A stretch of 64,000 nt of DNA, taken from assembly GCA_031430855.1 (NCBI GenBank), contig JANPCG010000015.1, forward strand, positions 68,522 through 132,521, in the 5' to 3' direction. The translations under genes were made by a program, and so were the position numbers. Positions 1-64,000 of this stretch are shown here, in pieces. How positions within the stretch are numbered: the first letter of the stretch is position 1; every line of letters starts with the position of its first letter. A model generated the notes under the pieces. It had not been told where the DNA came from. It saw only the letters and a list, made by a program, of their open reading frames with translations, and did no database searches. Source of the stretch: Candidatus Kaiserbacteria bacterium (GTDB lineage: Bacteria; Patescibacteriota; Minisyncoccia; Phycocordibacterales; UBA918).

Positions 1-289
1 TGCCGCCAATTTGCGTCTTTTTGCCAGTGATTTCGCAGATTTTTGACATATAAAAGGTTTTTAGTTCGGCCATATTACCAGCTACTTCCATATATTGCAA
101 CCCCTTTCGCCCATCTACTAATCCCTCATCTGCGTTGTTGTCTGTGTCGCAGAAACTTTCACCGTACGTTTGTACGGCTCAAATTTCTACTCCTTGACGC
201 CTAGCATATGAGGGATTATTAAACGGGCTCATGTATCGAGAGACAGAGCGTTTTGCAACTACTTGTGTATAATATATAAATTACATTAT

Positions 290-931
290 ATGGAACCCAT
301 TCAAATCGCCCTGATTATTGCCCTCATTACCTCAATTATTATCCATGAGATGGCTCATGCCTACGCGGCGAACGCGCTTGGGGATCCGACGGCCCGTTTG
401 CAGGGCCGGCTTTCGCCCAACCCCTTAGTTCATATTGATCCATTAATGTCGGTGATCATCCCTGGGATTTTGATCCTCACCAACTCTCCCTTCCTATTTG
501 GGGCGGCTAAGCCGGTACCCTATAACCCGTATAACTTTAGTAATCAGAAGTGGGGGGAAGCCATTGTGGCAGTGGCCGGTCCGGTTTCCAATATTATTCT
601 CGCCTTGATTTTTGCTGGGCTTATACATATGTCTGATTTCTTGCCGGTTTCGGTCACGTTTACCCAGCTGGCGTTTCAGATTGTACTGATGAATCTCTTT
701 CTAGCCTTTTTTAACCTAGTTCCCATTCCGCCCTTGGATGGATCAAAGATCTTGCCTCGATTCCTGCCCTTTTCGCTGCGGATGTCATATGAACGGTTTC
801 GTAGCGCGATGGAGCAAAACATAGTTCTGGCCTTTGGCGTCATTATTATTGCGTTTATGTATGTCCTCGGGGCTCCGCTCGCTGCTCTCACGACTAAAGT
901 GGCACTGTTTCTCGTAAACGGTGGATTTTAA
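290..931 (+). CDS. Membrane zinc metalloprotease, site-2 protease (peptidase M50) family
   Basis: Multi-TM protein with HEMAH (HExxH) in the first TM region and a downstream LDGSKI (LDG) motif. The ORF runs 263..931; the likely start is the ATG at 290 (MEPIQIAL...), 17 nt downstream of TATAAT at 268-273. Confidence 0.6.
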   Translation: MEPIQIALIIALITSIIIHEMAHAYAANALGDPTARLQGRLSPNPLVHIDPLMSVIIPGILILTNSPFLFGAAKPVPYNPYNFSNQKWGEAIVAVAGPVSNIILALIFAGLIHMSDFLPVSVTFTQLAFQIVLMNLFLAFFNLVPIPPLDGSKILPRFLPFSLRMSYERFRSAMEQNIVLAFGVIIIAFMYVLGAPLAALTTKVALFLVNGGF

Positions 932-994
932 AGGTAGCGAGCGTATGCTTACCCTTGCAATATAAAGCTTTTGGTAGTATTCTAGCCGAGCTTT

Positions 995-1405
995 ATGGCA
1001 ACAATAAATCAATTAACAAAGAAGAAGCGTGTCGACCCGGCTACCAAGCGTAAGACGGGTGCGTTGTACATGGGCTTTAACTCAATCGAGAACAAGCCTA
1101 ATTACTACAACTCACCGTTTAAGCGTGGCGTATGTACCAAAGTGACTACCAAGACTCCGCGTAAGCCGAACTCTGCGATTCGAAAGATTGCTCGTGTTCG
1201 TCTTTCTAACGGAATGGAAATCACTGCGTATATCCCAGGTATCAAGCACACCCTCCAAGAGCACTCAGTGGTGCTCGTTCGTGGAGGTCGTGTGAAGGAC
1301 ATCGGCGTTAACTACACTATCGTTCGTGGAAAATACGATGCGACTGGTGTGGCGGAACGACGGATGGGGCGGTCACGGTACGGGGCCAAGCGTCCAAAGG
1401 CGTAA
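995..1405 (+). CDS. rpsL: 30S ribosomal protein S12
   Basis: [10 protein letters not shown]...[31 protein letters not shown]...[11 protein letters not shown] matches S12 along its full length. Confidence 0.95.
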
Positions 1406-1692
1406 TACTATTTTAAAATCGGCGATTAACTTTGTCGCACTACGGAAAATTTCGATCCTCGTACAATACGTACGTATCACTCATTTTTCCTTGCGTTTCT
1501 CGTTACTCATTCAATTTATAAAATAGTCAGTCAATAAAAGGCTGCTACGACTTAAAAAAGATTAATAGTCTATATTCGCTACAGATACTGGTTGAGATGC
1601 AAGGGTAACCTTCGGCATCAGAATATGCGAAGAATGAAAGCAGGCCTATGCCATACTCTCATTCTTAATTAAAAAAATTAAGAACTAATAAC
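1406..1692 (+). promoter_or_regulatory. Unusually long (287 nt) structured rpsL-rpsG intercistronic region, possibly the S7 autoregulatory site
   Basis: Several hairpins, for example GATGCAAGG-gtaa-CCTTcgGCATC and TTCTTAATT-a7-TTAAGAA. In characterised str operons S7 binds this spacer. Confidence 0.3.
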
Positions 1693-2163
1693 ATGCGACG
1701 TCCAATTAAAAAACGACCAGTCGTCAAACCAGACATCCAATTTGGATCTGTCGAGGTAGAACGACTCATCAACTACATCATGCTTCGCGGTCAAAAAGAA
1801 ACTGCGCGCAAGATTGTCTACGGTGCGTTTGAAGAAATCAAAAACCGAAAGGATGGAGGTGACCCAATCGAAGTATTTAATACCGCCGTACGTAACGCTG
1901 GTCCACTGATGGAAGTGCGTTCACGTAGAGTGGGAGGAGCTAACTATCAGGTGCCGCGCGAAGTACGACCAGAACGCCGTCTCGCGCTTGCCCTCCGTTG
2001 GATCATCACTGGTGCGCGTAACCAGAAAGGTGTCCCAATGCACAAGGCACTTGCGCAGGAACTCGTTCTCGCTGCCAAGGAAGAAGGAAATGCAGTGAAG
2101 AAGAAGGAGGATACGCACAAGATGGCTGAGGCGAACCGAGCGTTTGCACACTTCGCCTGGTAA
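1693..2163 (+). CDS. rpsG: 30S ribosomal protein S7
   Basis: [10 protein letters not shown]...[22 protein letters not shown]...[14 protein letters not shown] matches S7. Confidence 0.95.
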
Positions 2164-2196
2164 TTCCATTTTGAACGAACTACTTCGTTGAACTAC

Positions 2197-2243
2197 GAAA
2201 AAAGACCCTCGCTGGACACTTGTCCCACTTGGGTCTTTTTTCT
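2197..2243 (+). terminator. Rho-independent terminator after rpsG
   Basis: AAAAAAGACCC...GGACAcTTGTCC...GGGTCTTTTTT, a nested GC stem followed by a T-run. Confidence 0.6.
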
Positions 2244-2305
2244 GGTGCTCCGCGTGATTCATCTTAAATTTTGTTTTCTTGTTTTCTTGAAATGAATTAT
2301 GCAAA

Positions 2306-2566
2306 TTAATTCCATAATTTACTCAGCAGACCATCTTTTGGTGCAGCTCCTAATATATAAATGAAAATGTAACTACACACAGCGTAGACATTATCTTCGA
2401 CCTTTATCCAATCACCGTTGTAAATGTGATTAGCCTGTACGCATATGAATCCGAATAAAAGTAACAGCGGAATGCCAATGGTAACTAGAGGAACAATAAT
2501 GGGTATACAGTTTGCGAAACTTTGTTCCCAAGATTTTGATATTTTGTTTTTACGATAGGTTTTCAT
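2306..2566 (-). CDS. Small hydrophobic membrane protein (hypothetical); overlaps the 3' end of the upstream gene by 17 nt
   Basis: 86-aa ORF with one to two predicted TM helices (IPIIVPLVTIGIPLLLLFGFICV). Its overlap with 2550..3311 suggests translational coupling. Confidence 0.35.
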   Translation of the reverse strand: MKTYRKNKISKSWEQSFANCIPIIVPLVTIGIPLLLLFGFICVQANHIYNGDWIKVEDNVYAVCSYIFIYILGAAPKDGLLSKLWN

Positions 2567-3311
2567 TACTTAAATTAGCGCTTGATTCATCAAATGCGTC
2601 CTCTAGTGCCCTGAGGGCAGTCTTAATCTCTTTCGTTAGACCAAATTTTGAATCAATCACAATTTTCCAGTTAGCTCCTTGTAATAAACGTTGGTGACCG
2701 TATTCTCCAGTTTGATTTATTTGAGAGCTGGCTGGACTCTGTAACGACTCAGTATTAGTGTTTTCATTCGCCGAGATTTCTTTGGTGGCGTTCATAAATG
2801 AAGATAAAATTCCATTTTCATCAAGCAAGCGTGAAAATTTCATTGTTTCAACGAAAGCAGCGACTGCTTCCGGTGCGGCCGTGGGACTAATCCCATAATC
2901 CGCACGTAGTACATTTTGTAGCATCGCTGGTAGTTTTTCTCCTGAGTACTTGCTCAGAAGGAGAGAGTACAGATTTGGTTGCTTTGCCGCTTCGATAATT
3001 GCCATCTCTTTATCTTCATTTGAAATTGGAAATAAAATACGATTTGCGAGAATACTTACAGTATATCTGTCTCCAGTACGGTCGAGTAGGCCAAAATGAG
3101 TCATAGCCGCAATTTTTCTTGCAGAAGCTCCTGATAATCCTGAATAACCAATCCCAACAGCAGCTGCACTTCGTTTGTGCGGGCCTTGGCCCAATTTCTC
3201 TCTAAGTTTAAACACTAGTTCAACTGACTCACCTAAACCAATGCCAGGGTACGCAGTACTACGTTCCCTTTGCCGCTTAACCTCGTTACTGAGCGATTTA
3301 TCTTTATCCAT
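2550..3311 (-). CDS. Hypothetical cytoplasmic protein (253 aa), no recognisable domain
   Basis: Long ORF with coding-like composition. It is the first gene of the accessory block that interrupts the rpsG|fusA junction. Confidence 0.5.
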   Translation of the reverse strand: MDKDKSLSNEVKRQRERSTAYPGIGLGESVELVFKLREKLGQGPHKRSAAAVGIGYSGLSGASARKIAAMTHFGLLDRTGDRYTVSILANRILFPISNEDKEMAIIEAAKQPNLYSLLLSKYSGEKLPAMLQNVLRADYGISPTAAPEAVAAFVETMKFSRLLDENGILSSFMNATKEISANENTNTESLQSPASSQINQTGEYGHQRLLQGANWKIVIDSKFGLTKEIKTALRALEDAFDESSANLSNENLS

Positions 3312-3552
3312 AACTTGAAATGTTAATAATTATGAGTATATTGTACTAAAATGATAGTTATACGTCAAATATCCATATAAATAGGGATATTAATAATAAG
3401 TTATAAGTTACCGTGACTTTAGACTGTGGATAACTCAGTAATAATGGGGATAGTTTAATAAAATCATATGATTAGCTCGATTTATCACCCGGAATCTTTG
3501 CTTAAACAAGCCTTAGGCAGAAAGACAATTTGCTATACTTTGAATATCTATT

Positions 3553-3969
3553 ATGTTGCTCTATCACGCCTCAGCTCACAAATTTTCAGTCATTAAACGT
3601 AATCAGGCGACTGTGGCTGAAGGGTTAGAGGTGCCGGAAGGTGAGTTGCAAAATAAAATCTATCTCACGCCGAGTTTTGGATTTGCGATTGCGATGGCGG
3701 CTGGTCCGACTGGGATTACGAGTATTAGTGACGATGGGGCCGAGATTAGTTTTGAAAATATGAATGATTTTGATTCTGAGTCGTCAGTGTATGTCTACGC
3801 TGTTGAGAGTGAGAATCTGCCACCAGAAAAATTAGAACAGATTGATGAAAATCAATTTACGCTTGATCTGGATGAATTGCTTCCTGAGTCAGTTGCTGAG
3901 TACCAGGCCAAAGAAGTTTTTAATTATTATCGCCTCGTTGATTTTATCCATCCAGCTGATAGAGGGTAG
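3553..3969 (+). CDS. Hypothetical highly acidic protein (138 aa)
   Basis: D/E-rich ORF (..DDGAEISFENMNDFDSESS..EKLEQIDENQFTLDLDELLPE..) with no identifiable domain. Confidence 0.45.
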   Translation: MLLYHASAHKFSVIKRNQATVAEGLEVPEGELQNKIYLTPSFGFAIAMAAGPTGITSISDDGAEISFENMNDFDSESSVYVYAVESENLPPEKLEQIDENQFTLDLDELLPESVAEYQAKEVFNYYRLVDFIHPADRG

Positions 3970-3976
3970 ATTTTAA

Positions 3977-4327
3977 TTACAGACTCGCGCCGTCGTATTC
4001 GTTAACTTTGACTTGAAAAAGATCAAAGTTTTCGAGGCAGTTGAGGTTAATCATTGTCATGTAGTTACCGTTACCATCATGCCCGTGACCAAACGATTGA
4101 ACGCCGCAGACTTTGCAGAAGGTGTGGTCGATGTGGTTTTTATTGAACTGATAGGTGGTCTGCGCGTCAGCGCCCGCAAGGAGTGTGAATTCATTGTCGG
4201 GCACAAATGCGAGTAAAAAACCCTTTCGTCTGCAGTGTGAGCAGTTGCAATGCATGCCTTCAGTAAAGTCACCAGTAACGCTATAGGTTACCGCTTTGCA
4301 GTGGCAACTACCATGATATGTTTTCAT
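3977..4327 (-). CDS. GFA (glutathione-dependent formaldehyde-activating / CENP-V-like) zinc-binding family protein
   Basis: GSCHCKAV...CNCSHCRRKG...CKVCG matches the Cys spacing of the GFA family. Confidence 0.75.
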   Translation of the reverse strand: MKTYHGSCHCKAVTYSVTGDFTEGMHCNCSHCRRKGFLLAFVPDNEFTLLAGADAQTTYQFNKNHIDHTFCKVCGVQSFGHGHDGNGNYMTMINLNCLENFDLFQVKVNEYDGASL

Positions 4328-4441
4328 CAGGAAAGTATACCAAATTATTTTTTGTCCCCAGGATCATCTAGTTAATTGGAACGTGTAGTATATAGTAAAA
4401 ATATTGGGGGATAGCTGGGATACCAGCTATCCCGTTTTGCA

Positions 4442-7400
4442 TTGTTGATATTATTTACTCGTTCATCATTTATTGCCATGACTAAAATCCTAACCACTTT
4501 TAATAAAATTGTAATTATTTTATTTGTTGCAATTACGTTTATCTTAGGAGGTGTGTCGGCCTACGCTCAAACTACTTTAGTGAACAGTAAAACAGCTGTA
4601 ACTATTGAGTCGCTATTAAGACAAATTTCTGAAATTAGGGTTATGGTGCACCAGTTAGGAGGTGTACCAAAGGTGCTTGGCGCTACAACTGTTTCAACGG
4701 TGGCTGAATTTGATGCGGCGATTAAAAAAGCAGTCTCGGGTGACGTAATCTACCTTTCTCCGGGGGTATACAATCTTGATACCTTTTCAGGTGGTACCTA
4801 CCGTATTACAAATCGAATTTTTTCTGCCACCAACCCCGTAATTATTCGGTCAGCTTTAGCGAGTAATCCAGCCGTCCTTCTTGCCGGAGATCTTCAGATT
4901 TCGGGAACAACCGGTTTGCGTTTTGAAAACGTAAAAGTAACTGACGATCAGGCGGGACGTGGTTATAGTAGCCCGATGATGACTATACGAAATAGTAAAA
5001 ATATTACTTTTGCCGGTACGGTATTTCGTGGGTATGTACTTAAGTCAACAGAAGGAGTTCTGGCTTCAGTAACAACGAGTCGTGATGTGCCAATTTCAAA
5101 TTATCCATATGGCGCAGGGGTTCATGTATTCGATTCATCATATGTAATGTTTGATACTGTTGATATGGCTGATTATATTATCAATCTAGTTTTCAGTGAG
5201 TCTGATAATGTAACGCTGCGAAATTCTCATATCCATCATGTTCGCTCTGACTTTTTGAGAATTGTTGGTAGTCAAGATGTTCTTATAGATCGAAATCAGT
5301 TCAATACACCAATGGGGATCCATCGGAGTCAATTAAAAGTAGGGGCAACAGATGGTGATCACGTGGACGGTATCCAATACTACATTGCGGGTACTGGTGA
5401 AAGTATCGAAAGAGTAGTCATGAGTAATAACGTGTTTCTCGAAGCCGGTGCCAGTCATATGCAAAATATGTTTGGTCGTGGTAATGCTGGCCAAGCAGGT
5501 GATTTTATAAGAGATTTCCAATACTTTAATAATGTTGTGTACTCGACCAATCCGAAAGGTATCTCTATTGGAGATATGCAAAATGCCAAGGTGCACCACA
5601 ATACCTTCATCTATGCTGGAGGCTATGAAACTATTAGTACAAACACCTTAATTAATGCGCCAGGGATTGAATTAAATGAAATTGAGAACAACGGTACTGC
5701 GAATAAGCCTGAGTTAGCTCTAAGAAATATTGAAGTACACGACAATATCATTGGTTACACGAACGCTTTTACAAAAGAGAACGGCGTAACAATTAGAGAT
5801 GAATCAAATACCCTCAGAGGTTCAGCAAAAACTGCCTTTATGAATGAGCGAAATATTGTTATGAACAACAATATTCAAATGAGTGCAACTGCGAGCGACA
5901 TTGACTCGTTTAGTAAATTACTAAAAAATTGGAATGCAGGTATGATTGCCAATGTTAGTGACCTTGAACTGAACGAAGCCGGTAAAGTTTTTGCTAAAGG
6001 AGCGGGAAGTCCATTTAGTCATAATTCCGCAAATGCTCCAAAGCGACCACTGTTGTCTAACTCTGGTTTAGCTAGTTGGCCACCACGAGCAATATCTATT
6101 GAGGGGAAATTTCCAAATTACCGAGATACTGCTTCATACGGAGCTACTCCAGTGGGAGGCGGCTCAGTCGGGGGTGGAACACCAATTATAATTTCCGCAT
6201 CAACCACGCCAAAACTTGGAGAAACTATAATCACTATTGGTGATGCAAATGTGCGCAGTTTATATGGTTTAACAAGTGTACTACTTGGAGCTCAGCCAAT
6301 TAATAGCATAGGAACAGTTGTTAGTCCCGTATCACAAACTGCCGGTGGCTACACATGGGTTAATGTTAATTTTAGTACGGGTGTTGATGGATGGGTAGCT
6401 ACAACGCGTATTAAACTAACTACCGCTGTACCGACGCCCACTATAGTTGATACTGATAAAGATGGAGTGGCTGATGCTGTAGATAATTGTGTATTGATCA
6501 GTAATACAAATCAGCTTGATACTGATGGTGACAAAGTAGGGAACGCGTGTGATGCTACTCCTAATGGCACCGCCATACCGGCCCCGAGTGCAAATCCAAA
6601 TAATGTACTCAGTGCAGCAAAAATAATTGCTACGTCTAATAATTTTGAAATAAATCATACCGTTGATAATTTGTTTGATGGATGTCTTACGGTAGCGCTT
6701 GGTTGTTCAGCTGGGTCAGAAGTAGCTGAGACATTCTGGGTAGAATTTGATCTTGGCGCAAATTACAATTTGGCGTCTACTCGTATCTTTGGTGATACAT
6801 TGGGTACCTGGCATTCACGAACATGGAGTTTTGAAACTAAGCTCACCGCTAGTGCTACCTATCAAAAAGTATTTACGAGTGCAGATGTGTATGGTTCGAC
6901 CTGGTTTGAGCGCCCATTAGGAACAACTGGACGATACGTGAAAGTAACCGTACATGGAACGCCAGGAACAGGCAGAGTACAGGCAATGGAGTTAGAGCTA
7001 CTGGGTACCCTTGCCCCGATTGTAGTGCCTAGTCCAACTATTGATACAGACGCAGATGGAGTGGTAGATAGAGCAGATAACTGTCCGACCATACGTAATG
7101 CAGGACAGTGGGATAAAGACAGAGATGGTATTGGTAACGTCTGTGATCCTGATTACCGTACTGTAGCGACAACAACCCCACCAGTGGTAACCAATCCTCC
7201 AGTAGCATATGCAGGCACGGACAGAACTATTTATCTTCCAACAAACTCAGCTACCCCTGAAGACCAGAGTATTGAAAACTCTGAAGCCACCACCGTTACC
7301 TATCTCTGGACTCTGCGTGAAAGAGATTCTGGTACAAATGTCCCTGTTATTACCAACAGCAAAACGCTTGTTCCAACATTTAGCTCACTCTCTGCTGGTG

Positions 7401-8296
7401 ATTATATCTTTCGCTTGACCGTGACCGACAATCTCGGTCGTGTACATACAGATGATATGAAAGTAACGGTTATGAGAGCAACCCAAGATGGCACAGTTAT
7501 TACCAATCCTACGGGAGGTAGTATCACTGGTCTTAAAACCAATCCAAAAATATTATTTGTGGGTAATTCATACACGTATGCGGCCCCCGGTGGTAATCGT
7601 GAAGAAAGTGCCTCCGGTATGTTTATGAGGATGTTGAAATTAAAGGCATCGGGCGCCACTCATGATTTGTCGGTAATTGGTGGTTCAGTGATGAGCGAAT
7701 TGTGGAATTGGGTAGATAAACCAGCACAGTATAATCCAAAAACTCGCCTTGAGTCCGGTGACTACGACCTGTTGGTGCTCCAAAGTGGCGATGGCTTGCT
7801 GACAAGTGGTAGTCAAGCTGATTATGAAAAGTATTCAGATTTATTTATAAACTTAGCAAAGAACAATGGTAGCAACGTGCTGCTCTATGGTATTTGGGCT
7901 CCCGATAACATGATTAGTATTAGTAAGGGTGAGACGATTGCAACTAATGCTCACGCTTTCTACACCACTACCGCCAATCGAAACGCCACCGGTTATGCTG
8001 CTTCTGGAAAAGCATATACTGAAGCCTATAAAAAATTCACTGAGCTCTATGGTAATGGGGACGATGGGCAGACTGCTGAAAACATGTTGACTTACGATAG
8101 TGTGCACGCTGCTCCGCCGGCTGCGTACCTCGCTGCCAATATGCTGTATTTAGCTGCCTTTAATGTTAATCCACCAACCCCAAGTGAATTTTTGCCTGCT
8201 GGAGTGACAATTGCAGATGCTAAAATACTTCAAGCTATAGCCATAGAGTCACACGCAAAATATGGTATTAACGTAGCTAATTCCTGGTATAAGTAA
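4442..8296 (+). CDS. Giant secreted/surface multidomain protein (1284 aa): signal anchor, beta-helix, SH3b-like, TSP3, discoidin, PKD and SGNH-hydrolase-like modules
   Basis: N-terminal TM/signal (cleavage near AYA|QT). Residues ~80-450 carry NxxN/I-rich parallel beta-helix repeats. An SH3b-like segment (GDANVRSL...GWVATTRI) follows. Two thrombospondin type-3 Ca-binding motifs are present (DTDKDGVADAVDNC; DTDADGVVDRADNC...DKDRDGIGNVCD). An F5/8 type C (discoidin)-like block (FWVEFDLGANYNL...GRYVKV) and a PKD-like block (AYAGTDRTIYL...YIFRLTVTDNLG) follow. The C-terminal ~330 aa carries ILFVGNSYTY...DSVH, resembling an SGNH/DUF4886-type esterase. Confidence 0.8.
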   Translation: MLILFTRSSFIAMTKILTTFNKIVIILFVAITFILGGVSAYAQTTLVNSKTAVTIESLLRQISEIRVMVHQLGGVPKVLGATTVSTVAEFDAAIKKAVSGDVIYLSPGVYNLDTFSGGTYRITNRIFSATNPVIIRSALASNPAVLLAGDLQISGTTGLRFENVKVTDDQAGRGYSSPMMTIRNSKNITFAGTVFRGYVLKSTEGVLASVTTSRDVPISNYPYGAGVHVFDSSYVMFDTVDMADYIINLVFSESDNVTLRNSHIHHVRSDFLRIVGSQDVLIDRNQFNTPMGIHRSQLKVGATDGDHVDGIQYYIAGTGESIERVVMSNNVFLEAGASHMQNMFGRGNAGQAGDFIRDFQYFNNVVYSTNPKGISIGDMQNAKVHHNTFIYAGGYETISTNTLINAPGIELNEIENNGTANKPELALRNIEVHDNIIGYTNAFTKENGVTIRDESNTLRGSAKTAFMNERNIVMNNNIQMSATASDIDSFSKLLKNWNAGMIANVSDLELNEAGKVFAKGAGSPFSHNSANAPKRPLLSNSGLASWPPRAISIEGKFPNYRDTASYGATPVGGGSVGGGTPIIISASTTPKLGETIITIGDANVRSLYGLTSVLLGAQPINSIGTVVSPVSQTAGGYTWVNVNFSTGVDGWVATTRIKLTTAVPTPTIVDTDKDGVADAVDNCVLISNTNQLDTDGDKVGNACDATPNGTAIPAPSANPNNVLSAAKIIATSNNFEINHTVDNLFDGCLTVALGCSAGSEVAETFWVEFDLGANYNLASTRIFGDTLGTWHSRTWSFETKLTASATYQKVFTSADVYGSTWFERPLGTTGRYVKVTVHGTPGTGRVQAMELELLGTLAPIVVPSPTIDTDADGVVDRADNCPTIRNAGQWDKDRDGIGNVCDPDYRTVATTTPPVVTNPPVAYAGTDRTIYLPTNSATPEDQSIENSEATTVTYLWTLRERDSGTNVPVITNSKTLVPTFSSLSAGDYIFRLTVTDNLGRVHTDDMKVTVMRATQDGTVITNPTGGSITGLKTNPKILFVGNSYTYAAPGGNREESASGMFMRMLKLKASGATHDLSVIGGSVMSELWNWVDKPAQYNPKTRLESGDYDLLVLQSGDGLLTSGSQADYEKYSDLFINLAKNNGSNVLLYGIWAPDNMISISKGETIATNAHAFYTTTANRNATGYAASGKAYTEAYKKFTELYGNGDDGQTAENMLTYDSVHAAPPAAYLAANMLYLAAFNVNPPTPSEFLPAGVTIADAKILQAIAIESHAKYGINVANSWYK

Positions 8297-8510
8297 AATC
8301 AAGCAACTTCAAATAATTGATTTGGAGAATGCTTATTTCACCAACTCAGAGTAGTCTGTGACGTTATGGGAAAATAAAGAGCACGGTACCTTGGTATCGG
8401 CTTTTTGATTTACTACTAGAACTGCCGATATGGTTTTTATAGAATAAAATTTACGTTTAATTTTATAGTTAAACCGGGTAACAAGTTAGGCAATAAATTG
8501 CAAGAACATA

Positions 8511-8524
8511 TACAGACGTCTGTA
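8511..8524. promoter_or_regulatory. Perfect 14-bp palindrome TACAGACGTCTGTA about 40 nt upstream of the 8564 start, a candidate operator
   Basis: The palindrome is visible directly in the sequence. It precedes GGAGGG-N6-ATG(8564). Confidence 0.25.
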
Positions 8525-8563
8525 GTATGCTACAGGGGGCGTGTCAAATTAATGGAGGGATCC

Positions 8564-8851
8564 ATGGAAGTAAAAGATTGGGTTGGTGTCTGCAATGGTA
8601 TTGCTCTCGTGATTCTTGATGATCAAGGTCAGGTAGAGGTGGCGGAACTAGTAGCGGCTGGTAACCTGTCTCGTGCACAGCTCCTGCTCGTCGCTCATGC
8701 TGACTATCTGTATGAGGATGAAAGGTTGTCGCGCATTGAGCGCGATGAACTGCATCGTCAGCTGGGTCTCGCCGCCCGCGAGGTCGTAGAGATTCAGAAT
8801 ACCCACCAGTACATTGGAATTCGCGGAATTCTCAGTCAAAACAAAAGATGA
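8564..8851 (+). CDS. Hypothetical protein (96 aa from the internal ATG with a good SD; the ORF extends up to 8498)
   Basis: GGAGGG lies 7 nt upstream of ATG 8564. No domain recognised. Confidence 0.35.
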   Translation: MEVKDWVGVCNGIALVILDDQGQVEVAELVAAGNLSRAQLLLVAHADYLYEDERLSRIERDELHRQLGLAAREVVEIQNTHQYIGIRGILSQNKR

Positions 8852-8879
8852 GAAGATGGGAGAGAAAGGAAGTCACAAA

Positions 8880-9098
8880 CTGCGGTTGCTGTTTGTGAGT
8901 AGGCGAAAAGAAGGTTCGCAGTCTGAGTCTGTCCCCGCTTCACACGCAGGTGAGTCGCAGGTTCCAGGCCAGGCAATCAGGCGATTTTTCAATTTCGCTC
9001 ATGCTGAAGGTTCGCTGCTACGGAATCAGGTTGAGACCAGACGGACTGAAGGTTAAGGCAGCAAAAGGTCAGTCCGGTGGGCTGACCTTTTCCTTTTG
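8880..9098 (+). ncRNA. Possible small structured RNA ending in an intrinsic terminator
   Basis: GC-rich segment with repeated GAAGGTTCGC/CTGAAGGTT blocks and no convincing ORF. It ends in AAAAGGTCAG-tccggtgg-gCTGACCTTTTCCTTTT (9062-9098). Confidence 0.2.
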
Positions 9099-9238
9099 TG
9101 ATGTATTCGACTCCCCACTTTGGGGACGGGTACTTTTATTGCCCATAATTACGATGAAATGACAGGGTTATTCTACAGTACACCTCATATTTATCCCGAC
9201 CGCTCAATAAAAAATGAAACACATACGCTATACTGTAA

Positions 9239-9670
9239 GTGATGGAAAAGACTCCAAAAAAAGAGCAGTCAGAGCAGATTTCGCTCGTTGAACAAAAGCG
9301 CGTTGAAGCATTAGCTTCAGTTCTCGATGATCTTGATGTTCGATTTCCGGTAGAGATGAAGCGAACGTTTATCTCTAATGAACGGGAGTATGCGCTTACG
9401 AGTCCGGCTGATTGTATGGTGGCCTTTGCACAACAAAATCGAGAGGCAGTGGAAGCGTTATATAAAGAAATTCTTACTAAAGATGATTATCGGGCAGAGC
9501 AAGCGGTGGTAAAGATCCTTAAATTATTTGAGGCCTATGAAAAAACGGTCGCTCTTTATGCAGAACTCTCGAGTTACTATCCGGTTGCAGCTGCGCGCGT
9601 AACCGAGAAGTTGCCACCACTGTCGGAAATTACCACCCATGGTACGGAAGTATGGAATGAAATTAAGTAG
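9239..9670 (+). CDS. Hypothetical helical protein (143 aa)
   Basis: ORF with TATACT 12 nt upstream. Starts at GTG 9239 or ATG 9242. No domain recognised. Confidence 0.45.
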   Translation: MMEKTPKKEQSEQISLVEQKRVEALASVLDDLDVRFPVEMKRTFISNEREYALTSPADCMVAFAQQNREAVEALYKEILTKDDYRAEQAVVKILKLFEAYEKTVALYAELSSYYPVAAARVTEKLPPLSEITTHGTEVWNEIK

Positions 9671-9694
9671 CGTTCGTTAGTTCTTTATTTATAT

Positions 9695-10756
9695 ATGACA
9701 ATTGATTTTGATGCAGAAATTGTAGCGCACCTCGAGCAAGTCAGACGACTGCAGAAACCGTCTGGGGTATTTACTGCCTCCGCGCACGATGTAGCGACTG
9801 GATACGACAAGGCGTGGCTCCGTGATATTTATTTTATGACTCTCGGGTTTCTTGAGACGGGTGAGATTGAAGTGGTACAAAAAGCAGCCCGAGCCTTACT
9901 CGAAGTATTTGTAAAACACGAAGCAAAAATTAATTGGGCAATCGAACATCGTCCACATGAAACCTGGCAGCGCATTCATGCCCGTTTCCATCCTGAGACC
10001 TTTGAGGAATATTGGGAAGAGTGGGGAAATAGTCAGAACGATGCGGTGGGTGAAGTCCTTAATATTATTGTTGAGCTCGAATTGTGTAATGCGAGTGTAG
10101 TACAGACCGAAGACGAGCGAGAGGTGGTACAAAAAATTATCAACTACCTCGTTGCACTTGAGTATTGGCAAGATCCAGACAATGGCATTTGGGAAGAGAA
10201 TATGGAGGTCCACGCCTCATCAGTTGGTTCCTGCGTGGCGGCGCTAAAGAAAGCAAAAAATGTCCCTTGGCTTAGCGTTCCTGATGATTCGATCACTCAA
10301 GGTGAAATTGCTCTTCGTAATATGTTGCCACGCGAATCAAAAACAAAATTTGCTGACCTGGCGCTACTCTCGCTGATCTATCCATTTGCCGTGACGACAC
10401 CGGAAGAGACGGAAACTATTTTACGTAATGTAGAGTACCATCTCACTCGAGATAAAGGGGTAATTCGATATAAACTCGACCGCTATTATAATCAAAATGA
10501 AGATGGATACAGTGAAGAGGCTGAGTGGTGTTTTGGATTAGCGTGGCTCGCGATTATTTATGCCGAGCGCGGTGAGAAAGAAAAGGCCTACTACTATCTC
10601 AGGCGGGCAAAAATGACCGTTACTCCAGCCGGTCAGGTTCCTGAGCTTTACTATTCACACACTGAAATACCAAACGACAATACACCGTTAGGTTGGGCAG
10701 AGAGTATGTATGTTGTGGCGCTTCAAAAAGTAAAGGAGATGGATATTCGAGGTTAG
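9695..10756 (+). CDS. Glycoside hydrolase family 15-like (glucoamylase-related alpha/alpha barrel) protein
   Basis: WLRDIYFMTLG ... NGIWEENMEVH ... GLAWLAIIY resemble the GH15 W-x-RD and WEE catalytic-region motifs. The protein is short for a complete GH15. Confidence 0.45.
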   Translation: MTIDFDAEIVAHLEQVRRLQKPSGVFTASAHDVATGYDKAWLRDIYFMTLGFLETGEIEVVQKAARALLEVFVKHEAKINWAIEHRPHETWQRIHARFHPETFEEYWEEWGNSQNDAVGEVLNIIVELELCNASVVQTEDEREVVQKIINYLVALEYWQDPDNGIWEENMEVHASSVGSCVAALKKAKNVPWLSVPDDSITQGEIALRNMLPRESKTKFADLALLSLIYPFAVTTPEETETILRNVEYHLTRDKGVIRYKLDRYYNQNEDGYSEEAEWCFGLAWLAIIYAERGEKEKAYYYLRRAKMTVTPAGQVPELYYSHTEIPNDNTPLGWAESMYVVALQKVKEMDIRG

Positions 10757-10844
10757 TCCAAATGTCATACGAAGAAGTATTATTTTGTAATAAACAAGGC
10801 AAAAATGCGTAGTAATTAGTGTTAGAAATTAAATTACGATAGAC

Positions 10845-10874
10845 ATGACAAAAAAGCTGTATTTGCAGGAGTGA
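10845..10874 (+). pseudogene. Silent 5' fragment of msrA (ATGACAAAAAAGCTGTATTTGC...) fused to repeat-element copy 1
   Basis: At least 16 nt are identical to the start of the msrA CDS at 11160 (atgacTaaaaaagctgtatttgcC). A 1-nt deletion shifts the frame into a TGA inside the repeat hairpin. Confidence 0.4.
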
Positions 10875-10952
10875 AGAAGTGTTAAGACACTTCTGCAAGA
10901 GGTTGCCTGCTATTTTGAAGAATGAAAAATAGCGACAACCTGAACAGGTTCT
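10868..10952 (+). repeat. Structured repeat element, copy 1 (hairpin1 GAAGTGT-taag-ACACTTC; hairpin2 AGGTTGCCTGCTATTTT..AAAATAGCGACAACCT; hairpin3 TTCTGTAAGAA)
   Basis: Homologous to the segments at 11046-11130, 17544-17734, 30509-30714 and 26236-26310. Differences in the hairpin arms are compensatory. Confidence 0.6.
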
Positions 10953-11007
10953 GTAAGAACTGCATTTAGGTAAACGTTTTAATAAATACTCTTTAACAAC
11001 ACATACC

Positions 11008-11046
11008 ATGATCAAGACTGCTGTGCTGGCCGGAGGATGTTTCTAG
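11008..11046 (+). pseudogene. Second silent msrA-like 5' fragment (MIKTAVLAGGCF*) fused to repeat-element copy 2
   Basis: ggatgtttctAggg matches msrA ggatgtttctGggg (GGCFWG) with TGG changed to TAG. A hairpin of the repeat follows immediately. Confidence 0.4.
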
Positions 11047-11130
11047 GGTGAGACAGTCCGGGGGACTGTCGCAAGAGGTTAACGGCTATTTTGGAAAAAT
11101 AGCGATAACCTGAACAGCTTCTGTAAGAAG
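11046..11130 (+). repeat. Structured repeat element, copy 2 (hairpin1 GACAGTCC-ggg-GGACTGTC; hairpin2 AGGTTAACGGCTATTTT..AAAATAGCGATAACCT; hairpin3 CTTCTGTAAGAAG)
   Basis: Same architecture as copy 1 with different hairpin sequences that are still complementary. Confidence 0.6.
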
Positions 11131-11159
11131 TGGATGACCTATTCGTTAATATTTATTTT

Positions 11160-11654
11160 ATGACTAAAAAAGCTGTATTTGCCGGCGGATGTTTCTGGGG
11201 CATGGAAGACCTCTTTCGCGACCTCCACCCCGGCATCATTTCTACGGAAACAGGCTATACCGGAGGAACAAACGAAAACCCAACCTACCAAAATCATCTC
11301 GGACATGCGGAGGCGATTCAGGTCGAATACGACGCCACCAAAATTAGCTATCGCCAACTTCTCGATTTTTTCTTTCGGGTTCATAATCCAACGACGCTTA
11401 ATCAGCAGGGGAATGATCGTGGTACGTCATACCGGTCAACCATTTTCTATGGGAACGATGAGGAAAAAGCTGAAGCAGAGGCATTTATCGATCTCGTGAA
11501 TGAATCTGCACGTTGGGAAGATCCGGTTGTGACAACGCTCGAACCCCTCACCCGGTTTTGGCCTGCGGAAGATTATCATCAAGATTATTTAGTGAAGAAT
11601 CCAGGTGGATATACCTGTCACGCAATACGATTCGAATCATATTTAAAGCAGTAA
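11160..11654 (+). CDS. msrA: Peptide methionine sulfoxide reductase MsrA
   Basis: MTKKAVFAGGCFWGMEDLF...GYTGG...YHQDYL contains the GCFWG active-site motif. The ORF extends to 11130, but the start is taken at ATG 11160. Confidence 0.9.
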   Translation: MTKKAVFAGGCFWGMEDLFRDLHPGIISTETGYTGGTNENPTYQNHLGHAEAIQVEYDATKISYRQLLDFFFRVHNPTTLNQQGNDRGTSYRSTIFYGNDEEKAEAEAFIDLVNESARWEDPVVTTLEPLTRFWPAEDYHQDYLVKNPGGYTCHAIRFESYLKQ

Positions 11655-11711
11655 TTATATAAACACCAAAGTATCACAGCTGCTTTGTAAGCTGCCGTTG
11701 TATCGACTGCA

Positions 11712-12332
11712 ATGCTCGTGATGATATACTACTCGTATATGTTAAAAGCAATATATTTTTTTCTCATTGTTGCAATCATGACTGGTATTGTTGGCGTGCT
11801 CTACACTCGCTTTAATAACGAATCGTCTACCATTGTTCCTGATACTGATGAGGCCGTTATGTGTACGATGGATGCGATGCAGTGTCCGGATGGCAGTTTT
11901 GTGGGAAGAACCGCGCCCAAGTGTGAGTTCGTTTGTCCGCCAGCACCAGCAATACCAGCAGATGTTCAAGCTTCTCTCGATGCCAAGGCAGGCTTGATTG
12001 TGGTCGAATCATTAATGCCAGGATCGGTTGTTACTAATGGCATGACCGTGACCGGGAAGGCGCGCGGAAATTGGTTTTTTGAAGCGTCATTTCCGGTATC
12101 TATTGTTAATTGGGATGGACGTATCATTGCGCAAAGTATTGCTACGGCAAACGGTGAATGGATGACAACACAATTTGTTCCTTTTGCTGCCACACTAAAT
12201 TTTGAATCACCGTACAAAGAAGGTGATCCTGATTTTATGAAGCGAGGAGCGATAATTATCCAAAAAGATAATCCTTCAGGTTTGCCGGAGAATGATGATG
12301 CGATTGAAATTCCTATTACCTTTGCACCATAA
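11712..12332 (+). CDS. Membrane-anchored protein with Gmad2-like immunoglobulin-like domain
   Basis: N-terminal TM, then ...GNWFFEASFPVSIVNWDGRIIAQSIATANGEWMTTQFVPFAATLNF, which resembles the Gmad2 Ig-like fold. Confidence 0.45.
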   Translation: MLVMIYYSYMLKAIYFFLIVAIMTGIVGVLYTRFNNESSTIVPDTDEAVMCTMDAMQCPDGSFVGRTAPKCEFVCPPAPAIPADVQASLDAKAGLIVVESLMPGSVVTNGMTVTGKARGNWFFEASFPVSIVNWDGRIIAQSIATANGEWMTTQFVPFAATLNFESPYKEGDPDFMKRGAIIIQKDNPSGLPENDDAIEIPITFAP

Positions 12333-12598
12333 AGGGGTATGTCTTTGAATGGCATGGGCGTATACTATTGGTATTATAAACATAACGAATCAAGCGTGTA
12401 ATTCCCAAATTTCAGTAACGTTTACTCATTATAATTAGCTATTCTATGGCCAAAGGCGAAGTCCGACATAAAAAAGAAGCAAAGAAACCAAAAAAGGAAA
12501 AGATTAAAGACATTTAATCTAACGAAAAACCGACTGGTCAATACGACTGGTCGTTTTTTTTGTTATACTAATAGATATTTATAGGCAAATTATAAACT

Positions 12599-13213
12599 AT
12601 GAAAACTGGATATATTGTAGTGGGAGTAGGGTTGGTTGTCGTGGTAGGAGTGGTCGGATGGCTCATGTTATCAGGTGGTTCCGCACCGGTTGCTGAATCT
12701 ACTCAAACATACGTAGAGACCCCTACTGAAATTCCACCAGTCGCTGAACAATTGACGGGACAGGACACCCTCATGAATCTTTTAGGTCTCGGAAAAACAT
12801 TAGAATGCTCTTTTCAATTCAAAGATGATGGTAATCAAGGTGAAGGGACGGGATTCTTTGAGGGAAATAAAATGCGCGTTGATATGATGTACACCGCCAC
12901 GAGTGGTGAAGTATTTACTTCAAATATGATTAATGATGGCGCAACTATGTATCTCTGGTCTGATACTGAAGAAGGTAAATTCGCCATGAAAATGTCAGCC
13001 ACTCCTGATGCTGCTTCCGGTCAGGCGAGTCCACTGGATGTGCCACTTGATGCTACTACGAAGGTTTGGTATACCTGCAAACCTTGGAATGTTGACGGTT
13101 CTGTGTTTGAAGCACCACAAGACGTAACCTTTATGGATATGTCGAGTATGCAGCAACAAATGCAAGATCTCCAAAGGGGGATGGAAGATATTTCTCTGCC
13201 AACCTCGGAATAA
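12599..13213 (+). CDS. Hypothetical membrane-anchored exported protein (204 aa)
   Basis: N-terminal TM (IVVGVGLVVVVGVVGWLML) followed by a soluble domain. No known motif. Confidence 0.5.
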   Translation: MKTGYIVVGVGLVVVVGVVGWLMLSGGSAPVAESTQTYVETPTEIPPVAEQLTGQDTLMNLLGLGKTLECSFQFKDDGNQGEGTGFFEGNKMRVDMMYTATSGEVFTSNMINDGATMYLWSDTEEGKFAMKMSATPDAASGQASPLDVPLDATTKVWYTCKPWNVDGSVFEAPQDVTFMDMSSMQQQMQDLQRGMEDISLPTSE

Positions 13214-13281
13214 ATAATTATTTATCAACACCTTGGTATTTGAAATTCTGACAACGTGGAGTACTGTATAAAGTAACTGGA

Positions 13282-13320
13282 GGCCGGGGCACGCAAGTGC
13301 CCCGGCCTTTCTGTTGTTTT
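13282..13320 (+). terminator. Rho-independent terminator
   Basis: GGCCGGGGCAC-gcaa-GTGCCCCGGCC followed by TTTCTGTTGTTTT. Confidence 0.65.
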
Positions 13321-13339
13321 AAAATTATTTTATAAAATC

Positions 13340-15973
13340 ATGGCTACCAATATGTTCACAATTATCAGAACCCAAACAGCCGGTATTATACTAGCTATCG
13401 TGCTCGCAGGTATTAGCTTTAGTCTACTTGCTCCAGCAGCTTCTGCTCAGGTAGCAAATAGTAGCGTTGTGTCACAACTGCAAGCCCAGATTGCAGCCCT
13501 TATGGCACAAATTGCTGGGATGCAGAGCGGGGTTAATACCACACCTGCAATAGAAGTTTTTGCAGTAGGCTCACTGGTTCAGCCGACAGCCAATGTGCGA
13601 GTTAGGTCCTTATCTGGTACTACTGGTGTTATTTTAGGAACTGCTACTCCGGGAAGTGTTGGAAAAGTAGAAGCCGGTCCAGTAAAACAAGGCGGTGTTA
13701 ACTGGTATCGTATCACATTTAAAACTAACCTATCGGGCTGGGTCGCTGGTACTTGGCTTACTAAGGTCAACAATCAGCTGGTAGATGTGAATACATTTGT
13801 TAAAACAAATAATGGTAGTGACAATAAAATGGAACCGGGCCTAGAAGATGCTTCTATTGTAAATATTAAAGTTTTGCCTGCTAGTTTCGATAGATATGCT
13901 AATAAAGTAGTTTTGCAATTTACTCCTACCGAAGTAAATGGTGAGGATCTACCCTGGGTCGCTTTTGAGAATATTTCACTTTGGGCTAATGGCTGGAATA
14001 TTCGAAACGTTAATGCGGGTGACATGGGTCTATGGAGGAAGGTTGGAAATAGTTACCAGATAACAGTTTTTTCTGGTAACCAAAAAATTTCACCCAACCG
14101 ACCATACAATTTTGTCTTGGCAGTCACGAGTGATGTGGATACTCCAGTAGGAGATCGTTGGAATGTGACAGTGCCAGCTAAAGGCGCAGTAATTTGGTCT
14201 CAGGCAAATGGTCACATGACTAACGCTGCTGCCATGACTACGTATCCGATTGAGTTTATAAAAAGTGATGAAGAAGAAGATCAGGTATATGTCGAAGTAA
14301 TTAAAACTGAAGCGACAGTTATTGCTAACACCTTTGTTAATAGCGAATCAGGTGAATTCAAAATAAAGTTTGAAGTGACGGCCGGTGATAGCGATGTTTA
14401 TTTATCGGGAGTACCAAATGGTTTAGATTATTTCGGCCGTCCATTTTCGGAGGATAGTTTTGTGAACTTTTCTATTGTGAATGGAGACGGACGAGTGCTA
14501 GATGGATATAAACTTGAGGGGTATACAACTACGCTTACTACTACAGCTAACGATGTTGTTGCTGGTCCAGGAACAATACACTTTATTAGCGAGGGTGAAA
14601 CAGAAGAATTTACCTTTGTGGTCAAATACAAACCAGCTACTGGTATGGCCGGAGCCTATCGAGTTCAGCTAGAAGGACCACTTCGATACAGCCCTGATAA
14701 ATCATTTAATGACGGGAAACCTAATAAAACTGCAGATATTAACGAAAAAGATTCACTAACACCGCAGCTTTACCTCATTGGCGGAGCTCGATCGACTGCA
14801 AAAATTGATTCCTTTACCGTTACACCAAGTAAAATACAAGCGGGTAGTGGAGTTCCAGTTACCTTTGCGTGGAAATCATCGGGAACTGCCTACTGTTATA
14901 TAACAGAAAATCTTAATGGAGTTACTAACAATCTTGGTCTGTCTGATTTGAAAACTCAAGGTACTGTAACGTATTATGTTCCAGATAAGTATACAAACGG
15001 AACAGAAGTGCCATATGTATTAAATTGCCAAGATGCCAGTACACAAAAAGATACATTAGTGCAGGCCACTACAAAAGTAAGCCTTGTTTCTGAAATGCCA
15101 TTTGTGACTATTACAGGTATTACAACTGGAGCTACCCCGATAATTTCAGGAAATTCTGAAGAGCGAATAAGTAAACTCGGCTTTTCTATAGCGGGCCCTT
15201 CGGGTGATAAGGTGTATGCAAGTGGTGATATTGCCCCGGTGAATGGTAAATGGTCACATAAAGTTACTGCAAAGTTACAAGAGGGTAACCATGAAGTGAT
15301 TGTATATATGGAAAATAAAGAAGTTGCTCGTAAACCGTTTACAGTTGGTGGACAAACACCAATAATTATGTGCATAAGTGGTGTTAAAAAATACATTGAA
15401 GGTACAAAATTACAGCAGATTATTGTGGGTGGTCAAACAACAGTTATAGCTGATGCCTCGTATGTGTGTCGAAAAGGGAAGTGGGTGATTGAAGGTTCGT
15501 TGCCAAATTCGCCAATTACCAGTAGTTCGACTCCACGCATCACGAGTATTGTTGCCAGTCCGAGTGGGCAATATGTCGCCACGGTGGTATTGGGTCGCCC
15601 AACTACTACACGTTCAGTGATGGGACCGGTTAATTTAGGAACTATTTCCTGGGGTGATCGGGTGACTGAAAATATCTTTGGATTAGTAACTAGAAATGAA
15701 ATGGTTGTTACGAAAAATCACACCTATAGAACACCTGGTACGTACACGGTTACGGTTAAAGGTCTGAGTGGAGCAACTGCCTCGAAAACAGTGGTAGTAG
15801 GGACTTCTGGTTCAGGTACGGGAAGTAGTACTCTTCCTATGATACGACCGTCAGGTTTTGGTGGTTCATCTAGTACTTCAACAGGTATCGTTCGTGGCGC
15901 ATCAGTCGATGTCTTTGCAGAAATTAGTTCAACACTTACAACTATTAGCGAAATGCTAAAAACAATAAAGTAA
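13340..15973 (+). CDS. Large secreted protein (877 aa) with N-terminal signal peptide, coiled/Ala-Gln region and SH3b-like domain
   Basis: Signal peptide with ASA|QV cleavage site. VRVRSLSGTTGVILGTATPGSVGKVEAGPVKQGGVNWYRITF..GWVAGTWL is SH3b-like. The rest is Ig-like beta-rich sequence. Confidence 0.7.
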   Translation: MATNMFTIIRTQTAGIILAIVLAGISFSLLAPAASAQVANSSVVSQLQAQIAALMAQIAGMQSGVNTTPAIEVFAVGSLVQPTANVRVRSLSGTTGVILGTATPGSVGKVEAGPVKQGGVNWYRITFKTNLSGWVAGTWLTKVNNQLVDVNTFVKTNNGSDNKMEPGLEDASIVNIKVLPASFDRYANKVVLQFTPTEVNGEDLPWVAFENISLWANGWNIRNVNAGDMGLWRKVGNSYQITVFSGNQKISPNRPYNFVLAVTSDVDTPVGDRWNVTVPAKGAVIWSQANGHMTNAAAMTTYPIEFIKSDEEEDQVYVEVIKTEATVIANTFVNSESGEFKIKFEVTAGDSDVYLSGVPNGLDYFGRPFSEDSFVNFSIVNGDGRVLDGYKLEGYTTTLTTTANDVVAGPGTIHFISEGETEEFTFVVKYKPATGMAGAYRVQLEGPLRYSPDKSFNDGKPNKTADINEKDSLTPQLYLIGGARSTAKIDSFTVTPSKIQAGSGVPVTFAWKSSGTAYCYITENLNGVTNNLGLSDLKTQGTVTYYVPDKYTNGTEVPYVLNCQDASTQKDTLVQATTKVSLVSEMPFVTITGITTGATPIISGNSEERISKLGFSIAGPSGDKVYASGDIAPVNGKWSHKVTAKLQEGNHEVIVYMENKEVARKPFTVGGQTPIIMCISGVKKYIEGTKLQQIIVGGQTTVIADASYVCRKGKWVIEGSLPNSPITSSSTPRITSIVASPSGQYVATVVLGRPTTTRSVMGPVNLGTISWGDRVTENIFGLVTRNEMVVTKNHTYRTPGTYTVTVKGLSGATASKTVVVGTSGSGTGSSTLPMIRPSGFGGSSSTSTGIVRGASVDVFAEISSTLTTISEMLKTIK

Positions 15974-15992
15974 CAACCGTACAGAACGACAT

Positions 15993-16026
15993 AAAAACAC
16001 TCGCCCGATACGGGCGAGTGTTTTTA
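15993..16026 (+). terminator. Rho-independent terminator
   Basis: AAAAACACTCGCCCG-ata-CGGGCGAGTGTTTTT. Confidence 0.7.
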
Positions 16027-16064
16027 GTTAACAAACAGCCAAAAATAGTGTATGGTACACACCT

Positions 16065-17561
16065 ATGTCTCGCATGGATGGATTGGTCGTCTTTAGTGAC
16101 GTCTCATATGAATATGATGCAACCCGGCCAATTTTAAAAGCGGCCAATTTTGTCGTGCGACGAGGTTCAAAACTTACTCTGATGGGTCAAAATGGTGCCG
16201 GCAAAAGTACCCTTTTTGCTTTGATTATCGGCCATCTTAAAGTGGACGAGGGCGATATTAACATTCAACCACGTACCACCATTGCGGTCTCGCGTCAGAT
16301 TATTCCACGGCCTGAATTAGAACTCACCGTCCGAGCATTTTTTGAACAGTGTTTTACTGAAAAAGTCTACGATATTGACCCTAAAATTGATGACGTGCTT
16401 GAGATTGTAAACTTGGTGCCAACAGAGAAAATGAAAGAGGAATTCAAGGACCGTATAATTGGTAGCTTCTCAGGTGGTCAGCAGGCGCGCTTGCTTTTAG
16501 CACAGGCGTTGATTCAGAACCCGGATGTTCTTCTGCTTGATGAGCCAACGAATAATCTTGATGTGGCTGGGATTGACCACCTCACCTTGTTCCTAAAGGA
16601 CTACAAGAAAACGGTATTGGTAATTTCCCACGACGCTGATTTTCTTAATTCATTTACTGACGGAGTACTCTACCTGAATGTTCAAAATCGTCAGGTGGAA
16701 CAATATAATGGAAATTATCATGCGGTCTTAAAAGATATTGCAGCTCGGGTGGAAAAAGAACAACGTCAAAACGCACAGCTTGCTAAAGAAATCCAAGCCA
16801 ACAAAGACAAAATTAACTACTTCTCGAATAAGGGCGGGAAGATGCGGCTGGTTGCTAAACGGATGCGGGACGAAGTCGAGGAAGCGGAAGAGAACAAAGT
16901 CGATGTGCGGCGTGAAGATCGGACGATTCGTCCCTTTACCATTGAAACCCAGCCGGAGGTACCGGTTGATGTAGTGAAACTCTCGTCATATAAAGTAATT
17001 CGTAATCATCAGCCCAAAGACGTGGAATGTTCCCTCATTATTAAGCGTGGTTTTCATCTTCAGATTATAGGTCCAAACGGAATTGGGAAAACCACGCTCT
17101 TGGAGTCTCTGGCGTCAGGTCATGCGAAAGGGGAGCATATTGCAGAAGGGGTAAAAATTGGCTACTACCGTCAGGATTTTTCTAATCTTGAGTTTGATAA
17201 AACAGTATTTGAAACATTGATGGATTCGATGTCAAAGAAAATTGAAGAAGATATGAGGTCTGTCGCCGCTGGTTTTCTTTTAACTAATGACGTGATGAAA
17301 ACTCGCGTGGGAAATCTCTCTGAAGGACAAAAAGGGCTGGTTGCCTTTGCCAAGCTGACGATGGAGCGGCCAGGCCTCTTGATTCTCGATGAGCCAACAA
17401 ACCATATCAATTTCCGACACATCCCGGTGATTGCCGAAGCCTTAAATGAATATAAGGGTGCCATGATCTTGGTTTCTCACGTCCCTGAGTTTGTGGAGCA
17501 AATTCGTATTGATGACGTACTTGATTTGGGTAAAGAGAGCAAACGAGTGAGAAGTGACTAA
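16065..17561 (+). CDS. ABC-F family ATPase (tandem ABC domains, no TM; translation-factor type)
   Basis: Two Walker A motifs (GQNGAGKST; GPNGIGKTT), two signature motifs (LSGGQQARLLLA; LSEGQKGLVAFA) and two Walker B motifs (LLLDEPTNNLD; LILDEPTNHIN). The last 6 codons and the stop lie inside repeat copy 3. Confidence 0.85.
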   Translation: MSRMDGLVVFSDVSYEYDATRPILKAANFVVRRGSKLTLMGQNGAGKSTLFALIIGHLKVDEGDINIQPRTTIAVSRQIIPRPELELTVRAFFEQCFTEKVYDIDPKIDDVLEIVNLVPTEKMKEEFKDRIIGSFSGGQQARLLLAQALIQNPDVLLLDEPTNNLDVAGIDHLTLFLKDYKKTVLVISHDADFLNSFTDGVLYLNVQNRQVEQYNGNYHAVLKDIAARVEKEQRQNAQLAKEIQANKDKINYFSNKGGKMRLVAKRMRDEVEEAEENKVDVRREDRTIRPFTIETQPEVPVDVVKLSSYKVIRNHQPKDVECSLIIKRGFHLQIIGPNGIGKTTLLESLASGHAKGEHIAEGVKIGYYRQDFSNLEFDKTVFETLMDSMSKKIEEDMRSVAAGFLLTNDVMKTRVGNLSEGQKGLVAFAKLTMERPGLLILDEPTNHINFRHIPVIAEALNEYKGAMILVSHVPEFVEQIRIDDVLDLGKESKRVRSD

Positions 17562-17734
17562 TGTCACTTCGCAAGACCTTGCCTGCTCTTTTGGAAAAAG
17601 AGCGACAAGGTGTACCGCTTCTGTAAGAAGTAGCGACTATTGCGAACTTTGTTCCCGATTTGTCCTCCTAAGGCTAAAACGTGATTTAATATCACGTTTT
17701 AAAACCATTTGAGATATTTTGAATTAATGAAAAA
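17544..17734 (+). repeat. Structured repeat element, copy 3 (long form: hairpin1 GAAGTGAC-taat-GTCACTTC, hairpin2, hairpin3, then hairpin4 TTAAAACGTGAT-t-ATCACGTTTTAA and a conserved ATTTGAGATATTTTGAA tail)
   Basis: About 85% identical to copy 4 over about 190 nt. The ABC-F stop codon sits in the hairpin1 loop. Confidence 0.65.
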
Positions 17735-17868
17735 TATCCAAATGGTGTACTGCTCCTGTAAGGAGAAGCGCTGGAGCGTATACTCCAATACTTTTGAATA
17801 CATACGTTATTTCCGTATTTTGCACCCTTGGTCCTTGAACTGGTATACTAGGGCACGTCATTTGCTGT

Positions 17869-18894
17869 ATGAAAAATATTATCTTTGGAATCCTTCTTCT
17901 TGGCATCGTCGCTGCTTGTGGGGGTGGCGCGTATTATTTTGCCACGCAGTATTCTTTTTCCCCTTCTTTGTCTCCTGCTTCATCAGCAGAATCTAGTCAA
18001 CCACCTGCTTCAACTGGCCCCGCAACTGGCCTGGTTTTTGCAAAGCGTACGTTTGTCGTTCCGCCAACAGGAAGTACTACGACAGAGCTCCTCTATGTTG
18101 CTGCTACCAGTATCAGGGATTACCCTATGGGACGCTATACCACAGAGGACGGTCGAGCCGCTACTCTCATGGCCTACGAGGACTACGTGTCATCGTTTGA
18201 AAATAATCTCCGCGTAATTCCCATTTCTATAAATATTGGAAACGCCGGTGAGCAGTTCTACCTAGCCCTTCTCGAAGGAGAAGAGATGAAACATACGAAC
18301 TCATTCTACATAGGCGAACAAATTAGACTTCAGTCGATAACCCGATTAGGCAATCAAGTTACCGTAAATTACTTTGTACACGACCGCGATCAAACATTTG
18401 CTGAGCGACCGCGAGTTAATACCACGGCGATATACGATCTTGTTGAAAAAAAGATTGTTCAGGCTGGGCGGACACCTAAAACAGAAGCGGTTGTTGTTAT
18501 GAAAGATTTTAAGGGTAAGTATTTGTGGGTAAAAACAGTACCAAAAGATGGCGATGAGGTGACACCCAATCAACCAGATAAATTCGGTGTACTCTTTAAT
18601 ACCAATCAAATTGAAATTCAAACAGACTGTAATTTAGGAAACGCGAGCTTCAGTGCCGAAGCTGGTTCGTCTACGGTATTTACCCTGGGTGAGATTGCGG
18701 CCACCAAAATGTTCTGTGAGAGTGCACAAGAAACGATTTATTTTGATATGTTTAAACAAGTTGACCGTTATGAAGAAGCAGAAAATGGTGATCTCACACT
18801 CTACTTCCGTGACGATGCTGGATATATGGAATTTGTCCCAGCCGGCAAAACACTTGAGTTTGAGGCAACTTCAACCACCGCCACGTCTTCGTAA
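17869..18894 (+). CDS. Lipoprotein with C-terminal META (HslJ-like, DUF306) domain
   Basis: Lipobox LLLGIVAAC. The C-terminus TDCNLGNASFS...ATKMFCESAQETIYFDMFKQVDRYEE matches the META-domain pattern. Confidence 0.55.
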   Translation: MKNIIFGILLLGIVAACGGGAYYFATQYSFSPSLSPASSAESSQPPASTGPATGLVFAKRTFVVPPTGSTTTELLYVAATSIRDYPMGRYTTEDGRAATLMAYEDYVSSFENNLRVIPISINIGNAGEQFYLALLEGEEMKHTNSFYIGEQIRLQSITRLGNQVTVNYFVHDRDQTFAERPRVNTTAIYDLVEKKIVQAGRTPKTEAVVVMKDFKGKYLWVKTVPKDGDEVTPNQPDKFGVLFNTNQIEIQTDCNLGNASFSAEAGSSTVFTLGEIAATKMFCESAQETIYFDMFKQVDRYEEAENGDLTLYFRDDAGYMEFVPAGKTLEFEATSTTATSS

Positions 18895-18909
18895 ATTGAG
18901 TACATATAA

Positions 18910-18948
18910 AGAAGCCGGCAAGTTGTCCTTGCCGGCTTTGTGTTTGTA
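18910..18948. terminator. Bidirectional terminator between the convergent META lipoprotein gene and nadV
   Basis: AAGCCGGCAAG-ttgtc-CTTGCCGGCTT flanked by A-rich and T-rich runs. Confidence 0.55.
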
Positions 18949-18957
18949 TTGGCTCTG

Positions 18958-20352
18958 TCACAACTGAGCACGCTCTCTGATGGTCGCAAACGAGTCGTCG
19001 ACCAGCAGTTCGCCGTTCTGGTAGATCGGCCGCATCACCACATCGTCTTGGTTGAGGGTGGATGCGTAGTCCTCGGATACCGTACGGTATCCGCATGAGC
19101 CGATTCCACACTGGTAGACGAGGGCGAGACGGCCGCGCTTGCTGGCTTTGCGGTGGTCGGAAATTGGGTCTTTGTAGACTTCCCTCCAAACCCCGTTCTG
19201 CTTTACGGCGCTCGCCTTCATTGCGAATTGCATGGTGTCCCGGTCAACTTTCTGCAGCAGACCAGCACCCATACCAAACGCAATGTTGTCAGTCGAGATC
19301 ATTTCTGCCTCGAGGTTCGCGAGGATGGTCTCGAGAGATGCCAGGTTGATTCCGTCACCCTGAATCACTCGTACACACGAGGGAAGTACATGATACCCCT
19401 TCGAGTTCGTGGTGGAGCCAAAGGTTTTCATGAGGCGTTTGATCACCTCAATCGGCATCGTTGTGGGATCGCCCGAGTCTGGACGAATCACCAACGTACC
19501 CCCCATCGACATCACTTCCGACCGTAGTTCGCCGCCCCATAGCACGTCGACGGCATGGTAAATGTCGTAGCTGTCAGAGACGACGGCAACGAGTTTTCCT
19601 GCTCCCCCAAACTGGGAGAGCATGTTGCGGTAGGCATCGACCTCACTCTCCTTTCCCCAGGCGGTGATAGTAGAGTGTTCGGCTGCCGGGATTGAGAATC
19701 CCGGCATGTCTGCCTGGTAGTACCGGCGCGCTGTCATGAGACCCGAAATCGTATCGGTCCCCATGAAGTTCACCAGGTGTGCCATGCCGCCTAGGCCTGC
19801 CGCTTCTTCGCTCGTTGCACCACGCGCGCCAAAGTCGTGGAGCTTGAACGCAATCTGTCCATCTGGATCGTCCGAAGAGCGAACCAGGGAGGCGTAGATC
19901 AGTTCCTTCGCTTTCCGCGAGAGGCTGGCCACCGTGGTCGGGTACCAGATCGCCCGCAGGTAGCTCGTTTCAAGGTACGAGGTGAGCCAGGGGAGTTCCG
20001 GGTCGGTGTTCACTACTTGTGAGAGAACGTTCCGAGTCGGAATGACCGCCCCTTCCGGCGCCGCTTCGATGGTGACCGGAAGAAAGCCGCCGTACTTCTT
20101 GATGATGCGGTCGACGCCGGCCACGTTTGGTTCGAAGCCGTGAGCGCGCGCAATCATTTCCCACTCATCCCGGTCACCATTGGTGATAGGGGTGAGTAAG
20201 TTTTTCTTGATCCACGCTTGTGGTCCGAGAAAGACCGCGTTGTCGAAGGGTCCACCACGGGCTTCGATGTACGAAGACACGTGGGTGGTTCCGGGCGGGT
20301 ACTGACGAAAGTGCGACAGTTTGTAGCTGTCGACATCAAGTAAGATAGACAT
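18958..20352 (-). CDS. nadV: Nicotinamide phosphoribosyltransferase (NAMPT/NadV)
   Basis: N-terminal MSILLDVDSYKLSH (NAMPT DSYK motif). Size and the rest of the sequence fit NAPRTase-family type II PRTases. The start is taken at ATG 20352, 2 nt after the nadM stop; the ORF extends to 20451. Confidence 0.8.
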   Translation of the reverse strand: MSILLDVDSYKLSHFRQYPPGTTHVSSYIEARGGPFDNAVFLGPQAWIKKNLLTPITNGDRDEWEMIARAHGFEPNVAGVDRIIKKYGGFLPVTIEAAPEGAVIPTRNVLSQVVNTDPELPWLTSYLETSYLRAIWYPTTVASLSRKAKELIYASLVRSSDDPDGQIAFKLHDFGARGATSEEAAGLGGMAHLVNFMGTDTISGLMTARRYYQADMPGFSIPAAEHSTITAWGKESEVDAYRNMLSQFGGAGKLVAVVSDSYDIYHAVDVLWGGELRSEVMSMGGTLVIRPDSGDPTTMPIEVIKRLMKTFGSTTNSKGYHVLPSCVRVIQGDGINLASLETILANLEAEMISTDNIAFGMGAGLLQKVDRDTMQFAMKASAVKQNGVWREVYKDPISDHRKASKRGRLALVYQCGIGSCGYRTVSEDYASTLNQDDVVMRPIYQNGELLVDDSFATIRERAQL

Positions 20353-20354
20353 GA

Positions 20355-21275
20355 TCAGGTTCCTTTCATTGTCCTGAGATACATGAGTAACATTTCGCCG
20401 AGCGGTTGATGCGATGTTATCAAGCGCTCGGAGAGTTCGTTTACGGGACACCAGTAGATGGCGTCAATGTCATCACTTGCCGACGCTTGGCCCCAGGTGT
20501 GCGTGAGCACAAAGAGGTCAGTCATCACTTCATCTGGTTCGTCGCGGTATCTGAAGTCACGGATGCGCCGTGATCCCACGAGAATCGGATTGTCGACCTT
20601 GATGGCGCCCAGTTCCTCGGTCGCTTCACGGATTGCTGCCGCCCCCCGAGATTCGTCTGTCGGATCAACGAAGCCACCAATGAAACGCCATCGGCCGCCA
20701 TCTTCACGTTTCTGTCCGAGCCAGACATGTGTTCGTCCACCGTCCATCACCGCCATATCGACGGTTGAGAAGACGATGGGAAAACGAGTCATCGACGCCG
20801 CAATAAAGCCACGTCTGTAGTCACGACCAGGTGGGTAGTGTCCCGCCAGGTGTTCAGCCTTGATCTGGTTTCGGATTGTCGTTCCCGATGGAGCATCGAC
20901 CGGATCGATAACGCGAACGGGAAAGATGCCAGAATAGTAACCAGCAAAACCATCCCGCGATGCGTAGAGGGTAACCGACTCATTCGGGAAATAGGTCCGA
21001 ATGAGTTGGTCGAGACTTTTGCTCCATTTCGCGTCAGACGGTTGGTCGTGCAAAGTAACGACTCGCGTGACGGTAGGAATTTCTTCCTGGACCATCGCTA
21101 CCCGGATATCTCCGGGCAAGGGGTGAACCGGTCCGGGGATTTTCACCCGATCGCCGATTACGACCAAACTGTGATCATTTTCTGATTGCATGGTAGCAAT
21201 CAAGTGACGGTGTCCGGCATGTAGGGTGTCAACCTGCAGCCGGGCAACGACAACGCCAACGGTAGAAGTTTTCAT
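20355..21275 (-). CDS. nadM: Bifunctional NMN adenylyltransferase / Nudix hydrolase (NadM-Nudix)
   Basis: N-terminal GVVVARLQVDTLHAGHRHLI carries the nucleotidyltransferase (H/T)xGH motif. C-terminal REATEELG is the Nudix box. AGGAG SD upstream. Confidence 0.75.
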   Translation of the reverse strand: MKTSTVGVVVARLQVDTLHAGHRHLIATMQSENDHSLVVIGDRVKIPGPVHPLPGDIRVAMVQEEIPTVTRVVTLHDQPSDAKWSKSLDQLIRTYFPNESVTLYASRDGFAGYYSGIFPVRVIDPVDAPSGTTIRNQIKAEHLAGHYPPGRDYRRGFIAASMTRFPIVFSTVDMAVMDGGRTHVWLGQKREDGGRWRFIGGFVDPTDESRGAAAIREATEELGAIKVDNPILVGSRRIRDFRYRDEPDEVMTDLFVLTHTWGQASASDDIDAIYWCPVNELSERLITSHQPLGEMLLMYLRTMKGT

Positions 21276-21318
21276 AGAGGTTTCTCCTAATTGTGAGTGT
21301 CAAAGAACCGAAAGATGC

Positions 21319-21343
21319 AGTTAGTGTTAATATAACACTAACT
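21319..21343. promoter_or_regulatory. Perfect 11-bp-arm palindrome AGTTAGTGTTA-ata-TAACACTAACT in the nadM-nadV promoter region
   Basis: Visible directly in the sequence. A second related palindrome lies 76 nt downstream (21419-21450). Candidate NrtR-type operator. Confidence 0.3.
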
Positions 21344-21418
21344 AAAGACAGAACGTATGGCGCACACGGTGTGCACCAGCCCCTGTCCGTATCTATCTAT
21401 GAACAAGGATAGCAAATC

Positions 21419-21450
21419 AGTTAGTTATTGTCAAATATACAATAACTAAG
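21419..21450. promoter_or_regulatory. Second palindrome AGTTAGTTATTGT-caaatat-ACAATAACTAA upstream of nadM
   Basis: Its arms share AGTTAGT with the first palindrome. Confidence 0.3.
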
Positions 21451-21511
21451 CTGTGGATACTTATTTTTGGTTTCCGTATGTCCGAAGTTTCAAGCGGAGT
21501 TCTTGCGAGAC

Positions 21512-23569
21512 TCACTTTTTTCGTTGTAAGATTCGAGCGATTATGAGAGACGCTACAAAGATACCGAAGGAGAGCAAAAGAAAAGTAGTATTGACGGCCT
21601 CTGTACTAAAACCATGTTCAGAAATCTCAGTCACACTCAAAGAGGCTCCGACCGCAACAAAGGTCGTAATCCCCAGGATTGAACCTACAATGGTGGCAAT
21701 TATGTACGGCATAAATGGGATACGCAAAAACCCCGCTCCGTAATTAACTCCGTCGTACGGCAGGAAGAGAAGCCTCATGGTAAGAATGGTCATAAATGGT
21801 TTCGTGCGACAGGCACTACTAAATCGGCCAAAGAGTGATGAAGATGATTGGGGTGAAGGGTTACTAAAATATCGACCAATGGCGTACGCGAGTGTAGCCG
21901 AGAGATTCGCTCCGATGAGGGTGTAGAAGACACCTCCCCATAAGCCAAAAAATACACCGGAAAGGACAGTGAGAATGGTTCCTGGAATAAATGTTATTGG
22001 ACGAAGGGTATAGGCGATAATATATAGTACGGGTCCCCAAGCAGTTTTAGTAATGAGGTCAAAAAGCTTGATTGCGAGTTCGGTTACCGTGAGTCCTGTC
22101 CGCGCTTGATACGAAAATACCGCAATAATAAGCCCGACCCAGACACTTAATACGATGAGTTTCGGTAAAAATCGTTTCAGTATATTGCGACAATCGGTAC
22201 GGAGACTTTTAACTTGGGCAGCAAAGAAATAATCACCAGCTTTTTTTATAAGCAGACTATAGGTAGGGTACGCAAACATCGTTCGACGGAGTTTCCATAA
22301 TGAAAGGTTATGTTCCATCGCGACGGTAAAAACGGCGAGGAGTTCACCCGCCTGTGGGCCAGCCGTATGGACACCCAAAATTTTTCCTGAGAAACGCCGT
22401 GCAATTACGACTACTATTCCTTTGGTGGCACTGTCGGTTCGAGCACGGTCATTTACACTCAAGGGTACTTCAATTCGGTGGATGCGCTCACTGCCGTAGA
22501 GAGTAATTGCTTCAGTTTCCGATAGTCCAATCTGCGCGAGTTCAGGGTCGGTGTAGGTTACTTTGGGTACGTGTTTAGTTTTAATGCGAGTTAGTCCCTT
22601 GGTTGCGATCCGAGCAACAACTTGTCGTGCGATATCATCGGCTTGATGGGTAAATTTAAATCTATCCGCACAATCACCAAGTGCATATATATGATGGTTA
22701 CGAGTTTGGTAATTATGATTAACCGAAATTCCAAATTCAGTCGAAGTAACGTTAGCTACTTCAAGTCCCGTCGGAAGATTAGGAATTCTACCAATCGCAA
22801 CGAGAACTTTATCAAAGGGGACGCCTATAACTTCTCCCCCGGACCCTGTTTCAATAGTGGCAGTTTTAGACCCAACTGAGGCGAGGTGAGCTTCTCCAAT
22901 AAAAGTAATTCCGAGTGTATCAAAATGATGTTGAATGACTGAGGCAACACTCAAGTCCTCTAATTTTCCGAGTGTGAGTCCGCTATCGACAATCGTTACC
23001 TGACTTCCTAAGAGGGCTAACGCTTGCCCCATTTCGAGACCAATTGGTCCAGCTCCAATGATGAGTGTTCGCTTCGGTATATCTTCGAGTGTAAAAAGAT
23101 TTTGGTTAGTAAGGATGTCTGAGTCGTTAAGTCCGGGCACCTCAATTTGTCGAGGTCGTGAACCGGTTGCAATTATGGCGGTATTAAATCGATATGATGT
23201 TCCATTAACCGAAAGAGTTTGTTTACCGGTAAAGATAGCCTCTCCCATAATGACGGTAATACCCTTAGCCAAAAAGGCAGCGGGATTTTCTTCTTGTGAA
23301 AATTCATTAACGACGTTGCGAACGTATGAAAACGCCCCCCGTCTGAAATCTTCTGTGTGGCCATTTATACCGGAGATTGAGATGGCGGTTGCGTAGGTTT
23401 TGGCGTGGTGGAGGAGCGCCTTGCTTGGAATACAGCCCGAATGTGTACATTCACCTCCGATGTGTTCACGTTCAATTAACAGAACAGATTTACCGATGTT
23501 TCGCAGTCCAACTGCGGCGGTGAGTCCACCTGATCCCGCTCCAACTACGATGACGTCAAAATGTTGCAT
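21512..23569 (-). CDS. Fusion protein: class I FAD-dependent pyridine nucleotide-disulfide oxidoreductase (N-terminal) + DedA/TVP38 membrane domain (C-terminal)
   Basis: N-terminus MQHFDVIVVGAGSGG...GGECTHSGCIPSK has a FAD Rossmann fold and a CxxxxC redox disulfide. The C-terminal ~230 aa is multi-TM with ...RPITFIPGTILTVLSGVFFG..., typical of DedA/SNARE-associated proteins. Confidence 0.75.
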   Translation of the reverse strand: MQHFDVIVVGAGSGGLTAAVGLRNIGKSVLLIEREHIGGECTHSGCIPSKALLHHAKTYATAISISGINGHTEDFRRGAFSYVRNVVNEFSQEENPAAFLAKGITVIMGEAIFTGKQTLSVNGTSYRFNTAIIATGSRPRQIEVPGLNDSDILTNQNLFTLEDIPKRTLIIGAGPIGLEMGQALALLGSQVTIVDSGLTLGKLEDLSVASVIQHHFDTLGITFIGEAHLASVGSKTATIETGSGGEVIGVPFDKVLVAIGRIPNLPTGLEVANVTSTEFGISVNHNYQTRNHHIYALGDCADRFKFTHQADDIARQVVARIATKGLTRIKTKHVPKVTYTDPELAQIGLSETEAITLYGSERIHRIEVPLSVNDRARTDSATKGIVVVIARRFSGKILGVHTAGPQAGELLAVFTVAMEHNLSLWKLRRTMFAYPTYSLLIKKAGDYFFAAQVKSLRTDCRNILKRFLPKLIVLSVWVGLIIAVFSYQARTGLTVTELAIKLFDLITKTAWGPVLYIIAYTLRPITFIPGTILTVLSGVFFGLWGGVFYTLIGANLSATLAYAIGRYFSNPSPQSSSSLFGRFSSACRTKPFMTILTMRLLFLPYDGVNYGAGFLRIPFMPYIIATIVGSILGITTFVAVGASLSVTEISEHGFSTEAVNTTFLLLSFGIFVASLIIARILQRKK

Positions 23570-23905
23570 ATGCGGGCGATTTCAATTTATGGATAAGGTG
23601 TACATCCATAATACCCTATTCTTCCGATTCCTTATCCTCGCCATTATCCCTGGAGTAGCGTACGTGTCGAAGCGGAGCTGATAAATATAATGAATCAGAT
23701 CCATGGTACCTGGTGGAGCACATGGCGCCAAATCATGGGGGGATTTTGTTACGAGCGGTAATGTTGAAGACTAAAACGGTTTATGGTAACAACGAAAGAG
23801 CTTGCGGGTAAGCTGTGTCATTGACTGTGTCGGGGCATTTTTAGATAGGCAATCATTGAGTTAGAGTCTATTGCTGATTTAGAGGTTATACCGTATAGTA
23901 CTGGC

Positions 23906-23940
23906 ACCTTGCCAAACCTTGGCAATTTTCTTTTCTCATT
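23906..23940 (+). terminator. Orphan terminator-like hairpin upstream of fusA (CCTTGCCAA-acc-TTGGCAA, then TTTTCTTTTCTC)
   Basis: Stem plus T-run with no upstream protein-coding gene on this strand. It may end a small RNA or act as an attenuator in the fusA leader. Confidence 0.3.
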
Positions 23941-24000
23941 CGCACCCCAAACCGCGTACTTTGAAAGGATAAACATTAATTAATAACGTATTTATAGTAT

Positions 24001-26172
24001 ATGGCTCGAGAATTTCCGATTAATCGCATGCGTAATTTCGGTATTGTGGCGCACGTTGACGCTGGTAAAACCACGACGTCTGAACGAGTTCTTTTTTATA
24101 CCGGAATGTCCCACAAAATTGGTGAAGTACACGATGGTGCTACGGTAACTGACTGGATGGAACAAGAGCGAGAACGTGGTATTACGATTACCGCGGCGGC
24201 GATTTCCTGTAACTGGTCTAAATCTGAAGTGGTGGACCGTAAAGATCGGTCGCAGATGTACAACTTTAACATCATTGACACTCCCGGCCACATTGACTTT
24301 ACGGCTGAAGTAAAGCGTTCAATGCGTGTACTTGATGGAGCGGTCGTCGTGTTTGACTCAGTAGCTGGGGTAGAGCCACAATCTGAAACGAACTGGGGTT
24401 ATGCTGACGAGGCTGGGGTGCCACGTATTTGTTTTGTAAATAAAATGGACCGCCTGGGAGCCGACTTTGAAAAGTCGTATGCCAGTATCCTTGACCGACT
24501 CTCAAAGAAAGCGGTTCGAATCCAACTACCGTGGGGTGCTGAGGATCAGCTCAAAGGAGTCATTGATTTGATTAAGATGAAGGCCTTTGTGTTTGAAGGT
24601 GAAATGGGGATGACTGTTCGAGAAGTAGAGATCCCTGCCGAACTACAAGCTGATGCCGAAAAATACCGCGCAGAGCTTATTGAGCGTGTAGTAGAGCATG
24701 ACGACGCGATGATGGAGGCCTTCCTCGAAGGTAATTTGCCAACCGATGCTGACCTCAAAGCAACGTTGCGTAAGGCGGTCTTGGGTAACCAGCTCTTCCC
24801 GGTGATGACGGGTTCAGCCCTCAAAAATATTGGGGTACAGCTCGTGCTCGATGCGGTGGTTGATTACCTACCAGCTCCGACTGATTTGCCACCAGTTCGT
24901 GGAATTAATCCAAAAGATGATTCAGAAGTCACCCGTACGGCGAGCGATGAAGAACCGTTCTGTTCACTCGCGTTTAAGTTGCAGACTGACCCATTTGTTG
25001 GACAGCTGACCTTCTTCCGGGTTTACTCAGGTGTGGTAAAAGCCGGAAGTTATATTTATAACTCAACCACAGGTGAACGTGAACGACTCGGGCGAATTGT
25101 ACGACTCCAAGCTGACAAGCGAACTGAAATCGAAGAGGTATACGCGGGAGAAATTGCTGCCGGAGTAGGACTCAAAGACGTGAAGACATCGCATACACTC
25201 TGTGATGAAGCAAAGCCAATCATTCTCGAACAAATTGTCTTCCCAATGCCCGTGGTAGCAATGCGCGTTGAACCTAAAACTAAAAACGACCAAGAAAAGA
25301 TGGGGACTGCACTCCGTAAACTGGCAGATGAAGATCCAACCTTTATCGTATCGTCAGATGCTGAAACAATGGAAACAATTATCGCGGGTATGGGAGAACT
25401 CCACTTGGAAATTCTTGTTGACCGTATGAAGCGTGAGTTTGGAGTTGAGGCAAACGTGGGTGCTCCTCAGGTAGCCTACCGCGAGACGATTCAGCGCGCA
25501 GCCGAAGCCGAATACAAGTACGTCAAACAATCAGGAGGTAAGGGTCAGTACGGTCACGTTAAGATCCGCATCAAGCCACTTGAAGCGCTTGATCCAGAAG
25601 CGAAGGTTGCAAAAAATGTCACTCGTGAAGATCATTTTGAGTTCGTCAACAGTATTAAGGGAGGGGTAATTCCACAGGAATTCATCCCAGCCGTTATGAA
25701 GGGTGCCAAAGAAGCAATGGCCCGCGGTCAAGTTGCTGGCTACAAAATGGAAGATGTTTCTGTCGAGTTGTACGATGGTAGTTACCATGATGTTGACTCT
25801 TCGGAAATTGCCTTTAAACTAGCCTCTATTTATGCCTTCCGTGAAGCAGCGAAGAAGGCGAGTGCCGTGCTCTTGGAGCCAGTCATGAAGATTGAAATTC
25901 GTACCCCTGAGCAGTTCATGGGCGATGTCAACGGAAATATTTCAAGTAAGCGTGGACAGGTAGAAAGTATGGGTGAATTAGGTGACAAAAAAGTGGTTAC
26001 AGCATCGGTACCGCTTTCAGAGATGTTCGGGTACACGAATACCCTGCGCTCAATGACCCAAGGTCGGGCGAGTATGACGATGACCTTTGACCACTACGAT
26101 GTTGTACCGCCAAACGTATCATTGGAGATTCGTAAGGCAAGAGGCGTCAAAGACATAGAAACCGAAGAATAA
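24001..26172 (+). CDS. fusA: Elongation factor G
   Basis: NFGIVAHVDAGKTTTSERVL...DWMEQERERGITI...DTPGHIDFT and full-length EF-G domains (723 aa). Confidence 0.95.
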   Translation: MAREFPINRMRNFGIVAHVDAGKTTTSERVLFYTGMSHKIGEVHDGATVTDWMEQERERGITITAAAISCNWSKSEVVDRKDRSQMYNFNIIDTPGHIDFTAEVKRSMRVLDGAVVVFDSVAGVEPQSETNWGYADEAGVPRICFVNKMDRLGADFEKSYASILDRLSKKAVRIQLPWGAEDQLKGVIDLIKMKAFVFEGEMGMTVREVEIPAELQADAEKYRAELIERVVEHDDAMMEAFLEGNLPTDADLKATLRKAVLGNQLFPVMTGSALKNIGVQLVLDAVVDYLPAPTDLPPVRGINPKDDSEVTRTASDEEPFCSLAFKLQTDPFVGQLTFFRVYSGVVKAGSYIYNSTTGERERLGRIVRLQADKRTEIEEVYAGEIAAGVGLKDVKTSHTLCDEAKPIILEQIVFPMPVVAMRVEPKTKNDQEKMGTALRKLADEDPTFIVSSDAETMETIIAGMGELHLEILVDRMKREFGVEANVGAPQVAYRETIQRAAEAEYKYVKQSGGKGQYGHVKIRIKPLEALDPEAKVAKNVTREDHFEFVNSIKGGVIPQEFIPAVMKGAKEAMARGQVAGYKMEDVSVELYDGSYHDVDSSEIAFKLASIYAFREAAKKASAVLLEPVMKIEIRTPEQFMGDVNGNISSKRGQVESMGELGDKKVVTASVPLSEMFGYTNTLRSMTQGRASMTMTFDHYDVVPPNVSLEIRKARGVKDIETEE

Positions 26173-26234
26173 TTAATAAAAAAGCACCCCTTCGGGGGTG
26201 CTTTTTTATTAATTATTCTTCGTATGTCTTTGAC
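26146..26234. repeat. Long (~40 bp arm) inverted repeat spanning the fusA stop codon and centred on the terminator hairpin
   Basis: GTCAAAGACATA(gaaac)CGAAGAATAATTAATAAAAAAGCACCCC-ttcg-GGGGTGCTTTTTTATTAATTATTCTTCGTATGTCTTTGAC. Confidence 0.6.
26178..26208 (+). terminator. Rho-independent terminator after fusA
   Basis: AAAAAAGCACCCC-ttcg-GGGGTGCTTTTTT. Confidence 0.85.
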
Positions 26235-26235
26235 G

Positions 26236-26310
26236 GACCCTGCGAGCTACTTTGTAACCAAGAGGAAACAAAGTAGCCACAGGGTGTACAGTTCCTGTAA
26301 GGAATCAAAC
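26236..26310 (+). repeat. Diverged copy 5 of the structured repeat element (hairpin GCTACTTTGT..ACAAAGTAGC, then GGGTGTACAGTTCCTGTAAGGAA)
   Basis: Aligns with the core of copies 1-4, GCAAGA..hairpin..GGTGTACCGCTTCTGTAAGAAG. The hairpin3 arms are compensatory (TTCC/GGAA versus CTTC/GAAG). Confidence 0.45.
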
Positions 26311-26446
26311 TGGGTTAAGTAATCAATATATTTTCTCTACGAACTTTTACAACAATGAGACCCCTTCAGGGCGCTTTTTGTTTGCCTGTAGTTTGTGCAT
26401 AACTTTTCTACATTAATTTTAGACGTCAACTATACTATATTTACGT

Positions 26447-27736
26447 ATGTTAAATATTTACAAGTGCAGTAATCGAGCAGTCGGTATTTTATTTCTAGGT
26501 TTTGTTGCTGCGGGATTTCTATTTTTTGTATCGCCAGCTTCAGCTCAGATACTCTCAGCCCAACCAGCGCCAGCTGGGTTGCCCGGTTCTTCATTTGATC
26601 TTGATGGCTACCTCTGGAGTAGTACGATTGGGTGGGTGTCACTCAATTGTCGGACAGGTAGCGCAACGGGAGCCAGTGTCTGTCCAGGCTCACCTGGCGG
26701 GGGTCCTAAATCTGATTATAAAGTTGAGGTTGATTCCTCCACGGGAGCAGTGTCTGGTTACGCCTGGAGCAGTAATATTGGGTGGATTCGTTTTGGTGGA
26801 TTAAGTAATTTCCCTTCTGAAGGAGGGAATACTCAACTTAATGCCATGATGTCGGGTAACTATAGTGCAATGACGTTATATGGCTGGGCCCGAGCCTGCG
26901 CGGGCACAAACTCTGCGGCCGGCACTTGTAGCTCAATGGGTAATAATCCAAATTCGGGCAGTTGGGATGGCTGGATTTCATTACGAGGTGCTGCGCCAGA
27001 TTATGGCATTAGTACCAATCGAACGAGGACTACTGGGGCAGGAATCGCCAGTACCTCATTTGCCTGGGGAAGTACTGTCGTGGGATGGATTGGGTTTGAT
27101 TTAATTAAATTATTACTCCCGACCGCTACCTTAACGGGTACCGGGTGTACCATTGCCGTTGGTGCGAGCACGTGTGTTGCCAGCCTTGATTGGGAATTCA
27201 GTACCGACCCTACCGTACCAAGTCGCTCCATTCGACAAACAAGCCCTGTAGTAGTAACTAATATTGGCGGCGTAATACCCCCAAATGTTGGTAGTGCAGC
27301 AATTGACTTAACTGACGGCGGAAATGTAATTAGGGCATATTCAGCTTCTACAGAACTTGCGGTGCTTACTCTTACAGGTAGTTGTAATGCGCCAAATGAT
27401 TTCTTTACTCCGCCGGGAATTTGTGACCAGTTACCACCAACCGTTACTATTTCAACTGATAAAGAAGTGATTCGGTCGGGTGAAACGGTAACGATTAGGT
27501 GGACTATCACCCCGCCTGCAGGAGCCGCTGCGCTTTCTCCGACTACCTCATGTCGAGTGTATGGCCCAGGTATGCCAACTGGCGCACAGGGTATTGGTGG
27601 AGGTAACTCTGTGTCCTTGCCGATAAATAACGCTACGGCTTTTTCAGTTATTTGTAACGGAACCTTCAGCGCTTCAATGGGGCCAGCAGATGCCCAGGTT
27701 TCGGTTGAGGTAGTACCAATAAACCAGGAGGTCTAA
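26447..27736 (+). CDS. Secreted protein (429 aa) with signal peptide and Trp-containing repeats (SxIGW[VI]xF)
   Basis: Signal peptide with ASA|QIL cleavage site. Repeats: GYLWSSTIGWVSLNC / GYAWSSNIGWIRFGG / WDGWISLRG / AWGSTVVGWIGFD. Gly/Ser/Thr-rich with several Cys. Confidence 0.6.
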   Translation: MLNIYKCSNRAVGILFLGFVAAGFLFFVSPASAQILSAQPAPAGLPGSSFDLDGYLWSSTIGWVSLNCRTGSATGASVCPGSPGGGPKSDYKVEVDSSTGAVSGYAWSSNIGWIRFGGLSNFPSEGGNTQLNAMMSGNYSAMTLYGWARACAGTNSAAGTCSSMGNNPNSGSWDGWISLRGAAPDYGISTNRTRTTGAGIASTSFAWGSTVVGWIGFDLIKLLLPTATLTGTGCTIAVGASTCVASLDWEFSTDPTVPSRSIRQTSPVVVTNIGGVIPPNVGSAAIDLTDGGNVIRAYSASTELAVLTLTGSCNAPNDFFTPPGICDQLPPTVTISTDKEVIRSGETVTIRWTITPPAGAAALSPTTSCRVYGPGMPTGAQGIGGGNSVSLPINNATAFSVICNGTFSASMGPADAQVSVEVVPINQEV

Positions 27737-27755
27737 TCTAGTAATCACCACTATC

Positions 27756-27938
27756 ATGCAACCCAGTCCTGGTATACATCGAAGTCATCTGCAACTTATT
27801 ATCAGTTTAGGTTTAATGGGTTTACTGTTGAGTATACTCGGCGGCTATGCCTATTATGGAGTGTATCCAAGTACATTTCTAAATGGCCAGATTGAAGTAA
27901 CTGAGCTCGACTCAGTCGACATATCACTTAGGGAGTAG
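27756..27938 (+). CDS. Small membrane protein (60 aa), hypothetical
   Basis: Single TM (LIISLGLMGLLLSILGGYAYYGV). Confidence 0.3.
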   Translation: MQPSPGIHRSHLQLIISLGLMGLLLSILGGYAYYGVYPSTFLNGQIEVTELDSVDISLRE

Positions 27939-27975
27939 TGACGGTCCTTATAAATCATAAATTTATCTCACAAGT

Positions 27976-28389
27976 ATGAATTCAGAACAAGATGAGTACG
28001 CGACACCAACTTCTTCAATGTCAGATCCAAGGTCTCATCAGACTTTCATTATTATTGTTTTGTTAGCAACCCTAGTCGCTATTGTGGGTGGATATATTTA
28101 TATGGGGATGTGGTGGGCGAAGCAAGCGACGGTACTGGTTGCAGTAGAAGACGTTCCGGTTACAGAAGTTTCTGTACCTGAAGAATCTGATCGTAGACAA
28201 CAAATTTTTAACGCGCTCGAGCAAGCTACGACGTCAGCTACGACTGAAGAACGAGAGGCAATTATAAATGCTCTTGAAGAAACTTCTATGACAGCATCGG
28301 AGGAACGAAAGGCGGCCATACTGGAGGCTCTCAATAGCCCGTCCTCAGCTCCAGGGGGAACTGCTACTAGTGGCGAGGGACGACCGTAA
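27976..28389 (+). CDS. Small membrane-anchored protein with acidic repeat tail (137 aa)
   Basis: TM (TFIIIVLLATLVAIVGGYIYMGMWW) followed by repeated (I/A)(F/I)NALE(Q/E)(A/T)(T/S) units. Confidence 0.4.
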   Translation: MNSEQDEYATPTSSMSDPRSHQTFIIIVLLATLVAIVGGYIYMGMWWAKQATVLVAVEDVPVTEVSVPEESDRRQQIFNALEQATTSATTEEREAIINALEETSMTASEERKAAILEALNSPSSAPGGTATSGEGRP

Positions 28390-28447
28390 TGTTTCTTACG
28401 ACGTTTTGTATTCGATTAAGGCCTGAGGGTTATGTTGCCTAATAAAT

Positions 28448-28491
28448 CCAAGACCAGAGTCTTCTCAAAGGCTCTGGTCTTGTGTTTTTTT
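28448..28491 (+). terminator. Rho-independent terminator before the tuf leader
   Basis: CCAAGACCAGAG-tcttctcaaagg-CTCTGGTCTTG followed by TGTTTTTTTAT. Confidence 0.6.
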
Positions 28492-28689
28492 ATCAATCTG
28501 GTACCATTGCCGCACCGACTCAGCTAGAAATAGCTGTATCGGAGCAATTTATACTCGCTCCTTTACACGTATTGTGTGCCCAGCCGTCCCGCGACTTGTT
28601 CTCGCCGAGACGGATGTGCAGACAAACACCGCTTTTTTATACTGTAAAAAAGCAGCTGTGTGCGGTTTATTATCTAAATTATCTAAGAT

Positions 28690-29886
28690 ATGGCTCAACA
28701 AGACTTTGACCGATCAAAGCCGCACATCAACGTAGGGACCATTGGTCACGTTGACCACGGCAAGACCACTTTAACTGCAGCGATTTTAACGGTACTCAAC
28801 CAAAAAGGAGGTGGCTATACTGCTACTACCAAGGGAGTAGATGAAATCGATAAAGCCCCAGAAGAAAAGGCGCGAGGCATCACGATTTCACTTTCACACA
28901 GTGAATATGAAACGCCGACTCGTCACTACGCACACATTGATGCTCCAGGACACGCTGACTATATCAAAAACATGATTACTGGTGCAGCCCAGATGGACGG
29001 TGCTGTACTCGTGGTGGCAGCAACTGATGGAGCGATGCCACAGACACGCGAACACGTACTTTTGGCAAAGCAAGTTGGAGTTCCAAACATTATCGTATTC
29101 CTCAATAAGTGCGATATGGTTGATGATGCAGAAATGATTGAACTCGTTGAAGAAGAACTTCGTGAACTCCTTACTAAGAACGGTTTTGATGGGGTGAATG
29201 CACCAATCATCAAAGGTTCTGGACTCAAAGCGCTTGAAGATCCAACGTCAGACTGGGGTCAGAAAGTAGTTGACCTGGTTGATGCGATGGACTCATTCTT
29301 CCCATTGCCAGTTCGTGATCTCGACAAGCCGTTTCTGATGCCGGTAGAAGACATCTTCTCAATTGAAGGTCGCGGTACCGTAGTAACAGGTCGTGTAGAG
29401 CGCGGAAAGGTAAAGGTTGGTGAGACTATTCAGATCGTTGGTATCAAAGATACGGCAGAGACGACAGTGACGGGAGTTGAAATGTTCAACAAGCAATTGG
29501 ATCAGGCGCAAGCGGGAGACAATGCGGGAATCTTGCTCCGCGGTACAAAGAAAGAAGATGTACATCGCGGTCAGGTACTCGCTGCAAAGAACTCAGTAAC
29601 ACCACACACTGAATTCGAAGCTGAAGTATACATCCTTTCAAAAGACGAAGGTGGGCGTCACACACCATTTTTCTCAGGTTACAAGCCACAGTTCTACATC
29701 CGTACAACGGACGTAACGGGTGAAGTTACTTTGATGGAAGGGGTAGAAATGACTATGCCAGGAGACACTGCAACCTTTAAGGTAAAATTGGTAGCCCCAG
29801 TTGCGCTTGAAGAAGGAGGTAACTTCGCGATTCGAGAGGGAGGGAAGACTGTAGGCGCCGGGGTTGTAACAAAAATCGTAGCATAA
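28690..29886 (+). CDS. tuf: Elongation factor Tu
   Basis: [17 protein letters not shown]...[22 protein letters not shown]... matches EF-Tu along its full length (398 aa). Confidence 0.95.
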
Positions 29887-30049
29887 CAATCGCTGAAATT
29901 AACTTATCTACTTTGTCAGAACTGCAGTTTGGTCAGTCGCCGTATAAAAATACGTCTTCTTTCCAAACTTTGCTCTTCCTCGTATCTAAGACAATTTCAA
30001 CAATTGTTTAATACAGATAAGGCAGAGAATTAAAATCACTGAAATTATT

Positions 30050-30400
30050 ATGGCAACTCCAACAACCAAAAAAACCAAAGCTGGTGCCGATGTGGTTGCA
30101 AAACTGCGTATCCGAGTGCGTGCCTTCGAGCACAAAATCCTCGATAGCTCAGTCAAGCAAATCATCGATACTGCCCTACGGTTTGACGCCGAAGTAGTCG
30201 GCCCGATTCCACTTCCAACTGAAATCAAGAAATACACCGTGAACCGGGCGTCGTTCGTATACAAAGACGCGCGAGAACAATTCGAAATGCGAACTCATAA
30301 ACGAGTTATCGACATTATGAACCCGAGTCCAAAAGTGATTGAAGCCCTCACCAATCTTTCATTGCCGTCCGGCGTGAATATTGACGTGAAGATGATGTAG
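30050..30400 (+). CDS. rpsJ: 30S ribosomal protein S10
   Basis: LRIRVRAFEHKILDSSVKQIIDTA...GPIPLPTEIKKYTVNRASFVYKDAREQFEMRTHKRVIDI matches S10. Confidence 0.9.
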   Translation: MATPTTKKTKAGADVVAKLRIRVRAFEHKILDSSVKQIIDTALRFDAEVVGPIPLPTEIKKYTVNRASFVYKDAREQFEMRTHKRVIDIMNPSPKVIEALTNLSLPSGVNIDVKMM

Positions 30401-30440
30401 TTTTTTACTCCTTAAAAAACTCCTCCCTGCATTCGCTCGG

Positions 30441-30478
30441 ACGCAAAATCCCCTACATTCGTAGGGGATTTTGCGTCG
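30441..30478. repeat. Perfect 17-bp-arm hairpin GACGCAAAATCCCCTAC-attc-GTAGGGGATTTTGCGTC downstream of rpsJ (no T-run)
   Basis: Seen directly in the sequence. It lies immediately upstream of repeat copy 4. Confidence 0.5.
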
Positions 30479-30508
30479 CTCGGCTCATTTAGTAGTAAAG
30501 CAAAACAT

Positions 30509-30714
30509 CGAGTGAGAAGTGACTAATGTCACTTCTCAAGACCTTATCGCTCTTTTGAAAAAAAGCGATAAGGCTGTAATTGCATCCTAATGCAATCTGC
30601 GGAGTGATATTAAGTCATTCCTCACCCTGCTCATTTCTCACCCCTCACCTAGGGCTGAAACGTGATTAAATATCACGTTTCAGAGCTATTTGAGATAGTT
30701 TGAAGCGTGAAAAC
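30509..30714 (+). repeat. Structured repeat element, copy 4 (long form, same hairpin1 as copy 3; hairpin2 CCTTATCGCTCTTTT..AAAAGCGATAAGG; hairpin4 CTGAAACGTGAT-taaat-ATCACGTTTCAG)
   Basis: Aligns with copy 3 along its whole length. Hairpins 2 and 4 carry compensatory substitutions. Confidence 0.65.
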
Positions 30715-30900
30715 TGTCTAAAGGTATGCAGATCCTGCGAGGAAGTTTATCCGTCTCTTCTCAACTTGATTATTTAACTACTTTAATAATGCTTTAGACA
30801 GTATTTGTGTGAACACAAAATCCTTCGTGGGGTCCATTCTGGGTGTGTGCACAAAGTCTGTGTGTAGCCGTTTTAAATGATAAACTTTGCTTAACCTTCT

Positions 30901-31425
30901 TTGTGTATGACTTTTTTTAAACCGTTTGTTATTATCCCTACTTTTCTTATCATTGCGCCACTTTTTTTAGGTTATAGTTTTATGAGTGCCCAGGTGTGGA
31001 CCAGTCCGCTAGCAACACCGCCTGCTAATAATACGAGAGCTCCGATAAATGTGGGTATCTCTGCAACCACTTTGCAAAATGGTGCTGGGTCGCTAGTCTT
31101 TAATCGTTTCGCGGCGACAGATGCTGTATGGTCAAATTCATACTGTGATTCTCTTGGGGGTAACTGTTTCTCCCCTGCTACTGGCCCAGCTATTCCAAAT
31201 CCTACCTGCGTTAACCGATCGAGTGCAATTGGTTCAAATAGCGTAACAATTTCGTGTCTGGCGGGTGAAGTAGCAATGAGTGGTGGGTGTCTTGACACCT
31301 GTTCAGGTGTCAGGACCGGTGATTGTACGGCTAAGGCAATTAATTACTCCGTACCAACAACTAACGGATGGTCATGTACGGTAAATAATCGGGCTCAGGC
31401 CACCGTACGCTGTTGCACATTCTAA
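30901..31425 (+). CDS. Exported Cys-rich protein, paralog P1 of a four-member family (conserved N-terminal module AQVWTSP..PPANN..APINVG..LVFNRFAATDAVWSNSYCDSLGGNC)
   Basis: N-terminal TM/signal followed by a conserved ~80-aa module shared with 37449-38219, 38325-39005 and 53992-54510. The C-terminal part is variable with 10 Cys. Confidence 0.6.
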   Translation: MCMTFFKPFVIIPTFLIIAPLFLGYSFMSAQVWTSPLATPPANNTRAPINVGISATTLQNGAGSLVFNRFAATDAVWSNSYCDSLGGNCFSPATGPAIPNPTCVNRSSAIGSNSVTISCLAGEVAMSGGCLDTCSGVRTGDCTAKAINYSVPTTNGWSCTVNNRAQATVRCCTF

Positions 31426-32009
31426 TTGCTGGACAAGATTATAGTAGTGACACTAACATGATTTCTCGCTCAGCTCTTTATCTTTGGATAAATCCGGTTC
31501 TAGTCGCGAGATGTCTTAGGTGGTGCCAGCAGTAGTGCGCGCAGACCTATTCCTAGAACGTCCAGTAATTAATCGCTCTCTTTTGACTAATGCTCGTGCG
31601 TGCGACGTGGTGGAAGATTGTCCAACTCAAAACTTTGAATTAATAAATATTGATTTTCCCGATGTATGACTTTGATAATGTGGGAATATAGCCAAGGTTG
31701 TGAGTGACAATCGAAGCGTGCGTATAGTGGTCGTCTCTACTCGTTTAGGATCTCTACCGTCACAAAAAACTGGACAGGATTGAGGACGACTGCTTTGGTG
31801 GGGTGCACATTAGTAATAGTTAATCACGTGTGTTTCTGAGTCCGAATTAGTTCATTCCGTTGAAGAATCTATAGCTTCGGGCTCAACTGATGTACCCATA
31901 ATACAATTATAAATAAAGTTTTTTAGAAAAGTGCTGTGAAAGAAGTAGGGGTTTTGTCCACAGATAGTATTGGTACCTTTAGATCTAGAATGTATAGTTA
32001 GTAGCAATG

Positions 32010-32040
32010 GGGGTGTGTTCCGAAAGGAGCACACCTTTTT
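32010..32040 (+). terminator. Orphan terminator-like hairpin (GGTGTGTTCC-gaaa-GGAGCACACC, then TTTTT) with no upstream CDS
   Basis: Stem plus T-run about 600 nt after the nearest upstream gene on this strand. It may terminate a non-coding transcript. Confidence 0.25.
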
Positions 32041-32079
32041 GCTGTAAAATTGTTTATCTCAAGTTAATAGAGCGTTATT

Positions 32080-34122
32080 ATGAAATCATTAGCATTTATC
32101 TTAAACCCTTTGCGTCGAAACCTGAACCTCACCTTAGTAGCTGGGGCGGCAGTGTATGTAATACTACTATTGTCTCCGAGCGTCTCGTCGGCAGCTGAAC
32201 GTCAACTTGAGCGGGGGATGTATGGTGAAGATGTGCGGTCACTACAGGTACTATTAAATAGTGATGATTCAACCCAAGTTTCAGAGAGTGGGGCAGGGTC
32301 AAGAGGTAAAGAAACAACTTTCTTTGGACGCGCAACTGAGGACGCTTTGATAAGATTCCAACAGAAAAATTTATCTAATATTCTCGATGTTTCTACATTA
32401 GGAGCTGGGATTGGTGTGTATGGCCCAATTACAAAATTGTTCGTATCGGAAAGAATGCTTGTGTCGACTATTTCAGATAAATCTCGTATCGTCGCAGACA
32501 CTTTCTCAAGTCAAAATACCAGCATATTAAACACAGCAACAACAGCTACTACCCAAATGCAAAAAGCTTCACTTGAAATAGTGGGGTTGTTAGAAGGATC
32601 TGTTGTAACTGGTGAGATTGTGGTTGAAGCAGTTTTAAAGGGTTTTATAAACACAAAAATAACCCGAGTAGTGTTTCAAATAGATAACGTAGTTGTGAGA
32701 ACAGAGAAAGTTGCCCCGTATTCTCTCGGTTCAAGTAAACCTGATTTGTCTTCAATTCCTTTTAATTTTTCTGCATTTGAGGATGGAAAACACAAGCTTA
32801 TTGTCACGGTGTTTGGAGATGAAATATCTTTATCAAATCCACGTACGAATGTTGGATTACTAAGCAAAACGCTTCTTTTTAGTACGAAAAAAAGTAGTAA
32901 GAGTCCATTTATAGTTCCTGTAGTAAAGACTAGTAAAATCGAACCGGTGAAATTACCTGCTGTGCCAATGAACTCACCTATTGCTACTCAAATTAATGCA
33001 AACGCAGTGTTATGTTCTAATGAAAATACAGAATGTAAATTCTCTGGTACAAGAGAAATCCGTTACGGTATTGGGAGTAAATTTTTTACTAAAATACTTA
33101 CTAATGGAACAGCTTGCACGAACGCAGTATTTTCTGATCCGATTGTTGGGATTAAAAAGTTATGTTACGTAGTAAATGGTACTTCAGATAGTAATAATAC
33201 TAATCAACCTATCAGTGCCGACATGCAAAAAAAGCCAGATATAATTCGGTCAACAACACCAGTAACGGTTCCCGTCGTGCCAATTACTAGAGCAGTTATT
33301 ACTCCTCCTGTTACATCTGTGCCAGCGCCAGTATCTCCAACTATAATTGCGTCAACATCAGGCAACAAAAATGTAAATGTCCTTGTAAATAAAGGAGCCG
33401 CAAGCGGCAGTCTTGGATGTGAGATTATTAATCAGTACTACGTAGAAAGTAAAAAAGTAGCAAAATATAAATGGAAGAGCTTCAATGCTGAAGAAGTCAT
33501 GGTTAATGGTAAGTCAGCCTCAGTTAATTCAGGTGTCTTGCTAACGTCGGAAATTACTTTCAATGGAACCAAAGCAACTGCCTTTGAGTTAGTCGTGAGT
33601 AAGGGAAGTGAAAGTAAGACTTGTCGAGTAATAGTGCCACCACTACTAGCGAAGTGTACAGCAACATTTACTGATAATATTCTTGATAAAACTTTAGTTG
33701 ACTATAAAGTAACTTTTCCCGCAATACCGGGAGCTCCGTACCAATCCAGTATGTATAATTCTCGAGGACTTCTACTGGCAACCTACAGTTCTGGAGAATT
33801 AGTAAATGCGACGAGTGTCACCTATACAGGAAAAATACTAAAAACTGCCGTAGCTGATAAAAAAGAAGTACAGTTTTTAACGAGAATGTATTTTCCGACA
33901 AACCTGATGGCTTCCATTCTTAATAACTCAAAATGTGTCACAAAGTACACCCCAGGCGCAGTAAATACTGTGCCTACGCAAGGAAATAATGGCTCTGGCA
34001 GCGGTCAAGCCGTAACGCCAACCATCCCCCGGAGTGGCACGACACCAGCAGCACCAAGTGCGCCAAGTAGTGGTGGTAGTTTAGGATCACCGTCATTACA
34101 AAACGGTCTATTAAATTTCTAA
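32080..34122 (+). CDS. Secreted protein (680 aa) with N-terminal peptidoglycan-binding-like domain and Ig-like/beta-rich repeats
   Basis: Signal/TM, then LERGMYGEDVRSLQVLLNSD...GRATEDALIRFQQKN (PGBD-like). A long Ser/Thr/Val-rich beta region follows. C-terminal Gly/Ser/Pro-rich tail. Confidence 0.6.
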   Translation: MKSLAFILNPLRRNLNLTLVAGAAVYVILLLSPSVSSAAERQLERGMYGEDVRSLQVLLNSDDSTQVSESGAGSRGKETTFFGRATEDALIRFQQKNLSNILDVSTLGAGIGVYGPITKLFVSERMLVSTISDKSRIVADTFSSQNTSILNTATTATTQMQKASLEIVGLLEGSVVTGEIVVEAVLKGFINTKITRVVFQIDNVVVRTEKVAPYSLGSSKPDLSSIPFNFSAFEDGKHKLIVTVFGDEISLSNPRTNVGLLSKTLLFSTKKSSKSPFIVPVVKTSKIEPVKLPAVPMNSPIATQINANAVLCSNENTECKFSGTREIRYGIGSKFFTKILTNGTACTNAVFSDPIVGIKKLCYVVNGTSDSNNTNQPISADMQKKPDIIRSTTPVTVPVVPITRAVITPPVTSVPAPVSPTIIASTSGNKNVNVLVNKGAASGSLGCEIINQYYVESKKVAKYKWKSFNAEEVMVNGKSASVNSGVLLTSEITFNGTKATAFELVVSKGSESKTCRVIVPPLLAKCTATFTDNILDKTLVDYKVTFPAIPGAPYQSSMYNSRGLLLATYSSGELVNATSVTYTGKILKTAVADKKEVQFLTRMYFPTNLMASILNNSKCVTKYTPGAVNTVPTQGNNGSGSGQAVTPTIPRSGTTPAAPSAPSSGGSLGSPSLQNGLLNF

Positions 34123-34793
34123 AATAAAGTACGAGGTACAAAAAACTCTGATATTTCAGGGTTTTTGTTAATTAAAGTGAGGTGTATAAAATTGTTTGTA
34201 TTATTGATGCTCTAATAACCATATCTTACATAAACAGTTATAAGTACATGATATATAAAAGTAATAATTAAAAATTAATTACAAGCAAATATTAAACCAA
34301 GTTCTTAAATGCTAACTCCCATGATTATAATTGTGATTTAGATAATGGTTAATCTGTAATTGTCCCACCAAAACATTATTATCGAATGAATTTATTTACT
34401 GCTAACTTAGCAAATACCCACTATCTATTTCTTGGGTTACCCGTAGAGGGTTCTCGATTGTGCTGTGGTATCGAGTTTAGATAGAGTGCTAACACATCAG
34501 CGGGAGGTAAACCTATCGGGTATATGGTGCGGGTGAGGCAGCGATTGGGGTGTCGATCAATGAGTTATTAATGTTGAGTGACGTAAAGTAATGACAGCCT
34601 GCTTGCTTTTTGTAAAAATTCACGTATAGTATCAGCAGCTTTTAAAGACCTACGTTCGTAGTAAAGACTCTCCGTGAATCTTTCCGAACCAATGGGCACA
34701 AACCGCGCTTTTACGTGTGGGACTTGTGTCCCGCGTTATATAGCGCGGTTTGTTGTACGGTCAAAAAGCGTTTATTCGTTAATTTCATTCATT

Positions 34794-35414
34794 ATGAAAT
34801 TTATAGTCGGAACCAAAGACCGTATGACGCAAGTCTTTGATGCCAGTGGTGTTTGTCACCCAGCGACAATTCTCCGGGTTGAACCGGCCGTAGTGGCGCG
34901 CATCAAGACAGTTGAATCAGATGGCTATGCTGCTGTGCAGCTCGCCTCCGGTTCACAAAAAGAATCTCGGATTGCGAAAGCCCAAAAAGGACAATTCAAT
35001 AACCCAAGTGTGGTTCGTGAATTTCGTCCGAAGGTCGCCTATAACGAAACAATTGAGGGTGTTGCCGCTGGTGACGCGCTTGATGCATCGGTATTTGCGG
35101 CTGGTGATATGGTTATCGTATCTGCCATCTCAAAAGGTAAAGGTTTCCAAGGTGTGGTGAAGCGTCACGGTTTTGCCGGCGGACGTCGCTCACACGGACA
35201 GAAACACTCAGAACGAGAACCGGGGTCAATTGGAGCAACGGGACTCAATCGTGTTATGAAGGGTATGCGAATGGCCGGACGGATGGGGGGTGACCGAATT
35301 ACGGTCAAGAATCTCGTTGTGCTCCAAGTCAACGCTGCCGAAAACCTACTGTTGATCAAAGGTGCCATTCCTGGTCGAAAGGGCACATTAGTAGAAGTAC
35401 GTGGTACTAAGTAA
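34794..35414 (+). CDS. rplC: 50S ribosomal protein L3
   Basis: MKFIVGTKDRMTQVFDASG...GKGFQGVVKRHGFAGG..SHG matches L3. The start is taken at internal ATG 34794; the ORF extends to 34674 through a structured leader. Confidence 0.9.
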   Translation: MKFIVGTKDRMTQVFDASGVCHPATILRVEPAVVARIKTVESDGYAAVQLASGSQKESRIAKAQKGQFNNPSVVREFRPKVAYNETIEGVAAGDALDASVFAAGDMVIVSAISKGKGFQGVVKRHGFAGGRRSHGQKHSEREPGSIGATGLNRVMKGMRMAGRMGGDRITVKNLVVLQVNAAENLLLIKGAIPGRKGTLVEVRGTK

Positions 35415-35424
35415 GCATTATTAT

Positions 35425-36120
35425 ATGAATACAAAATTATATACGGTTACGGGTACTGAGGCAGGATCAATTGATCTGCCAGCGTCAGTATTTGACGTAG
35501 CGTGGAATGCTGACTTGGTTCACGGGGTGGTACTGATGATGCAGGCCAATGGTCGGGCTGGTACTGCCGACACGAAAGGACGCGGTGACGTACGCGGAGG
35601 TGGAAAGAAACCGTGGAAGCAAAAAGGAACCGGACGAGCCCGACATGGTTCGTCTCGAAGTCCGATCTGGGCCGGGGGAGGAGTGGCGCATGGTCCAAAG
35701 TCAGAAAAAGACTACTCAAGCAAAATCAACAAGAAAATGCGAGCTAAAGCGCTTGCAGCTGTATTTAGTAAAAAGTTTGCTGATACGGAGATGATTTTCC
35801 TCTCAGAGCTTGCAATGACTGAACCAAAAGCTGCGCTAGGAAAAACTATCATTAAAGCGATTGCTTCAGGAACTGGATATGCTGATCTCGCTACCAAGCG
35901 AAAGAACGCAGCCGTGCTTGTTCTCGGTACACGTGATGAGATGATTGAAAAAAGCTTCCGTAACTTCGGTAATATCGAAGTTATTCAAGCGAAAGATATT
36001 AATCCGGTTGATTTACTTACGTACAAATACGTAATTATGGCGAATAGTAGTGATACCCTCAAAGTCCTCGAGACCCGGGTCGCTGCCATTGCTCCAAAAA
36101 CAACCACTAACGCAAAATAG
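35425..36120 (+). CDS. rplD: 50S ribosomal protein L4
   Basis: ...GGGKKPWKQKGTGRARHGSSRSPIWAGGGVAHGPK... matches L4. Confidence 0.9.
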   Translation: MNTKLYTVTGTEAGSIDLPASVFDVAWNADLVHGVVLMMQANGRAGTADTKGRGDVRGGGKKPWKQKGTGRARHGSSRSPIWAGGGVAHGPKSEKDYSSKINKKMRAKALAAVFSKKFADTEMIFLSELAMTEPKAALGKTIIKAIASGTGYADLATKRKNAAVLVLGTRDEMIEKSFRNFGNIEVIQAKDINPVDLLTYKYVIMANSSDTLKVLETRVAAIAPKTTTNAK

Positions 36121-36121
36121 T

Positions 36122-36496
36122 ATGGCACTCTTCAGTCGAACAAAAAAAACTGTAGAGGCAAGTGAAGGAACTACTGCAAAAGTAGTTGCGCCGACACTCG
36201 CTCGTAGTACTGATCGTAACCTCGCAAGCGTCCTCGTGAAGCCCGTGGTAACTGAAAAGGCAGTGATGCAACATGATTCCCGTGTCTATACGTTCATCGT
36301 TGCAAAAAACGCCACCAAGTTTTCAGTCAGCGACGCAGTAACTGCACTCTACAAAGTGACGCCGGTGAAAGTAAACATCGTCAATAAAAAACCAAGTAGT
36401 TCATTGTCTCGAAGTCGCGGTCGAGCGATTTCGGTTGCTGGTTATAAGAAAGCCTATGTGTACCTCAAAAAAGGAGATACCATTAATCTTGTATAA
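36122..36496 (+). CDS. rplW: 50S ribosomal protein L23
   Basis: ...VLVKPVVTEKAVMQHDSRVYTFIVAKNATKFSV...VAGYKKAYVYLKKGDTI matches L23. Confidence 0.9.
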   Translation: MALFSRTKKTVEASEGTTAKVVAPTLARSTDRNLASVLVKPVVTEKAVMQHDSRVYTFIVAKNATKFSVSDAVTALYKVTPVKVNIVNKKPSSSLSRSRGRAISVAGYKKAYVYLKKGDTINLV

Positions 36497-36498
36497 TC

Positions 36499-37359
36499 AT
36501 GAAAAAATATAAACCAACATCAGCGGGTCGTCGTGACGGCTCAGTGATTGAATACAAGAAGAAACTTACTACCACGAAGAGTAATCCTTTGAAGTCGCTT
36601 ACGATGGGTGGTAAGAGTTCAGGTGGACGCAACAACCAGGGACGTACTACGGTCCTCAATCGAGGTGGAGGAAATAAACGTACCTACCGTTTGGTAGACT
36701 TCCGCTACGATAAGAAAAATATTCCTGCGAAAGTAGAGAGTGTTGAGTATGATCCATACCGAACCGGCTTTATAGCGCTCGTTCTTTTTGCTGACGGCGA
36801 ACGTCGCTACGTCCTTGCACCACAGAATATGGTGAAGGGTGACGAGATGATTGTTTCAGAAACTGCCAAGCCGAAAGTAGGGAACCGTTTGCCGCTCGGT
36901 AATATTCCGGTTGGTACAATGGTATTTAACGTTGAAATTAAACCTGGTGCGGGAGCGAAACTCGCTCGTTCAGCTGGTAACAACGCCGAGGTGGTAGCCC
37001 AAGATAGCGGCTACACTCTGGTTAAAATGCCTTCAACCGAAATCCGAAAAATCATCAGTACTGCCTGGGCAACCATCGGTGCTGTATCAAATGAAGAAAA
37101 TCGTTTGGTTGATTTAGGAAAAGCGGGACGTGCTCGTCATCGAGGAATTCGTCCAAAAACTCGTGGAGCCGCTAAGAACGCAGTGGACCACCCACACGGA
37201 GGAGGAGAAGGAAAGGCACCGCGAGGACACCGTCGTGCTCGTACGAAGCAGGGACGACCAGTTGGAAAGGGTCAAAAGACTCGTTCACCAAAGAAGTACA
37301 GTAACAAGTTTATTGTCACAAGACGAAAACCAGGCCGATTAATGACATCACGAAAGTAG
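36499..37359 (+). CDS. rplB: 50S ribosomal protein L2
   Basis: ...GRNNQGRTTV..RGGGNKRTYRLVDF... HRGIRPKTRGAAKNAVDHPHGGGEG matches L2. Confidence 0.95.
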   Translation: MKKYKPTSAGRRDGSVIEYKKKLTTTKSNPLKSLTMGGKSSGGRNNQGRTTVLNRGGGNKRTYRLVDFRYDKKNIPAKVESVEYDPYRTGFIALVLFADGERRYVLAPQNMVKGDEMIVSETAKPKVGNRLPLGNIPVGTMVFNVEIKPGAGAKLARSAGNNAEVVAQDSGYTLVKMPSTEIRKIISTAWATIGAVSNEENRLVDLGKAGRARHRGIRPKTRGAAKNAVDHPHGGGEGKAPRGHRRARTKQGRPVGKGQKTRSPKKYSNKFIVTRRKPGRLMTSRK

Positions 37360-37365
37360 TCAAAT

Positions 37366-37440
37366 AACACAAAACACCCCCATCTGGGGGTGTTTTGTGT
37401 TTGGGTACAACTATCAGGGGTGAATATATACCGCGGTATA
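37366..37440 (+). repeat. Direct repeat unit A (terminator AAAACACCCCC-atct-GGGGGTGTTTT + GTGTTTGGGTACAACTATCAGGGGTGAATATATACCGCGGTATA leader)
   Basis: About 95% identical to 38228-38302. It contains the rplB terminator and a TTGGGT-N18-TATATA promoter-like leader for P2. Confidence 0.7.
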
Positions 37441-37448
37441 ATTATTAT

Positions 37449-38219
37449 ATGACAATTACAAAACAAGTAGCCGTTATAATTTCTATTGCGGTAATTCTAC
37501 TTGGTCTGGCTGGGTATAACTTCATGAATGCGCAAGTGTGGACTCGTCCAACATCTCAGCCGCCACAAAATAACGTTCGAGTACCTATTAACGTGGGAAT
37601 TTCGTCTACAACAATTCAAAATGCAGTAGGCTCACTCGTCTTTAATCGATTTGCAGCAACAGATGCTGTGTGGTCCAACGCATATTGTGATTCTCAGGGG
37701 CAAAACTGTCAGAATCTAGGAAGTTCAGCAACTTCAGCAATTAATTACGTGCAATATGCAAAAGACTATTGCGATTTAAATGTTCCTAATCCAGGAAGTA
37801 CAAGTCTTCACGGAGTTAAATTAGCTAAGGGCGGTTTTTATGATTTTTATGATAAAAATGGAGCAACTTCAATTTTGGAATGGACATGTAAAGGTCCGAC
37901 TTCAGAAGTAAGCTACGAGATTCAAAATGCGTGTGGTTTTAGTGTAATAAATCCGGGCAGTGTGTCTCTGAATTCCGTTAGATTAAAAAATGGAACTAAT
38001 TATGATGTGTATGATTCTAATGGAGGAACCGCGATTCTGGAGTGGAGATGTAATAGCTCTGCACCAACCTATATAAGAAATATTGAAACCGCTTGTGGTT
38101 TTAGAGTTCCAAACCCAGGGAGTATTTCTCTAAACGGGGTCGTTGACAGAAATGGTAATTTCTTTGATCTTTATGATAATAATAATGGAACCGCGCGGCT
38201 CGTGTGGAGTTGTAATTAA
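37449..38219 (+). CDS. Exported Cys-rich protein, paralog P2 of the family; C-terminal region has three ~50-aa tandem repeats
   Basis: Conserved N-terminal module (NAQVWTRPTSQPPQNNVRVPINVG...YCDSQGQNC). Then 3x [C..NPGS.SL..V.L..G..YD.YD.NG.T..L.W.C]. The ORF extends to 37395 inside the repeat leader. Confidence 0.6.
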   Translation: MTITKQVAVIISIAVILLGLAGYNFMNAQVWTRPTSQPPQNNVRVPINVGISSTTIQNAVGSLVFNRFAATDAVWSNAYCDSQGQNCQNLGSSATSAINYVQYAKDYCDLNVPNPGSTSLHGVKLAKGGFYDFYDKNGATSILEWTCKGPTSEVSYEIQNACGFSVINPGSVSLNSVRLKNGTNYDVYDSNGGTAILEWRCNSSAPTYIRNIETACGFRVPNPGSISLNGVVDRNGNFFDLYDNNNGTARLVWSCN

Positions 38220-38227
38220 ATTTGTAA

Positions 38228-38302
38228 ACACAAAACACCCCCTATATGGGGGTGTTTTGTGTTTGGGTACAACTATCAAGGGTGAATATATACCGCGGTA
38301 TA
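38228..38302 (+). repeat. Direct repeat unit B (second copy of terminator + leader)
   Basis: See unit A. It marks a tandem duplication of the terminator/leader plus a family gene. Confidence 0.7.
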
Positions 38303-38324
38303 CTAATTATAGTAAGTATTTTAA

Positions 38325-39005
38325 ATGAAATTAACAAAACATTTTACAACAATAGTACCTCTTACTGTCATTTTTCTTGGCCTGGCTGGATACGGTTTTA
38401 TCAGTGCGCAGGTATGGACTAGTCCAACCGCGACTCCTCCTGCTAATAATGCTGCTGCTCCAGTAAATACTGGTTTAACTACCCAAACATAATCGGGTAA
38501 CTTTAGTGCAAACATTGTCTCCGCTGCAACCTCAACCTGGTCACCAAGATATTGTGATGCGTTGGGTGGTAACTGTTGGGACCCTACAACTGGCGCTCCT
38601 GGTGGGGGAGATACGATTATTGTTGGGGGGCAATGCTTCGAACCAGCCTGGGCGGTAACATGTAATTGGAATTGGAGTGGTGATGGAAATGACAATAGTA
38701 CATACATTCGACCATTAAGTGTTAGTCCTACTGGAGTTTGTAATTCAGTGGGAAGATCTTACCAGTACCACACCATGATTTTAGCGCAGTGCACCGCTGC
38801 ACCAGTATATGCCTGGTCAGTTGGCGCGTATGCTTGTAACGCACCGTATGCGTACTCGTGTCAAACAACTTCAGGAACCAATGTTCGTACGGTAACATGT
38901 CAAAATCAATATGGCGGTGTCGGTGCTGATAGTCTCTGTCCTAGTCCAAAGCCTACGACTGCGGGCGGATCTTGTACGAGGAATGGTGGTGGAAGTGACT
39001 GTTAA
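38325..39005 (+). pseudogene. Family paralog P3 interrupted by a single in-frame TAA (38490-38492); otherwise intact over 226 codons
   Basis: MKLTKHFTTIVPLTVIFLGLAGYGFISAQVWTSPTATPPANNAAAPVNTGLTTQT*SGNFSANIVSAATSTWSPRYCDALGGNCWDP... is all in one frame. The downstream part is annotated as ORF 38562..39005. Confidence 0.55.
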
Positions 39006-39128
39006 TTAAATCATCTATCAAACACAAAACTCTCAGGCAACTAGCTTGAGGGTTTTGTAGTTTATGCAAAAAAAGTTTGTAGGTAAGACTTGTCAGGGAT
39101 TTCTTTAGCGATATGATACAATTTTTGT

Positions 39129-39428
39129 ATGTTTAATTTTGTTGTAGATAAGTTACGACCAAAGTCTGAGTCAGGTAAAGTGGTGACACCAGCTGAAGCG
39201 CTTGAAAATAAATCAGTATGGAGCAGCCAGAGACTTAAAGACGGAATCCGTGACTATGAAGTGCTGATGGCGTTTATGGCTGTTGATCGTGCAGCGGGAG
39301 ATTCTCAACTTCGAGAAAAAGGTCTGGATACTATTCGAGGGATTCTCGCTAGTGAATGCAGGATGACATTTACTTCTGAAGCAGAGCTCGTGCAGTTTGT
39401 GAATGATTATAGTTTGCTTACTGAATAG
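39129..39428 (+). CDS. Hypothetical protein (99 aa)
   Basis: Codon composition is coding-like. No domain recognised. Confidence 0.35.
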   Translation: MFNFVVDKLRPKSESGKVVTPAEALENKSVWSSQRLKDGIRDYEVLMAFMAVDRAAGDSQLREKGLDTIRGILASECRMTFTSEAELVQFVNDYSLLTE

Positions 39429-39504
39429 ATTTCAAACTCTTTTTATATATCCCTAGTATCATTCACTTGGTTCTGGTAAAAACCATGAACCATGCTGATT
39501 TTGA

Positions 39505-39822
39505 TTAAATGCCCGGCTTCTTCTCTCGTTCATTCCATTGAAATAGTTTAAGATTCTTGTTTGCTTTTAGGTTGTCAATGAGAAACTTAGTTCGTTTCGG
39601 TTCGACGACGTGGACAGCGATTTTTTGGACTCCGGTTCCAGATATAATCAGCTCAAAACCAGCCTGGGTGTAGACCACTGTTATAAATCGTGGTCCTGAT
39701 CTACGAGCATCAATGATACCCGGAGCAATCATTTTAATGCCAGATATTTTTCCGAGCACCCGCACGACTGTTTCGGCCGTCTCGGTTAGTGTTGTATGGG
39801 AACTCCCTCGTTTACGCGCCAT
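39505..39822 (-). CDS. Hypothetical small protein (105 aa)
   Basis: Coding-like ORF that overlaps the upstream gene by 11 nt. No confident domain. Confidence 0.4.
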   Translation of the reverse strand: MARKRGSSHTTLTETAETVVRVLGKISGIKMIAPGIIDARRSGPRFITVVYTQAGFELIISGTGVQKIAVHVVEPKRTKFLIDNLKANKNLKLFQWNEREKKPGI

Positions 39823-40423
39823 GGTTCATGTATATCATTAATAACGGTTCAGCGATAAGCCGCAATAAATACAGGACTCCAATCGACCCAACCAGTAATC
39901 GCCACTTTCCTTCATATTTTAAATAGAGGTAAGTCAGGAGCCCGAGAACGAGGATGCTATCAAATACGCTCACATATCGCCCAAACTCTACAGTATTCCA
40001 ATATGAAATAGGGCTGTGAAATTTCCAATCTAAGAACGGATAAAAGTGACGGTACGCATCCTCTGTATGGACGAAAAAATCAACGATGGTGTGAAAAAGG
40101 GCTGAAATACTAAAGTATTTAAGAAAATTCCAGCCAAAATGTACGGAAAATCCAATCAGAAGGGGCCACAAGATAAAGGAATGGGTGAGGGTGATCGGGA
40201 TACTCCAGCCGGAATTAAAGTACATATCGTCCCACATTACCTCGCCTGAATACCCTAAAATAAGCCCATAGACGATAAAAAAGACATACGTTGGAGTATC
40301 AGGAAATAAAGCCCCTAGGATAAAAGCGGACGTCCGCTGTTTTGTGGAGACTGGGTTCAGGTCTAGTTTTTCAGTTTTTTTAGCTAGTGCCCAGCTGTAT
40401 ATGAGGTGGGACGGCGTAATCAC
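39812..40423 (-). CDS. Membrane-bound metal-dependent hydrolase-like protein (YdjM/DUF457-like)
   Basis: N-terminal M..SHLIYSWALA, multiple TM helices and conserved His residues (HSFILWPLL, HFGWNF, HTIVDFFVH), as in DUF457. Confidence 0.4.
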   Translation of the reverse strand: MITPSHLIYSWALAKKTEKLDLNPVSTKQRTSAFILGALFPDTPTYVFFIVYGLILGYSGEVMWDDMYFNSGWSIPITLTHSFILWPLLIGFSVHFGWNFLKYFSISALFHTIVDFFVHTEDAYRHFYPFLDWKFHSPISYWNTVEFGRYVSVFDSILVLGLLTYLYLKYEGKWRLLVGSIGVLYLLRLIAEPLLMIYMNHGA

Positions 40424-40467
40424 GTTTTCACTATACCATCAAAATATTGAAAAAGCGCCGAAAATGC

Positions 40468-40496
40468 TTGACGCTTCGTTAAATTTCCCGTACTAT
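40468..40496 (+). promoter_or_regulatory. Sigma70-like promoter (TTGACG-N17-TACTAT) driving a ~300-nt structured leader upstream of rpsS
   Basis: Near-consensus -35 and -10 boxes with 17-nt spacing. The leader contains hairpins CGGCAC..GTGCCG and GCACACCAT..ATGGTGTGC. Confidence 0.45.
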
Positions 40497-40810
40497 AGCC
40501 CACGTTCCTAACCGCATCGGTTATCGGCACCTATCTAGTGCCGAAAGTGTCAAAACAGAGAGCAAGTAAAGTTCAATTGTTTGGGAACCTCTGTTAAGTA
40601 AGGCAGTTACCTATACTTAGCCGAGGTTCTCAAAAGAGCACACCATTCATTTCATGGTGTGCATTTATCCATAGGACGCGCATATGTGGAAAATTTCTTT
40701 TTCGCACCTGCAGATTTCACCGCTCACCTTACTTTTGTAAGGCTCGGGAAAAATCCTTGCTGCTGCGCGAAATTTCCTCACCTGCACCCGTCCTAGTTAC
40801 ATTAATAAGT

Positions 40811-41152
40811 ATGTCACGATCACTCTATAAAGGACCCCACGTAGACGAGAAGCTGATGAAGAAGATCGCCGGTAAAAAACCCGGAGAGAGTGGTGTCATT
40901 AAAACATGGGCTCGCGCCAGTATGATTGCGCCAGAAATGGTCGGTTTTACATTCGGAGTTCATAACGGAAAAGACCACGTCGCGGTTGTTGTGGCTGAAG
41001 AAATGGTAGGACATCGTCTTGGAGAATTTTCTTCAACGAAGAAGTTCCATCGCCACGGAGGTAAGATGCAGAAAGAGCTTGAACAAAAGAAAAAGGAAGC
41101 TGAAATCGCTGCTGCAAAGGCTTCTAAGTCCGCTGGACCAAGTAAGAAATAA
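40811..41152 (+). CDS. rpsS: 30S ribosomal protein S19 with Lys/Ala/Glu-rich C-terminal extension
   Basis: MSRSLYKGPHVDEKLMKKI...GHRLGEFSSTKKFHRHGG matches S19. The start is internal ATG 40811. A ~30-aa charged tail is added. Confidence 0.9.
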   Translation: MSRSLYKGPHVDEKLMKKIAGKKPGESGVIKTWARASMIAPEMVGFTFGVHNGKDHVAVVVAEEMVGHRLGEFSSTKKFHRHGGKMQKELEQKKKEAEIAAAKASKSAGPSKK

Positions 41153-41154
41153 GT

Positions 41155-41478
41155 ATGAAAGCAATTCTCAAAAATTACCGTCAATCTCCCCGCAAGGTTC
41201 GCCTGGTGGCTGATGTTGTACGAGGAAAAAAAGTGAATGATGCTATTGCAGCCCTTCAGTTTGTCGACAAGCGTTCATCTGAAGCCTTTCTAAAGGTTAT
41301 CAAGTCTGCTGCCGCGAACGCTACACAAGCGGGTGCTGACGTGTCACATTTGATTGTAAAACACGTATCAGTTGATAAAGGTATTACCCAAAAGCGTTTT
41401 ATGCCACGAGCTCGTGGTTCAGCGTCACGAATTAACAAGCGCAGTAGTCACATTACTGTGGAATTAGGTAACAAATAA
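41155..41478 (+). CDS. rplV: 50S ribosomal protein L22
   Basis: MKAILKNYRQSPRKVRLVADVVRGKKVNDAIAALQF matches L22. Confidence 0.9.
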   Translation: MKAILKNYRQSPRKVRLVADVVRGKKVNDAIAALQFVDKRSSEAFLKVIKSAAANATQAGADVSHLIVKHVSVDKGITQKRFMPRARGSASRINKRSSHITVELGNK

Positions 41479-41479
41479 T

Positions 41480-42208
41480 ATGACACACGTAGCCCATCCA
41501 TATGTTCAACGTATTGGTATCAATCGTGACTGGCGCAGTCGTTGGTTTACCACTGACCCAAAGCAGTTTCGTGAGTACTTGCGTGTAGATGCCCAAATCC
41601 GTAAATTCCTTGCTACCCGATTAAAGGGTATGTCAGTTGACACGGTTGAAATTGAGCGTGACCAAAAATCAGTTCGTATCATTATTAAAACTGCTCGTCC
41701 TGGACTCGTCATTGGTCGTAGTGGAGAAGGAGCGGTAAAGTTGAAGAAAGAAATAGACATGCTTTTCCGTAAGGCGTCGCTCACTACTAAGCCCGAAATC
41801 AAGCTTGATGTTGAAGAAATTCGTTCACCAGAATCAAGTGCCAACATTGTTGGACAAATGATTGCTGAAGGTCTAGAGAAGCGTCTTACCTTCCGTCGCG
41901 TTATGAAAATGACGATTGAAAAAGTTATGGCAAACCGTGATGTGGAAGGAGTAAAAATCATTCTTTCTGGTCGTCTTGGCGGTGCTGACATGGCTCGTAA
42001 AGAAGAACTCAAGAAAGGACGAATTCCACTTCAGACCCTACGTGCTGACATTGACTTCGCTCGCGTAACGGCTCGTTTGCCATACGGAGCGATTGGGATC
42101 AAGGTGTGGATCTATCGTGGACAAGTTTTTGCTGACCGTAAAGCTGGTCAGGCCGACACTGCACCACGCGCGACACGAATGGAAGATACTCGAAGTACTA
42201 ATCGATAA
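41480..42208 (+). CDS. rpsC: 30S ribosomal protein S3
   Basis: KH and S3-C domains: ...GRSGEGAVKLKKEI... GRLGGADMARKE..KKGRIPLQTLRADIDF. Confidence 0.95.
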   Translation: MTHVAHPYVQRIGINRDWRSRWFTTDPKQFREYLRVDAQIRKFLATRLKGMSVDTVEIERDQKSVRIIIKTARPGLVIGRSGEGAVKLKKEIDMLFRKASLTTKPEIKLDVEEIRSPESSANIVGQMIAEGLEKRLTFRRVMKMTIEKVMANRDVEGVKIILSGRLGGADMARKEELKKGRIPLQTLRADIDFARVTARLPYGAIGIKVWIYRGQVFADRKAGQADTAPRATRMEDTRSTNR

Positions 42209-42213
42209 TCTGT

Positions 42214-42648
42214 ATGTTATTTCCTAAAAAAGTAGCCCACCGCAAGTGGCAAGTTGGACGCAAGAGTCCTGAAAAATTGGCTCGTCCAGAGACTCGAGGT
42301 ATCACTGTTGCGTTTGGAGAGTACGGTCTTAAGGCTACTACTCCATCACGAGTTCGTTCAAATCAAATTGAGGCCGCTCGACGAGTGATTTCTCGCACAC
42401 TCGGTAAAACCGGAAAAATTTGGATTCGAATTTTCCCTGACAAGCCAATTACACAAAAAGCGGCAGAAGTGCCGATGGGTAAAGGTAAGGGGGACCCTGA
42501 CCACTTCGTGTTTGAAGTAGCACCCGGACGAATCTTGTTTGAAGTCGAAGGAGTTTCAGAAGAACTCGCCCGCAAGGCTTTGCGTAAAGCAGTAGCAAAA
42601 CTTCCATTAAAAGCTAAGGTGGTAACCCGTGCAGAAACCCGCGCGTAA
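42214..42648 (+). CDS. rplP: 50S ribosomal protein L16
   Basis: MLFPKKVAHRKWQVGR...GEYGLKA...RQIEAARR matches L16. Confidence 0.95.
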   Translation: MLFPKKVAHRKWQVGRKSPEKLARPETRGITVAFGEYGLKATTPSRVRSNQIEAARRVISRTLGKTGKIWIRIFPDKPITQKAAEVPMGKGKGDPDHFVFEVAPGRILFEVEGVSEELARKALRKAVAKLPLKAKVVTRAETRA

Positions 42649-42657
42649 TATATCGAT

Positions 42658-42852
42658 ATGAAATACTCTGATATACAAAAGAAAAGTGACAATGAGCTCG
42701 GAGAGCTCATTGTGGCTGCGCGTGAAGATTTGCGAGCCGAACGCTTCAAAGATAAATTTAGTAAAAAAGCTGCGACTATCCGAACTGCCAAAACAACAAT
42801 TGCTCAGGCACTCACTGAAGTCACCAGTCGCCGTAACCAGGTAAGTAAATAA
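42658..42852 (+). CDS. rpmC: 50S ribosomal protein L29
   Basis: 64-aa protein (...ELGELIVAAREDLRAERFK...) at the operon position of L29. Confidence 0.85.
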   Translation: MKYSDIQKKSDNELGELIVAAREDLRAERFKDKFSKKAATIRTAKTTIAQALTEVTSRRNQVSK

Positions 42853-42853
42853 T

Positions 42854-43117
42854 ATGAGTACCATAGAAACAGTAGTAGCCCCAAAAGGCCGCGTACTCCA
42901 AGGTACTGTTGTATCGACCAAGATGACCGATACTATTACGGTGATTGTTGACCGGTACGTAAAGCACCCAAAGTACAAAAAGTACGAACGACTTTCAAAA
43001 AAGTTCCTTGTTCATGACAAGGGAAACACAGCGAAAGAAGGTCAGCTTGTCTCAATTCGAGAAACTCGTCCGATGTCAAAGCGGAAGCATTTTGAATTGG
43101 TAACCATTAACAAATAA
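42854..43117 (+). CDS. rpsQ: 30S ribosomal protein S17
   Basis: ...RVLQGTVVSTKMTDTITVIVDRYVKHPKYKKY..KKFLVHD matches S17. Confidence 0.9.
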   Translation: MSTIETVVAPKGRVLQGTVVSTKMTDTITVIVDRYVKHPKYKKYERLSKKFLVHDKGNTAKEGQLVSIRETRPMSKRKHFELVTINK

Positions 43118-43120
43118 CAT

Positions 43121-43492
43121 ATGATTCAACCTCAAACATTGGTCCGTATTACGGACAACTCTGGTGGAAAGATGGGTCGTGTGTTCAAGGTTCTTGGTGG
43201 CTCAAAGAAGCGCTACGCAGAATTGGGTGAAGTCGTGGTGCTTGCAGTACAAACTGCAGAGCCCCGAAAAGCGGTAAAGAAAAAGGATGTGGTCTACGGC
43301 GTTGTCGTACGACAAGTAAAGCCGTATCGTCGAAAGGATGGATCGTACGTTAGTTTTGATGATAATGCGGTTGTCCTTATCGATAAGGTAAAGAAAGAAC
43401 CAAAAGCGAACCGTGTATTCGGTCCGATTCCCCGAGAGCTCGGCGAGGCCGGTTATCAGAAAATCGTCTCCTTGGCCCCAGAGGTTGTATAA
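43121..43492 (+). CDS. rplN: 50S ribosomal protein L14
   Basis: MIQPQTLVRITDNSGGK..VFKVLGGSKKRYAELGEVV matches L14. Confidence 0.95.
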   Translation: MIQPQTLVRITDNSGGKMGRVFKVLGGSKKRYAELGEVVVLAVQTAEPRKAVKKKDVVYGVVVRQVKPYRRKDGSYVSFDDNAVVLIDKVKKEPKANRVFGPIPRELGEAGYQKIVSLAPEVV

Positions 43493-43516
43493 GGAACGTA
43501 TATCTATACCAATACT

Positions 43517-43828
43517 ATGAAATTAAGAAAAGGGGACACCGTTAAGGTGATTGCTGGAAAAGATAAAGGAAAGACCGGTACCATTCTCACTGCCCTAAAG
43601 GCAACTGAGCAAGTGGTGATTGAAGGTATTAATGTTGTCACCAAGCACCAAAAGAATAAACGAACTCGTTCACGAGGACAGATTGTTACCGTAAGTATGC
43701 CGATTCACGCCTCAAACGTCGCGTTGATGGAGGGTGATAAGGCCGTACGCGCAGGCTACGTCTTTGAAGGGGAGGGAGACAAGCGAACCAAGGTCCGCGT
43801 CGCTCGACCGAGTGGTAAGAAAATATAA
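43517..43828 (+). CDS. rplX: 50S ribosomal protein L24
   Basis: MKLRKGDTVKVIAGKDKGKTGTIL (KOW motif) matches L24. Confidence 0.9.
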   Translation: MKLRKGDTVKVIAGKDKGKTGTILTALKATEQVVIEGINVVTKHQKNKRTRSRGQIVTVSMPIHASNVALMEGDKAVRAGYVFEGEGDKRTKVRVARPSGKKI

Positions 43829-43832
43829 TTGT

Positions 43833-44378
43833 ATGGAAACAACACTCACAAAAATTAATTCTGCCTACACTACCCTTAAGGGTGAGTTCGGATATCAGAA
43901 TGTGATGCAGGCACCAAAGGTAGAGAAAATTGTTGTCTCGATTGGTACCGGTCGTGTACAGGACAAGCAAAAAGAGGCACTCATCCGAGATCGACTCGCT
44001 CGTATTACGGGACAGAAGCCGGCGGCTCGTCCAGCCAAGCAATCAATTGCTGCTTTTAAGCTCCGAGCTGGTGAAATCATCGGGTACCAAACAACACTTC
44101 GTGGTGCGCGGATGCAGCACTTCCTCGATAAGCTCATTAATATTGCGTTGCCACAGACTCGTGACTTTCGCGGACTCAAAGTAACGGCAATTGATGAAAT
44201 GGGGAACATCACTATTGGTATCAAAGAACACACTATTTTCCCAGAATGTAGTGATGAAGAAATCAAAGATGTTTTCAGTTTTGCCATTACGATTGTAACG
44301 ACAGCGAAGACAAAGAAAGAAGCCGAGGCTTTCCTTCGACACATTAATTTGCCGTTAAAGAAAGAAGAATCTAAATAA
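43833..44378 (+). CDS. rplE: 50S ribosomal protein L5
   Basis: ...YQNVMQAPKVEKIVVSIGTG... RGARMQHFLDKLINIALPQTRDFRGL matches L5. The start is internal ATG 43833. Confidence 0.9.
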   Translation: METTLTKINSAYTTLKGEFGYQNVMQAPKVEKIVVSIGTGRVQDKQKEALIRDRLARITGQKPAARPAKQSIAAFKLRAGEIIGYQTTLRGARMQHFLDKLINIALPQTRDFRGLKVTAIDEMGNITIGIKEHTIFPECSDEEIKDVFSFAITIVTTAKTKKEAEAFLRHINLPLKKEESK

Positions 44379-44394
44379 AGATTCCTAAATATAC

Positions 44395-44434
44395 AAAACC
44401 CCGCACCAACTGGTGCGGGGTTTTGTTGCATTTT
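44395..44434 (+). terminator. Rho-independent terminator after rplE
   Basis: AAAACCCCGCACCA-ac-TGGTGCGGGGTTTTGTTGCATTTT. It is followed by an extended -10 (TGTATAAT) promoter-like sequence at 44443-44450. Confidence 0.7.
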
Positions 44435-44502
44435 AAAAATTCTATTGTATAATAAATAACGAAACGGTGCGCTTCTGCACCCGTAGATCTTTGGGGGTAC
44501 CA

Positions 44503-44832
44503 ATGTCTGGATTGATTGATCATACGTTCTCGTGGCCAACCGGGTGGCAGATGTTTGAGCTTGTGTGGCTCCTCGCTTTTGCGGGGTACGGCTACTATCT
44601 CTTCAAACAGAAAGGCTGGTTCAAGGAGCCGGTGACCGTCGGTTCGATGTTCTGGGAGGTGCCGCTGGCCGGTCTCTTGACGGCGTTTTTGACGACCGAC
44701 TTTCAACTTGAGGGCTTGTTCCTTATGTTGAAGTATCACTATGTGAAAGAGGTTCTCAAGCACGATCGGGTGGGGCGTAATCTCCTGATCATTGGTGCGG
44801 TGGCCCTGATTCTCTTGATTGTCATCCTCTGA
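44503..44832 (+). CDS. Small membrane protein (109 aa) inserted between rplE and rpsN
   Basis: GGGGGT SD, then ATG 44503. Three predicted TM helices. Confidence 0.4.
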   Translation: MSGLIDHTFSWPTGWQMFELVWLLAFAGYGYYLFKQKGWFKEPVTVGSMFWEVPLAGLLTAFLTTDFQLEGLFLMLKYHYVKEVLKHDRVGRNLLIIGAVALILLIVIL

Positions 44833-44946
44833 ACCAGGTGTGGAAAATTGGGCGGGCGGGATTATTTTTCCCGGCCGTCTTTTTTATTTTTTTAATACAA
44901 CAATGGGCAGCTGATAAAGGCTGCCCATTTCAATCGTGTACAGAGG

Positions 44947-45546
44947 TCATTCGCCTGATTGGCGAATGGGGACAATGTTGTCACCTGTCTTATCAAGAAA
45001 GTCTGACACAGCGGCGTTGTCAGCAGCCAGACCATGAGCCAACAGGCTATCCCGAACCATTTGATCAATCGCAAGAGCAAGCGCTCGATCAGAACGGCTT
45101 ACTTGGAGTTTCAAGGCCAGCTGAGCGTAGCGTTCGCTTACCTGTCTCGCTTTACGCAAGAGTTCTTCTCCTACGTCGAGTTCCGTATGGAGTCGGGTGT
45201 AGTGCGGGAGGTGTCGTGAGAGGGTCTCCCGCAGGACGCTCTCAACGGCGGCGTGTACGTCAAACCGCAGTTCCATCAAAGCACTGTCTTTATGCAAGAG
45301 GGCAATCTGAGACAGGGTATTTCCCATTACTGCCAAAATGAGAAACAAGACGATTACTGTCCCTCCAGCAATCAGTGTGACAGAAAACGGCGTGAGTTCT
45401 GCTTGGTAGTAGTACAGGGTACTGCCGACGAGAGAAAAAAGTATCGCTACGGAAGCGAGTACTCCCCACAGCACGACCTGTTTCCAGACCAAGCTGCGTT
45501 GGTTCATTTTATCTATTTCCGCCAGCTTAGTTAGGTGTTCGGACAT
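44947..45546 (-). CDS. Membrane protein (199 aa; two TM helices + cytoplasmic helical domain), hypothetical
   Basis: TM segments (VVLWGVLASVAILFSLVGSTLYYY; FSVTLIAGGTVIVLFLILAVM) and a C-terminal helical region. Confidence 0.45.
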   Translation of the reverse strand: MSEHLTKLAEIDKMNQRSLVWKQVVLWGVLASVAILFSLVGSTLYYYQAELTPFSVTLIAGGTVIVLFLILAVMGNTLSQIALLHKDSALMELRFDVHAAVESVLRETLSRHLPHYTRLHTELDVGEELLRKARQVSERYAQLALKLQVSRSDRALALAIDQMVRDSLLAHGLAADNAAVSDFLDKTGDNIVPIRQSGE

Positions 45547-45792
45547 GGGATGTTCCTTCAGAGGACAGATGGTTTCTCTAACTACTTTAGCGTAAACTGG
45601 TAGTTTTGCAATCTTTCAACCTTTCCTAAAACCTTGTGTTTTCTATGGATTCTGGTATTGTAGGCGGCGAAGCCTGATGCGGAATGTCTATTTTTATGAC
45701 ACCACATCGTGCTGCTAAACCCTCATGGTTTGGCGATTATTAAGGGGGTACGTCACGAATTCTACGTGATACGGCCTCGTAACCAACAATCA

Positions 45793-45978
45793 ATGGCTCG
45801 AACATCAGTTATTGTGCGCTCAAAGCGTACACCGAAGTTTGCGAGTCGCGTGGTCCGTCGATGTGAGCGCTGTGGGCGCAAGCACGGCTATATGCGTGAC
45901 TTTGATATGTGCCGTATTTGCTTCCGTGAAGCGGCTCATGAAGGACATATACCAGGTATAACCAAATCATCATGGTAG
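45793..45978 (+). CDS. rpsN: 30S ribosomal protein S14 (zinc-binding type Z)
   Basis: MARTSVIVRSKRTPKF..RCERCGRKHGYMRDFDMCRICFRE is a 61-aa protein with a CxxC...CxxC zinc ribbon. Confidence 0.9.
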   Translation: MARTSVIVRSKRTPKFASRVVRRCERCGRKHGYMRDFDMCRICFREAAHEGHIPGITKSSW

Positions 45979-46367
45979 GCGATACTATTGGCGACTTCAT
46001 TATTCAGCTTAAAAATGCCGGTGCGGTCGGGAAAAAGAACGTTAACGTTCCTTACTCAAAGCTCCGTCAGGCCGTAGCCGACAAGCTAGTCGCTGCTGGA
46101 TACGTTGAAGCAGCAGTCCCTAAGGGGAAAGTCGTTTCTGAAAAGAAACTTGAAGTGACGCTTAAATACGAAAACGGGAGTCACCGGATTCGTGGCGTGA
46201 AGCGTGTCAGTAAGCCAGGAAGACGGCTCTACACAAAAGTTGCAGATATTCACCGAGTTAAGTTTGGTCAGGGTCACCTGATCCTCTCAACCCCAGCCGG
46301 TATCCTCACGAATGATGAGGCACGAGCGGCAAATGTGGGCGGAGAACAACTCTTTATTATTTGGTAA
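45972..46367 (+). CDS. rpsH: 30S ribosomal protein S8
   Basis: MVGDTIGDFIIQLKNA... matches S8. It overlaps rpsN by 7 nt. Confidence 0.9.
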   Translation: MVGDTIGDFIIQLKNAGAVGKKNVNVPYSKLRQAVADKLVAAGYVEAAVPKGKVVSEKKLEVTLKYENGSHRIRGVKRVSKPGRRLYTKVADIHRVKFGQGHLILSTPAGILTNDEARAANVGGEQLFIIW

Positions 46368-46368
46368 T

Positions 46369-46899
46369 ATGAGTCGATTAGGAAAAATTCCAGTCACTAT
46401 CCCCGCTGGTGTTGAAGTAACACAGCAAGATACTGTACTGACGGTGAAAGGTCCGAAAGGCACCCTCACACGAGAAATTAAAAAAGATGTCCTCATGAAT
46501 ATCGAGGGTGGGGTGATTACGCTTGATCCACAAAAAACTGACCTCGCGCCAGCTTTGTGGGGTACGTACGCTGCACATATCCGTAACATGATTGAAGGAG
46601 TAACGACTGGTTTTACCCGCATTCTTGAAATTGAAGGAGTGGGATACCGCGCTGAAGTAAAAGGCACTGACCTCGTTTTGAGTGTCGGGTATTCACATCC
46701 AGTACCACTCGCAGTACCAGCCGGCATTACTGCCTTGGTTGAGAAGTCAGTGATTACGCTCACGGGATCAGACAAAGATGCTCTTGGGCAGTTTGCTGCC
46801 AACGTGCGTAAGGTGCGCAAGCCAGAACCATACAAAGGGAAGGGTATTCGCTACCGAGGAGAGTTCATTATTCGTAAACAAGGTAAAAAGGCTGTATAG
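46369..46899 (+). CDS. rplF: 50S ribosomal protein L6
   Basis: MSRLGKIPVTIPAGVEV...KGPKGTL matches L6. The start is internal ATG 46369. Confidence 0.9.
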   Translation: MSRLGKIPVTIPAGVEVTQQDTVLTVKGPKGTLTREIKKDVLMNIEGGVITLDPQKTDLAPALWGTYAAHIRNMIEGVTTGFTRILEIEGVGYRAEVKGTDLVLSVGYSHPVPLAVPAGITALVEKSVITLTGSDKDALGQFAANVRKVRKPEPYKGKGIRYRGEFIIRKQGKKAV

Positions 46900-46911
46900 G
46901 CCCGTAGCAAT

Positions 46912-47259
46912 ATGGATAAAGCACAATACAAAACTGAAAAGCGAGCCGGACGTCATGCCCGCATTCGCGCCAAAGTGTCAGGTACAGCTGAGCGACCTCG
47001 TCTCGCCGTCTACAAGAGTAATGTGGCAGTCTATGCCCAGCTCATTGACGATGTGCGTGGTGTAACAATCGCTGCCGTTGATTCACGAAAGACGAAGGGA
47101 ACAAACAGTGAAGGAGCCGTCTTTGTGGGAACTGAAATTGCGAACAAGGCAAAGACTCTTGGGGTAACTGCGGTCGTATTTGACCGTGGTGGATTCCGAT
47201 ACCAGGGAGTGGTGGCTGCTGTCGCTGATGGTGCTCGTGCTGCTGGACTGATCCTCTAA
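46912..47259 (+). CDS. rplR: 50S ribosomal protein L18
   Basis: ...RHARIRAKVSGTAERPRLAVYKSN..YAQLIDD matches L18. Confidence 0.9.
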   Translation: MDKAQYKTEKRAGRHARIRAKVSGTAERPRLAVYKSNVAVYAQLIDDVRGVTIAAVDSRKTKGTNSEGAVFVGTEIANKAKTLGVTAVVFDRGGFRYQGVVAAVADGARAAGLIL

Positions 47260-47283
47260 TTATTTATTTTAAGTCAATTTTAT

Positions 47284-47916
47284 ATGACACAGCCGGAAGC
47301 TATAACTGACACTTCGTCAGATACTGTAGTACCACCAGTGGTACCTGCAACCGATGCACCAGCTGCTGACGCTACAGCGACCACACCAGGTCGCGGTCGC
47401 GGTCCGCGTGGCGCTCAGGGAGGAGGAGATAATCGCCGAAACGAACGCCGTCCGCGCCGGACGGGTCGCCCAGAACGAACGAAGCCAGAGTTTGATCAAA
47501 AAATCATCAGTATCCGCCGCGTAACTCGCGTGATGGGTGGTGGTCGCCGATTCAGTTTCTCGGTGGCGATGGTGATTGGAGATAAGCGCGGCAAAGTTGG
47601 GGTTGGTATCGGCAAAGCCGGTGACACTCAACTCGCTATCGAAAAAGCGATTCGCGACGCCAAGAAGAATATGATTACGGTGGTAATGAATAAAGATAGT
47701 CATATTCCGCACGATGTACACGTAAAGTATGCCTCAAGTGAAGTGATGATGATGCCAGCTCCAGGACGAGGTTTGGTAGCCGGATCATCCGTCCGTAACG
47801 TACTTGAGCTCGCTGGAGTCAAAGACATTACTGCCAAGATTTTCTCTCGCAGTAAGAACAAACTTAACAACGCTCGCGCTGCAGTCGAAGCGCTCAAGCA
47901 ACTTAAAAAAGCCTAA
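47284..47916 (+). CDS. rpsE: 30S ribosomal protein S5 with ~55-aa low-complexity N-terminal extension
   Basis: ...IISIRRVTRVMGGGRRFSFSVAMVIGDKRGKVGVGIGKA... matches S5. The N-terminus is Ala/Pro/Arg/Gly-rich. Confidence 0.9.
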   Translation: MTQPEAITDTSSDTVVPPVVPATDAPAADATATTPGRGRGPRGAQGGGDNRRNERRPRRTGRPERTKPEFDQKIISIRRVTRVMGGGRRFSFSVAMVIGDKRGKVGVGIGKAGDTQLAIEKAIRDAKKNMITVVMNKDSHIPHDVHVKYASSEVMMMPAPGRGLVAGSSVRNVLELAGVKDITAKIFSRSKNKLNNARAAVEALKQLKKA

Positions 47917-47919
47917 GGT

Positions 47920-48372
47920 ATGCAACTACATGAATTAGTGCCGGCTACCAAGCGAAAGACCAAGAAGCGAATCGGTCTCGGTGGTAAACGAGGAAAGACT
48001 TCAGGTCGCGGAGGAAAGGGGCAGACTGCCCGTACCGGTAACAGTACGCGTCCAGAAATGCGTGACTTCATCAAGAAGCTACCAAAGCTTCGTGGTCATG
48101 GTAAAAACCGAGCTGATACCGTTAACAACGAACAGGTACCGGTTGTGCCAGTAAACCTAGGTGCTATTGAAGCAGCCTTCGAGAACGGTGCTACCGTGTC
48201 ACCACGATCACTCGTGACGGCTGGTTTGGTCAGTACACGACGCAAGCGTGTTCCGGTTGTAAAGATTCTCGGAACCGGTGAAATCACCAAGAAAGTAACG
48301 ATTGAGGGTTGTATGGTTTCAGCTTCAGCTGAAGCTAAGGTGGTGGCAGCTGGCGGAAAAGTAACGAAATAA
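47920..48372 (+). CDS. rplO: 50S ribosomal protein L15 (directly after rpsE; no rpmD/L30)
   Basis: MQLHELVPATKRKTKKRIGLGGKRGKTSGRGGKGQ matches L15. Confidence 0.9.
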   Translation: MQLHELVPATKRKTKKRIGLGGKRGKTSGRGGKGQTARTGNSTRPEMRDFIKKLPKLRGHGKNRADTVNNEQVPVVPVNLGAIEAAFENGATVSPRSLVTAGLVSTRRKRVPVVKILGTGEITKKVTIEGCMVSASAEAKVVAAGGKVTK

Positions 48373-48388
48373 GGTAGAATACTGCCAT

Positions 48389-49660
48389 ATGCAAACATTT
48401 CTTCGTAAGCTCTCAATTATCTTCACTGACCCAGCTATCCGTAATCGCGTGTTGTTTGTACTTGGTGCCCTCGTGGTATTTCGTCTTTTGGCAGCGGTAC
48501 CGATTCCTGGTGTTGACCAGGCGGTATTGCAGCAATTCTTTGCGAACAACCAATTTCTCGGACTCTTGAATATCTTCTCCGGTGGTGGATTATCAAATCT
48601 CTCAATTGTGATGCTCGGGGTTGGTCCGTTTATTACGGCTTCAATCATCATGCAGCTTTTGACGGTGATGTCTCCGGCGATGAAAAGCCTCTACTCGGAA
48701 GAGGGGGAGGCAGGTCGCGCAAAGTTCACCCAGTACAGTCGTATGCTCTGTTTACCACTTGCAGTCTTGCAGGGATTCGGGTTTCTTACTCTCCTCCAGA
48801 GTCAGGGTGTAATCTCAGGACTCACGACGTTTGAGTTCGGAGTTAATGTGACATTGATTGTTGCCGGTTCAGTACTTCTGATGTGGATTGGAGAACTCGT
48901 CACAGAATATGGTGTTGGAAACGGTGTATCTATCATTATCTTCTCGGGGATTGTGGCTGGCCTCCCAGCTACCTTGAGTCAGCTCCTCTTCACCTTCGAT
49001 ACTGCACAGCTCCCACTTTATATCGGTTTTGCCATCCTCGCCCTCGGTATTATCTATGCAGTGGTAGTAATGACTGAAGCAGAGCGTCCGGTGCCAATTA
49101 CATACGCCAAGCAGAGTCGGGGGGGATCAATGTATGGAGGGAGCTCTTCGTACTTGCCGCTTCGCTTGAACCAGGCTGGAGTTATTCCAATTATCTTTGC
49201 GCTTTCAATTATGCTGTTCCCGCAGATGATCTTGAATATTCTCAGTGCGTTTAATCTCTCATGGGTGCCCCGCGCGAACGAAGTAGTAACTGGTTTTATT
49301 AACAATATACCACTCTACGGAGTCACGTATTTTGTGTTGGTATTTATGTTTACCTTCTTCTACACCGCCGTGACATTTGATCCAGATGCAATTGCCAAAA
49401 ACCTCCAGCGAAACGGTGCATTCATTCCGGGGATTCGTCCTGGGGCACATACTTCAGAGTACCTCGGTAATCTGATTACTCGTCTGACGTTTGTCGGTGC
49501 GATGTTCCTCGCTTTGGTGGCGGTGCTTCCAATCGGTATGCAGTTTGCTACTGGTATTGCAGCCCTCGCTATTGGTGGAACCGCGATTCTGATTGTAGTG
49601 TCAGTAGTATTGGACCTCATCCGTCGCCTTGACGCTCAAGTCTCAATGCGCCAGTACTAA
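48389..49660 (+). CDS. secY: Preprotein translocase subunit SecY
   Basis: 10-TM protein with LGVGPFITASIIMQLL and GGTAILIVV, which match SecY. Confidence 0.9.
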   Translation: MQTFLRKLSIIFTDPAIRNRVLFVLGALVVFRLLAAVPIPGVDQAVLQQFFANNQFLGLLNIFSGGGLSNLSIVMLGVGPFITASIIMQLLTVMSPAMKSLYSEEGEAGRAKFTQYSRMLCLPLAVLQGFGFLTLLQSQGVISGLTTFEFGVNVTLIVAGSVLLMWIGELVTEYGVGNGVSIIIFSGIVAGLPATLSQLLFTFDTAQLPLYIGFAILALGIIYAVVVMTEAERPVPITYAKQSRGGSMYGGSSSYLPLRLNQAGVIPIIFALSIMLFPQMILNILSAFNLSWVPRANEVVTGFINNIPLYGVTYFVLVFMFTFFYTAVTFDPDAIAKNLQRNGAFIPGIRPGAHTSEYLGNLITRLTFVGAMFLALVAVLPIGMQFATGIAALAIGGTAILIVVSVVLDLIRRLDAQVSMRQY

Positions 49661-49845
49661 AAATTCGTCCAAAATTGCTGTATCTACTTCAGCAGTTAAA
49701 CAAAAAATACCCTCACGGTACGTCTAGTACCGCTCGGGTATTTTTTGTTTCCCTACTTCGTATCTACAGCAATTTATGAACGAATTTACGTAAATTAGCA
49801 GTCCGTGTTGTATCCTAAGATACAACACGCTTGCTCGATGGCGAA

Positions 49846-50457
49846 TTACACCATAAAGACAAAAGTGATGATAATCATCCAGTAGAACGCCAACAAGCTC
49901 TTGCTGGGCCTGACCTTTTTTTGTTGTGTAATAAGTTTTGTGACAATTAAACCAACGATAAAGTAAAACGGTATCACTTGGAGACATGATAAGTGTGAAA
50001 GTGGGCCGAGATTAGCTGGTAAATAATAGAAGATATATTTATCAAAAATGAGTAAAAATAACCCATTATAAACAAGTTCCAGGAAGACAGCTTCAGTCCC
50101 CATGACCAGACCGGCTGAAACTTCAGAAATTTTTCTTTTAATAAAGTAATGGTCACTGAAATATTTATAAAACCCTAATGAGCCCCAAATAAAAATAAAA
50201 TAGTAGCTGATATTGCCATCATGAGCTGGAAACAAACGATATTCCCAGAGCGGCGCACCTAGGATCCGTTCATAGAGAGTGTTTACAAAGACTTCACCAA
50301 TAATCCCAAATAATGAAAAAATGGTCACATACAAAAATAAGGTACTAAAACTAGGAACAATTAGTTTTTTTGAGATGAGGCAAACGATGCTGTAGAAAGA
50401 AACTAAAAACCCTAAGGCAAAAAGGGTCGTGGTAACAAAGGTGATTTCTACAGGCAT
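49846..50457 (-). CDS. Polytopic membrane protein (203 aa), hypothetical
   Basis: About six predicted TM helices. Its start is 3 nt downstream of the stop of the upstream kinase gene (50460..51092). Confidence 0.45.
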   Translation of the reverse strand: MPVEITFVTTTLFALGFLVSFYSIVCLISKKLIVPSFSTLFLYVTIFSLFGIIGEVFVNTLYERILGAPLWEYRLFPAHDGNISYYFIFIWGSLGFYKYFSDHYFIKRKISEVSAGLVMGTEAVFLELVYNGLFLLIFDKYIFYYLPANLGPLSHLSCLQVIPFYFIVGLIVTKLITQQKKVRPSKSLLAFYWMIIITFVFMV

Positions 50458-50459
50458 AG

Positions 50460-51092
50460 CTAGTACTGATTTTTAAAGGAATACCCCATCGGAATCGCAC
50501 TTCGTTCTTGTTTCCACACTTCAGTTATAAGCCAGCGACGGTAGGTGTCAAAGACTGTGAGCGCTACGGTTTGTGGGCTGTGACGGCTGGTATCAATCAC
50601 CAAATCGAAATGGGCGAGATTATATGGATCGACGTGATATAGGGTGCGGAAACGGGCTCGCTCAGCCTCCATGCGGTCACGTACTTGGTTTGTGACGTCA
50701 GCCAAGGAAGCGGTTCCTTCGCCAGCACCACTACGGGCCGTGTTGCTCACTGCATCCTTGTAGATACGGACCGTGGCAACCTCCATATCGAGATCGAGAT
50801 AGACTTTGAATGACTCGGGAATCCAATAGAAACCGAGCCTTGAATCAACGACAATATCAGATTTATCCCGCAGTGCACGCAGCATGTCGTCTACTCGGTC
50901 GTCGAGCGCATGGTCACATTTGGCTTTTTCATTGTACTCAGCGAGGGTTAGTCTTGATTTACTAAGTACTGCCCGTACCATGTCGCCGGAGGAATGTCTA
51001 GTATATGAAAGCATCTCGGCGACCTTGTCAGCAGTTGATGATTTACCGCTGCCGGGCTTACCGGAAATAGTGATGATGTGTTTTCGTTCCAT
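50460..51092 (-). CDS. Cytidylate kinase-like P-loop NMP kinase, paralog A
   Basis: ITISGKPGSGKSST (Walker A) with NMP-kinase fold spacing. Confidence 0.55.
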   Translation of the reverse strand: MERKHIITISGKPGSGKSSTADKVAEMLSYTRHSSGDMVRAVLSKSRLTLAEYNEKAKCDHALDDRVDDMLRALRDKSDIVVDSRLGFYWIPESFKVYLDLDMEVATVRIYKDAVSNTARSGAGEGTASLADVTNQVRDRMEAERARFRTLYHVDPYNLAHFDLVIDTSRHSPQTVALTVFDTYRRWLITEVWKQERSAIPMGYSFKNQY

Positions 51093-51109
51093 GTGCGTAT
51101 CTTAACACA

Positions 51110-51706
51110 TTACCCAGTCAGCCATTTTCTGTACGCATCGACTACCTGCACCGCGACAGCTAGTGGCGTTAGAGCCGAAGTATCTATAACAAGATCAAAG
51201 TTGGTTTCGTCGTAAATATGTATACCGTAATGCTCCAAGTAGCGCATTTTATGGTTCTCAATGCGCCGCCTGGTTTTTTCTAGAGTCGCCTCATAGGTGT
51301 CTGGACTGTCATGGCTCGCAACACGCAAAGCTGAATGTTTGTCATCAAATATACGTTGTGCTGAAACTTCAATGGGGACGCTGAGATGCACTTTAAATGA
51401 GTGTGGTATGAAATGAAAGCCCAAGATTGAGTCGATAATGAAGTGGTTTTCGTCACGTCCAATTCGAGTTTGCTCCTTATCAATATGGAGATCAATTGAT
51501 TTGTCGTGAGCGATGAGCGTATTAAATTCTTCTAGTGATAACCCTCGTTCCACTGCTAGATTACGGGCATAGTCGCCGGTAGAAAAACTTTGATATCCGA
51601 GCGCTTCAACTAAAAGACGTTTTACGGTTGATTTGCCACTGCCAGGGAGTCCACCTAAGGTAATAATTTCAGTTTTAACCATAATTTTGTGGTCATAGAG
51701 TAGCAT
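51110..51706 (-). CDS. Cytidylate kinase-like P-loop NMP kinase, paralog B (tandem)
   Basis: IITLGGLPGSGKSTV (Walker A). The likely start is ATG 51682. Distantly related to paralog A. Confidence 0.55.
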   Translation of the reverse strand: MLLYDHKIMVKTEIITLGGLPGSGKSTVKRLLVEALGYQSFSTGDYARNLAVERGLSLEEFNTLIAHDKSIDLHIDKEQTRIGRDENHFIIDSILGFHFIPHSFKVHLSVPIEVSAQRIFDDKHSALRVASHDSPDTYEATLEKTRRRIENHKMRYLEHYGIHIYDETNFDLVIDTSALTPLAVAVQVVDAYRKWLTG

Positions 51707-51746
51707 TTTCTTGTTTTTTTGCCTAACCTAGGTACACTAGAACCGT

Positions 51747-52340
51747 ATGGATATTAAAACTGTTATTTTTATTGGACCGCAGGGAAGTGGAAAGGGAACC
51801 CAGATTGAAAAACTCAAAGCCGTACTTGAGGCAGGTGACGAAAGGCGTCGCGTGGTTGATATTCAGACTGGTCGACGGTTCCGTGCACTTGCGGCTACTC
51901 AGGAAACGTATGCCGAAGATAAAATTGCTGCAACCTTAAGTAGTGGTGTGCTTCAGCCCGATTTTATTACAACGGTGTTGTGGGGACGGGCGATGCTTGA
52001 TCAGCTTGATACCAAGAGTCATCTCTTGATTGACGGATTTCCCCGTACGGTTGGACAAATTCCGGACCTTGAAGACGCCTTCCATTTTTTTGAACGAGGG
52101 ACAGTTGATGTGATTAATCTCGAAACCCCTGAGGAGGTGGTCCGTGTCCGGATGGAGAGTCGCGCCCGAGCGGACGATACGACTGATTCAATTGAAGAGC
52201 GGCTGCGTTGGTACCGCGGGGACACCCTTCCGGTTGTTGCGTATTACCAAAGCCGTCCACAGACGCGCGTCCATACGCTTGATGGAACGGACACGATTGA
52301 TGGTGTACACCAGCAAATTCTCAAGGCATTATTGCTCTAA
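51747..52340 (+). CDS. adk: Adenylate kinase
   Basis: VIFIGPQGSGKGTQ... LLIDGFPRTVGQ matches adenylate kinase. Confidence 0.9.
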   Translation: MDIKTVIFIGPQGSGKGTQIEKLKAVLEAGDERRRVVDIQTGRRFRALAATQETYAEDKIAATLSSGVLQPDFITTVLWGRAMLDQLDTKSHLLIDGFPRTVGQIPDLEDAFHFFERGTVDVINLETPEEVVRVRMESRARADDTTDSIEERLRWYRGDTLPVVAYYQSRPQTRVHTLDGTDTIDGVHQQILKALLL

Positions 52341-52341
52341 T

Positions 52342-53112
52342 ATGATAACCAAAAAAACATCAGCCGAAATTGAAATACTCCGTGAAGCGGGAAGTATATT
52401 AGCTAAAATTCTCAAAACACTCGCTCGTGAATTGACGCCGGGGATGACTACTTTGGATATTGATGATCGGGCAATGGAGTTAATCGAGGAGTATAACGTT
52501 GAGCCTGTATTATTGGGGTATCATCCAAGTTTTGCTGAGTATCCGTACCCAGCGGCGGTTTGTATTTCAGTTAATGAGTGTGTTCAGCATGGTATCCCGT
52601 CGGCTGAGGTTATTCTCAAAGAGGGCGATGTCGTCAATATCGATATGTCGATTGGGCTCAGTGGGATGGTGGTTGATTCAGGACTTACTGTAGGAGTGGG
52701 AGAGGTAAGTGATGTCGACCGAAAGCTAATGGCTGCTACCCAAGAAGCGCTTGCTCTTGGTATTAAGGCGGCGAAACCCGGTGCACACATCGGCGATATT
52801 AGTCACGCCATTCAGACGCTGGTTGAATCTCGGGGATTCTCATGTGTTGAGGTATTGTGTGGTCACGGTGTGGGGTATAGTATCCATGAGGAGCCCCTCA
52901 TTCCTAATACGGGGAGGGCAGGTACTGGTCCACTCATTGAGGTCGGCCATGTCTATGCGATTGAACCAATCGTGAATGTCGGGGGTGCCGATGTCTATTT
53001 TGATGATGAGGGGGATGGGTATAGTGTCTATACCAAAGACGGTTCGCATAGTGCCCACTTTGAACATACGGTAGTGATTACTGAAACAGGGGCTGAGATT
53101 TTGACAAAATAA
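52342..53112 (+). CDS. map: Methionine aminopeptidase type I
   Basis: ...EGDVVNIDMS... HGVGYSIHEEP... matches MetAP. The start is ATG 52342, 2 nt after the adk stop; the ORF extends to 52144. Confidence 0.9.
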   Translation: MITKKTSAEIEILREAGSILAKILKTLARELTPGMTTLDIDDRAMELIEEYNVEPVLLGYHPSFAEYPYPAAVCISVNECVQHGIPSAEVILKEGDVVNIDMSIGLSGMVVDSGLTVGVGEVSDVDRKLMAATQEALALGIKAAKPGAHIGDISHAIQTLVESRGFSCVEVLCGHGVGYSIHEEPLIPNTGRAGTGPLIEVGHVYAIEPIVNVGGADVYFDDEGDGYSVYTKDGSHSAHFEHTVVITETGAEILTK

Positions 53113-53205
53113 GTTATGCTTTGACACTCGTGCTGTGGGTGATATGTTTAATATGCCTAGCTGTCGTTTTTCGAAACGTTGGCTCGGCATCCTCCCTGTT
53201 GGACC

Positions 53206-53238
53206 TAGCCCCGGTACGTACCGGGGCTTCTTTTTTTA
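53206..53238 (+). terminator. Rho-independent terminator
   Basis: AGCCCCGGTAC-GTACCGGGGCT followed by TCTTTTTTT. Confidence 0.6.
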
Positions 53239-53287
53239 GAATATTCAGGTATACTGCTTTCGTTATTTAATCTAATCAAACGTCGCT

Positions 53288-53893
53288 ATGGCCAAACATC
53301 CACACCAAGAACGAACTTTTGTTATCCTTAAGCCTGATACCATTCAACGCTCACTTATTGGTGAAGTAATCAAGCGATTTGAGCGTACTGGCCTCAAATG
53401 CACCGCGATGAAGATGATTATGGCTGATGAGGAGCGTCTGTTACAACACTATAATAAAGACGAGGCGTGGTTTCTTAAAAAAGGAACCCGGATTGCTGAG
53501 GATATGGTGGCGCAAGGTCGAGCGGTAGAAAAAGAACCAATTGAATATGGAAAAGACATTATCCGGACAATTGTGCATTATATGACCGCAGCGCCAGTCA
53601 TTGCTATGGTGTTTGAAGGAAATGAAGCCGTAGCGGTAGTTTCAAAACTCGTTGGTACTACTGAACCAAAGACGTCTGATGTAGGTACTATTCGAGGAGA
53701 CTTCACGGTTGATTCGTATAGTCACTCATCGTACGAAAATCGTTCAGTTAGAAATTTGGTACATCAATCTGAATCGCCAGAAGAGGCCGAACGAGAAATT
53801 GCTATTTGGTTTAATGAAGACGAGATTCTCTCATACATAACGGCCCAAGAACGCATTATGTATGACATAAATCTGGATGGAACTAACGAATAA
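53288..53893 (+). CDS. ndk: Nucleoside diphosphate kinase with internal insertion
   Basis: ERTFVILKPDTIQRSLIGEVIKRFERTGL...NLVHQSESPEEAEREIAIWF matches Ndk. At 201 aa it is longer than typical because of an insertion. Confidence 0.8.
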   Translation: MAKHPHQERTFVILKPDTIQRSLIGEVIKRFERTGLKCTAMKMIMADEERLLQHYNKDEAWFLKKGTRIAEDMVAQGRAVEKEPIEYGKDIIRTIVHYMTAAPVIAMVFEGNEAVAVVSKLVGTTEPKTSDVGTIRGDFTVDSYSHSSYENRSVRNLVHQSESPEEAEREIAIWFNEDEILSYITAQERIMYDINLDGTNE

Positions 53894-53913
53894 ACGAGGA
53901 CGCTACTCGGTTA

Positions 53914-53938
53914 AAAAACTCCCCCTGGGGATTTTTTT
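53914..53938 (+). terminator. Rho-independent terminator after ndk
   Basis: AAAAACTCCCC-ctg-GGGGATTTTTTT. Confidence 0.6.
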
Positions 53939-53991
53939 AAATCGGGTATAAATTACCTTGGCGATAACTGTTTGATATATACTTAAAATAT

Positions 53992-54510
53992 ATGAAATCA
54001 ATCAAACCACTCTCAGTCCTCGGTATTATTTGTGTATTCTTAGTTGGGTATCAATTTATGGGGGCTGCAGTATGGACATCTCCAACCGCCTCGTCACCAA
54101 ATAATAACACTGATGCTCCTATTAATATTGGTGCAACTACTCAACAAAAGGCTGGTAATCTCCAGGCTAATATTTTTGCGGCGGGAGTACAGATGCGGTC
54201 AAATTTGTATTGTGATGAGGTTGGTTATAACTGTTTTGATCCGGCTGAAGTCGTTTCACCGAGTACGTGTCCAACCGGAGAATTTGTCACTGGATTTCGA
54301 CCAAATGGTGAGTTAAAATGTGCTACTCCTAGTGGAGGTTCGTCGAATTGTGTAATTGAACAAAGAACAGTATCAGCGTGCGTCTATGATTCCAGCAGCG
54401 TTCCTCCTTGCCCGAGTGGCTGGAATCAAATTTCCTTAAATCAAGGTGGTCGTTGTTCAACTAATAACGTAACATGGTCACGTCTATGCATAAGAAATGT
54501 TTGTAGTTAA
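53992..54510 (+). CDS. Exported Cys-rich protein, paralog P4 of the family
   Basis: ...LVGYQFMGAAVWTSPTASSPNNNTDAPINIGATTQQKAGNLQANIFAAGVQMRSNLYCDEVGYNC... The C-terminus carries 10 Cys. Confidence 0.6.
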   Translation: MKSIKPLSVLGIICVFLVGYQFMGAAVWTSPTASSPNNNTDAPINIGATTQQKAGNLQANIFAAGVQMRSNLYCDEVGYNCFDPAEVVSPSTCPTGEFVTGFRPNGELKCATPSGGSSNCVIEQRTVSACVYDSSSVPPCPSGWNQISLNQGGRCSTNNVTWSRLCIRNVCS

Positions 54511-54788
54511 TCAACGTAAACGCAAACAAAGTTACTAATTCTTTTGCGCTCAGAAAAACTTTTGGTATACTTATATTGCAACCACTGATACGTATGTTTC
54601 TGATAAGTACTTATGCAGGGCTGCCGGTAGTCTCAGTTCGCGATGAGCACTCAATTGAGACGGAGTATTCTGACCTGTTCTGGAAATGGTGCCCACCTAG
54701 AATTCTCTAGGAGCATACGTGGGTGGTTGCATGAAAGCACGTCTCATTATTGAGGCGTTTTTTCATGCCGTAATGATAGAATAGATTC

Positions 54789-55169
54789 ATGAATCGACTC
54801 ACCATTGTTACTCTGATTGTGGGTACGCTCTTTGCGGTAACGCATACTAATAATGAAATCAACCACTTATATTGGTACTACCCAGGTTTAGAGTATGTCA
54901 TGCATGTGTGGGGTGGAATAGTATTATATTTACTTCTCCAGGTATTTTTATGGCTCTCATTTATTCCCCAAAATATTGCCAGGCGACCGTTGGCTCTGGT
55001 TGGGATTTTAGTAGCAGGGATGGTTACGTGGGAACTCTATGGTATCTACCGGTATGGTGGCTTTAAACCCCACTACGTATTTGATACAAGCCTTGATCTC
55101 GTGTTTGGTATACTAGGGTGTATCATCGGATGGGTGATTTATCGACTAATGAAAAAACGCATAACATGA
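54789..55169 (+). CDS. Small membrane protein (126 aa, four TM), hypothetical
   Basis: Hydrophobic ORF that overlaps the next gene start by 4 nt (ATGA). Confidence 0.4.
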   Translation: MNRLTIVTLIVGTLFAVTHTNNEINHLYWYYPGLEYVMHVWGGIVLYLLLQVFLWLSFIPQNIARRPLALVGILVAGMVTWELYGIYRYGGFKPHYVFDTSLDLVFGILGCIIGWVIYRLMKKRIT

Positions 55170-56527
55170 AAAGTCAGCTTGGTTTTTACGGCGGAGTAGG
55201 GAGTGTCACCGGTGCAAATTTTATGCTTGATACGGGCGGGGCGGCCATTTTAATTGACTGTGGACTCGAGCAGGGGAGTCGTTTTGCTTCAGAACAAAAT
55301 ACACTCCCCTTTGTCTATAATCCGAGTGATGTTGATGTCCTTATGGTTACTCACGCGCACGCGGATCATATTGGGAGAATCCCAAAGCTGGTACGTGATG
55401 GTTTTTCCGGCGTCATTTATTCAACCAAACCAACTAAGGCACTTGCTGCCATCATGCTCGCTGACGCCTTGAAGGTGATGGAGTACGAACATGAACGCTA
55501 TGGGTATGAAGTCCTCTATGAAGCAGGAGACATCAGAGCTGCCTTAGCGTTGTGGAAAACGGTAGATTATAACGATGAAATTACACTACCTGATAACGTT
55601 ACGGCATTTTATAGTGACGCTGGGCACATTCTTGGTTCCGGGATGGTTCATTTTTCTCGGGGTGATAAAACGATAGTATTTACCGGTGATATTGGGAACG
55701 TACCGCAACCCCTTCTAAATCCACCGGTCATTCCTACTGGCTATGATTATTTAGTTATGGAGAGTGTGTATGGTGATAGGTTGCATGAAGAAGTAGCGGA
55801 ACGTACCTCACTTCTTAAGTCCTACATTGAGGACACTAGGGCTAAAGGGGGGACACTCATTATTCCGGCATTTTCTTTAGAGCGTACCCAAGGAATGTTG
55901 CTTGAGATTAATAACTTGGTTGAAAGCGGTTCCATTCAACCGATCCCCGTTTTTCTTGATTCGCCTTTAGCAATTTCAGTAACTGACGAGTATCGAACCT
56001 TTGCTTCCTATCTAAAAAATTCGGTGCAAGACCAAATTAAGGCTGGTGATGATATTTTTGATTTTGAGGGTCTGTCATTTACTCAGACAGTAAAAGAGTC
56101 TCATGAAATTGATGCCCATAAAGGCGCTAAAATCATCATTGCCGGCTCTGGCATGAGTCACGGGGGTCGGATTCGCCGTCATGAACAAAACTATCTCGGT
56201 GATCCAAAAACTACGGTACTCTTGGTTGGGTATCAATCAGCCGGTAGTCTTGGGCGGATTCTCCAAGACGGTGGTACGAAGGTAAAAATTGACGGCAAGG
56301 ACGTAAGAGTTAAAGCTAAAGTTGCGACCATTCGTGGTTTCTCTGGACACGCTGACCGTGATCAATTGCTTGGTTTGGTGGCAGAAGGGAGTGGTAATGC
56401 TAAGGCGGTCTATGTGGTGATGGGTGAAGAGCGCTCGTCACTGTTTTTGACACAGCGACTGCGTGATTATTTGGGATTAAACGCTAAGGCACCTGACCAG
56501 AATGAGGAGATTGAAATTGATTTTTAA
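55166..56527 (+). CDS. MBL-fold metallo-hydrolase of the beta-CASP RNA-metabolising family (RNase J/CPSF-like)
   Basis: VTHAHADHIGRIP (HxHxDH) plus later Asp/His motifs and a ~450-aa size. The start is taken at ATG 55166; the ORF extends to 55118. Confidence 0.65.
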   Translation: MKSQLGFYGGVGSVTGANFMLDTGGAAILIDCGLEQGSRFASEQNTLPFVYNPSDVDVLMVTHAHADHIGRIPKLVRDGFSGVIYSTKPTKALAAIMLADALKVMEYEHERYGYEVLYEAGDIRAALALWKTVDYNDEITLPDNVTAFYSDAGHILGSGMVHFSRGDKTIVFTGDIGNVPQPLLNPPVIPTGYDYLVMESVYGDRLHEEVAERTSLLKSYIEDTRAKGGTLIIPAFSLERTQGMLLEINNLVESGSIQPIPVFLDSPLAISVTDEYRTFASYLKNSVQDQIKAGDDIFDFEGLSFTQTVKESHEIDAHKGAKIIIAGSGMSHGGRIRRHEQNYLGDPKTTVLLVGYQSAGSLGRILQDGGTKVKIDGKDVRVKAKVATIRGFSGHADRDQLLGLVAEGSGNAKAVYVVMGEERSSLFLTQRLRDYLGLNAKAPDQNEEIEIDF

Positions 56528-56538
56528 TTATTGCATCA

Positions 56539-57024
56539 TTGGTTATGAAAAAACTCCTAATTTTTGGTTTCATGATTGTCATGATGTTCTCGTTCGTTCC
56601 TGTGACTCAGGCTCAAACCCGAACATCGTCCCTTGGTCTAGAAGACCGGAAAATATTAATCTTACAACTAACCCTTAAAGTTCAAGAGCTTGTGAAAGAA
56701 CTGAGTGTGCTCCTTGAGCGTCAAGATACCCTAATTCAAAGAGAAGTGAGTATGTCTCGCGTTAATGCAGAGATTTACTTTACGATGAGCCCAGAGGTCG
56801 GTTTTTTAGGGGTCTGTAGTGATGTCGTAAATCGGCTTACCAGTTCAACTCTACTTAAGCAGGAAAAGATTAACGTAAGTGCCGAAAATATTACCTGTTA
56901 CGACAGTAAAGAAAAGTATGTGTTATCAGTAAAAACATCAAAGGGATATTCTTGTGCTGACAGTACTGGTGTAATGAAAACGACCAGCGGCCCTGCTATT
57001 CTGCTTGGCTGTCTAGTCAAGTAG
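56539..57024 (+). CDS. Secreted hypothetical protein (161 aa)
   Basis: Signal peptide with TQA|QT cleavage site. Four Cys. Confidence 0.45.
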   Translation: MVMKKLLIFGFMIVMMFSFVPVTQAQTRTSSLGLEDRKILILQLTLKVQELVKELSVLLERQDTLIQREVSMSRVNAEIYFTMSPEVGFLGVCSDVVNRLTSSTLLKQEKINVSAENITCYDSKEKYVLSVKTSKGYSCADSTGVMKTTSGPAILLGCLVK

Positions 57025-57083
57025 AAGGTATAAAATGTAAAACAAAAGAAACACCTCGCGTGAGCGAGGTGTTTCTTTTGTGT

Positions 57084-57428
57084 TTATTTTGTTGCGTCAA
57101 CTACTCGCTTAAATGAATCTGGTCGCTCGAGGGCGAGAGTGGCGAGAACCTTTCGGTCAAGCTTGATTCCCTTGAGGGTGAGGGTGTTGATGAAACGACT
57201 GTACTTGATATCAAAGTGAGACAAGGCTGCATTGATACGTACGGTCCACAATCGACGGAAGTCACCTTTCTTCTTTTTGCGGTGCGCAAACGAGTAGGTC
57301 TCGGCGTGGTAGATAGCTTCGCGCGCAACTCGCTTCTTCTTTGAACGCTGGAGGCGATAGCCTTTTACTTGTTCGAGGATATTGCGACGGCGCTTGTTGG
57401 CCATCAATCCTCCTTTTACACGTGACAT
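57084..57428 (-). CDS. rplT: 50S ribosomal protein L20
   Basis: ...DFRRLWTVRINAALSHFDIKYSRFINTLTLKGIKLDRKVLATLA matches L20. Confidence 0.9.
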   Translation of the reverse strand: MSRVKGGLMANKRRRNILEQVKGYRLQRSKKKRVAREAIYHAETYSFAHRKKKKGDFRRLWTVRINAALSHFDIKYSRFINTLTLKGIKLDRKVLATLALERPDSFKRVVDATK

Positions 57429-57434
57429 ATGATA

Positions 57435-57692
57435 TTAATTAGCTGCTACGGGATGTGTCTCTGATAATGGCTTGGCTCCAGTTCCAGGAAGGAAACGGCG
57501 ACTGATACGCTTACTAAAGTTCAGAAGCTGTGTTCGCTTGCGGCGAAGTCGCTGTTGACCAGTTTGGCGGGCATTAAAGTGGTTTTGACCAGGCTTTCGA
57601 GCAACTAACTTGCCGTTCTTGGTTACCTTGATGCGCTTGCTGAATGATTTGTTTGTCTTCATAAATTTGTGTGACTGCGTAAAGTGTGGCAA
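57435..57692 (-). CDS. rpmI: 50S ribosomal protein L35
   Basis: MKTNKSFSKRIKVTKNGKLVARKPGQNHF matches L35. The start is probably ATG 57662. Confidence 0.8.
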   Translation of the reverse strand: MPHFTQSHKFMKTNKSFSKRIKVTKNGKLVARKPGQNHFNARQTGQQRLRRKRTQLLNFSKRISRRFLPGTGAKPLSETHPVAAN

Positions 57693-57780
57693 CTATAGCG
57701 TATCTGGCTTTATTTGTCAAAGGATTTTAGGTAACGAAACCCTTGCTTTTTTGTGGACTTACGGTCATTGTTAGACATAT

Positions 57781-58545
57781 ATGCAGTTAAACGGGCCCAT
57801 TTTAGATAAAGTTAAAGTAACGTTCGATAAAAACGTTGATTTCGGTGTCTTTCCCTTTAATTTGAGCGTGATAAAGAATCTAAAGGATATAACTCTAACG
57901 ACCCAAGTTACCTTTGTGGTGGGTGAAAATGGTACCGGTAAATCAACGTTTTTAGAGGCCTTGGCGGCTAGAGCAGGGTTTGGAAAAGAGGGTGGAAGTA
58001 AAAGTGTTAATTTTAGTACTACTGATACTATTCATGGTAACTACGCAGATTCACTGGCTGCTCAATTGACACTCTCATGGCGAAAGAAACCAAAAGACGG
58101 CTATTTTTTTAGAGCCGAAAGTTTTTTTAATGTAGCGAGCTTTTTTGAAACTATGGCTAAAGATCCGTTCGTAGGAGAATCTGCCTACGGTAGTTATGGT
58201 GGTAAATCATTGCATGCACAGTCACACGGAGAGAGTTTTTTATCCTTCTTTGTCAACCGTTTGGGCGGAGGCGGTTTTTACATCTTAGATGAACCAGAGG
58301 CAGCTCTCTCTCCGCAACGACAGCTTTCATTACTTAAGATCATTAATGACGTATGCAAGAATGGTGAGACTCAATTTGTCATTGCGACGCACTCACCAAT
58401 ATTATTAGCCTACCCAGGATCTACTATTTATTCTTGTGATGGGGAATCTCTAGAAATGATTGAATACGAAGACACTGAGCACTATCAAATTACAAAAGGT
58501 TTTTTGGATAATCCAAAAATTTATCTAAAGCACTTATTTGAGTAA
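57781..58545 (+). CDS. Stand-alone ABC-type (AAA_21/SMC-like) ATPase without TM or partner domain
   Basis: Walker A FVVGENGTGKST, signature-like SHGESF, Walker B FYILDEPEAALS and H-loop ATHSP. It lies between the divergent rpmI and infC genes. Confidence 0.6.
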   Translation: MQLNGPILDKVKVTFDKNVDFGVFPFNLSVIKNLKDITLTTQVTFVVGENGTGKSTFLEALAARAGFGKEGGSKSVNFSTTDTIHGNYADSLAAQLTLSWRKKPKDGYFFRAESFFNVASFFETMAKDPFVGESAYGSYGGKSLHAQSHGESFLSFFVNRLGGGGFYILDEPEAALSPQRQLSLLKIINDVCKNGETQFVIATHSPILLAYPGSTIYSCDGESLEMIEYEDTEHYQITKGFLDNPKIYLKHLFE

Positions 58546-58558
58546 AGTAAACGTTCGT

Positions 58559-59224
58559 TTAAATCATCCCTGAGTCAAGGAGTGCGTCTAAGTTCTTCTT
58601 TTTACTCTTCACAATACTCGTGTCCACCACTTTCTTTGGTTCTGGGGCAACAGGCTTGGCAGCGTCTTTTAGTTTCTGGGTCTTGGTTCCCGGCATTCGT
58701 TCGAGGGTCGTAGTGTAGCCTTTGGGGCTTTTTTTCATCTCATCTGCTATTTTGTACTCAGTCGGGATGATTTTAAGGAAACGGTCGAGACGCTCCTTTA
58801 AAAAGGCTGGTTCCATGTATTTGTAGCGACCCCACAAAAAAAGATCAACCTTTACCCGGTGTCCTTCTTCGAGCCATTCAGACGCTCGTTTAGCTTTGAG
58901 GAGTTGGTCATTTTCACCAGTTCCGATTTTTACCTGGACACTTTTAGTTTCAGTAACGTGCGACTTTGACCGCATCTCACTTTCTTTTTGACCAGTATCA
59001 TAACGATACTTACCAAAGTCCATGATTTTAGCGACCGGCGGCTTGGCATTTGGGCTAATTTCAATCAGGTCAAGATTCGCATCATCAGCTGCCTTGAGGG
59101 CAGCTTCAAGGGTGAGTACACCCAAGTTTTCACCGGCCGGACCAACTACACGCAGTTCTTTGGCGCGGATAGCGGCGTTAATTCGTGTCTTTACTTTGTA
59201 TTCGAAGGTAGAGGGTTTTTGCAA
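58559..59224 (-). CDS. infC: Translation initiation factor IF-3 with C-terminal extension
   Basis: ...LRVVGPAGENLGVLTLEAALKAADDANLDLIEISPNAKPPVAKIMDFGKYRYD... matches the IF-3 N- and C-domains. The true start may be a non-ATG codon. Confidence 0.85.
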   Translation of the reverse strand: MQKPSTFEYKVKTRINAAIRAKELRVVGPAGENLGVLTLEAALKAADDANLDLIEISPNAKPPVAKIMDFGKYRYDTGQKESEMRSKSHVTETKSVQVKIGTGENDQLLKAKRASEWLEEGHRVKVDLFLWGRYKYMEPAFLKERLDRFLKIIPTEYKIADEMKKSPKGYTTTLERMPGTKTQKLKDAAKPVAPEPKKVVDTSIVKSKKKNLDALLDSGMI

Positions 59225-59357
59225 GTTAATTGGTTTTAGAAAATAAAAAGGTGGAGGTGGCTGCGAAAAGAGGCAGCGGTGCGCGGTTATGCTGGAGTGG
59301 TGATTGTCATACTAAAACGAAGTGTCAAAAATATACCATATAAAAGTCTATTTGCAA

Positions 59358-60821
59358 TCAGGTATTGAGATACAGTCGTGCTCGTTCTTCATGTTGTTGT
59401 CGTTTTTCTGGACTCATCCGGACCAATAGCTTGGGCATCATCGAAAGGCGATGGTTTGAATTAAAGAAATCGGCATGATCTGCAATAAACTGCCAATAGA
59501 GAGCCGTCCAAAGCTCATTCCAATTACCACGTGGGTAGTCAGACATTTTTTCGATATAGCTACTACCGCTGATATATGGTTTCGTGGCAAAACTTCCGCC
59601 ATCACTAAACTGACTCATGCCATAGACATTTGGTACCATCACCCAATCATAGGCATCTACATACATTGCCATAAACCAGCGATAGACCTCATCCGGATGA
59701 ATTCGCGCTAAGAGCATAAAATTCCCCATAACCATCAGTCGTTCAATATGGTGGGTGTATCCGTACGAGAGGGCAGTCGTAATAACGTGATCGAGGGGAA
59801 AGATGTCTGTCGTGCCGGTCCAGAAGGAATCGGGAAGCAGCCGGGTGTGATTAAAAAAGTTTTTTGTACGCATCGACTTTCCGTCAACGATATAGCTTGC
59901 CCTCATAAATTCCCGCCAGCCAATGATTTGCCGGATAAAACCCTCGAGTGAATTGAGAGGTGTGGTATGAGTTTTTGCGTAGGTTATAGCAGTATCAACT
60001 ACCTGGCGCGGGTGTAATAGTCCAATATTAATAAGTGGGGAGAGAGTAGAATGAAAAATTCGGGTATGGTACTTTGAAAGTGCGTCCTCGTAGTCACCAA
60101 AGTGGGTGAACCGAGTTTCTAAAAACTCTTCTAAGTAGGCCTCTGCTCCGGCTCTTGTATACGGAAGCCAGACTGACGGGGTACCATACTGTTCGCTATT
60201 GATGCTGTCGAGCCACGTCTCAGCTGCTACGATGTCATCGTTGGTGTGCGGGCTGATATCAGGTGGCAACGGAAATTGTTTTGGCAACTTTTTGCGATTG
60301 TTACTATCAAAACTGAAAGTGCCACCGGCTGGGGTATTGTCTTCGTTCATAAGAATACCTGAGTCCTTGCGATAGGCTTCGTAAAAACGTTTCATTGAGC
60401 GTTTACTGGTGAGGAATCGTTCGCGCGCTTCGGTTTGCGTAAATATAAACAGCGGTGATTCATAGGAATGACGAGTAATCTCTTGTTTTTGTGCGGCTAC
60501 CCAAATCCGTTTCTCGAGCCAATAGTCAACGGTATCAACCACATGCATGACGGTCACTCCATCCCGACGGAGTCGCAAAAACACATCATCCGAATGACCG
60601 AGGTCACGTACCTCAAGGTACGTGACCGTATAGCCGGCCCCGACAAGTTCACTTTGATATGCTTGCATTGATAAACGGTGAAGTAAAAGCTTTTGTCGGT
60701 GACATCCAAATTCTGTCAAGAAAAGTGGTTCCTCAGCGAGGTAGACAGGGCGTCCCGGAGCGAGAGCTGGGTGGGTATGGACTGGAAACAGTTGGTTCGG
60801 GTAAATAAGAGAAACTTCCAT
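59358..60821 (-). CDS. Photolyase/cryptochrome-related protein (deoxyribodipyrimidine photolyase-related, PF04244-like)
   Basis: The C-terminal half carries ...EGFIRQIIGWREFMRASY... DAYDWVMVPNVYGMSQFSDGGSFATKPYISGSSYIEKMSDY, matching the photolyase FAD-binding region. Confidence 0.55.
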   Translation of the reverse strand: MEVSLIYPNQLFPVHTHPALAPGRPVYLAEEPLFLTEFGCHRQKLLLHRLSMQAYQSELVGAGYTVTYLEVRDLGHSDDVFLRLRRDGVTVMHVVDTVDYWLEKRIWVAAQKQEITRHSYESPLFIFTQTEARERFLTSKRSMKRFYEAYRKDSGILMNEDNTPAGGTFSFDSNNRKKLPKQFPLPPDISPHTNDDIVAAETWLDSINSEQYGTPSVWLPYTRAGAEAYLEEFLETRFTHFGDYEDALSKYHTRIFHSTLSPLINIGLLHPRQVVDTAITYAKTHTTPLNSLEGFIRQIIGWREFMRASYIVDGKSMRTKNFFNHTRLLPDSFWTGTTDIFPLDHVITTALSYGYTHHIERLMVMGNFMLLARIHPDEVYRWFMAMYVDAYDWVMVPNVYGMSQFSDGGSFATKPYISGSSYIEKMSDYPRGNWNELWTALYWQFIADHADFFNSNHRLSMMPKLLVRMSPEKRQQHEERARLYLNT

Positions 60822-60846
60822 GTATTTCTAGTATACTCGAAAAGCC

Positions 60847-60978
60847 ATGAACCAAAAAGAATCGAAAATTTGCCCCGTGTGTAAACGTCCGTTTACGAAT
60901 CGAAAATCCTGGAAAATGCGCGGTCAGTGGGAGCAGGTTGTCTACTGTAGTGAACGATGTAAAAAACAAGGAATATGA
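60847..60978 (+). CDS. DUF2256-like small zinc-ribbon protein (43 aa)
   Basis: MNQKESKICPVCKRPFTNRKSWKMRGQWEQVVYCSERCKKQGI has a CPxC...CSxRC pattern. This family is typically found beside photolyase genes. Not present in the supplied ORF track because it is shorter than 60 aa. Confidence 0.55.
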   Translation: MNQKESKICPVCKRPFTNRKSWKMRGQWEQVVYCSERCKKQGI

Positions 60979-62066
60979 ATTGGGTAGCATCATACGATGA
61001 AATAGTGGAAAAGATACGCTCTATAAACCCAGTCGCGTACGCAAGAACTCGTAATCATCTCAGCGGGCAGGTGACTCATTTGTCGCCGTATATTACTCGG
61101 GGAGTAGTAACCTTACCGCAGGTTCGTGATTTAGTACTGCAACGCTACTCTACCCATGAAGCCAAAACATTTATCCAAGAGTTGGCCTGGCGGGAGTATT
61201 TTCAAAATGTCTGGGACGAAAAGGGTGATTTGATTTGGGAGGATTTACGGTTCCCACGGAGTGATTACCGTCATCACGAGCTGGTAACCGGCATTGTTAT
61301 GGGTCAGACAGGGATCCGTGCATTAGATGAATCGGTCCTCACCTTACAGCAGACGGGGTATATTCATAATCATGAACGGATGTGGCTCTCTGCTCTCTCG
61401 AGTAATATTGCCCGAGCCGACTGGCGAATGATGAGTCGATTCATGTATTACTACCTGCTTGATGGTGATATCGCGAGTAACACCCTCTCGTGGCAATGGG
61501 TAGCCGGAACGTCAGTTAACAAGCGATACGATATGAATCAGGAACTTATTAATGGCTGTGGTGGAGTGGTTGAGAAAGATACGTATCTCGATGTTGAACG
61601 TTCAGCGGTACAATCAATTAACCTTCCTTCAGAACTCGAAGCGTCCACTCCTTTTACTTTTACAACGGAACTCCCCAAAGGGGACGCTGTCGCTTCAGTG
61701 TCAAATCAGACAATTTATTTGTACCATCCCTGGCACCTCAGTCCCACCTGGAGAAATGAAACAATTCCAGACCGGAAAATCCTCGTTCTTGAACCGAGTC
61801 ATTTCGCCCGGTATCCCGTAGATAGTAAGGTCCTCTCTTTTATAGTTGATGAAGCCCATAAACTCCATCCCACAATTGAAATGTGGGTAGGAGAAGTAGG
61901 AGATATCGACGGGTTTGGATCAGTCAAAGAAGTGTATAGTGTTGCCCATCCGGAGACTAGGCACTTCAATGCCGTCCTTGATGAACGAGAGCGACTTTTC
62001 CCGCAGGTGACAGGCTACCACCAAAGCTTCTTTAAATTCTGGCAGGAGTGTGAAAAGTTCTTATAA
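60975..62066 (+). CDS. Cryptochrome/photolyase-family FAD-binding-domain protein (lacks N-terminal alpha/beta photolyase domain)
   Basis: ...TGIRALDESVLTLQQTGYIHNHERMWLSALSSNIARADWRMMSRFMYYYLLDGDIASNTLSWQWVAGTS... matches the FAD_binding_7 region of Cry/Phr proteins. Confidence 0.65.
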   Translation: MNWVASYDEIVEKIRSINPVAYARTRNHLSGQVTHLSPYITRGVVTLPQVRDLVLQRYSTHEAKTFIQELAWREYFQNVWDEKGDLIWEDLRFPRSDYRHHELVTGIVMGQTGIRALDESVLTLQQTGYIHNHERMWLSALSSNIARADWRMMSRFMYYYLLDGDIASNTLSWQWVAGTSVNKRYDMNQELINGCGGVVEKDTYLDVERSAVQSINLPSELEASTPFTFTTELPKGDAVASVSNQTIYLYHPWHLSPTWRNETIPDRKILVLEPSHFARYPVDSKVLSFIVDEAHKLHPTIEMWVGEVGDIDGFGSVKEVYSVAHPETRHFNAVLDERERLFPQVTGYHQSFFKFWQECEKFL

Positions 62067-62879
62067 AACTTCTGACCGTTTTAGTCGTCCCGGTATAAAG
62101 TAATTTGTTTCAGCCATGTAGGTGTTGTAATCGACCGGGTATTTCTCCAAAAATATTCGCTCGAGCATTGGTCCAGTTACTTTGGTCACAATATAGGTAA
62201 TCATGAGAGGGCTCGCGAGTCCGAGGTAGCCAAACGGTAACGGGAGTACCATGAGGGCAAAACCCCACCAGACGAGCGTTTCTCCAAAATAATTGGGGCG
62301 GCGCGCATATCGAAATAACCCAGTTTTCATTATAACTGCCGGTTCTGTGCCGGCTCGCTTACGGGCGAGAAATTGATCGAGTTGGTAGTCTGAAATCGTT
62401 TCAATTATGAGTCCAATTGTAAATACGAGGCATCCCAAAATAATCCAAAGCCAATTCAGTGAATCTAAAAAGGTGATTGCGAGAATGAATGGAAGACTTA
62501 CAATCAGAATGATGAATCCTTGGAGGAGGTTAACCTGCAAAAAACTACGAATAACAAAGTATAGTTGCCCACGTTTTTGCCATTCTTCTCGCCAGGCTGC
62601 ATACCGAGCATCTTCTGGTTTGCCTTTATTTTTACGATAAATCCTAATGCTGAGTCGTGTGGCCCAAACTCCAGTAAGTCCAAGCACGAGGAGGGGGAGG
62701 ACATTCGTGGTGTGTAAAAGCATTGCCATTACGAGAGCGCTAACAAAGAATGATGGCCCATACGCGATATCCATGAGGCTATTATCTCGTTTTAGTTGAG
62801 AAATCAAAAACACCGTACTGACGTAGATGAGCAATATACTGCCAAAGACACATGTGTTAACAAGTAGGTTTTCGCCCAT
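62061..62879 (-). CDS. DUF1295 / steroid-5alpha-reductase/ICMT-fold membrane protein
   Basis: ...RRPNYFGETLVWWGFAL... (the family typically has RHPNYFGE) in a polytopic membrane protein. Confidence 0.5.
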   Translation of the reverse strand: MGENLLVNTCVFGSILLIYVSTVFLISQLKRDNSLMDIAYGPSFFVSALVMAMLLHTTNVLPLLVLGLTGVWATRLSIRIYRKNKGKPEDARYAAWREEWQKRGQLYFVIRSFLQVNLLQGFIILIVSLPFILAITFLDSLNWLWIILGCLVFTIGLIIETISDYQLDQFLARKRAGTEPAVIMKTGLFRYARRPNYFGETLVWWGFALMVLPLPFGYLGLASPLMITYIVTKVTGPMLERIFLEKYPVDYNTYMAETNYFIPGRLKRSEVL

Positions 62880-62913
62880 ACGTATTTATTCTAGCAGGTG
62901 ATAGAATAATCAC

Positions 62914-63495
62914 ATGCCTCGCGCGCGGACAACCACCGCAATAGAAGACGAAGGTGTCGTAAAAAAGCCTCGAACCACAAGGGTTCGGGCGATTTCGCCG
63001 GATGAAGATTTGCCTCCAAAAGTGCCTCGTAAACGGGCGTCAAAACAAGTGAGTGAACCAATTGCCGAAACTGAGCCTATTCGTAAAGCGCCTACAGCGT
63101 TCCGAGATCAAAAGCGCACCTCGAGTACAGGTATGAGAAATTTTGTAATTATTGTGGTGTTCTGTTTAAGTATTGTGAGTATCGGCCTTGGGATTGGTTT
63201 TAGTGACAAAGGTCAAATAAACGTTGTTGCGATTGTGAACGAACGAAACGAAAAGATTAACCGCGGGGAGGTTCGCTCGGCGACCGGCGAAGCTATAACT
63301 CAAACAATTCCGATTCAAGGAAGTGATAATCGTCCCAATGGTGGATTAATCCCGGCGGATACACCTCCACCTGCAGCATCTCCGGTTGAAACCACTCCTT
63401 CGGATAGTTCAGCTACCACAACGCCGGAATTTAATGCTTCAAGTACCGAGGAAGTTGGAGAAGAGGTAATCGCGAGCACTACCGTATCTGAGTAG
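62914..63495 (+). CDS. Hypothetical membrane-anchored protein (193 aa) with basic N-terminus and Pro/Ser/Thr-rich exterior
   Basis: Single TM (FVIIVVFCLSIVSIGLGIGF). Low-complexity flanks. Confidence 0.4.
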   Translation: MPRARTTTAIEDEGVVKKPRTTRVRAISPDEDLPPKVPRKRASKQVSEPIAETEPIRKAPTAFRDQKRTSSTGMRNFVIIVVFCLSIVSIGLGIGFSDKGQINVVAIVNERNEKINRGEVRSATGEAITQTIPIQGSDNRPNGGLIPADTPPPAASPVETTPSDSSATTTPEFNASSTEEVGEEVIASTTVSE

Positions 63496-63525
63496 GACTA
63501 CTTCAGTAACAAAACAGCTGCCCAC

Positions 63526-63972
63526 TTAGGCAGCTGTTTTTGGTATGCATTTATCACAGCGACATCCTTTTGATTTTATGTGCGTATTCCAAAACTCTTT
63601 GCCGTAGTTGTAGTTTAGTTCTTCTCCAGATTTAATACCGCGTTTGGCGTAAATACGAATGTATTTTTCATCCTCATCGATTTCGGGATAGCAGTTTGGC
63701 CTACAGGAGTGATTAATATATCGAGCAGGATTCTCTCTTCCTTTTCCATCGATCACATACTCGTCATTTAATTGAAAGAGATACTGTCCACCACGACGAT
63801 TTGCTTCTGCTTCGGTAATTTTCTCACCGGTATACTCAATAATAAAATCTCCCTTTTTAATTGGTTGTGTGGTAAAGAGTCCCAGTCCATGGGCGCCTCG
63901 TTTTACGGTAAATGCAGTTGTCATAACGGGCAACAGTATAGCAGAATTCAACGTTCCCAACAGTGCCTGCAT
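63526..63972 (-). CDS. SET-domain protein (lysine methyltransferase-like)
   Basis: ...GLGLFTTQPIKKGDFIIEYTGEKI...NHSCRPNC...GEELNYNYG...CRCDKC carries the SET signatures NHSCxPN and ELxxxY, plus a post-SET Cys cluster. Confidence 0.75.
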   Translation of the reverse strand: MQALLGTLNSAILLPVMTTAFTVKRGAHGLGLFTTQPIKKGDFIIEYTGEKITEAEANRRGGQYLFQLNDEYVIDGKGRENPARYINHSCRPNCYPEIDEDEKYIRIYAKRGIKSGEELNYNYGKEFWNTHIKSKGCRCDKCIPKTAA

Positions 63973-64000
63973 GGGTTACTACATATGCAGGTTATAGACG

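Follow-up and report, generated by a model that had tools for sequence, protein, structure and literature searches.

Short repeats of the REP, BIME and REPIN type are mobilised by RAYTs, i.e., IS200/IS605-like Y1 HUH transposases, the genes of which typically have the repeats on their flanks. Miniature elements derived from IS200/IS605 (PATE) insert strand-specifically 3' of a fixed tetra- or pentanucleotide, leave the target unchanged and display a replication orientation bias; the Rickettsia palindromic, Correia (NEMIS), RUP and ERIC elements either possess terminal inverted repeats together with short fixed duplications or are translated in frame. Integrative elements, e.g., phages and islands in tRNA 3' ends or e14 and phage 21 in icd, reconstitute the gene end that they occupy. 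The insertion of R2 and of LINE/SINE elements proceeds by target-primed reverse transcription, with variable duplications, junction filler and, for R2, a 2 bp target deletion; retroelements of this non-LTR type are not known in bacterial hosts. Genomes of Patescibacteria are tiny and leave little room for spare DNA; their mobile DNA is little known.

In the window (the whole 64,000-nt stretch of DNA analysed here), the 403-nt spacer between the GH15 gene and msrA harbors two silent msrA starts. Both are real: each is a ~50-nt copy of the gene start interrupted by a structured repeat, called E below. The features of the locus, with bit scores under the family model R1, are as follows:

10845..10871, + strand: pseudo-copy 1 of the msrA gene start (msrA nt 1-28, one nt deleted in the A-run; the GGAG end abuts element 1; repeat family D4)
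10871..10960, + strand: E copy 1, (G)TGAAG-H1-GCAAGAG-H2-CTGAACAG-H3 (73.6 bits, E-value 4e-19)
10961..11007, + strand: spacer 1, AT-rich, its 3' end abutting the ATG of pseudo-copy 2
11008..11048, + strand: pseudo-copy 2 of the msrA 5' end (msrA nt 1-41; reads MIKTAVLAGGCF, then a stop; the TAGGG end abuts element 2)
11046..11130, + strand: E copy 2, GTGAG at 11048, then H1-GCAAGAG-H2-CTGAACAG-H3 (73.5 bits)
11131..11145, + strand: continuation of pseudo-copy 2 past element 2 (homologous to msrA 11203-11218; CA 11201-11202 missing)
11146..11159, + strand: spacer 2 (TTAATATTTATTTT), AT-rich filler from pseudo-copy 2 to the intact msrA start
11160..11654, + strand: intact msrA (164 aa, PF01625 PMSR)

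When the opening 62 nt of msrA (11160-11221) were aligned locally to the 403-nt spacer, two independent matches to the gene start scored 21 each, against a top score of 17 in 2000 shuffles of the spacer and of 15 across 308 further window segments of 404 nt. The first (10845-10869) equals msrA nt 1-26 with a single 1-nt gap in the A-run, past which the reading frame is lost; the second (11008-11048) covers msrA nt 1-41 at 31/41 identity, and its translation, MIKTAVLAGGCF up to the stop, has MTKKAVFAGGCFWG as its msrA counterpart. The pseudo-copies were also recovered as repeat families D2 and D4. The initial annotation of this DNA, which had placed both fragments here, noted the frame-shifting deletion in the first and seen both run into repeat copies, is thus borne out on these points. 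The hairpin elements that it described are present at both fragments, as three-hairpin units of 83-90 nt and not as single hairpins. Its proposal that the homology breakpoints coincide with the hairpins does not hold, since msrA homology resumes 3' of element 2 for ~15 nt (11131-11145, TGGATGACCTATTCG, vs msrA 11203-11218, TGGAAGACCTCTTTCG). Hence, element 2 is an insertion within a truncated msrA copy, where it stands in place of the msrA dinucleotide CA (11201-11202), and does not mark a breakpoint. The resumed segment (11131-11143) is the third-best local match of the msrA 5' end, and the anchored extension gives a downstream part B of 13 nt after a 2-nt skip.

Past element 1, the msrA continuation is too decayed for scoring: spacer 1 and msrA 11190-11211 share 8/22 ungapped matches, which alone is not significant. 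By analogy with the second unit and with other loci, the start of spacer 1 may represent a decayed continuation of msrA (TGCATTTAGG vs TGTTTCTGGGG). Spacer 2 is homologous to neither msrA nor the region 5' of pseudo-copy 1. It contains TAATAT 7 nt 5' of the msrA ATG, a motif that may act in a promoter, and the promoter scan returned nothing in spacer 2. The identical 403-nt spacer was encountered on five contigs from different samples with at most two SNPs, so the arrangement at msrA is not an assembly artefact.

The two E copies by msrA fold at -30 kcal/mol (copy 1) and -32.1 kcal/mol (copy 2), each with a z of -3.8, and they differ from each other by compensatory changes in all three hairpins; the first G of copy 1 is common to the target and the element. 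The general architecture of E comprises three hairpins linked by single-stranded GUGAG, GCAAGA and UGNACNG, with CUGUAAG in the H3 loop. A motif scan using one genome per species yielded at least 119 loci, and among the matches listed, nearly all were titled as Patescibacteria (Kaiser-, Nomura-, Zambryski-, Taylor-, Lloydbacteria and others). In the alignment of 106 non-redundant copies, 95.3% of the alignment cells are paired vs 69.8% in shuffles, and the covariation score is 0.687 vs 0.208 in shuffled alignments and at most 0.19 with the partners slid. Rfam 15 gave no matches in the whole window at gathering thresholds; at E-value <= 10, the best hit in 10700-11300 reached 16.6 bits vs a 43-bit cut-off. 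A literature search for such an element in Patescibacteria retrieved nothing relevant, and E is, by the Rfam and literature searches, a previously uncatalogued family. It probably represents a small (~75-105 nt), non-autonomous, structured mobile element abundant in Patescibacteria.

E shows no orientation bias, either relative to genes (same-strand and opposite-strand copies are about equally frequent) or to GC skew (44 vs 33, p = 0.25), which argues for a DNA-level element and not an mRNA signal. No transposase, reverse transcriptase, integrase or recombinase was detected by Pfam among the 30 window proteins, and clustering of 549 ORFs situated within 1.5 kb of E at the 119 loci listed revealed no recurring partner family, just housekeeping clusters including EF-G, UvrA, ValRS and SecY. 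A phage origin was rejected on a single match in 2.9 million viral contigs; an integron attC site was likewise rejected, the outer stem of E having GTT on its 5' side and AAC on its 3' side, the reverse of R''/R'.

Compared with the described systems, E resembles REP, BIME and REPIN sequences in being short, abundant, non-coding, hairpin-forming, mostly intergenic and mosaic or nested, with no adjacent transposase. A conserved 5' head is found in both (GTAG in REPs, GUGAG in E), followed by an imperfect palindrome in REPs and by hairpin H1 in E, and the conservation of the E structure, as in REPs, fits an action on single-stranded nucleic acid. Unlike REP/REPIN, E is a composite of three different hairpins with conserved joining motifs instead of one palindrome or an inverted pair, replaces 2 nt of its target, sits within short gene-end duplications and lacks the GC-skew orientation bias. 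The 30 window proteins scanned include no RAYT, nor did one turn up near E at the 119 loci listed. A miniature of the PATE type was rejected on the weak RG preference, the loss of 2 nt and the absent orientation bias. Like the Rickettsia palindromic, Correia, RUP and ERIC elements, E is a small structured repeat in or by genes that sometimes alters ORF ends (at 17547 in the window), but it lacks terminal inverted repeats, and no short duplication of fixed length accompanies it. A miniature transposon with terminal inverted repeats (MITE) was discarded on similar grounds: its ends (GTGAG... and ...CTGTAAGRNN) do not form inverted repeats, and filled/empty pairs display a 2-nt loss and no duplication.

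With the gene-end integrative elements, E shares the conserved gene end as a target and the silent, displaced partial copy beside an intact gene, and in both cases the partial copy may differ by synonymous or conservative changes. These elements, however, span kilobases, encode an integrase and lie between the copies, whereas E measures ~90 nt and lies inside one copy; E also occurs at either gene end and in both orientations, and some of its insertions come without any duplication. An integrase-mediated att duplication was rejected, E having target homology on both sides within one copy and the 30 window proteins including no integrase. As a small, structured, non-autonomous passenger, E recalls a SINE, and it shares with non-LTR retroelements the small target deletion, variable target duplication, filler and conserved RNA-gene targets; unlike them, it lacks both an A-rich tail and a neighboring reverse transcriptase, and its duplication is not symmetric around the element.

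The IStron concept is described in PMC4227781. Like IStrons and group I/II introns, E is a mobile insertion at conserved sites of essential genes whose host gene still functions, and GUGAG at its 5' end is reminiscent of GUGYG, the group II consensus. A self-splicing or host-spliced intron was nevertheless rejected: E is far too small, lies antisense in 5S rRNA (L135) and at the msrA 3' end, and always has an intact gene alongside. Since E removes 2 target nt, splicing could not restore the gene. No Rfam intron model matched in the whole window or, at E-value <= 10, in 10700-11300. E is harmless through DNA duplication and introns through RNA splicing.

The window contains five strong and two decayed E copies by the R1 model, all seven on the + strand; besides the two by msrA, these are:

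17547..17630, + strand: E copy 3, 6 nt 5' of the original stop of an ABC-F ATPase gene (79.7 bits)
17674..17765, + strand: E copy 4, diverged, with AAAACC in place of GCAAGA (61.7 bits; fold z -7.9)
26222..26304, + strand: E copy 5, with H2-TGTACAG-H3 kept, 3' of an inverted fusA 3'-end copy (49 bits)
30512-30579 and 30655-30744, + strand: two decayed E copies downstream of rpsJ (24.9 and 16.3 bits)

The ABC-F ORF (16065-17561) terminates within E copy 3, which converts its C-terminus from KRA to KRVRSD. Copy 4 is found in both the window and a 98%-identical relative (L216). Near copy 5, the inverted repeats 26163-26190/26195-26222 and 26145-26157/26223-26235 are both 100% complementary.

E is mobile, as evidenced by filled/empty differences between near-identical genomes and by nested copies. 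The site at 17547 is filled in the window (AAACGAG, then TGAG...GAAG, then TAGCGAC) and empty in L216, where CG separates AAACGAG from TAGCGAC. In L010/L216, a second E is nested within element 1, with GT replaced, and in an 82%-identical relative the whole msrA unit is present in L013/L014 and absent from L015, with the same MsrA protein. In general, a filled copy reads A-(TGAG..E..)-B and an empty one A-NN-B; the skip amounts to 2 nt in 16/22 measurable cases, and the target itself exhibits just a weak RG preference. The insertion at 17547 and the nested L010 copy, the two youngest seen, are simple and free of duplication; hence, duplication is not obligatory, or else it collapses fast.

E-interrupted partial copies recur beside other intact genes: tRNA-Asn (L018, L074, L101, L056, L119), tRNA-Phe (5' end in L124, 3' end in L020), tRNA-Ile (L066), another tRNA with a group I intron (L038), 5S rRNA with E in antisense (L135) and a GH1-like gene (L025, L043). 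At msrA, one and the same site, TTCTGG(GG), is occupied by different E subtypes in four other lineages (L010, L013, L069, L136), and msrA 3' ends with a reverse-oriented E occur in L012, L013 and L015. Duplication and E co-occur strictly at msrA: of the 64 msrA loci compared, 4/4 with E upstream and 0/60 without E have a partial copy on their upstream side (~1.6e-6 by our own Fisher calculation), downstream 3' partial copies were confined to the three loci with E downstream, and the window msrA itself likewise combines an upstream E with a partial copy. In 24/137 E copies, the upstream flank is repeated downstream with a score of at least 13, vs a control maximum of 11.

The duplicated length falls within 47-56 nt in 13/22 cases, wherever E sits within it. 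With lenient extension, 47-56 nt remains the mode, with a tail to ~113 nt, which refutes a strictly constant length; a negative correlation between the lengths of A and B was significant only after selection on the 47-56 nt range and was discarded as circular. The spacers between gene copies measure 0-60 nt.

With the anatomy and mobility of the E family, its 2-nt replacement, its recurrence at other genes and its strict co-occurrence with duplication at msrA established, the reading that we favor, at a probability of roughly 0.55, is that the insertion of E is coupled to a short duplication of its target, that at gene ends only the gene-preserving arrangement survives, and that the silent msrA fragments are by-products. 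E enters after purine-G and replaces the next 2 nt. Two such insertions would have occurred in the msrA 5' coding sequence, one after GGAG at codon 9-10 and the other, within the GCFWG active-site codons, after TTCTGGGG; each would have brought a short near-tandem target duplication, often of ~50 nt, from the start codon to 10-20 nt beyond the insertion point. Given this layout, E would come to lie in the truncated copy, upstream, and the one downstream would stay joined to the gene body, leaving msrA intact. Unit 1 would be the older one, displaced upstream by the second event. Since the fragments would arise with the insertion of E, the silent starts would be neither cassettes nor regulators.

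Insertion and duplication would then constitute a single event. By a possible route of our own suggestion, E may enter single-stranded DNA, e.g., a displaced flap or a nascent strand at the replication fork, and the hairpin-laden strand would be ligated and not removed, yielding tandem copies, one of which contains E. Where the site is dispensable, recombination between these repeats would later collapse the duplication, giving either a simple insertion or an empty site. Gene conversion and deletion between the msrA repeats do occur. Pseudo-copy 1 of the window carries an msrA-like central tract (AAAAAGCTGTATTTGC) in place of the msrA-ancestor-like one of the 98%-identical L010 (ATGACAAAAACAGCAGTTCTGGCTGGAG), a pattern that, judged from the sequences, fits gene conversion. 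Recombination, which the initial annotation envisaged at the hairpins, is seen among the copies, in this tract and in the presence/absence of the unit, but the 30 window proteins include no recombinase; its further suggestion of remnants of tandem msrA duplications came close, except that the duplicated piece comprises ~50 nt and not the whole gene.

A bolder version, tentative and in our view rather doubtful, is that the integration chemistry of E itself gives the gene-sparing product, i.e., a ~50-nt duplication with E in the expendable copy. Conserved tRNA D-arms, 5S rRNA and active-site codons would serve as landing pads or homology arms, and the reaction would be driven by a putative enzyme or by a mechanism based on RNA or single-stranded DNA, making E a new kind of bacterial mobile element. 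If such gene-sparing integration were true, E could settle in the very sequences that a minimal genome conserves most and spread across Patescibacteria.

What emerges is an abundant family of elements with a conserved structure, absent from Rfam and with a reproducible signature (RG target, 2-nt loss and frequent coupling to a gene-sparing short duplication). If this coupling is mechanistic, it gives a selfish element an unusual means of inhabiting essential conserved genes without splicing, and many puzzling partial copies of tRNAs, rRNAs and gene starts in these genomes would be explained. Partial copies affect annotation by generating false short ORFs and pseudo-tRNAs, assemblies break at the repeats, and the copies may provide promoters or leaders to housekeeping genes. 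At the msrA locus, the silent starts read as insertion scars and not as a regulatory or variation system.

Among the alternatives, the one that survives best, albeit unlikely, is that E lands in pre-existing redundant copies, insertion and duplication being separate events. Terminal duplications would arise via slippage, other small elements or failed integrations, with E tolerated only in a redundant copy; E may also prefer conserved motifs, e.g., GGTAGAG before CA or TTCTGGGG before any two nucleotides. The recent insertions, simple and with 2-nt replacement alone, suit this idea. So do the partial copies of tRNA ends in the same genomes, 18/28 of which have no E core nearby (some accompanied by another element family, some by none; that in L114 is identical at 36/36 nt), and whose frequency implies that a general duplication process independent of E exists. 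In L216, moreover, an old tandem duplication of a 115-nt intergenic segment contains E in one copy alone. However, a 5' partial copy is found at none of the 60 E-less msrA loci and at all four with an upstream E, as well as in the window; an E-free duplicated intermediate would need to be both rare and repeatedly struck. The different E subtypes at msrA suggest independent events, and in E-bearing cases the duplicated length clusters at 47-56 nt.

A still less probable alternative is that ready-made cassettes (gene-start copy, E, short continuation and spacer) spread horizontally and that the msrA fragments are partly foreign. Natural transformation and homologous recombination would deliver them, the conserved gene offering both homology arms with the cassette looped out. 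A hint of such transfer comes from L069, whose post-E segment (GGAAGACC) fits the msrA of other lineages better than its own (GGAGGATC). The targets, too, are among the most conserved sequences (tRNA D-arm, 5S rRNA, GCFWG codons), and the post-E part is usually more diverged than the pre-E part, which is often perfect (9/10 vs 43/43 in L013). Pseudo-copy 2 and the resident msrA start share only 76% identity, with conservative changes in the peptide of the former (MIKTAVLAGGCF), but its divergence can equally reflect age, and the resident start has itself changed vs relatives. Cassette transfer accounts for spread and not for the first origin of each cassette, and the different E subtypes at one msrA site argue against a single cassette inherited by descent.

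It is very improbable that E is a cis-acting RNA of the msrA leader (a tandem riboswitch or a processing/stability element) and that the short ORFs encode leader peptides. The structure is conserved and covarying, two tandem copies lie directly 5' of a stress-response gene, and G-U wobble pairs favor the written strand (53 vs 22 in our own count). Still, E resides beside unrelated genes, at their 5' and 3' ends, within tRNA and 5S pseudo-copies and in either orientation, and its presence is polymorphic between near-identical genomes. It is absent from 60/64 msrA loci, these ~60 including ~20 from relatives at >= 63% identity, and a tandem riboswitch or leader attenuator of msrA was rejected on these grounds. 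The leader-peptide uORFs entertained by the initial annotation lack conservation: a frameshift affects fragment 1 here, its L010 counterpart reads otherwise, and the stop of pseudo-copy 2 is TGG in L010, which reads on. The like architecture at tRNA and 5S rRNA genes means that leader peptides cannot be involved there.

Programmed 5'-end cassette exchange or phase variation, with the silent fragments as donors and a site-specific recombinase acting at the elements, would accommodate the gene-conversion-like tract in pseudo-copy 1 and the unit polymorphism between L013 and L015, but can practically be dismissed, given the single arrangement in all nine contigs with identical MsrA, the lack of a recombinase among the 30 window proteins scanned, the near identity of the encoded N-termini to that of the gene (with one fragment frameshifted) and the tRNA genes of like architecture, which offer no conceivable variant product. 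Exchange of this kind, and structural variants in the population, had been raised as possibilities for the locus; five long contigs and four short Logan contigs with identical MsrA contain no alternative joining of fragments to msrA, and no structural variants occur among them. Since the fragments are direct repeats encoding nearly the same N-terminus, exchange would yield no diversity, and deletion is expected instead of reversible switching.

A G/T population SNP is located at 11123, in the H3 loop of E copy 2. Breaks in Logan contigs ~66 nt 5' of msrA coincide with this SNP.

The 403-nt spacer between the end of the GH15 gene (10756) and the downstream msrA harbors two separate copies of the msrA start, revealed by aligning the first 62 nt of msrA to the spacer. 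As suggested in the initial annotation, these 5' fragments are real: each is aligned with a score of 21, whereas 2000 shuffles reached at most 17 and 308 other chunks of the window at most 15. Each fragment is directly followed by a copy of a three-hairpin element of 83-90 nt, designated here as E (hairpins H1, H2 and H3); a fragment together with its E is termed a unit.

Features of the GH15-msrA spacer
10845-10869, fragment 1, corresponding to msrA 1-26 with one gap in the A-run (score 21)
10871-10960, + strand, E copy 1, directly after fragment 1
11008-11048, fragment 2, corresponding to msrA 1-41 with 31/41 identity (score 21)
11046-11130, + strand, E copy 2, directly after fragment 2
11160-11654, + strand, msrA, 164 aa, PF01625

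Fragment 1 carries a frameshift; fragment 2 is translated as MIKTAVLAGGCF followed by a stop, and the gene itself as MTKKAVFAGGCFWG. The two E copies can be aligned end to end, the differences between them being compensatory changes in the three hairpins. The homology to msrA had been thought to break off at the hairpins, but it resumes past E copy 2, where 11131-11145 (TGGATGACCTATTCG) corresponds to msrA 11203-11218 (TGGAAGACCTCTTTCG). Since only the dinucleotide CA is missing between fragment 2 and this continuation, E copy 2 represents an insertion inside a truncated msrA start and not an end point of homology. In five contigs from different samples, the spacer is unchanged apart from two SNPs at most, hence the arrangement is real.

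The consensus of E reads GUGAG, hairpin H1, GCAAGA, long hairpin H2, UGNACNG and hairpin H3, the latter with the invariant loop region CUGUAAG. In an alignment of 106 non-redundant copies, standard pairs occupy 95.3% of the cells (69.8% after shuffling), double changes occur at 13 of the 16 pairs, and the covariation score amounts to 0.687 vs. 0.208 for shuffled alignments and at most 0.19 for slid partners. On the written strand, 53 G-U pairs were counted in the alignment vs. 22 A-C mismatches, suggesting that this is the folding strand. Rfam 15 gave no match to E. With one genome scanned for each bacterial and archaeal species, the motif pattern was returned at 119 or more loci, nearly all of the matches listed being titled as Patescibacteria lineages; among 2.9 million viral contigs, a single match was found. 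The covariance model R1, made from this alignment, detects seven + strand copies across the window, namely the two of the spacer and the following:

Further E copies in the window (R1)
17547-17630, + strand, E copy
17674-17765, + strand, E copy
26222-26304, + strand, E copy
after rpsJ, + strand, two decayed E copies

E is mobile. The 98%-identical relative (L216) retains an empty site, AAACGAG CG TAGCGAC, where the ABC-F ATPase gene ends; in the window, E stands in place of CG. The ORF (16065-17561) now stops at a TAA in the H1 loop and its C-terminus changes from KRA-stop to KRVRSD-stop, so it is altered by a few residues and the gene is not destroyed. The same relative bears a second E nested in msrA element 1, with GT replaced. 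In an 82%-identical lineage, two loci (L013, L014) possess one unit, on either side of which stands a perfect repeat of 42-43 nt that begins at the ATG; the third (L015) has none, though its MsrA protein is the same, and this short contig could equally be a deletion derivative.

The same architecture was encountered at other genes. In the orientation of E, a filled copy A-[TGAG..E..]-B lies near an empty copy A-NN-B-rest of gene, where A and B are the target sequences before and after E, and NN is the dinucleotide lost at the filled site (16 of the 22 cases that could be measured show a skip of 2 nt).

Genes with a nearby E-interrupted partial copy (comparison loci)
tRNA-Asn: L018, L074, L101, L056, L119 (five genomes)
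tRNA-Phe: L124 (5' end), L020 (3' end)
tRNA-Ile: L066
tRNA also bearing a group I intron: L038
5S rRNA: L135 (E antisense)
GH1-like gene start: L025, L043
msrA start, four further lineages: L010, L013, L069, L136 (in all, E sits at TTCTGG(GG) within the GCFWG codons)
msrA 3' end, reverse-oriented E: L012, L013, L015

In every listed case, the copy contiguous with the rest of the gene is the uninterrupted one. The upstream flank is repeated downstream in direct orientation in 24 of 137 E copies (score of 13 or more; control maximum 11). In 13 of 22 cases, the segment that is duplicated has a total length of 47-56 nt; the distribution extends to ~113 nt.

Regarding the link between E and duplication, of 64 msrA loci, the four with E upstream have a partial 5' copy on that side, and the 60 lacking E have none; downstream direct partial 3' copies were likewise confined to the three loci that have E on the downstream side. 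The shared TTCTGG(GG) site holds different E subtypes in the four further lineages, which suggests repeated events at msrA. At the same time, the two youngest E insertions are simple, without duplication, which counts against the linkage. So does the situation in tRNAs: in 28 of 84 (loci L017-L135 plus L216 and L217), part of the tRNA's own 5' or 3' end is repeated within 350 nt, and 18 of these tRNAs lack an E core nearby; several of the latter hold a different small element family, and a few hold no element. It is conceivable, albeit unlikely, that E lands in pre-existing duplications. Under the preferred reading, insertion of E would often produce a short near-tandem duplication, and related small elements probably do so as well. 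At a dispensable site, repeat recombination may then collapse the duplication and leave either a simple insertion or an empty site; where the end of a needed gene is concerned, viability would be limited to the empty site and the full duplicated arrangement. A collapse of this kind would be compatible with the site at 17670, where a 115-nt segment occurs twice in L216, first empty and then E-filled, and once in the window, as the filled copy only.

As to the history of the msrA locus, E follows GGAG and replaces GA in unit 1, and follows TTCTGGGG and replaces CA in unit 2. The post-element continuation of unit 1 is decayed (8/22 matches); unit 1 is probably older and was pushed upstream when a second event duplicated the gene start of that time. 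In the window, fragment 1 hardly differs from the msrA start of today; its orthologue in the 98%-identical relative (L010) reads ATGACAAAAACAGCAGTTCTGGCTGGAG and resembles the msrA start found in L013 and other more distant relatives. Fragment 1 therefore looks, on sequence comparison, like a ~20-nt gene-conversion tract copied from msrA with a slip in the A-run, so recombination among the repeats does occur. Of the earlier proposals, duplication relics (now element-associated) and recombination among copies are retained, and control by uORFs is abandoned. Cassette exchange found no support either: a search for variants joining other fragments to msrA returned one arrangement in all nine contigs with identical MsrA, no recombinase was detected among the 30 window proteins scanned, and the fragments would give no useful protein change; hence, there is no sign of programmed recombination.

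Other identities of E were rejected. It is not an msrA regulator, being absent at 60/64 msrA loci, located beside unrelated genes about equally on the same and the opposite strand, and polymorphic in presence between near-identical genomes. An intron is precluded by the small size, the removal of 2 nt of target and the antisense cases, and an attC site by how the core motifs are ordered in its sequence. The orientation of E shows no bias with respect to GC skew, and no protein family was found to recur next to it. In distribution and form, REP/BIME-type repeats and other miniature non-autonomous elements are closest; integrative elements rebuilding an interrupted tRNA or icd end are alike in consequence, i.e., a silent gene-end copy beside an intact gene. 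E does not fully fit the definition of any of these groups and is therefore taken as a small mobile repeat, non-autonomous, whose target signature is unusual. The main interest resides less in the msrA locus itself than in an uncatalogued, widespread Patescibacteria element family in duplicated ends of conserved genes.

Several related arrangements were also observed. At 26145-26235 of the window, an extended perfect palindrome is made up of the 3' end of fusA (EF-G, ORF 24001-26172) together with its terminator; the arms measure 28 nt and 13 nt, and a gap of 5 nt is present only on the gene side. Because the palindrome covers the ORF end, the last ~28 nt including the stop codon are repeated inverted past the terminator loop, with an E copy directly after. 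The order gene end, hairpin, inverted gene end, element likewise follows tRNA genes in L023, L042, L084, L091 and L110. The second small element family (..CCGGAG-hairpin-CGAGGCGG / CGCG-hairpin-CUGUGAC) was found in L023 (4800-5010), L037 (5454-5680), L126 (3392-3610), L053, L059 and L068. On one side of this element stands an intact tRNA with its terminator, on the other a direct repeat of the final 16-22 nt of the same tRNA; the 5' flank of the element is a 7-13-nt inverted copy of the T-arm piece on its 3' side. E is often inserted in it at GGCGG-GT-CGCG, giving a composite "long form".

In L038, the intact tRNA contains the group I intron (7319-7578; RF00028, 88 bits), and the E-bearing pseudo-copy of its 5' end lies just upstream. 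The tRNA-Ile of L114 has a 36/36-nt 5' copy 44 nt upstream, with no recognizable element between the copies. Compared with window 17631-17870, L216 (16377-16700) has a tandem duplication of the ~115-nt intergenic segment; the first 44 nt of the copies are 100% identical and the remainder only ~70%, with E in the second copy only.

H3 (NNYC-UGUAAG-RNN) resembles a tRNA anticodon arm. In L074 (2924-3050, minus strand), the anticodon loop of the pseudo-tRNA-Asn beside E is mutated from CUGUUAA to the H3-like CUGUAAG, and H3 of the L136 copy (1150-1165) has CUGUUAAG; the likeness could be a coincidence or a conversion between the two. Neither a tRNA gene nor any Rfam family at gathering score occurs in the window (1-64000), even though it includes the S12/S7/EF-G/EF-Tu/S10 ribosomal region. 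On the minus strand of the window (50460-51706), two cytidylate-kinase-like P-loop paralogues (210 and 198 aa) lie next to each other, adjoined by adenylate kinase (51747-52340).

Follow-up and report, generated by a model that had tools for sequence, protein, structure and literature searches.

We describe a family of short folded elements that occurs, as far as sampled, only in the class Paceibacteria of the ultra-small Patescibacteria (CPR), and whose fold is conserved through compensatory change and is under selection. The elements, about 85-105 nt in length, are inserted cleanly and without target-site duplication, vary in presence and absence at orthologous sites, and are accompanied by flanking duplications and by core-proximal complementarity to gene ends. 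The window, by which we mean the whole 64,000-nt stretch of DNA that was analysed, comes from a Paceibacteria MAG and contains seven units at four loci, every one on the + strand. The family is previously undescribed and may represent a new kind of nucleic acid, small and either mobile or guide-like; we give about even chances to its being a non-autonomous, structure-dependent insertion element. The genomes of Patescibacteria are tiny; to our knowledge, mobile elements have seldom been recognised in them and hardly any non-coding RNA has been described.

Anatomy of the units in the window

In each unit a variable helix (H1) comes first. The junction A(A/G)GAC leads from it into P2, which is a long helix with bulges, and the string GGUGUACNG then connects P2 to P3, a short helix of 4-5 bp with a UGUAA cap. 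The first helix is either the local hairpin H1 or a pairing with adjoining gene-end sequence. By inspection of its sequence, the CUGUAAG-like P3 appears to resemble the anticodon arm of tRNA-Tyr.

An earlier note on this DNA had described five elements. Its five loci and the hairpin sequences that it quoted were correct when checked against the sequence, but its count becomes seven units, since U3 and U4 are tandem pairs. What it took for a fourth hairpin of the same unit is correct as sequence but is helix 1 of U3b and U4b, and the supposed tail ATTTGAGATA.TTTGAA, also correct as sequence, is not a separate tail but the 5' half of helix 2 of these same two units. It rightly placed copies behind rpsJ (U4) and fusA (U5) and saw no convincing poly-U tail, no unit having a U-tail of its own. 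The tandem units, two truncated msrA starts that each lead into a unit, and an ABC-F fragment at U4 go beyond that note, as does the behaviour of the family, throughout one bacterial class, as an insertion element associated with gene ends and tRNA genes.

Of type A are U1 (10872-10960, + strand; covariance model 107.7 bits, E = 4e-26; fold z = -5.7), with the layout UGAAGA-H1-UGCAAGA-P2(GGUUG..CAACC)-UGAACAG-P3(GUUC UGUAA GAAC), and U2 (11049-11130, + strand; 89.3 bits), 30 nt downstream of which lies the intact start of msrA (11160). U3a (17548-17630, + strand), also of type A, is fused to the 3' end of an ABC-F gene, whose frame enters helix 1 of the unit and stops in the loop at 17559-17561, as the earlier note had said, such that the tail ..GKESKRVRSD* replaces ..GKERK* in the window. 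It is followed by U3b (17675-17765, + strand), a type B unit with orthologous copies in the related loci L010 and L013 and with the helices H1 UAAAACGUGAU..AUCACGUUUUA, P2 CCAUUUGAGAUAUUUU..AAAAUAUCCAAAUGG and P3 CUCC UGUAA GGAG.

The pair downstream of rpsJ begins with a fragment of an ABC-F 3' end, GTAAAGCAAAACATCGAG (30495-30512, + strand; repeat family D7), that matches the GKAK* allele of L013. There follow U4a, of type A (30513-~30600, + strand; 66 bits; fold z = -7.8), in which helix 1 is identical to that of U3a and P3 is swapped for another hairpin (ATTGCAT CCTA ATGCAAT), and U4b, a type B paralogue of U3b (30656-30744, + strand; 79 bits; repeat family D6) that is 86% identical to it along the D6 repeat stretch and has UGCGA as its P3 loop. 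In U5, helix 1 is a long hairpin (26150-26229, + strand; the match of model R2 extends to 26139-26314) that runs from the fusA 3' end through an intrinsic terminator to an arm, TTATTCTTCGTATGTCTT, that is antisense to this same gene end. The core, UGACGGAC-P2-GGUGUACAG-P3 UUCC UGUAA GGAA (26230-26304, + strand; 59-66 bits), is 89% identical to L010:20408-20497.

On their anatomy the units were rejected as hammerhead, twister, hatchet or pistol ribozymes, as group II domain V and as T-boxes, and the apical loop of P2 was rejected as a canonical K-turn. Sequestration of a Shine-Dalgarno sequence by P3 was likewise rejected, the distance to start codons being 15-55 nt.

A conserved fold in one bacterial class

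The pattern ACNGNNNCTGTAAG has five exact matches in the window, on the + strand only, and every unit folds better than its shuffles (z from -2.9 to -7.8). In a MAFFT alignment of the seven window units, 18 of 29 predicted pairs stay paired via double changes, and covariance-model E-values for these units range from 1e-15 to 1e-26; a full-model scan of the window found no copy beyond the seven. Among 77 homologues from other genomes, in an alignment fitted to the model, 92.9% of cells are paired against 68.8% in shuffles and double changes occur at 28 of the 29 pairs. In this model-fitted alignment the covariation score is 0.454 against 0.121 for shuffled data, a value reached by none of 500 shuffles, with slid controls at no more than 0.095. 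G·U/U·G pairs far outnumber A·C/C·A combinations (67 vs 10, p = 3e-8), from which it follows that selection acts on one strand; since only one strand has to fold, the element acts in single-stranded form, RNA being the simplest reading of this and single-stranded DNA the other form to be considered. The strings A(A/G)GAC, GGUGUACNG and the UGUAA loop are invariant and single-stranded across copies. The proposal that pairing is kept by selected compensatory change is upheld, with the selection on one strand only, and the elements are not ordinary REP-like drift, as had also been suggested. Strain-level contigs (98.8% identical) contain too few substitutions for a selection test.

Pattern scans and covariance models found the family almost solely in Paceibacteria. 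The pattern GTGTACNGNTYCTGTAAGRA occurs in at least 119 stretches in species-representative genomes; among the 80 records listed, most bear titles of Patescibacteria lineages, and no title points to another phylum. The search of related genomes with a covariance model, which the earlier note had proposed, gave 77 matches within loci of this pattern, and viral contigs gave one weak match only. Rfam 15, a second check that it had named, had no match in the window at the gathering threshold, and a permissive run on U1 and U2 returned noise only, with E up to 10. On 18 related loci tRNA and tmRNA alone were matched, and full-text literature searches turned up no such element for Patescibacteria. 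At least one second, unrelated core (GAAGGCCG..GAGGCGGGGUCGCG..GUGA) has the same tRNA-linked architecture that is described below for copies of the family, and this core too had no match in Rfam.

Insertion sites, gene-end duplicates and antisense arms

The msrA locus provides the clearest view of how units meet genes. A truncated and frameshifted copy of the msrA 5' end, F1 (ATGACAAAAAAGCTGTATTTGCAGGAG; 10845-10871, + strand), abuts the 5' edge of U1 and shares an exact 17-nt repeat with the true msrA start; this type of junction recurs in L135, after GCCGGAG. A second truncated 5' end, F2 (MIKTAVLAGGCF*; 11008-11048, + strand; repeat family D17), comes from another allele, 76% identical to the true start, and ends with ...TTTCTAGGG at the 5' edge of U2. 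Relatives have MIK(T/I)AVLAGGCFWG alleles of msrA, and the F2/U2 junction recurs in L136, L137 and L063. Behind U2 lies a 10-nt remnant, TGGATGACCT (11131-11140, + strand), of the msrA sequence beyond the insertion point, which reads TGGAAGACCT where the gene is intact, identified by comparison with 11203-11212 and with the filled and empty sites of L137 and L139. These two loci encode the same MsrA protein, and in the filled one a 103-nt element lies between ..TTCTGGGG and (TA)TGGAAGA.. without duplicated target bases, although the 'empty' site at msrA may have arisen by deletion between the 41-nt direct repeats and need not be ancestral. The insertion point is 3' of a G-run, ...GGGG/UGAG..., and aligned copies give the 5' flank consensus RRGG/UGAG (the slash marks the insertion point). 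The units do not match a known IS or MITE terminus with target-site duplications, a case that the earlier note had considered: no known IS matched, and the clean insertion shows no classical duplication of its target. Four short-read contigs (L006-L009) begin within U2, at window positions 11085-11103, as is expected where assembly meets a repeat.

Related genomes differ in where units are found. Downstream of fusA there is one unit in the window, two in L013 and three in L010; the tuf-rpsJ spacer is filled in L013 only and the L28-M50 spacer in L010 only, and the type A unit behind ABC-F is present in the window and missing in both others. L013 also has one spacer in tandem, as an 'empty' and a 'filled' copy. 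For the tuf-rpsJ spacer, divergence between the window and L013 is too great for the edges to be defined from the empty/filled comparison. Where copies are orthologous they are 77-89% identical, against about 45% in the neighbouring spacer, and differ mainly by compensatory changes; U3b is 77% identical to its orthologues, with compensatory substitutions where H1, P2 and P3 differ. Conservation of this kind is predicted by a host function; a relic that is purely selfish accounts for it less readily. There are no identical copies (U3 and U4 are about 86% alike), and hence no sign of recent bursts.

Partial gene duplicates flank units at many kinds of gene. They derive from msrA (in four genomes), a GH1-like gene and other genes ending in ..FWG, and further from 5' and 3' parts of tRNAs, a tmRNA gene, rplK and fusA. 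Genic copies always lie in the truncated duplicate, and none is within an intact ORF or tRNA. The core-proximal strand is often complementary to the adjoining gene end, with arms of 10-24 nt antisense to the 3' end of the adjacent tRNA, tmRNA or other gene, which fit no standard transposition chemistry. In L010 the fusA-end remnant and the arm co-vary (GAATAA/TTATTC vs GATTAA/TTAATC). The tRNA-linked inserts are 150-250 nt long and have no ORF, and direct repeats of the tRNA 3' part stand at both insert ends (32 nt in L020, 20 in L037, 22 in L050 and 18 in L066). CCA follows the copied tRNA end in two of the four complete cases, an ambiguous result, since what is taken for the copy could be the original 3' end of the resident gene. 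The arms of tRNA-linked copies were rejected as terminal inverted repeats, for they vary by locus and match the local tRNA, and as copies of the tRNA 5' strand, for they complement the T-loop and have A opposite U64 where the tRNA has G50 (L046, L024).

Insertion element, host RNA or guide

Both neighbouring genes have the orientation of the element in 34 cases and the opposite one in 19, and 23 cases are mixed (14 + 9); mixed orientation fits an inserted element and not a fixed UTR. A search for a partner was negative: clustering of 358 ORFs within 3 kb of 80 loci yielded no recurrent neighbouring protein family, Pfam found no transposase, integrase or reverse transcriptase among about 40 window ORFs, and a Y1 (HUH) transposase was seen neither in the window nor as a recurrent neighbour at the 80 loci. 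That no enzyme for mobility was found in the window ORFs scanned or in the 80-locus neighbourhoods counts against the reading as an insertion element. Around U1-U3, scans found nothing promoter-like and, of terminator-like sites, weak ones only. No replication-strand bias was detected: at 28 of the 49 loci scored the element strand is the G-rich one (p = 0.39, from a noisy 8-kb skew); in the window all seven units lie on the G-rich strand, but are not independent.

As an insertion element, the unit would enter DNA cleanly 3' of a G-run without target-site duplication. It carries no gene, and its conserved core must therefore be recognised by an enzyme encoded elsewhere; the core would be the recognition part for this trans-acting enzyme. 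Insertions in first or last codons or in tRNA genes would persist only where a partial tandem duplicate preserves an intact gene. Such rescue would explain the truncated msrA starts before U1 and U2, as well as the altered end of the ABC-F gene and the piece of an ABC-F 3' end at the rpsJ locus, to which this piece may have been transported with U4a (flank transduction). We infer mobility by way of a trans-acting enzyme, which might be a transposase of HUH/Y1 type, such as serves REP/IS200 relatives, or else a reverse transcriptase; how the antisense arms arise is likewise something we infer.

REP/REPIN-RAYT systems and IS200/IS605 PATEs are, like the element, short, gene-less, hairpin-forming intergenic repeats that are recognised as folded single strands, insert 3' of a short motif without target-site duplication and persist for long, with some copies conserved at orthologous sites and often just behind terminators. 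They are built on one palindrome, whereas the element has three helices round invariant junction strings, and they have no counterpart to the arms complementary to the adjoining gene end. REPINs usually form inverted doublets, while the element has inverted pairs at 4 of about 80 loci (L026, L054, L062, L067) and its window copies are direct tandems. A RAYT, the cognate Y1 transposase, is usually flanked by the repeats, and none was seen for the element in the window or among the neighbours at 80 loci; the replication-strand bias predicted for IS200/IS605 PATEs is also missing at the 49 loci scored. From DDE-type MITEs the element differs in having neither common terminal inverted repeats nor, at the clean insertion, a target-site duplication.

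Other likenesses lie with elements that home to tRNA genes. Islands and CASTs that home to tRNA or tmRNA genes resemble the element in their position, 40-80 nt downstream of tRNA or tmRNA, and in direct repeats of the tRNA 3' part. Type V-K CASTs have a delocalised homing guide, complementary to a tRNA gene and lying at the margin of what is inserted, to which the tRNA-complementary stretch at the edge of the element's insert may be analogous. The inserts of 150-250 nt nevertheless have no integrase, transposase or Cas gene, a hairpin splits their complementary stretch precisely where acceptor and T-stem meet, and the core inserts in protein-coding gene ends too. Class C group II introns share sites just behind intrinsic terminators, a GUGAG-like 5' end and structured RNA, but the element is far smaller, has neither domain V/VI nor a reverse transcriptase, matches no Rfam intron and, in contrast to self-splicing introns, never interrupts an intact gene. 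Finally, tRNA-derived SINEs and the tRNA captures of Neurospora retroplasmids are also small chimeras of structured element and tRNA, sometimes with CCA; for our element, no reverse transcriptase was seen in the window ORFs scanned or at the 80 loci, and the CCA evidence is mixed (two of four).

Because orthologous copies are conserved, a host function has to be weighed, and it is possible, if doubtful, that the units are a non-coding RNA module at transcript ends which is not selfish and has spread by local duplication and gene conversion, acting as an insulator, as a processing or stability element for read-through RNA, or as a mimic or antisense partner of tRNA ends. The strand-specific pairing with its tolerance of G·U would suit this, as would the invariant single-stranded strings, typical of a protein- or RNA-binding surface, and the putative similarity of P3 (CUGUAAG) to the tRNA-Tyr anticodon arm. 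The ABC-F and fusA orthologous copies are kept, with compensatory changes, though the coding DNA is only about 78% identical, arms antisense to tRNA 3' ends remain near-perfect as the duplicated piece of tRNA degenerates, and the hairpin of fusA end and arm co-varies even where the gene-end copy is a mere remnant. Yet most copies lie directly behind intrinsic terminators with no space for a promoter, both neighbours are antisense in 19 of 93 copies, related genomes differ in how many copies they have and in where these lie, the class of partner gene is inconsistent, and there are clean insertions within coding sequence with rescue duplications. Mobility through RNA, of retro or ribozyme type, seems quite improbable to us: an RNA with its ends at UGAG and after P3 would be joined to other RNA by template switching or ligation, copied into DNA and brought in by homology of the captured fragment. 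Captured fragments do begin no more than about 4 nt from the 5' ends of mature tRNAs or, for genes that are probably leaderless, at the ATG, and copied tRNA 3' parts end no more than 2 nt from the mature 3' end, but recombination between alleles with different upstream DNA explains the fragment boundaries equally well. Two copies (L037, L066) have a CCA that is absent from the neighbouring gene, junctions lie behind G-runs, as non-templated C addition would give, and fold-back (antisense) copies adjoin the element (L065, type C arms). Against this, the other two complete cases are without CCA, spacers have promoter-like DNA not expected in RNA, no reverse transcriptase was found nearby in the window ORFs or at the 80 loci, and the Rfam ribozyme families were unmatched.

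The earlier note had also raised a site of the attC type, and this reading, with that of another recombinase site on folded DNA, is largely refuted and very improbable. Recognition of structure on one strand, variable sequence and a tie to variable gene content are shared with attC, and gene slots of the window do vary relative to relatives (msrA, an 877-aa ORF, NAPRTase + NUDIX). An attC site, however, is a single bulged R''-L''/L'-R' hairpin, of which there is one per cassette, served by an integrase and an attI, where the units have three helices and conserved junction strings and are neither one per gene nor arranged in a cassette array; the GTTRRRY and RYYYAAC (R/L) boxes are absent at their edges in alignments, neither integrase nor attI was found among the window ORFs scanned, and the remaining window-specific gene insertions have no adjoining unit. 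A riboswitch-like leader acting in cis on downstream genes such as msrA can hardly be credited either. The msrA start 30 nt past the end of U2, the conserved core and a tandem arrangement that recalls tandem riboswitches would fit, but the genes downstream are unrelated and variably oriented, many copies point away from any gene or sit behind tRNA genes, no expression platform is evident, and the copies upstream of msrA are located in truncated gene fragments.

Alongside the reading as an insertion element, we consider it unlikely, but consequential, that the element is a programmable nucleic acid complementary to its target, with P2/P3 as scaffold, a guide strand and an RNA-copying step that rewrites the guide at each site. 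The P2/P3 core would then be the scaffold for a Paceibacteria enzyme, the variable 10-24-nt strand would direct insertion or processing to gene ends, and RNA copying would rewrite that strand at every new site.

The family is widespread in one class, has covariation of textbook quality and is missing from Rfam. Its copies reshape the ends of core genes, so that ABC-F gains a new C-terminus, fusA has alternative ends and msrA starts are stacked, and they mark tRNA and tmRNA loci with sequence antisense to the tRNA 3' end; the element also accounts for breaks in the assembly of Paceibacteria MAGs and for gene ends that are mis-called in them. If it is mobile, a gene-less element persists in streamlined genomes through gene ends rescued by partial duplication. 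If it is instead a host RNA or a guide, a novel protein partner would be implied and possibly a new targeting chemistry, and, should the guide reading be true, CPR bacteria would have in this family a mini-element of a new class, guide-bearing or of retro type.

The units in the window and their fold

When the sequence was re-read, the repeat sequences quoted in the earlier note were present at their window positions, and they belong to a unit of ~85-105 nt with five parts, in the order sequence-variable hairpin (H1), junction, P2, linker and P3. In the window the junction reads (C)GCAAGA or AAAAC, P2 is a long helix with an internal bulge, the linker is GAACAG or GGUGUACNG, and P3 is a 4-5-bp helix with the loop UGUAA. 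There are seven such units, all on the + strand: U1 (10872-10960), U2 (11049-11130), U3a (17548-17630) and U4a (30513-~30600) are of type A, U3b (17675-17765) and U4b (30656-30744) are of type B, and U5 has its core, the conserved P2/P3 part, at 26230-26304, preceded by a first helix that is an 80-nt hairpin (26150-26229) in which the 3' end of fusA, its terminator and an antisense arm are joined. The loci at 17.5 and 30.5 kb each have two units in tandem; the hairpins described earlier there are real, but 'hairpin 4' belongs to the second unit as its H1, and the 'conserved tail', while present, is the 5' half of the P2 of that unit rather than a separate tail. Two covariance models, one built from the seven window units and the other from 77 homologues, both recovered exactly these seven, and a full-model scan of both strands found no further copies in the window.

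All seven units fold better than their own dinucleotide shuffles (z -2.9 to -7.8), and RNAalifold, run on a MAFFT alignment of the seven, predicted 29 pairs, 18 of which are kept through two-sided changes, a result that is independent of the covariance models. Among the 77 copies from other genomes, whose alignment was fitted to the covariance model and so favours structure, 92.9% of cells are paired against 68.8% in shuffles, double changes occur in 28 of the 29 pairs, and the covariation score is 0.454 against 0.121 when shuffled (reached by 0 of 500 shuffles), falling to 0.095 or less in a slid control with the partner moved by 1-3 columns. The pairing is thus kept while the sequence changes, as had been claimed from the window copies. 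G·U/U·G combinations outnumber A·C/C·A by 67 to 10, or by 53 to 10 (p = 3e-8) without the weak outermost P3 pair; this excess indicates that the fold is selected on the given strand, and hence as a single-stranded nucleic acid and not as a double-stranded palindrome.

Connectivity types and distribution

Across genomes the helix sequences vary freely and the near-invariant strings are single-stranded, namely A(A/G)GAC ahead of P2, GGUGUAC(N)G joining P2 to P3 and UGUAA as the loop of P3; the apical internal loop of P2 is often YGA.../...CGAAA, of the tandem G·A type, and otherwise takes a short form. The family has three connectivity types. Type A reads GG/UGAGA-H1-UCGCA-AGACC... (the slash marks the 5' junction), with a local H1 that often has a UGGGA loop, and in type B H1 is longer and P2 nearly fixed. 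The third type, which in its tRNA-linked form has no example in the window, shares the strand of a tRNA or tmRNA gene, which it follows at a distance of 40-80 nt. Just 5' of its core it carries an arm complementary to the last 19-24 nt of the tRNA (T-loop to acceptor 3' strand), which is usually split by H1 exactly at the boundary of acceptor and T-stem; after P3 the same tRNA 3' part comes again, as a direct copy in a variable state of decay. That the arm is a copy of the tRNA 5' strand was rejected, since it complements the T-loop and since at one locus (L046) it has A where G50 of the tRNA pairs with U64. U5 is the protein-gene version of this third type, its arm TTATTCTTCG-TATGTCTT being complementary, across the terminator, to the 3' end of fusA. 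Six loci (L080, L056, L017, L055, L033 and L050) share a small hairpin, (A)UUUUUC-AGCA-GAAAAAU, at 20-30 nt on the 3' side of the element; it is possibly another module.

Contig JAYTDW010000015 of MAG GCA_043735715.1 has 99.98% identity to the window, whose ABC-F and MsrA proteins find their best relatives among Patescibacteria, Paceibacteria and Kaiserbacteria MAGs. Homologues elsewhere, which the earlier note had proposed to look for, are numerous: an exact-pattern scan with GTGTACNGNTYCTGTAAGRA matched at least 119 stretches in species-representative genomes, and the covariance model found 77 copies in 8-kb pieces around these matches. Among the 80 records listed, most bear the name of a Patescibacteria lineage in their title (Paceibacterota, Parcubacteria, Nomura-, Zambryski-, Kaiser-, Lloyd- and Taylorbacteria, Minisyncoccia), ~21 are labelled uncultured Candidatus Saccharibacteria and ~13 only 'uncultured bacterium' or 'bacterium'; none of the 80 names another phylum. 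Viral contigs gave one match, weak and miniature. The Rfam search proposed at the same time returned no Rfam 15 family for the window units or related loci, and we found no account of such an element in the literature searched.

Insertion at msrA and at other genes

The clearest case of insertion is given by two contigs, L137 and L139, that encode an identical MsrA protein. L139 reads ...AGTAAGT-ATG(41 nt)TTCTGGGG-TATGGAAGACC..., and L137 reads ...ATG(41 nt)TTCTGGGG / TGAGCAGTGAC...GTTCTGTAAGAAC / TGGAAGAGCT - TGTAATGCAATAAAAATCT - ATG(the same 41 nt)TTCTGGGG-TATGGAAGACC..., so that a 103-nt element stands cleanly between GGGG(T) and the rest of the gene. No target bases are duplicated in L137 relative to L139; 10 bases of the gene continuation are kept after the element, and a second, intact gene start follows. 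The same layout is found twice in the window, where truncated copies of the msrA 5' end adjoin U1 and U2. The copy F2 (11008-11048), MIKTAVLAGGCF with a stop, runs into U2, which is followed by TGGATGACCT (the intact msrA counterpart being TGGAAGACCT), then by 19 nt including a -10-like TAATAT and by the real msrA start at 11160. The copy F1 (10845-10871) meets U1 at a different junction, behind GCAGGAG, that also occurs in another contig (L135). With the real msrA start F2 shares only 76% identity, and it matches other msrA alleles, which indicates that the pile records successive events with different alleles.

Around msrA several further observations were made. Four independent short-read contigs (L006-L009) begin within U2 (11085-11103), 58-76 nt upstream of msrA, and these starts mark breaks in the assembly at the repeat. 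The P0137 lineage has a further unit 13 nt past the msrA stop on the opposite strand (L137:3505-3617(-), L139:1272-1384(-)), common to the filled and empty msrA-start haplotypes. Boxes of -10 type stand 7-12 nt before ATG (window 11145-11160 and the spacers in L135-L137), with no Shine-Dalgarno sequence evident in these stretches, and this suggests that msrA and other targets are leaderless.

An element within a truncated copy of a gene end, with the intact gene adjoining, is a pattern shared by independent targets: a GH1-like gene with a repeat of 35 nt, further genes that are cut behind ..FWG codons, the 5' parts of tRNA-Thr, -Asn, -Glu, -Ser and -Leu, the 3' parts of tRNA-Phe, -Val, -Met and -Thr, and the protein genes rplK and fusA. 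The 5' junction consensus is RRGG/UGAG. At one tRNA-Leu (L065:2790-2830) there is a fold-back junction beside the element, the truncated tRNA-Leu copy going 7 nt past it (CAAGTCC) and then turning, without a loop, into its own complement GGACTTGAACCC before the intact gene.

Flanking sequence is in places carried along. U4a, at rpsJ, bears 16-18 nt from the 3' end of an ABC-F gene of the GKAK-stop allele type, and the window ABC-F reads into U3a and ends in ..GKESKRVRSD instead of ..GKERK. In the relative L010 three units follow fusA, the second of which is orthologous to U5 and is preceded by a window-type fusA-end remnant, AAGACATAGAAACCGAAGATTAA, fused directly to the P3 of the first unit; in the relative L013 the ABC-F spacer holds 'empty' and 'filled' copies in tandem. 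Coding DNA of the compared relatives is ~78% identical and the presence of the element differs: one, two or three units follow fusA, and among the window, L010 and L013 an antisense tuf-rpsJ unit is found in L013 only, a unit before the M50 peptidase gene in L010 only and a type A unit after ABC-F in the window only.

The surrounding gene order has features of its own. The str operon of the window is broken up (995-2163, 24001-26172, 28690-30400), with fusA standing 22 kb downstream of rpsL-rpsG, two ORFs of 429 and 137 aa, neither with a Pfam hit, between fusA and tuf-rpsJ, and rplC and the following genes beginning only at ~34.7 kb. Variable gene slots lie between conserved neighbours (10757-11654, 13340-15973, 18958-21275); msrA is absent from its slot in L010 and replaced by a 572-aa ORF in L013, and an 877-aa ORF and an NAPRTase + NUDIX pair are missing from both. 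A set of paralogous ORFs that give no Pfam hit (repeat families D1, D4 and D8; 30901-31425, 37395-38219, 38321-39005) is inserted after rpsJ and after rplB, and two of the copies share a 73-nt upstream segment, 93% identical (37377-37449, 38239-38311), that contains a hairpin and TATAAT-like boxes. EF-G (24001-26172) has 723 aa, and its GTP_EFTU match spans residues 9-291 against a 188-position profile, which implies a G-domain insertion of ~95 residues, kept in L010 and L013.

Mobile element or host RNA

Several readings were set aside. The attC-type site offered in the earlier note fails, as the element combines three helices with invariant junction strings and has neither R/L boxes nor an integrase, and as the window-specific insertions of the 877-aa ORF and the NAPRTase + NUDIX pair adjoin no unit. 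Among 93 copies the orientation relative to the flanking ORFs is mixed (34 same/same, 19 opposite/opposite, 14 opposite/same, 9 same/opposite, the rest at locus ends), which rejects a fixed UTR element, and no copy lies within an intact gene, which rejects an intron. There is no linked gene, the largest neighbouring protein cluster being a housekeeping protein at 7 of 80 loci, and the window ORFs scanned contain no transposase, integrase or reverse-transcriptase domain.

We put at about even chances that the element is a non-autonomous insertion element, a gene-less unit that would be recognised in trans through its structure. Such a selfish element is supported by its clean insertion, by the many targets that are unrelated to one another, by sites specific to a lineage, by the flanks that it carries and by the lack of promoter space after terminators; the main point that it does not account for is the origin of the antisense arms. 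A host function as an RNA seems to us rather less probable, and it has its own evidence: orthologous copies are 77-89% identical against ~45% in the neighbouring spacer, compensatory changes make up most of their differences (in the ABC-F copy H1 is AAACG/CGUUU, AGAG/CUCU and CUAG/CUAG in three genomes), arms remain complementary to the tRNA while the duplicated tRNA fragment decays, and the hairpin of fusA end and arm co-varies even with the gene-end copy reduced to a remnant. All copies differ from one another, which means that the family is not in a burst, and the replication-strand bias that a single-strand DNA mechanism of IS200/IS605 type predicts was not detected (28/49). Two observations suggest spread of the mobile element through an RNA intermediate, namely fragment ends that fall where mature RNAs end and the presence of CCA in 2 of 4 complete copied tRNA ends, but both are also explicable at the DNA level and we hold this variant to be improbable.

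As a working likeness the element comes closest to REP/REPIN and IS200/IS605-derived miniature elements, which are likewise gene-less, folded, long-persisting and near terminators, and insert 3' of a short motif without target-site duplication; it differs in lacking their doublet architecture, in that no strand bias was detected and, so far, in that no Y1 transposase was found. With tRNA-homing islands and CAST elements it has in common the position after tRNA/tmRNA genes and a tRNA-complementary stretch, but it has only 150-250 nt and no genes. By these likenesses we class it with the structured miniature repeats, as a variant of that kind; that it is instead categorically new, guide-bearing or retro-type, is a smaller but real possibility.

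A possible third core was seen at L050:7372-7560. A second core, unrelated to the first and also without a match in Rfam, occurs in the same tRNA-linked architecture at several loci downstream of tRNA genes (L047:4900-5176(-) and 6500-6742(-), L084:2400-2650(-), L062:2083-2300(+)). It is built of GAAGGCCG, a hairpin with a UGGGA loop, GAGGCGGGGUCGCG, a further hairpin and GUGA, and is flanked by a 5' arm antisense to the tRNA 3' end and by a 3' copy of the tRNA 3' part. This suggests that the tRNA-linked architecture, and not only the first core, is a feature of these genomes.

Follow-up and report, generated by a model that had tools for sequence, protein, structure and literature searches.

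The window, by which we mean the whole 64-kb stretch of DNA analyzed here, derives from a reduced-genome, uncultured lineage of Patescibacteria and carries a two-gene operon, nadM-nadV, on its minus strand. The operon is preceded by a leader region that holds two related palindromes, and its genes and associated elements are arranged as follows.

18911-18939, both strands: bidirectional intrinsic terminator, common to nadV and the convergent META-domain lipoprotein gene
18958-20352, minus strand: nadV, nicotinamide phosphoribosyltransferase, 464 aa (NAMPT_N and NAPRTase matches)
20355-21275, minus strand: nadM-Nudix, predicted fusion of NMN adenylyltransferase and Nudix (ADP-ribose pyrophosphatase type) domains, 306 aa
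21284-21288, minus strand: Shine-Dalgarno (SD) sequence AGGAG, 8 nt ahead of the nadM ATG, by direct sequence reading
21298-21308, minus strand: conserved leader element GTTCTTTGACA, a possible weak anti-SD partner
21319-21343, no strand: candidate proximal operator O1, NrtR-type, AGTTAGTGT-taatata-ACACTAACT, centered at about +68 from the predicted start
21358-21378, minus strand: G+C-rich hairpin separating the two operators within the predicted 5′ UTR (9-bp stem, -13.5 kcal/mol, z only -1.3)
21406-21434, minus strand: predicted sigma-70-type promoter, TTGACA (21434-21429), 17-nt spacer, TGcTATCCT (-10 hexamer 21411-21406)
21423-21447, no strand: candidate distal operator O2, AGTTATTGT-caaatat-ACAATAACT (paired arms to 21421-21449), containing the -35 hexamer

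NadV scores 575 bits against NCBIfam PRK09198 (cut-off 405), contains the DSYK motif at residues 8-11, and is 68-76% identical to the NadV proteins of relatives. NadM yields only a NUDIX match in Pfam (PF00293, 3e-13, residues 172-285) and retains an intact Nudix box, GFVDPTDESRGAAAIREATEELG, with the pattern E-x7-REATEELG. It also displays an HxGH motif (HAGH, residues 19-22, comprising H19, G21, and H22) and an SGTxxR motif of the ISSTxxR type (SGTTIR, residues 130-135). Among 21 NadM homologs, G21, H22, G131, T132, and R135 are invariant, and the residues of the two motifs are overall invariant or nearly so. Searched as a single sequence against the PDB, NadM reaches a best E-value of only 6e-4. 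The family profile of the 21 homologs matches 2QJT end-to-end (1.6e-18, positions 4-296), 2QJO over its full length (8.9e-9), and archaeal NMNAT structures as well. The solved NadM-Nudix enzymes from Francisella tularensis (PDB 2QJT, 2R5W) and Synechocystis (slr0787, PDB 2QJO) place an NMN adenylyltransferase ahead of a Nudix ADP-ribose pyrophosphatase, the same order as in the window's NadM, and share its HxGH, SGTxxR, and Nudix-box motifs; NadM is nevertheless very divergent from them and 35-45 residues shorter. Since it scores 50 bits against NCBIfam equivalog cut-offs of 449, we assign it as a divergent member of the NadM-Nudix family, with predicted NMN adenylyltransferase and Nudix activities in one bifunctional enzyme. 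Only 2 nt separate the nadM TGA stop from the nadV ATG. The family matches and this gap confirm the gene identities and tight coupling proposed in an earlier, sequence-only reading of the locus, and its assignment of the pair to a nicotinamide-to-NAD route is likewise supported: the two predicted enzymes constitute the salvage II route, from nicotinamide (Nam) to NMN to NAD. The operon ends at the shared terminator, whose 11-12-pair stem contains 7 G-C pairs and closes a loop of 5 nt; T-rich tails follow it on each strand. The GC3 of the nadM-nadV pair is 0.57-0.69, compared with 0.29-0.45 in neighboring genes, and by this measure the pair is compositionally foreign.

The first palindrome occupies 21319-21343, exactly as previously read, and consists of perfect 11-bp arms around a 3-nt center. 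The second is equally real, but its bounds had been placed slightly off, taking in two left-hand bases that are unpaired; its paired arms span 21421-21449 (TTAGTTATTGT / ACAATAACTAA) around a 7-nt center. When aligned on their centers (21331 and 21435), the palindromes resolve into one 25-bp motif with identical spacing, AGTTAkTGT-N7-ACAmTAACT (that is, AGTTA[G/T]TGT-N7-ACA[C/A]TAACT), with copies at 21319-21343 and 21423-21447. Each copy has a TGT-N7-ACA center with symmetric flanks, a closer kinship than had been noticed. Relative to the nadM ATG, the sites lie at 44-68 nt (O1) and 148-172 nt (O2) upstream, and their centers are 104 bp apart. A scoring matrix built from relatives' sites only assigns 25.9 bits to O1 and 27.6 bits to O2. 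Every other site in the 64 kb stays below 12 bits, and 20 shuffled versions of the window yield 19.3 at most. Pattern searches find no further copy in the window, and flanks totaling 20 kb from a near-identical relative contain none either; over this stretch the sites are neither chance occurrences nor a generic repeat, the latter being an outcome that the sequence-only reading had named as refuting.

NrtR repressors pair a Nudix-like domain that senses the effector with a C-terminal winged-helix domain that binds DNA, and their operators are palindromes of about 21 bp that mostly share a conserved core, GT-N7-AC (Rodionov et al. 2008, PMC2330246). This published core is present in both O1 and O2, and the sites sit in the regulatory region of NAD-metabolism genes, with O2 overlapping the predicted promoter. 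In three relatives whose NadM is about 60% identical (L003, L004, and L006), the same motif appears in tandem upstream of nadM and also upstream of pnuC, and each of the three encodes an NrtR (Nudix plus WHD_NrtR) 3-5 kb away. The association extends to a sample of 74 metagenomic nadM loci, in which nrtR-bearing loci divide into 21 with a box and 7 without, and nrtR-less loci into 0 with and 46 without (Fisher p = 7.8e-13); all 21 box-bearing loci in this set thus also hold nrtR. The exact pattern, scanned for in 185,579 species genomes that did not include the window's own, matched at least 120 loci. Among the matches listed, 11 have nrtR inside the 8-kb locus, with the site no more than 200 bp from nrtR in 9 of these, and the nrtR-linked exact matches include Chloroflexota, Bacteroidota, Acidobacteriota, and Gammaproteobacteria. 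The NadR operator (TGTTTA-N6-TAAACA, 18 bp, quoted in PMC2330246) differs from the window motif in both sequence and spacing. We regard the palindromes as likely to be tandem operators for an NrtR-family repressor of the nadM-nadV salvage operon, a suggestion already present in the sequence-only reading and borne out by the GT-N7-AC core and by the co-occurrence with nrtR elsewhere.

The predicted promoter matches 10 of 12 hexamer positions, has a TG ahead of the -10, and would initiate transcription near 21399. L006 shares its layout (TTGACA-17-TGCTACAAT), and the distal box overlaps promoter-like sequence at the -35 in L006 and at the -10 in L003 and L004, as read by eye. Phylogenetic footprinting against relatives with 79-97% NadM identity shows no change in any of the 25 columns of the distal box, compared with 7 invariant columns of 64 immediately upstream. 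In the proximal box, 13 of the 18 arm columns are invariant, as is 1 of the 7 central ones. The extended -10 is invariant in 8 of 9 columns and the promoter spacer in 2 of 8, while the neighboring spacers score 1/10, 3/24, and 7/64. One relative (L221) shows a symmetric G/C swap in the proximal box arms, and a 97% relative (L001) has three substitutions in one proximal arm, which could reflect relaxed constraint on that site. The cassette thus travels among Patescibacteria together with its operator-bearing leader.

Two further leader elements are conserved. The G+C-rich hairpin is invariant in 15 of 22 columns and includes a U.G to U-A change in L219; L003, L004, and L006 have non-homologous hairpins at the same position. 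The element GTTCTTTGACA is invariant in 10 of 11 columns within the clade, occurs in most NrtR-linked nadM leaders, and pairs weakly with the SD sequence. It does not qualify as a second promoter's -35, since reading the relatives by eye reveals no -10-like hexamer 16-18 nt downstream, and the resulting start would in any case fall at or past the ATG. Relatives' nadM leaders also feature a long hairpin with an anti-SD-like CCACCTC.

Searches by tblastn detect no nrtR in the 64-kb window or in 21 kb of L001, in line with the earlier observation that the window contains no separate regulator gene, and none is found in the flanking 10 kb to its left and right, as represented via edge proteins in a near-identical relative. 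In total, about 84 kb was examined, at a guess a tenth of such a genome. The two syntenic slots that hold nrtR in relatives, one beside an ABC-F gene and the other between PGK and HIT, are empty here, and the window's clade is the sole exception among loci with boxes upstream of nadM, all others holding nrtR. The repressor itself is abundant in this group (7183 homologs at E <= 1e-30, the best 120 being 60-71% identical to the L003 NrtR), and in some relatives nrtR is located away from known NAD genes. Four NrtR candidates traced to their assemblies each belong to a genome other than the window's. Because the window has no copy and both slots are empty, the regulator most likely is encoded elsewhere in the genome and acts in trans. 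O1 and O2 are sites of a known type, and apart from a repressor gene outside the examined 84 kb the regulation they point to is ordinary.

The empty slots also accommodate a different history, in which NrtR has been deleted in this lineage, the boxes persist as recent relics or double as promoter elements, and the operon is constitutive. The failure to find nrtR in the window or in the roughly 20 kb of flanks from the near-identical relative fits such a loss, as does the degraded proximal arm in L001. Dual use is conceivable for both sites, since the -35 falls inside the distal box and the proximal one includes a TGnTATATT-like sequence, and part of the distal-box conservation could be promoter-derived because the box overlaps the -35. 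The left arm of that box, however, is invariant yet has no known promoter role, and the proximal arms are kept while their center varies, down to 79% NadM identity and between scrambled neutral spacers; relics would have decayed over such divergence. The nrtR search, moreover, covered about 84 kb only, and stand-alone nrtR genes far from known NAD genes occur in related genomes. We consider loss of the repressor unlikely. Less expected would be a variant in which the whole genome lacks NrtR while the boxes, the G+C hairpin, and GTTCTTTGACA stay under strong purifying selection. The leader would then be read by an undescribed factor, either another DNA-binding protein acting on NrtR boxes or a riboswitch-like, RNA-level control of NAD salvage layered on the operators, and we hold this to be quite improbable.

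The palindromes might instead function mainly as RNA, either as hairpins of a structured leader that, along with the G+C hairpin and GTTCTTTGACA, controls stability, attenuation, or translation, or as a terminator of the upstream gene. The leader, predicted to be 125 nt long, folds at -41.1 kcal/mol (z = -4.7) into a structure that includes the proximal palindrome (-10.9 kcal/mol as a hairpin) and a weak SD-sequestering helix, its elements are conserved, and the distal palindrome lies 63 nt past the stop of the upstream gene. This folding z-score is, however, largely a trivial outcome of the palindromes, and the symmetric covariation in the proximal arms fits a protein site or an RNA stem alike. 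If the promoter prediction holds, transcription of nadM begins downstream of the distal palindrome and leaves it out of the transcript. Termination, which the sequence-only reading had itself named as a competing explanation, does not survive inspection: the arms have only 2-3 G/C in 11 positions, no U tract follows these A+T-rich stems, and the terminator scan does not flag them, whereas terminators of this genome have G+C-rich cores. No known riboswitch or NAD-related RNA family, NAD+ riboswitches included, is recognized in the nadM leader either, as Rfam gives no match in the window at the gathering threshold and only chance-level matches at E <= 10 in the nadM leaders of the window and L004, with no family corresponding to GTTCTTTGACA. 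An RNA role would also leave unexplained both the strict co-occurrence with nrtR and the position of the motif next to nrtR in many genomes and varied transcriptional contexts, including between convergent genes. We judge it very unlikely.

Least credible, to the point that we give it almost no weight, is the proposal of the sequence-only reading, in which NadM would control its own operon by binding the palindromes with its Nudix domain. The inference is tempting, as the window shows no other regulator and the domain is akin to the effector domain of NrtR (PMC2330246): the NadM family profile matches the NrtR-family structure 2FML, although over the Nudix part only (residues 168-289). DNA binding by NrtR nonetheless resides in the C-terminal winged helix rather than in the Nudix domain (PMC2330246). 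WHD_NrtR (PF21906) is absent from NadM by Pfam, profile, and pairwise comparison, direct alignment of NadM with the L003 NrtR yields no similarity (E = 2.7), and the NMNAT and Nudix domains account for all 306 residues, leaving no winged-helix or other DNA-binding domain; NadM is therefore not the repressor. Its Nudix box is catalytically intact, as an enzyme's would be, and since all 46 nrtR-less nadM loci lack boxes, the boxes follow NrtR and not NadM. The case illustrates how readily a Nudix enzyme domain may be mistaken for a repressor.

Control by an NrtR acting on both operators, our preferred reading, suggests a concrete logic for NAD salvage in this lineage: an ADP-ribose-sensing repressor with two operators, one of them over the promoter. 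A dimer bound at the distal site would lie over the -35 hexamer and so block RNA polymerase, and the proximal site, about 68 nt past the predicted start, would serve as a second block. At 104 bp, the centers are separated by about 10 turns of the helix, a spacing that may allow cooperation between the sites. By analogy with characterized NrtR proteins, ADP-ribose, a by-product of NAD consumption, would free the repressor. Its release would turn on NadV, which would convert Nam to NMN, the NadM adenylyltransferase, which would convert NMN to NAD, and the Nudix domain, which would remove ADP-ribose.

The closest characterized counterpart is NrtR (Slr1690) from Synechocystis sp. PCC 6803 (Rodionov et al. 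2008, PMC2330246), whose target is nadM-Nudix followed by nadV, as here. This protein binds upstream of nadM-nadV in EMSA and is released by ADP-ribose (PMC2330246), and by analogy the same logic is expected in the window. Its operator is palindromic with a GT-N7-AC core, like O1 and O2, but a single operator is reported there as opposed to two sites 104 bp apart, and the arms in the window (AGTTAkTGT) are longer. Synechocystis belongs to a different phylum from the host of the window, which the names of homologs place most likely in the Patescibacteria/Parcubacteria, and the operon in the window has no nrtR in its neighborhood. Tandem sites have a precedent in Shewanella oneidensis (NrtR SO1979), where two precede the nadV-containing operon and both are functional in EMSA (PMC2330246). 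There, nrtR adjoins its target and the operon is prs-nadV instead of nadM-nadV; the Shewanella consensus belongs to a different NrtR subgroup.

Large phages carry a comparable NAD salvage pair, nadV with an NMNAT-Nudix gene, that provides the same two-gene route as the window's. NadV homologs occur in 2014 phage records, and a few jumbo phages have NadM-like genes, in agreement with the earlier description of the route as also a phage-borne module. A recent phage origin for this nadM-nadV pair is unsupported, as the best phage identities (58% for NadV and 37% for NadM) fall below those to Patescibacteria relatives (68-76% and 58-62%). Unlike the phage-borne pair, the window is cellular, with genes for EF-G, EF-Tu, and ribosomal proteins, and its cassette carries host-type NrtR operators.

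Two palindromes lie upstream of nadM on the minus strand, as the sequence-only reading had reported, and both can be read directly in the sequence. The existence of the second stands, but its bounds had been placed slightly off, the paired arms spanning 21421-21449. When their midpoints (21331 and 21435, a distance of 104 bp) are superimposed, the palindromes match as a single 25-bp motif present twice, AGTTA[G/T]TGT-N7-ACA[C/A]TAACT. The operon and its leader are organized as follows.

18911-18939, both strands: bidirectional terminator at the operon end
18958-20352, minus: nadV, 464 aa, starting 2 nt past the nadM stop
20355-21275, minus: nadM-Nudix, 306 aa, first gene of the pair
21298-21308, minus: GTTCTTTGACA, nearly invariant, 23-33 nt before the nadM ATG
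21319-21343: proximal box (motif copy)
21358-21378, minus: G+C-rich hairpin between the two boxes, conserved in the clade
21423-21447: distal box (motif copy)
21434-21429 (TTGACA) and 21411-21406 (-10), minus: predicted sigma-70-like promoter, TTGACA, 17-nt spacer, TGcTATCCT

A pattern search found no further copies of the motif in the 64-kb window. With a weight matrix built only from relatives' sites, the two boxes score 25.9 and 27.6 bits and every other site in the 64 kb stays below 12 bits; the top score in 20 shuffles was 19.3. The 20 kb of flanking DNA, seen in a near-identical relative, also contains no boxes, so within the window and these flanks the palindrome is not a repeat found at unrelated loci. 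The ordinary terminators of this genome have G+C-rich cores between A and T runs, unlike the palindromes, neither of which was flagged in a terminator scan.

As described by Rodionov et al. (2008; PMC2330246), an NrtR operator is a palindrome of ~21 bp built on a GT-N7-AC core, and this core is present in both window sites. By EMSA, Synechocystis NrtR binds the region upstream of nadM-nadV and is released from DNA by ADP-ribose, and both tandem NrtR sites of Shewanella prs-nadV are functional (PMC2330246). In three relatives whose NadM is ~60% identical (L003, L004, and L006), the same motif precedes nadM in tandem and also lies ahead of pnuC, and each relative has an NrtR gene (Nudix plus WHD_NrtR) at 3-5 kb. 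We compared 74 nadM loci from metagenomes, each with 300 bp or more of upstream DNA. Boxes of 18 bits or higher in the first 300 bp upstream are present at 21 of the 28 with nrtR versus 0 of the 46 without it (Fisher p = 7.8e-13). A search for the exact pattern, with each species represented by one genome, listed at least 120 loci. At least 11 of these have nrtR within the 8-kb locus, and in 9 of the 11 listed the site is <200 bp from nrtR; Chloroflexota, Bacteroidota, Acidobacteriota, and Gammaproteobacteria are represented among these matches. The L003 NrtR is recognized by the NCBIfam model “ADPR responsive transcriptional repressor” and has 7183 homologs at E <= 1e-30, the best 120 of which are 60-71% identical and include several named as Parcubacteria lineages. 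The assignment of both sites as putative NrtR operators is supported by four independent comparative tests, and the GT-N7-AC core, together with the tie between motif and nrtR in other genomes, bears out the earlier operator-like reading. Judged from sequence, the system is part of a known NrtR regulon type whose sole unusual trait here is that no repressor gene lies nearby.

We aligned the nadM upstream regions of the window and of relatives at 97%, 87%, and 79% NadM identity.

Invariant columns in the nadM upstream alignment, counted across four non-redundant sequences
DNA upstream of the distal box: 7/64
Distal box: 25/25
-35 to -10 spacer: 2/8
Extended -10 (TGCTATCCT): 8/9
-10 to G+C hairpin: 3/24
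G+C hairpin: 15/22
Proximal box, arms: 13/18
Proximal box, centre: 1/7
Proximal box to GTTCTTTGACA: 1/10
GTTCTTTGACA: 10/11

Retained arms around a variable centre are the footprint that would be expected of a dimeric DNA-binding protein. In the clade relative L221 the proximal box carries a symmetric swap (AGTTAGTGT...ACACTAACT to ACTTAGTGT...ACACTAAGT); an exception is the 97% relative, L001, with three substitutions in one proximal-box arm.

The predicted promoter is the only sigma-70-like one found in the intergenic region. Since the distal box encloses its -35 hexamer, the distal operator would occlude the promoter. Read by eye, L006 has the same arrangement (TTGACA-17-TGCTACAAT), and the distal boxes of L003 and L004 instead overlap a TATACT -10-like hexamer. 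The predicted start lies near 21399, which would place the proximal box centre at ~+68, where it would act as a second block downstream. The two operators might also cooperate, their centres being ~10 helical turns apart; box spacing at other loci ranges from 38 to 180 bp, and the helical-phasing argument is therefore weak. ADP-ribose would relieve repression, as for characterized NrtR proteins. NrtR binding, the start site, and the effector are all inferred.

The repressor gene itself was sought by tblastn, which found no NrtR homolog in the window, in agreement with the earlier reading, and none in the 97% relative; none was present in the 10 kb past each window edge, read in the near-identical relative. 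In three relatives syntenic with the window (L003, L213, and L216), nrtR directly adjoins an ABC-F gene; the corresponding window slot (17562-18957) holds a gene for a META-domain protein (341 aa, lipoprotein-like signal sequence) followed by nadV, with no nrtR. In a second arrangement (L222) nrtR lies between PGK and HIT, which directly abut each other in the window’s species (L210 2285-2332). Four NrtR candidates looked up all came from other assemblies, none from the window’s genome. The boxes could be orphan operators in a genome without NrtR, but we regard this as improbable: both boxes are under strong purifying selection, which argues for a cognate factor, and related genomes include stand-alone nrtR genes that lie well away from known NAD genes. 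NadM, whose Nudix domain had been proposed as the DNA-binding regulator, is rejected as the repressor: two enzyme domains cover its 306 residues, it lacks the C-terminal winged helix through which NrtR contacts DNA (PMC2330246), its profile alignment to the NrtR-family structure 2FML is limited to the Nudix part, it shows no similarity in pairwise comparison with a relative’s NrtR, and nadM loci without nrtR have no boxes (0/46). Regulation by NrtR acting in trans is the reading we favor, and we regard it as quite probable.

The leader holds further elements. The G+C hairpin retains its structure in L219, a clade relative with a U.G to U-A change, and non-homologous small hairpins occupy its position in L003, L004, and L006. 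A terminator-like alternative overlapping it, at 21368-21354, was also flagged. GTTCTTTGACA is found in most NrtR-linked nadM leaders, pairs weakly with the Shine-Dalgarno sequence (SD), and has no -10 partner; nadM leaders, GTTCTTTGACA included, match no Rfam family. More distant relatives carry a long hairpin between the proximal box and GTTCTTTGACA (L003 9905-9975; L004 9905-9970; L006 4815-4890; also L128 and L129), absent from the window and its clade, with an SD-like 5′ arm and a 3′ arm containing CCACCTC(C), which resembles the 16S anti-SD. This hairpin looks like a translational switch, and additional RNA-level control from the nadM leader features has a low probability.

NadV matches NAMPT_N and NAPRTase, has DSYK at residues 8-11, and passes the curated NCBIfam model PRK09198 (575 bits; cut-off 405). 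In NadM, residues 172-285 match Pfam NUDIX with an intact Nudix box, and the HxGH and SGTxxR nucleotidyltransferase motifs are invariant or nearly so among 21 homologs. Combined in a profile, these homologs match two solved bifunctional NadM-Nudix enzymes, from Francisella (2QJT, 1.6e-18) and Synechocystis (2QJO, 8.9e-9), along the entire length of NadM. NadM scores far under the NCBIfam equivalog cut-offs and is therefore a divergent family member.

Among the genes of the window are those for EF-G, EF-Tu, and ribosomal proteins, and its DNA is cellular, not phage; the names attached to homologs indicate Patescibacteria/Parcubacteria. The nadM-nadV pair is compositionally foreign, with a GC of 54-57% versus 44.7% for the window and a GC3 of 0.57 and 0.69 versus 0.29-0.45 for neighbors, EF-Tu included; L001, L003, L004, and L006 show the same GC contrast. 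A recent phage origin lacks support, since the top phage identities (NadV, 58%, Roseobacter-group phages; NadM, 37%, jumbo phages) are below those to Patescibacteria relatives (68-76% and 58-62%). Flanking genes vary among relatives and the leader architecture is constant, which suggests that the cassette moves along with its operators. In relatives at 58-76% identity, high G+C extends to pnuC and a nadR-kinase-like gene, and nrtR is host-like in composition.

Other observations concern relatives’ NAD loci and the rest of the window. An NrtR box lies, oddly for an operator, in the gap where nadV and a nadR-kinase/pnuC operon converge (L004 12358-12382; L006 7282-7306; L127-L129 ~+2370 from the nadM start). 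Three NrtR boxes (L222, L226 4884-5044) directly follow a stand-alone nrtR and precede two unannotated genes (284 and 304 aa) that may be regulon members. A phosphoribosyltransferase-Nudix fusion (323-332 aa) adjoins nrtR (L003 14322-15320; L213 2292-3263), in L213 beside a prs gene. Window positions 21512-23569 (minus) encode a 685-aa pyridine nucleotide-disulfide oxidoreductase (Pyr_redox_2 plus dimerization domain) with a C-terminal VTT/DedA membrane domain, a fusion kept in L001 and L003. The longest perfect inverted repeat in the window (26163-26222, 28-nt arms), just past the EF-G gene, probably serves as a bidirectional terminator, and hairpins of similar type (ACAAAACACCCCC/GGGGGTGTTTTGT) are found again at 37366-37401 and 38226-38264.
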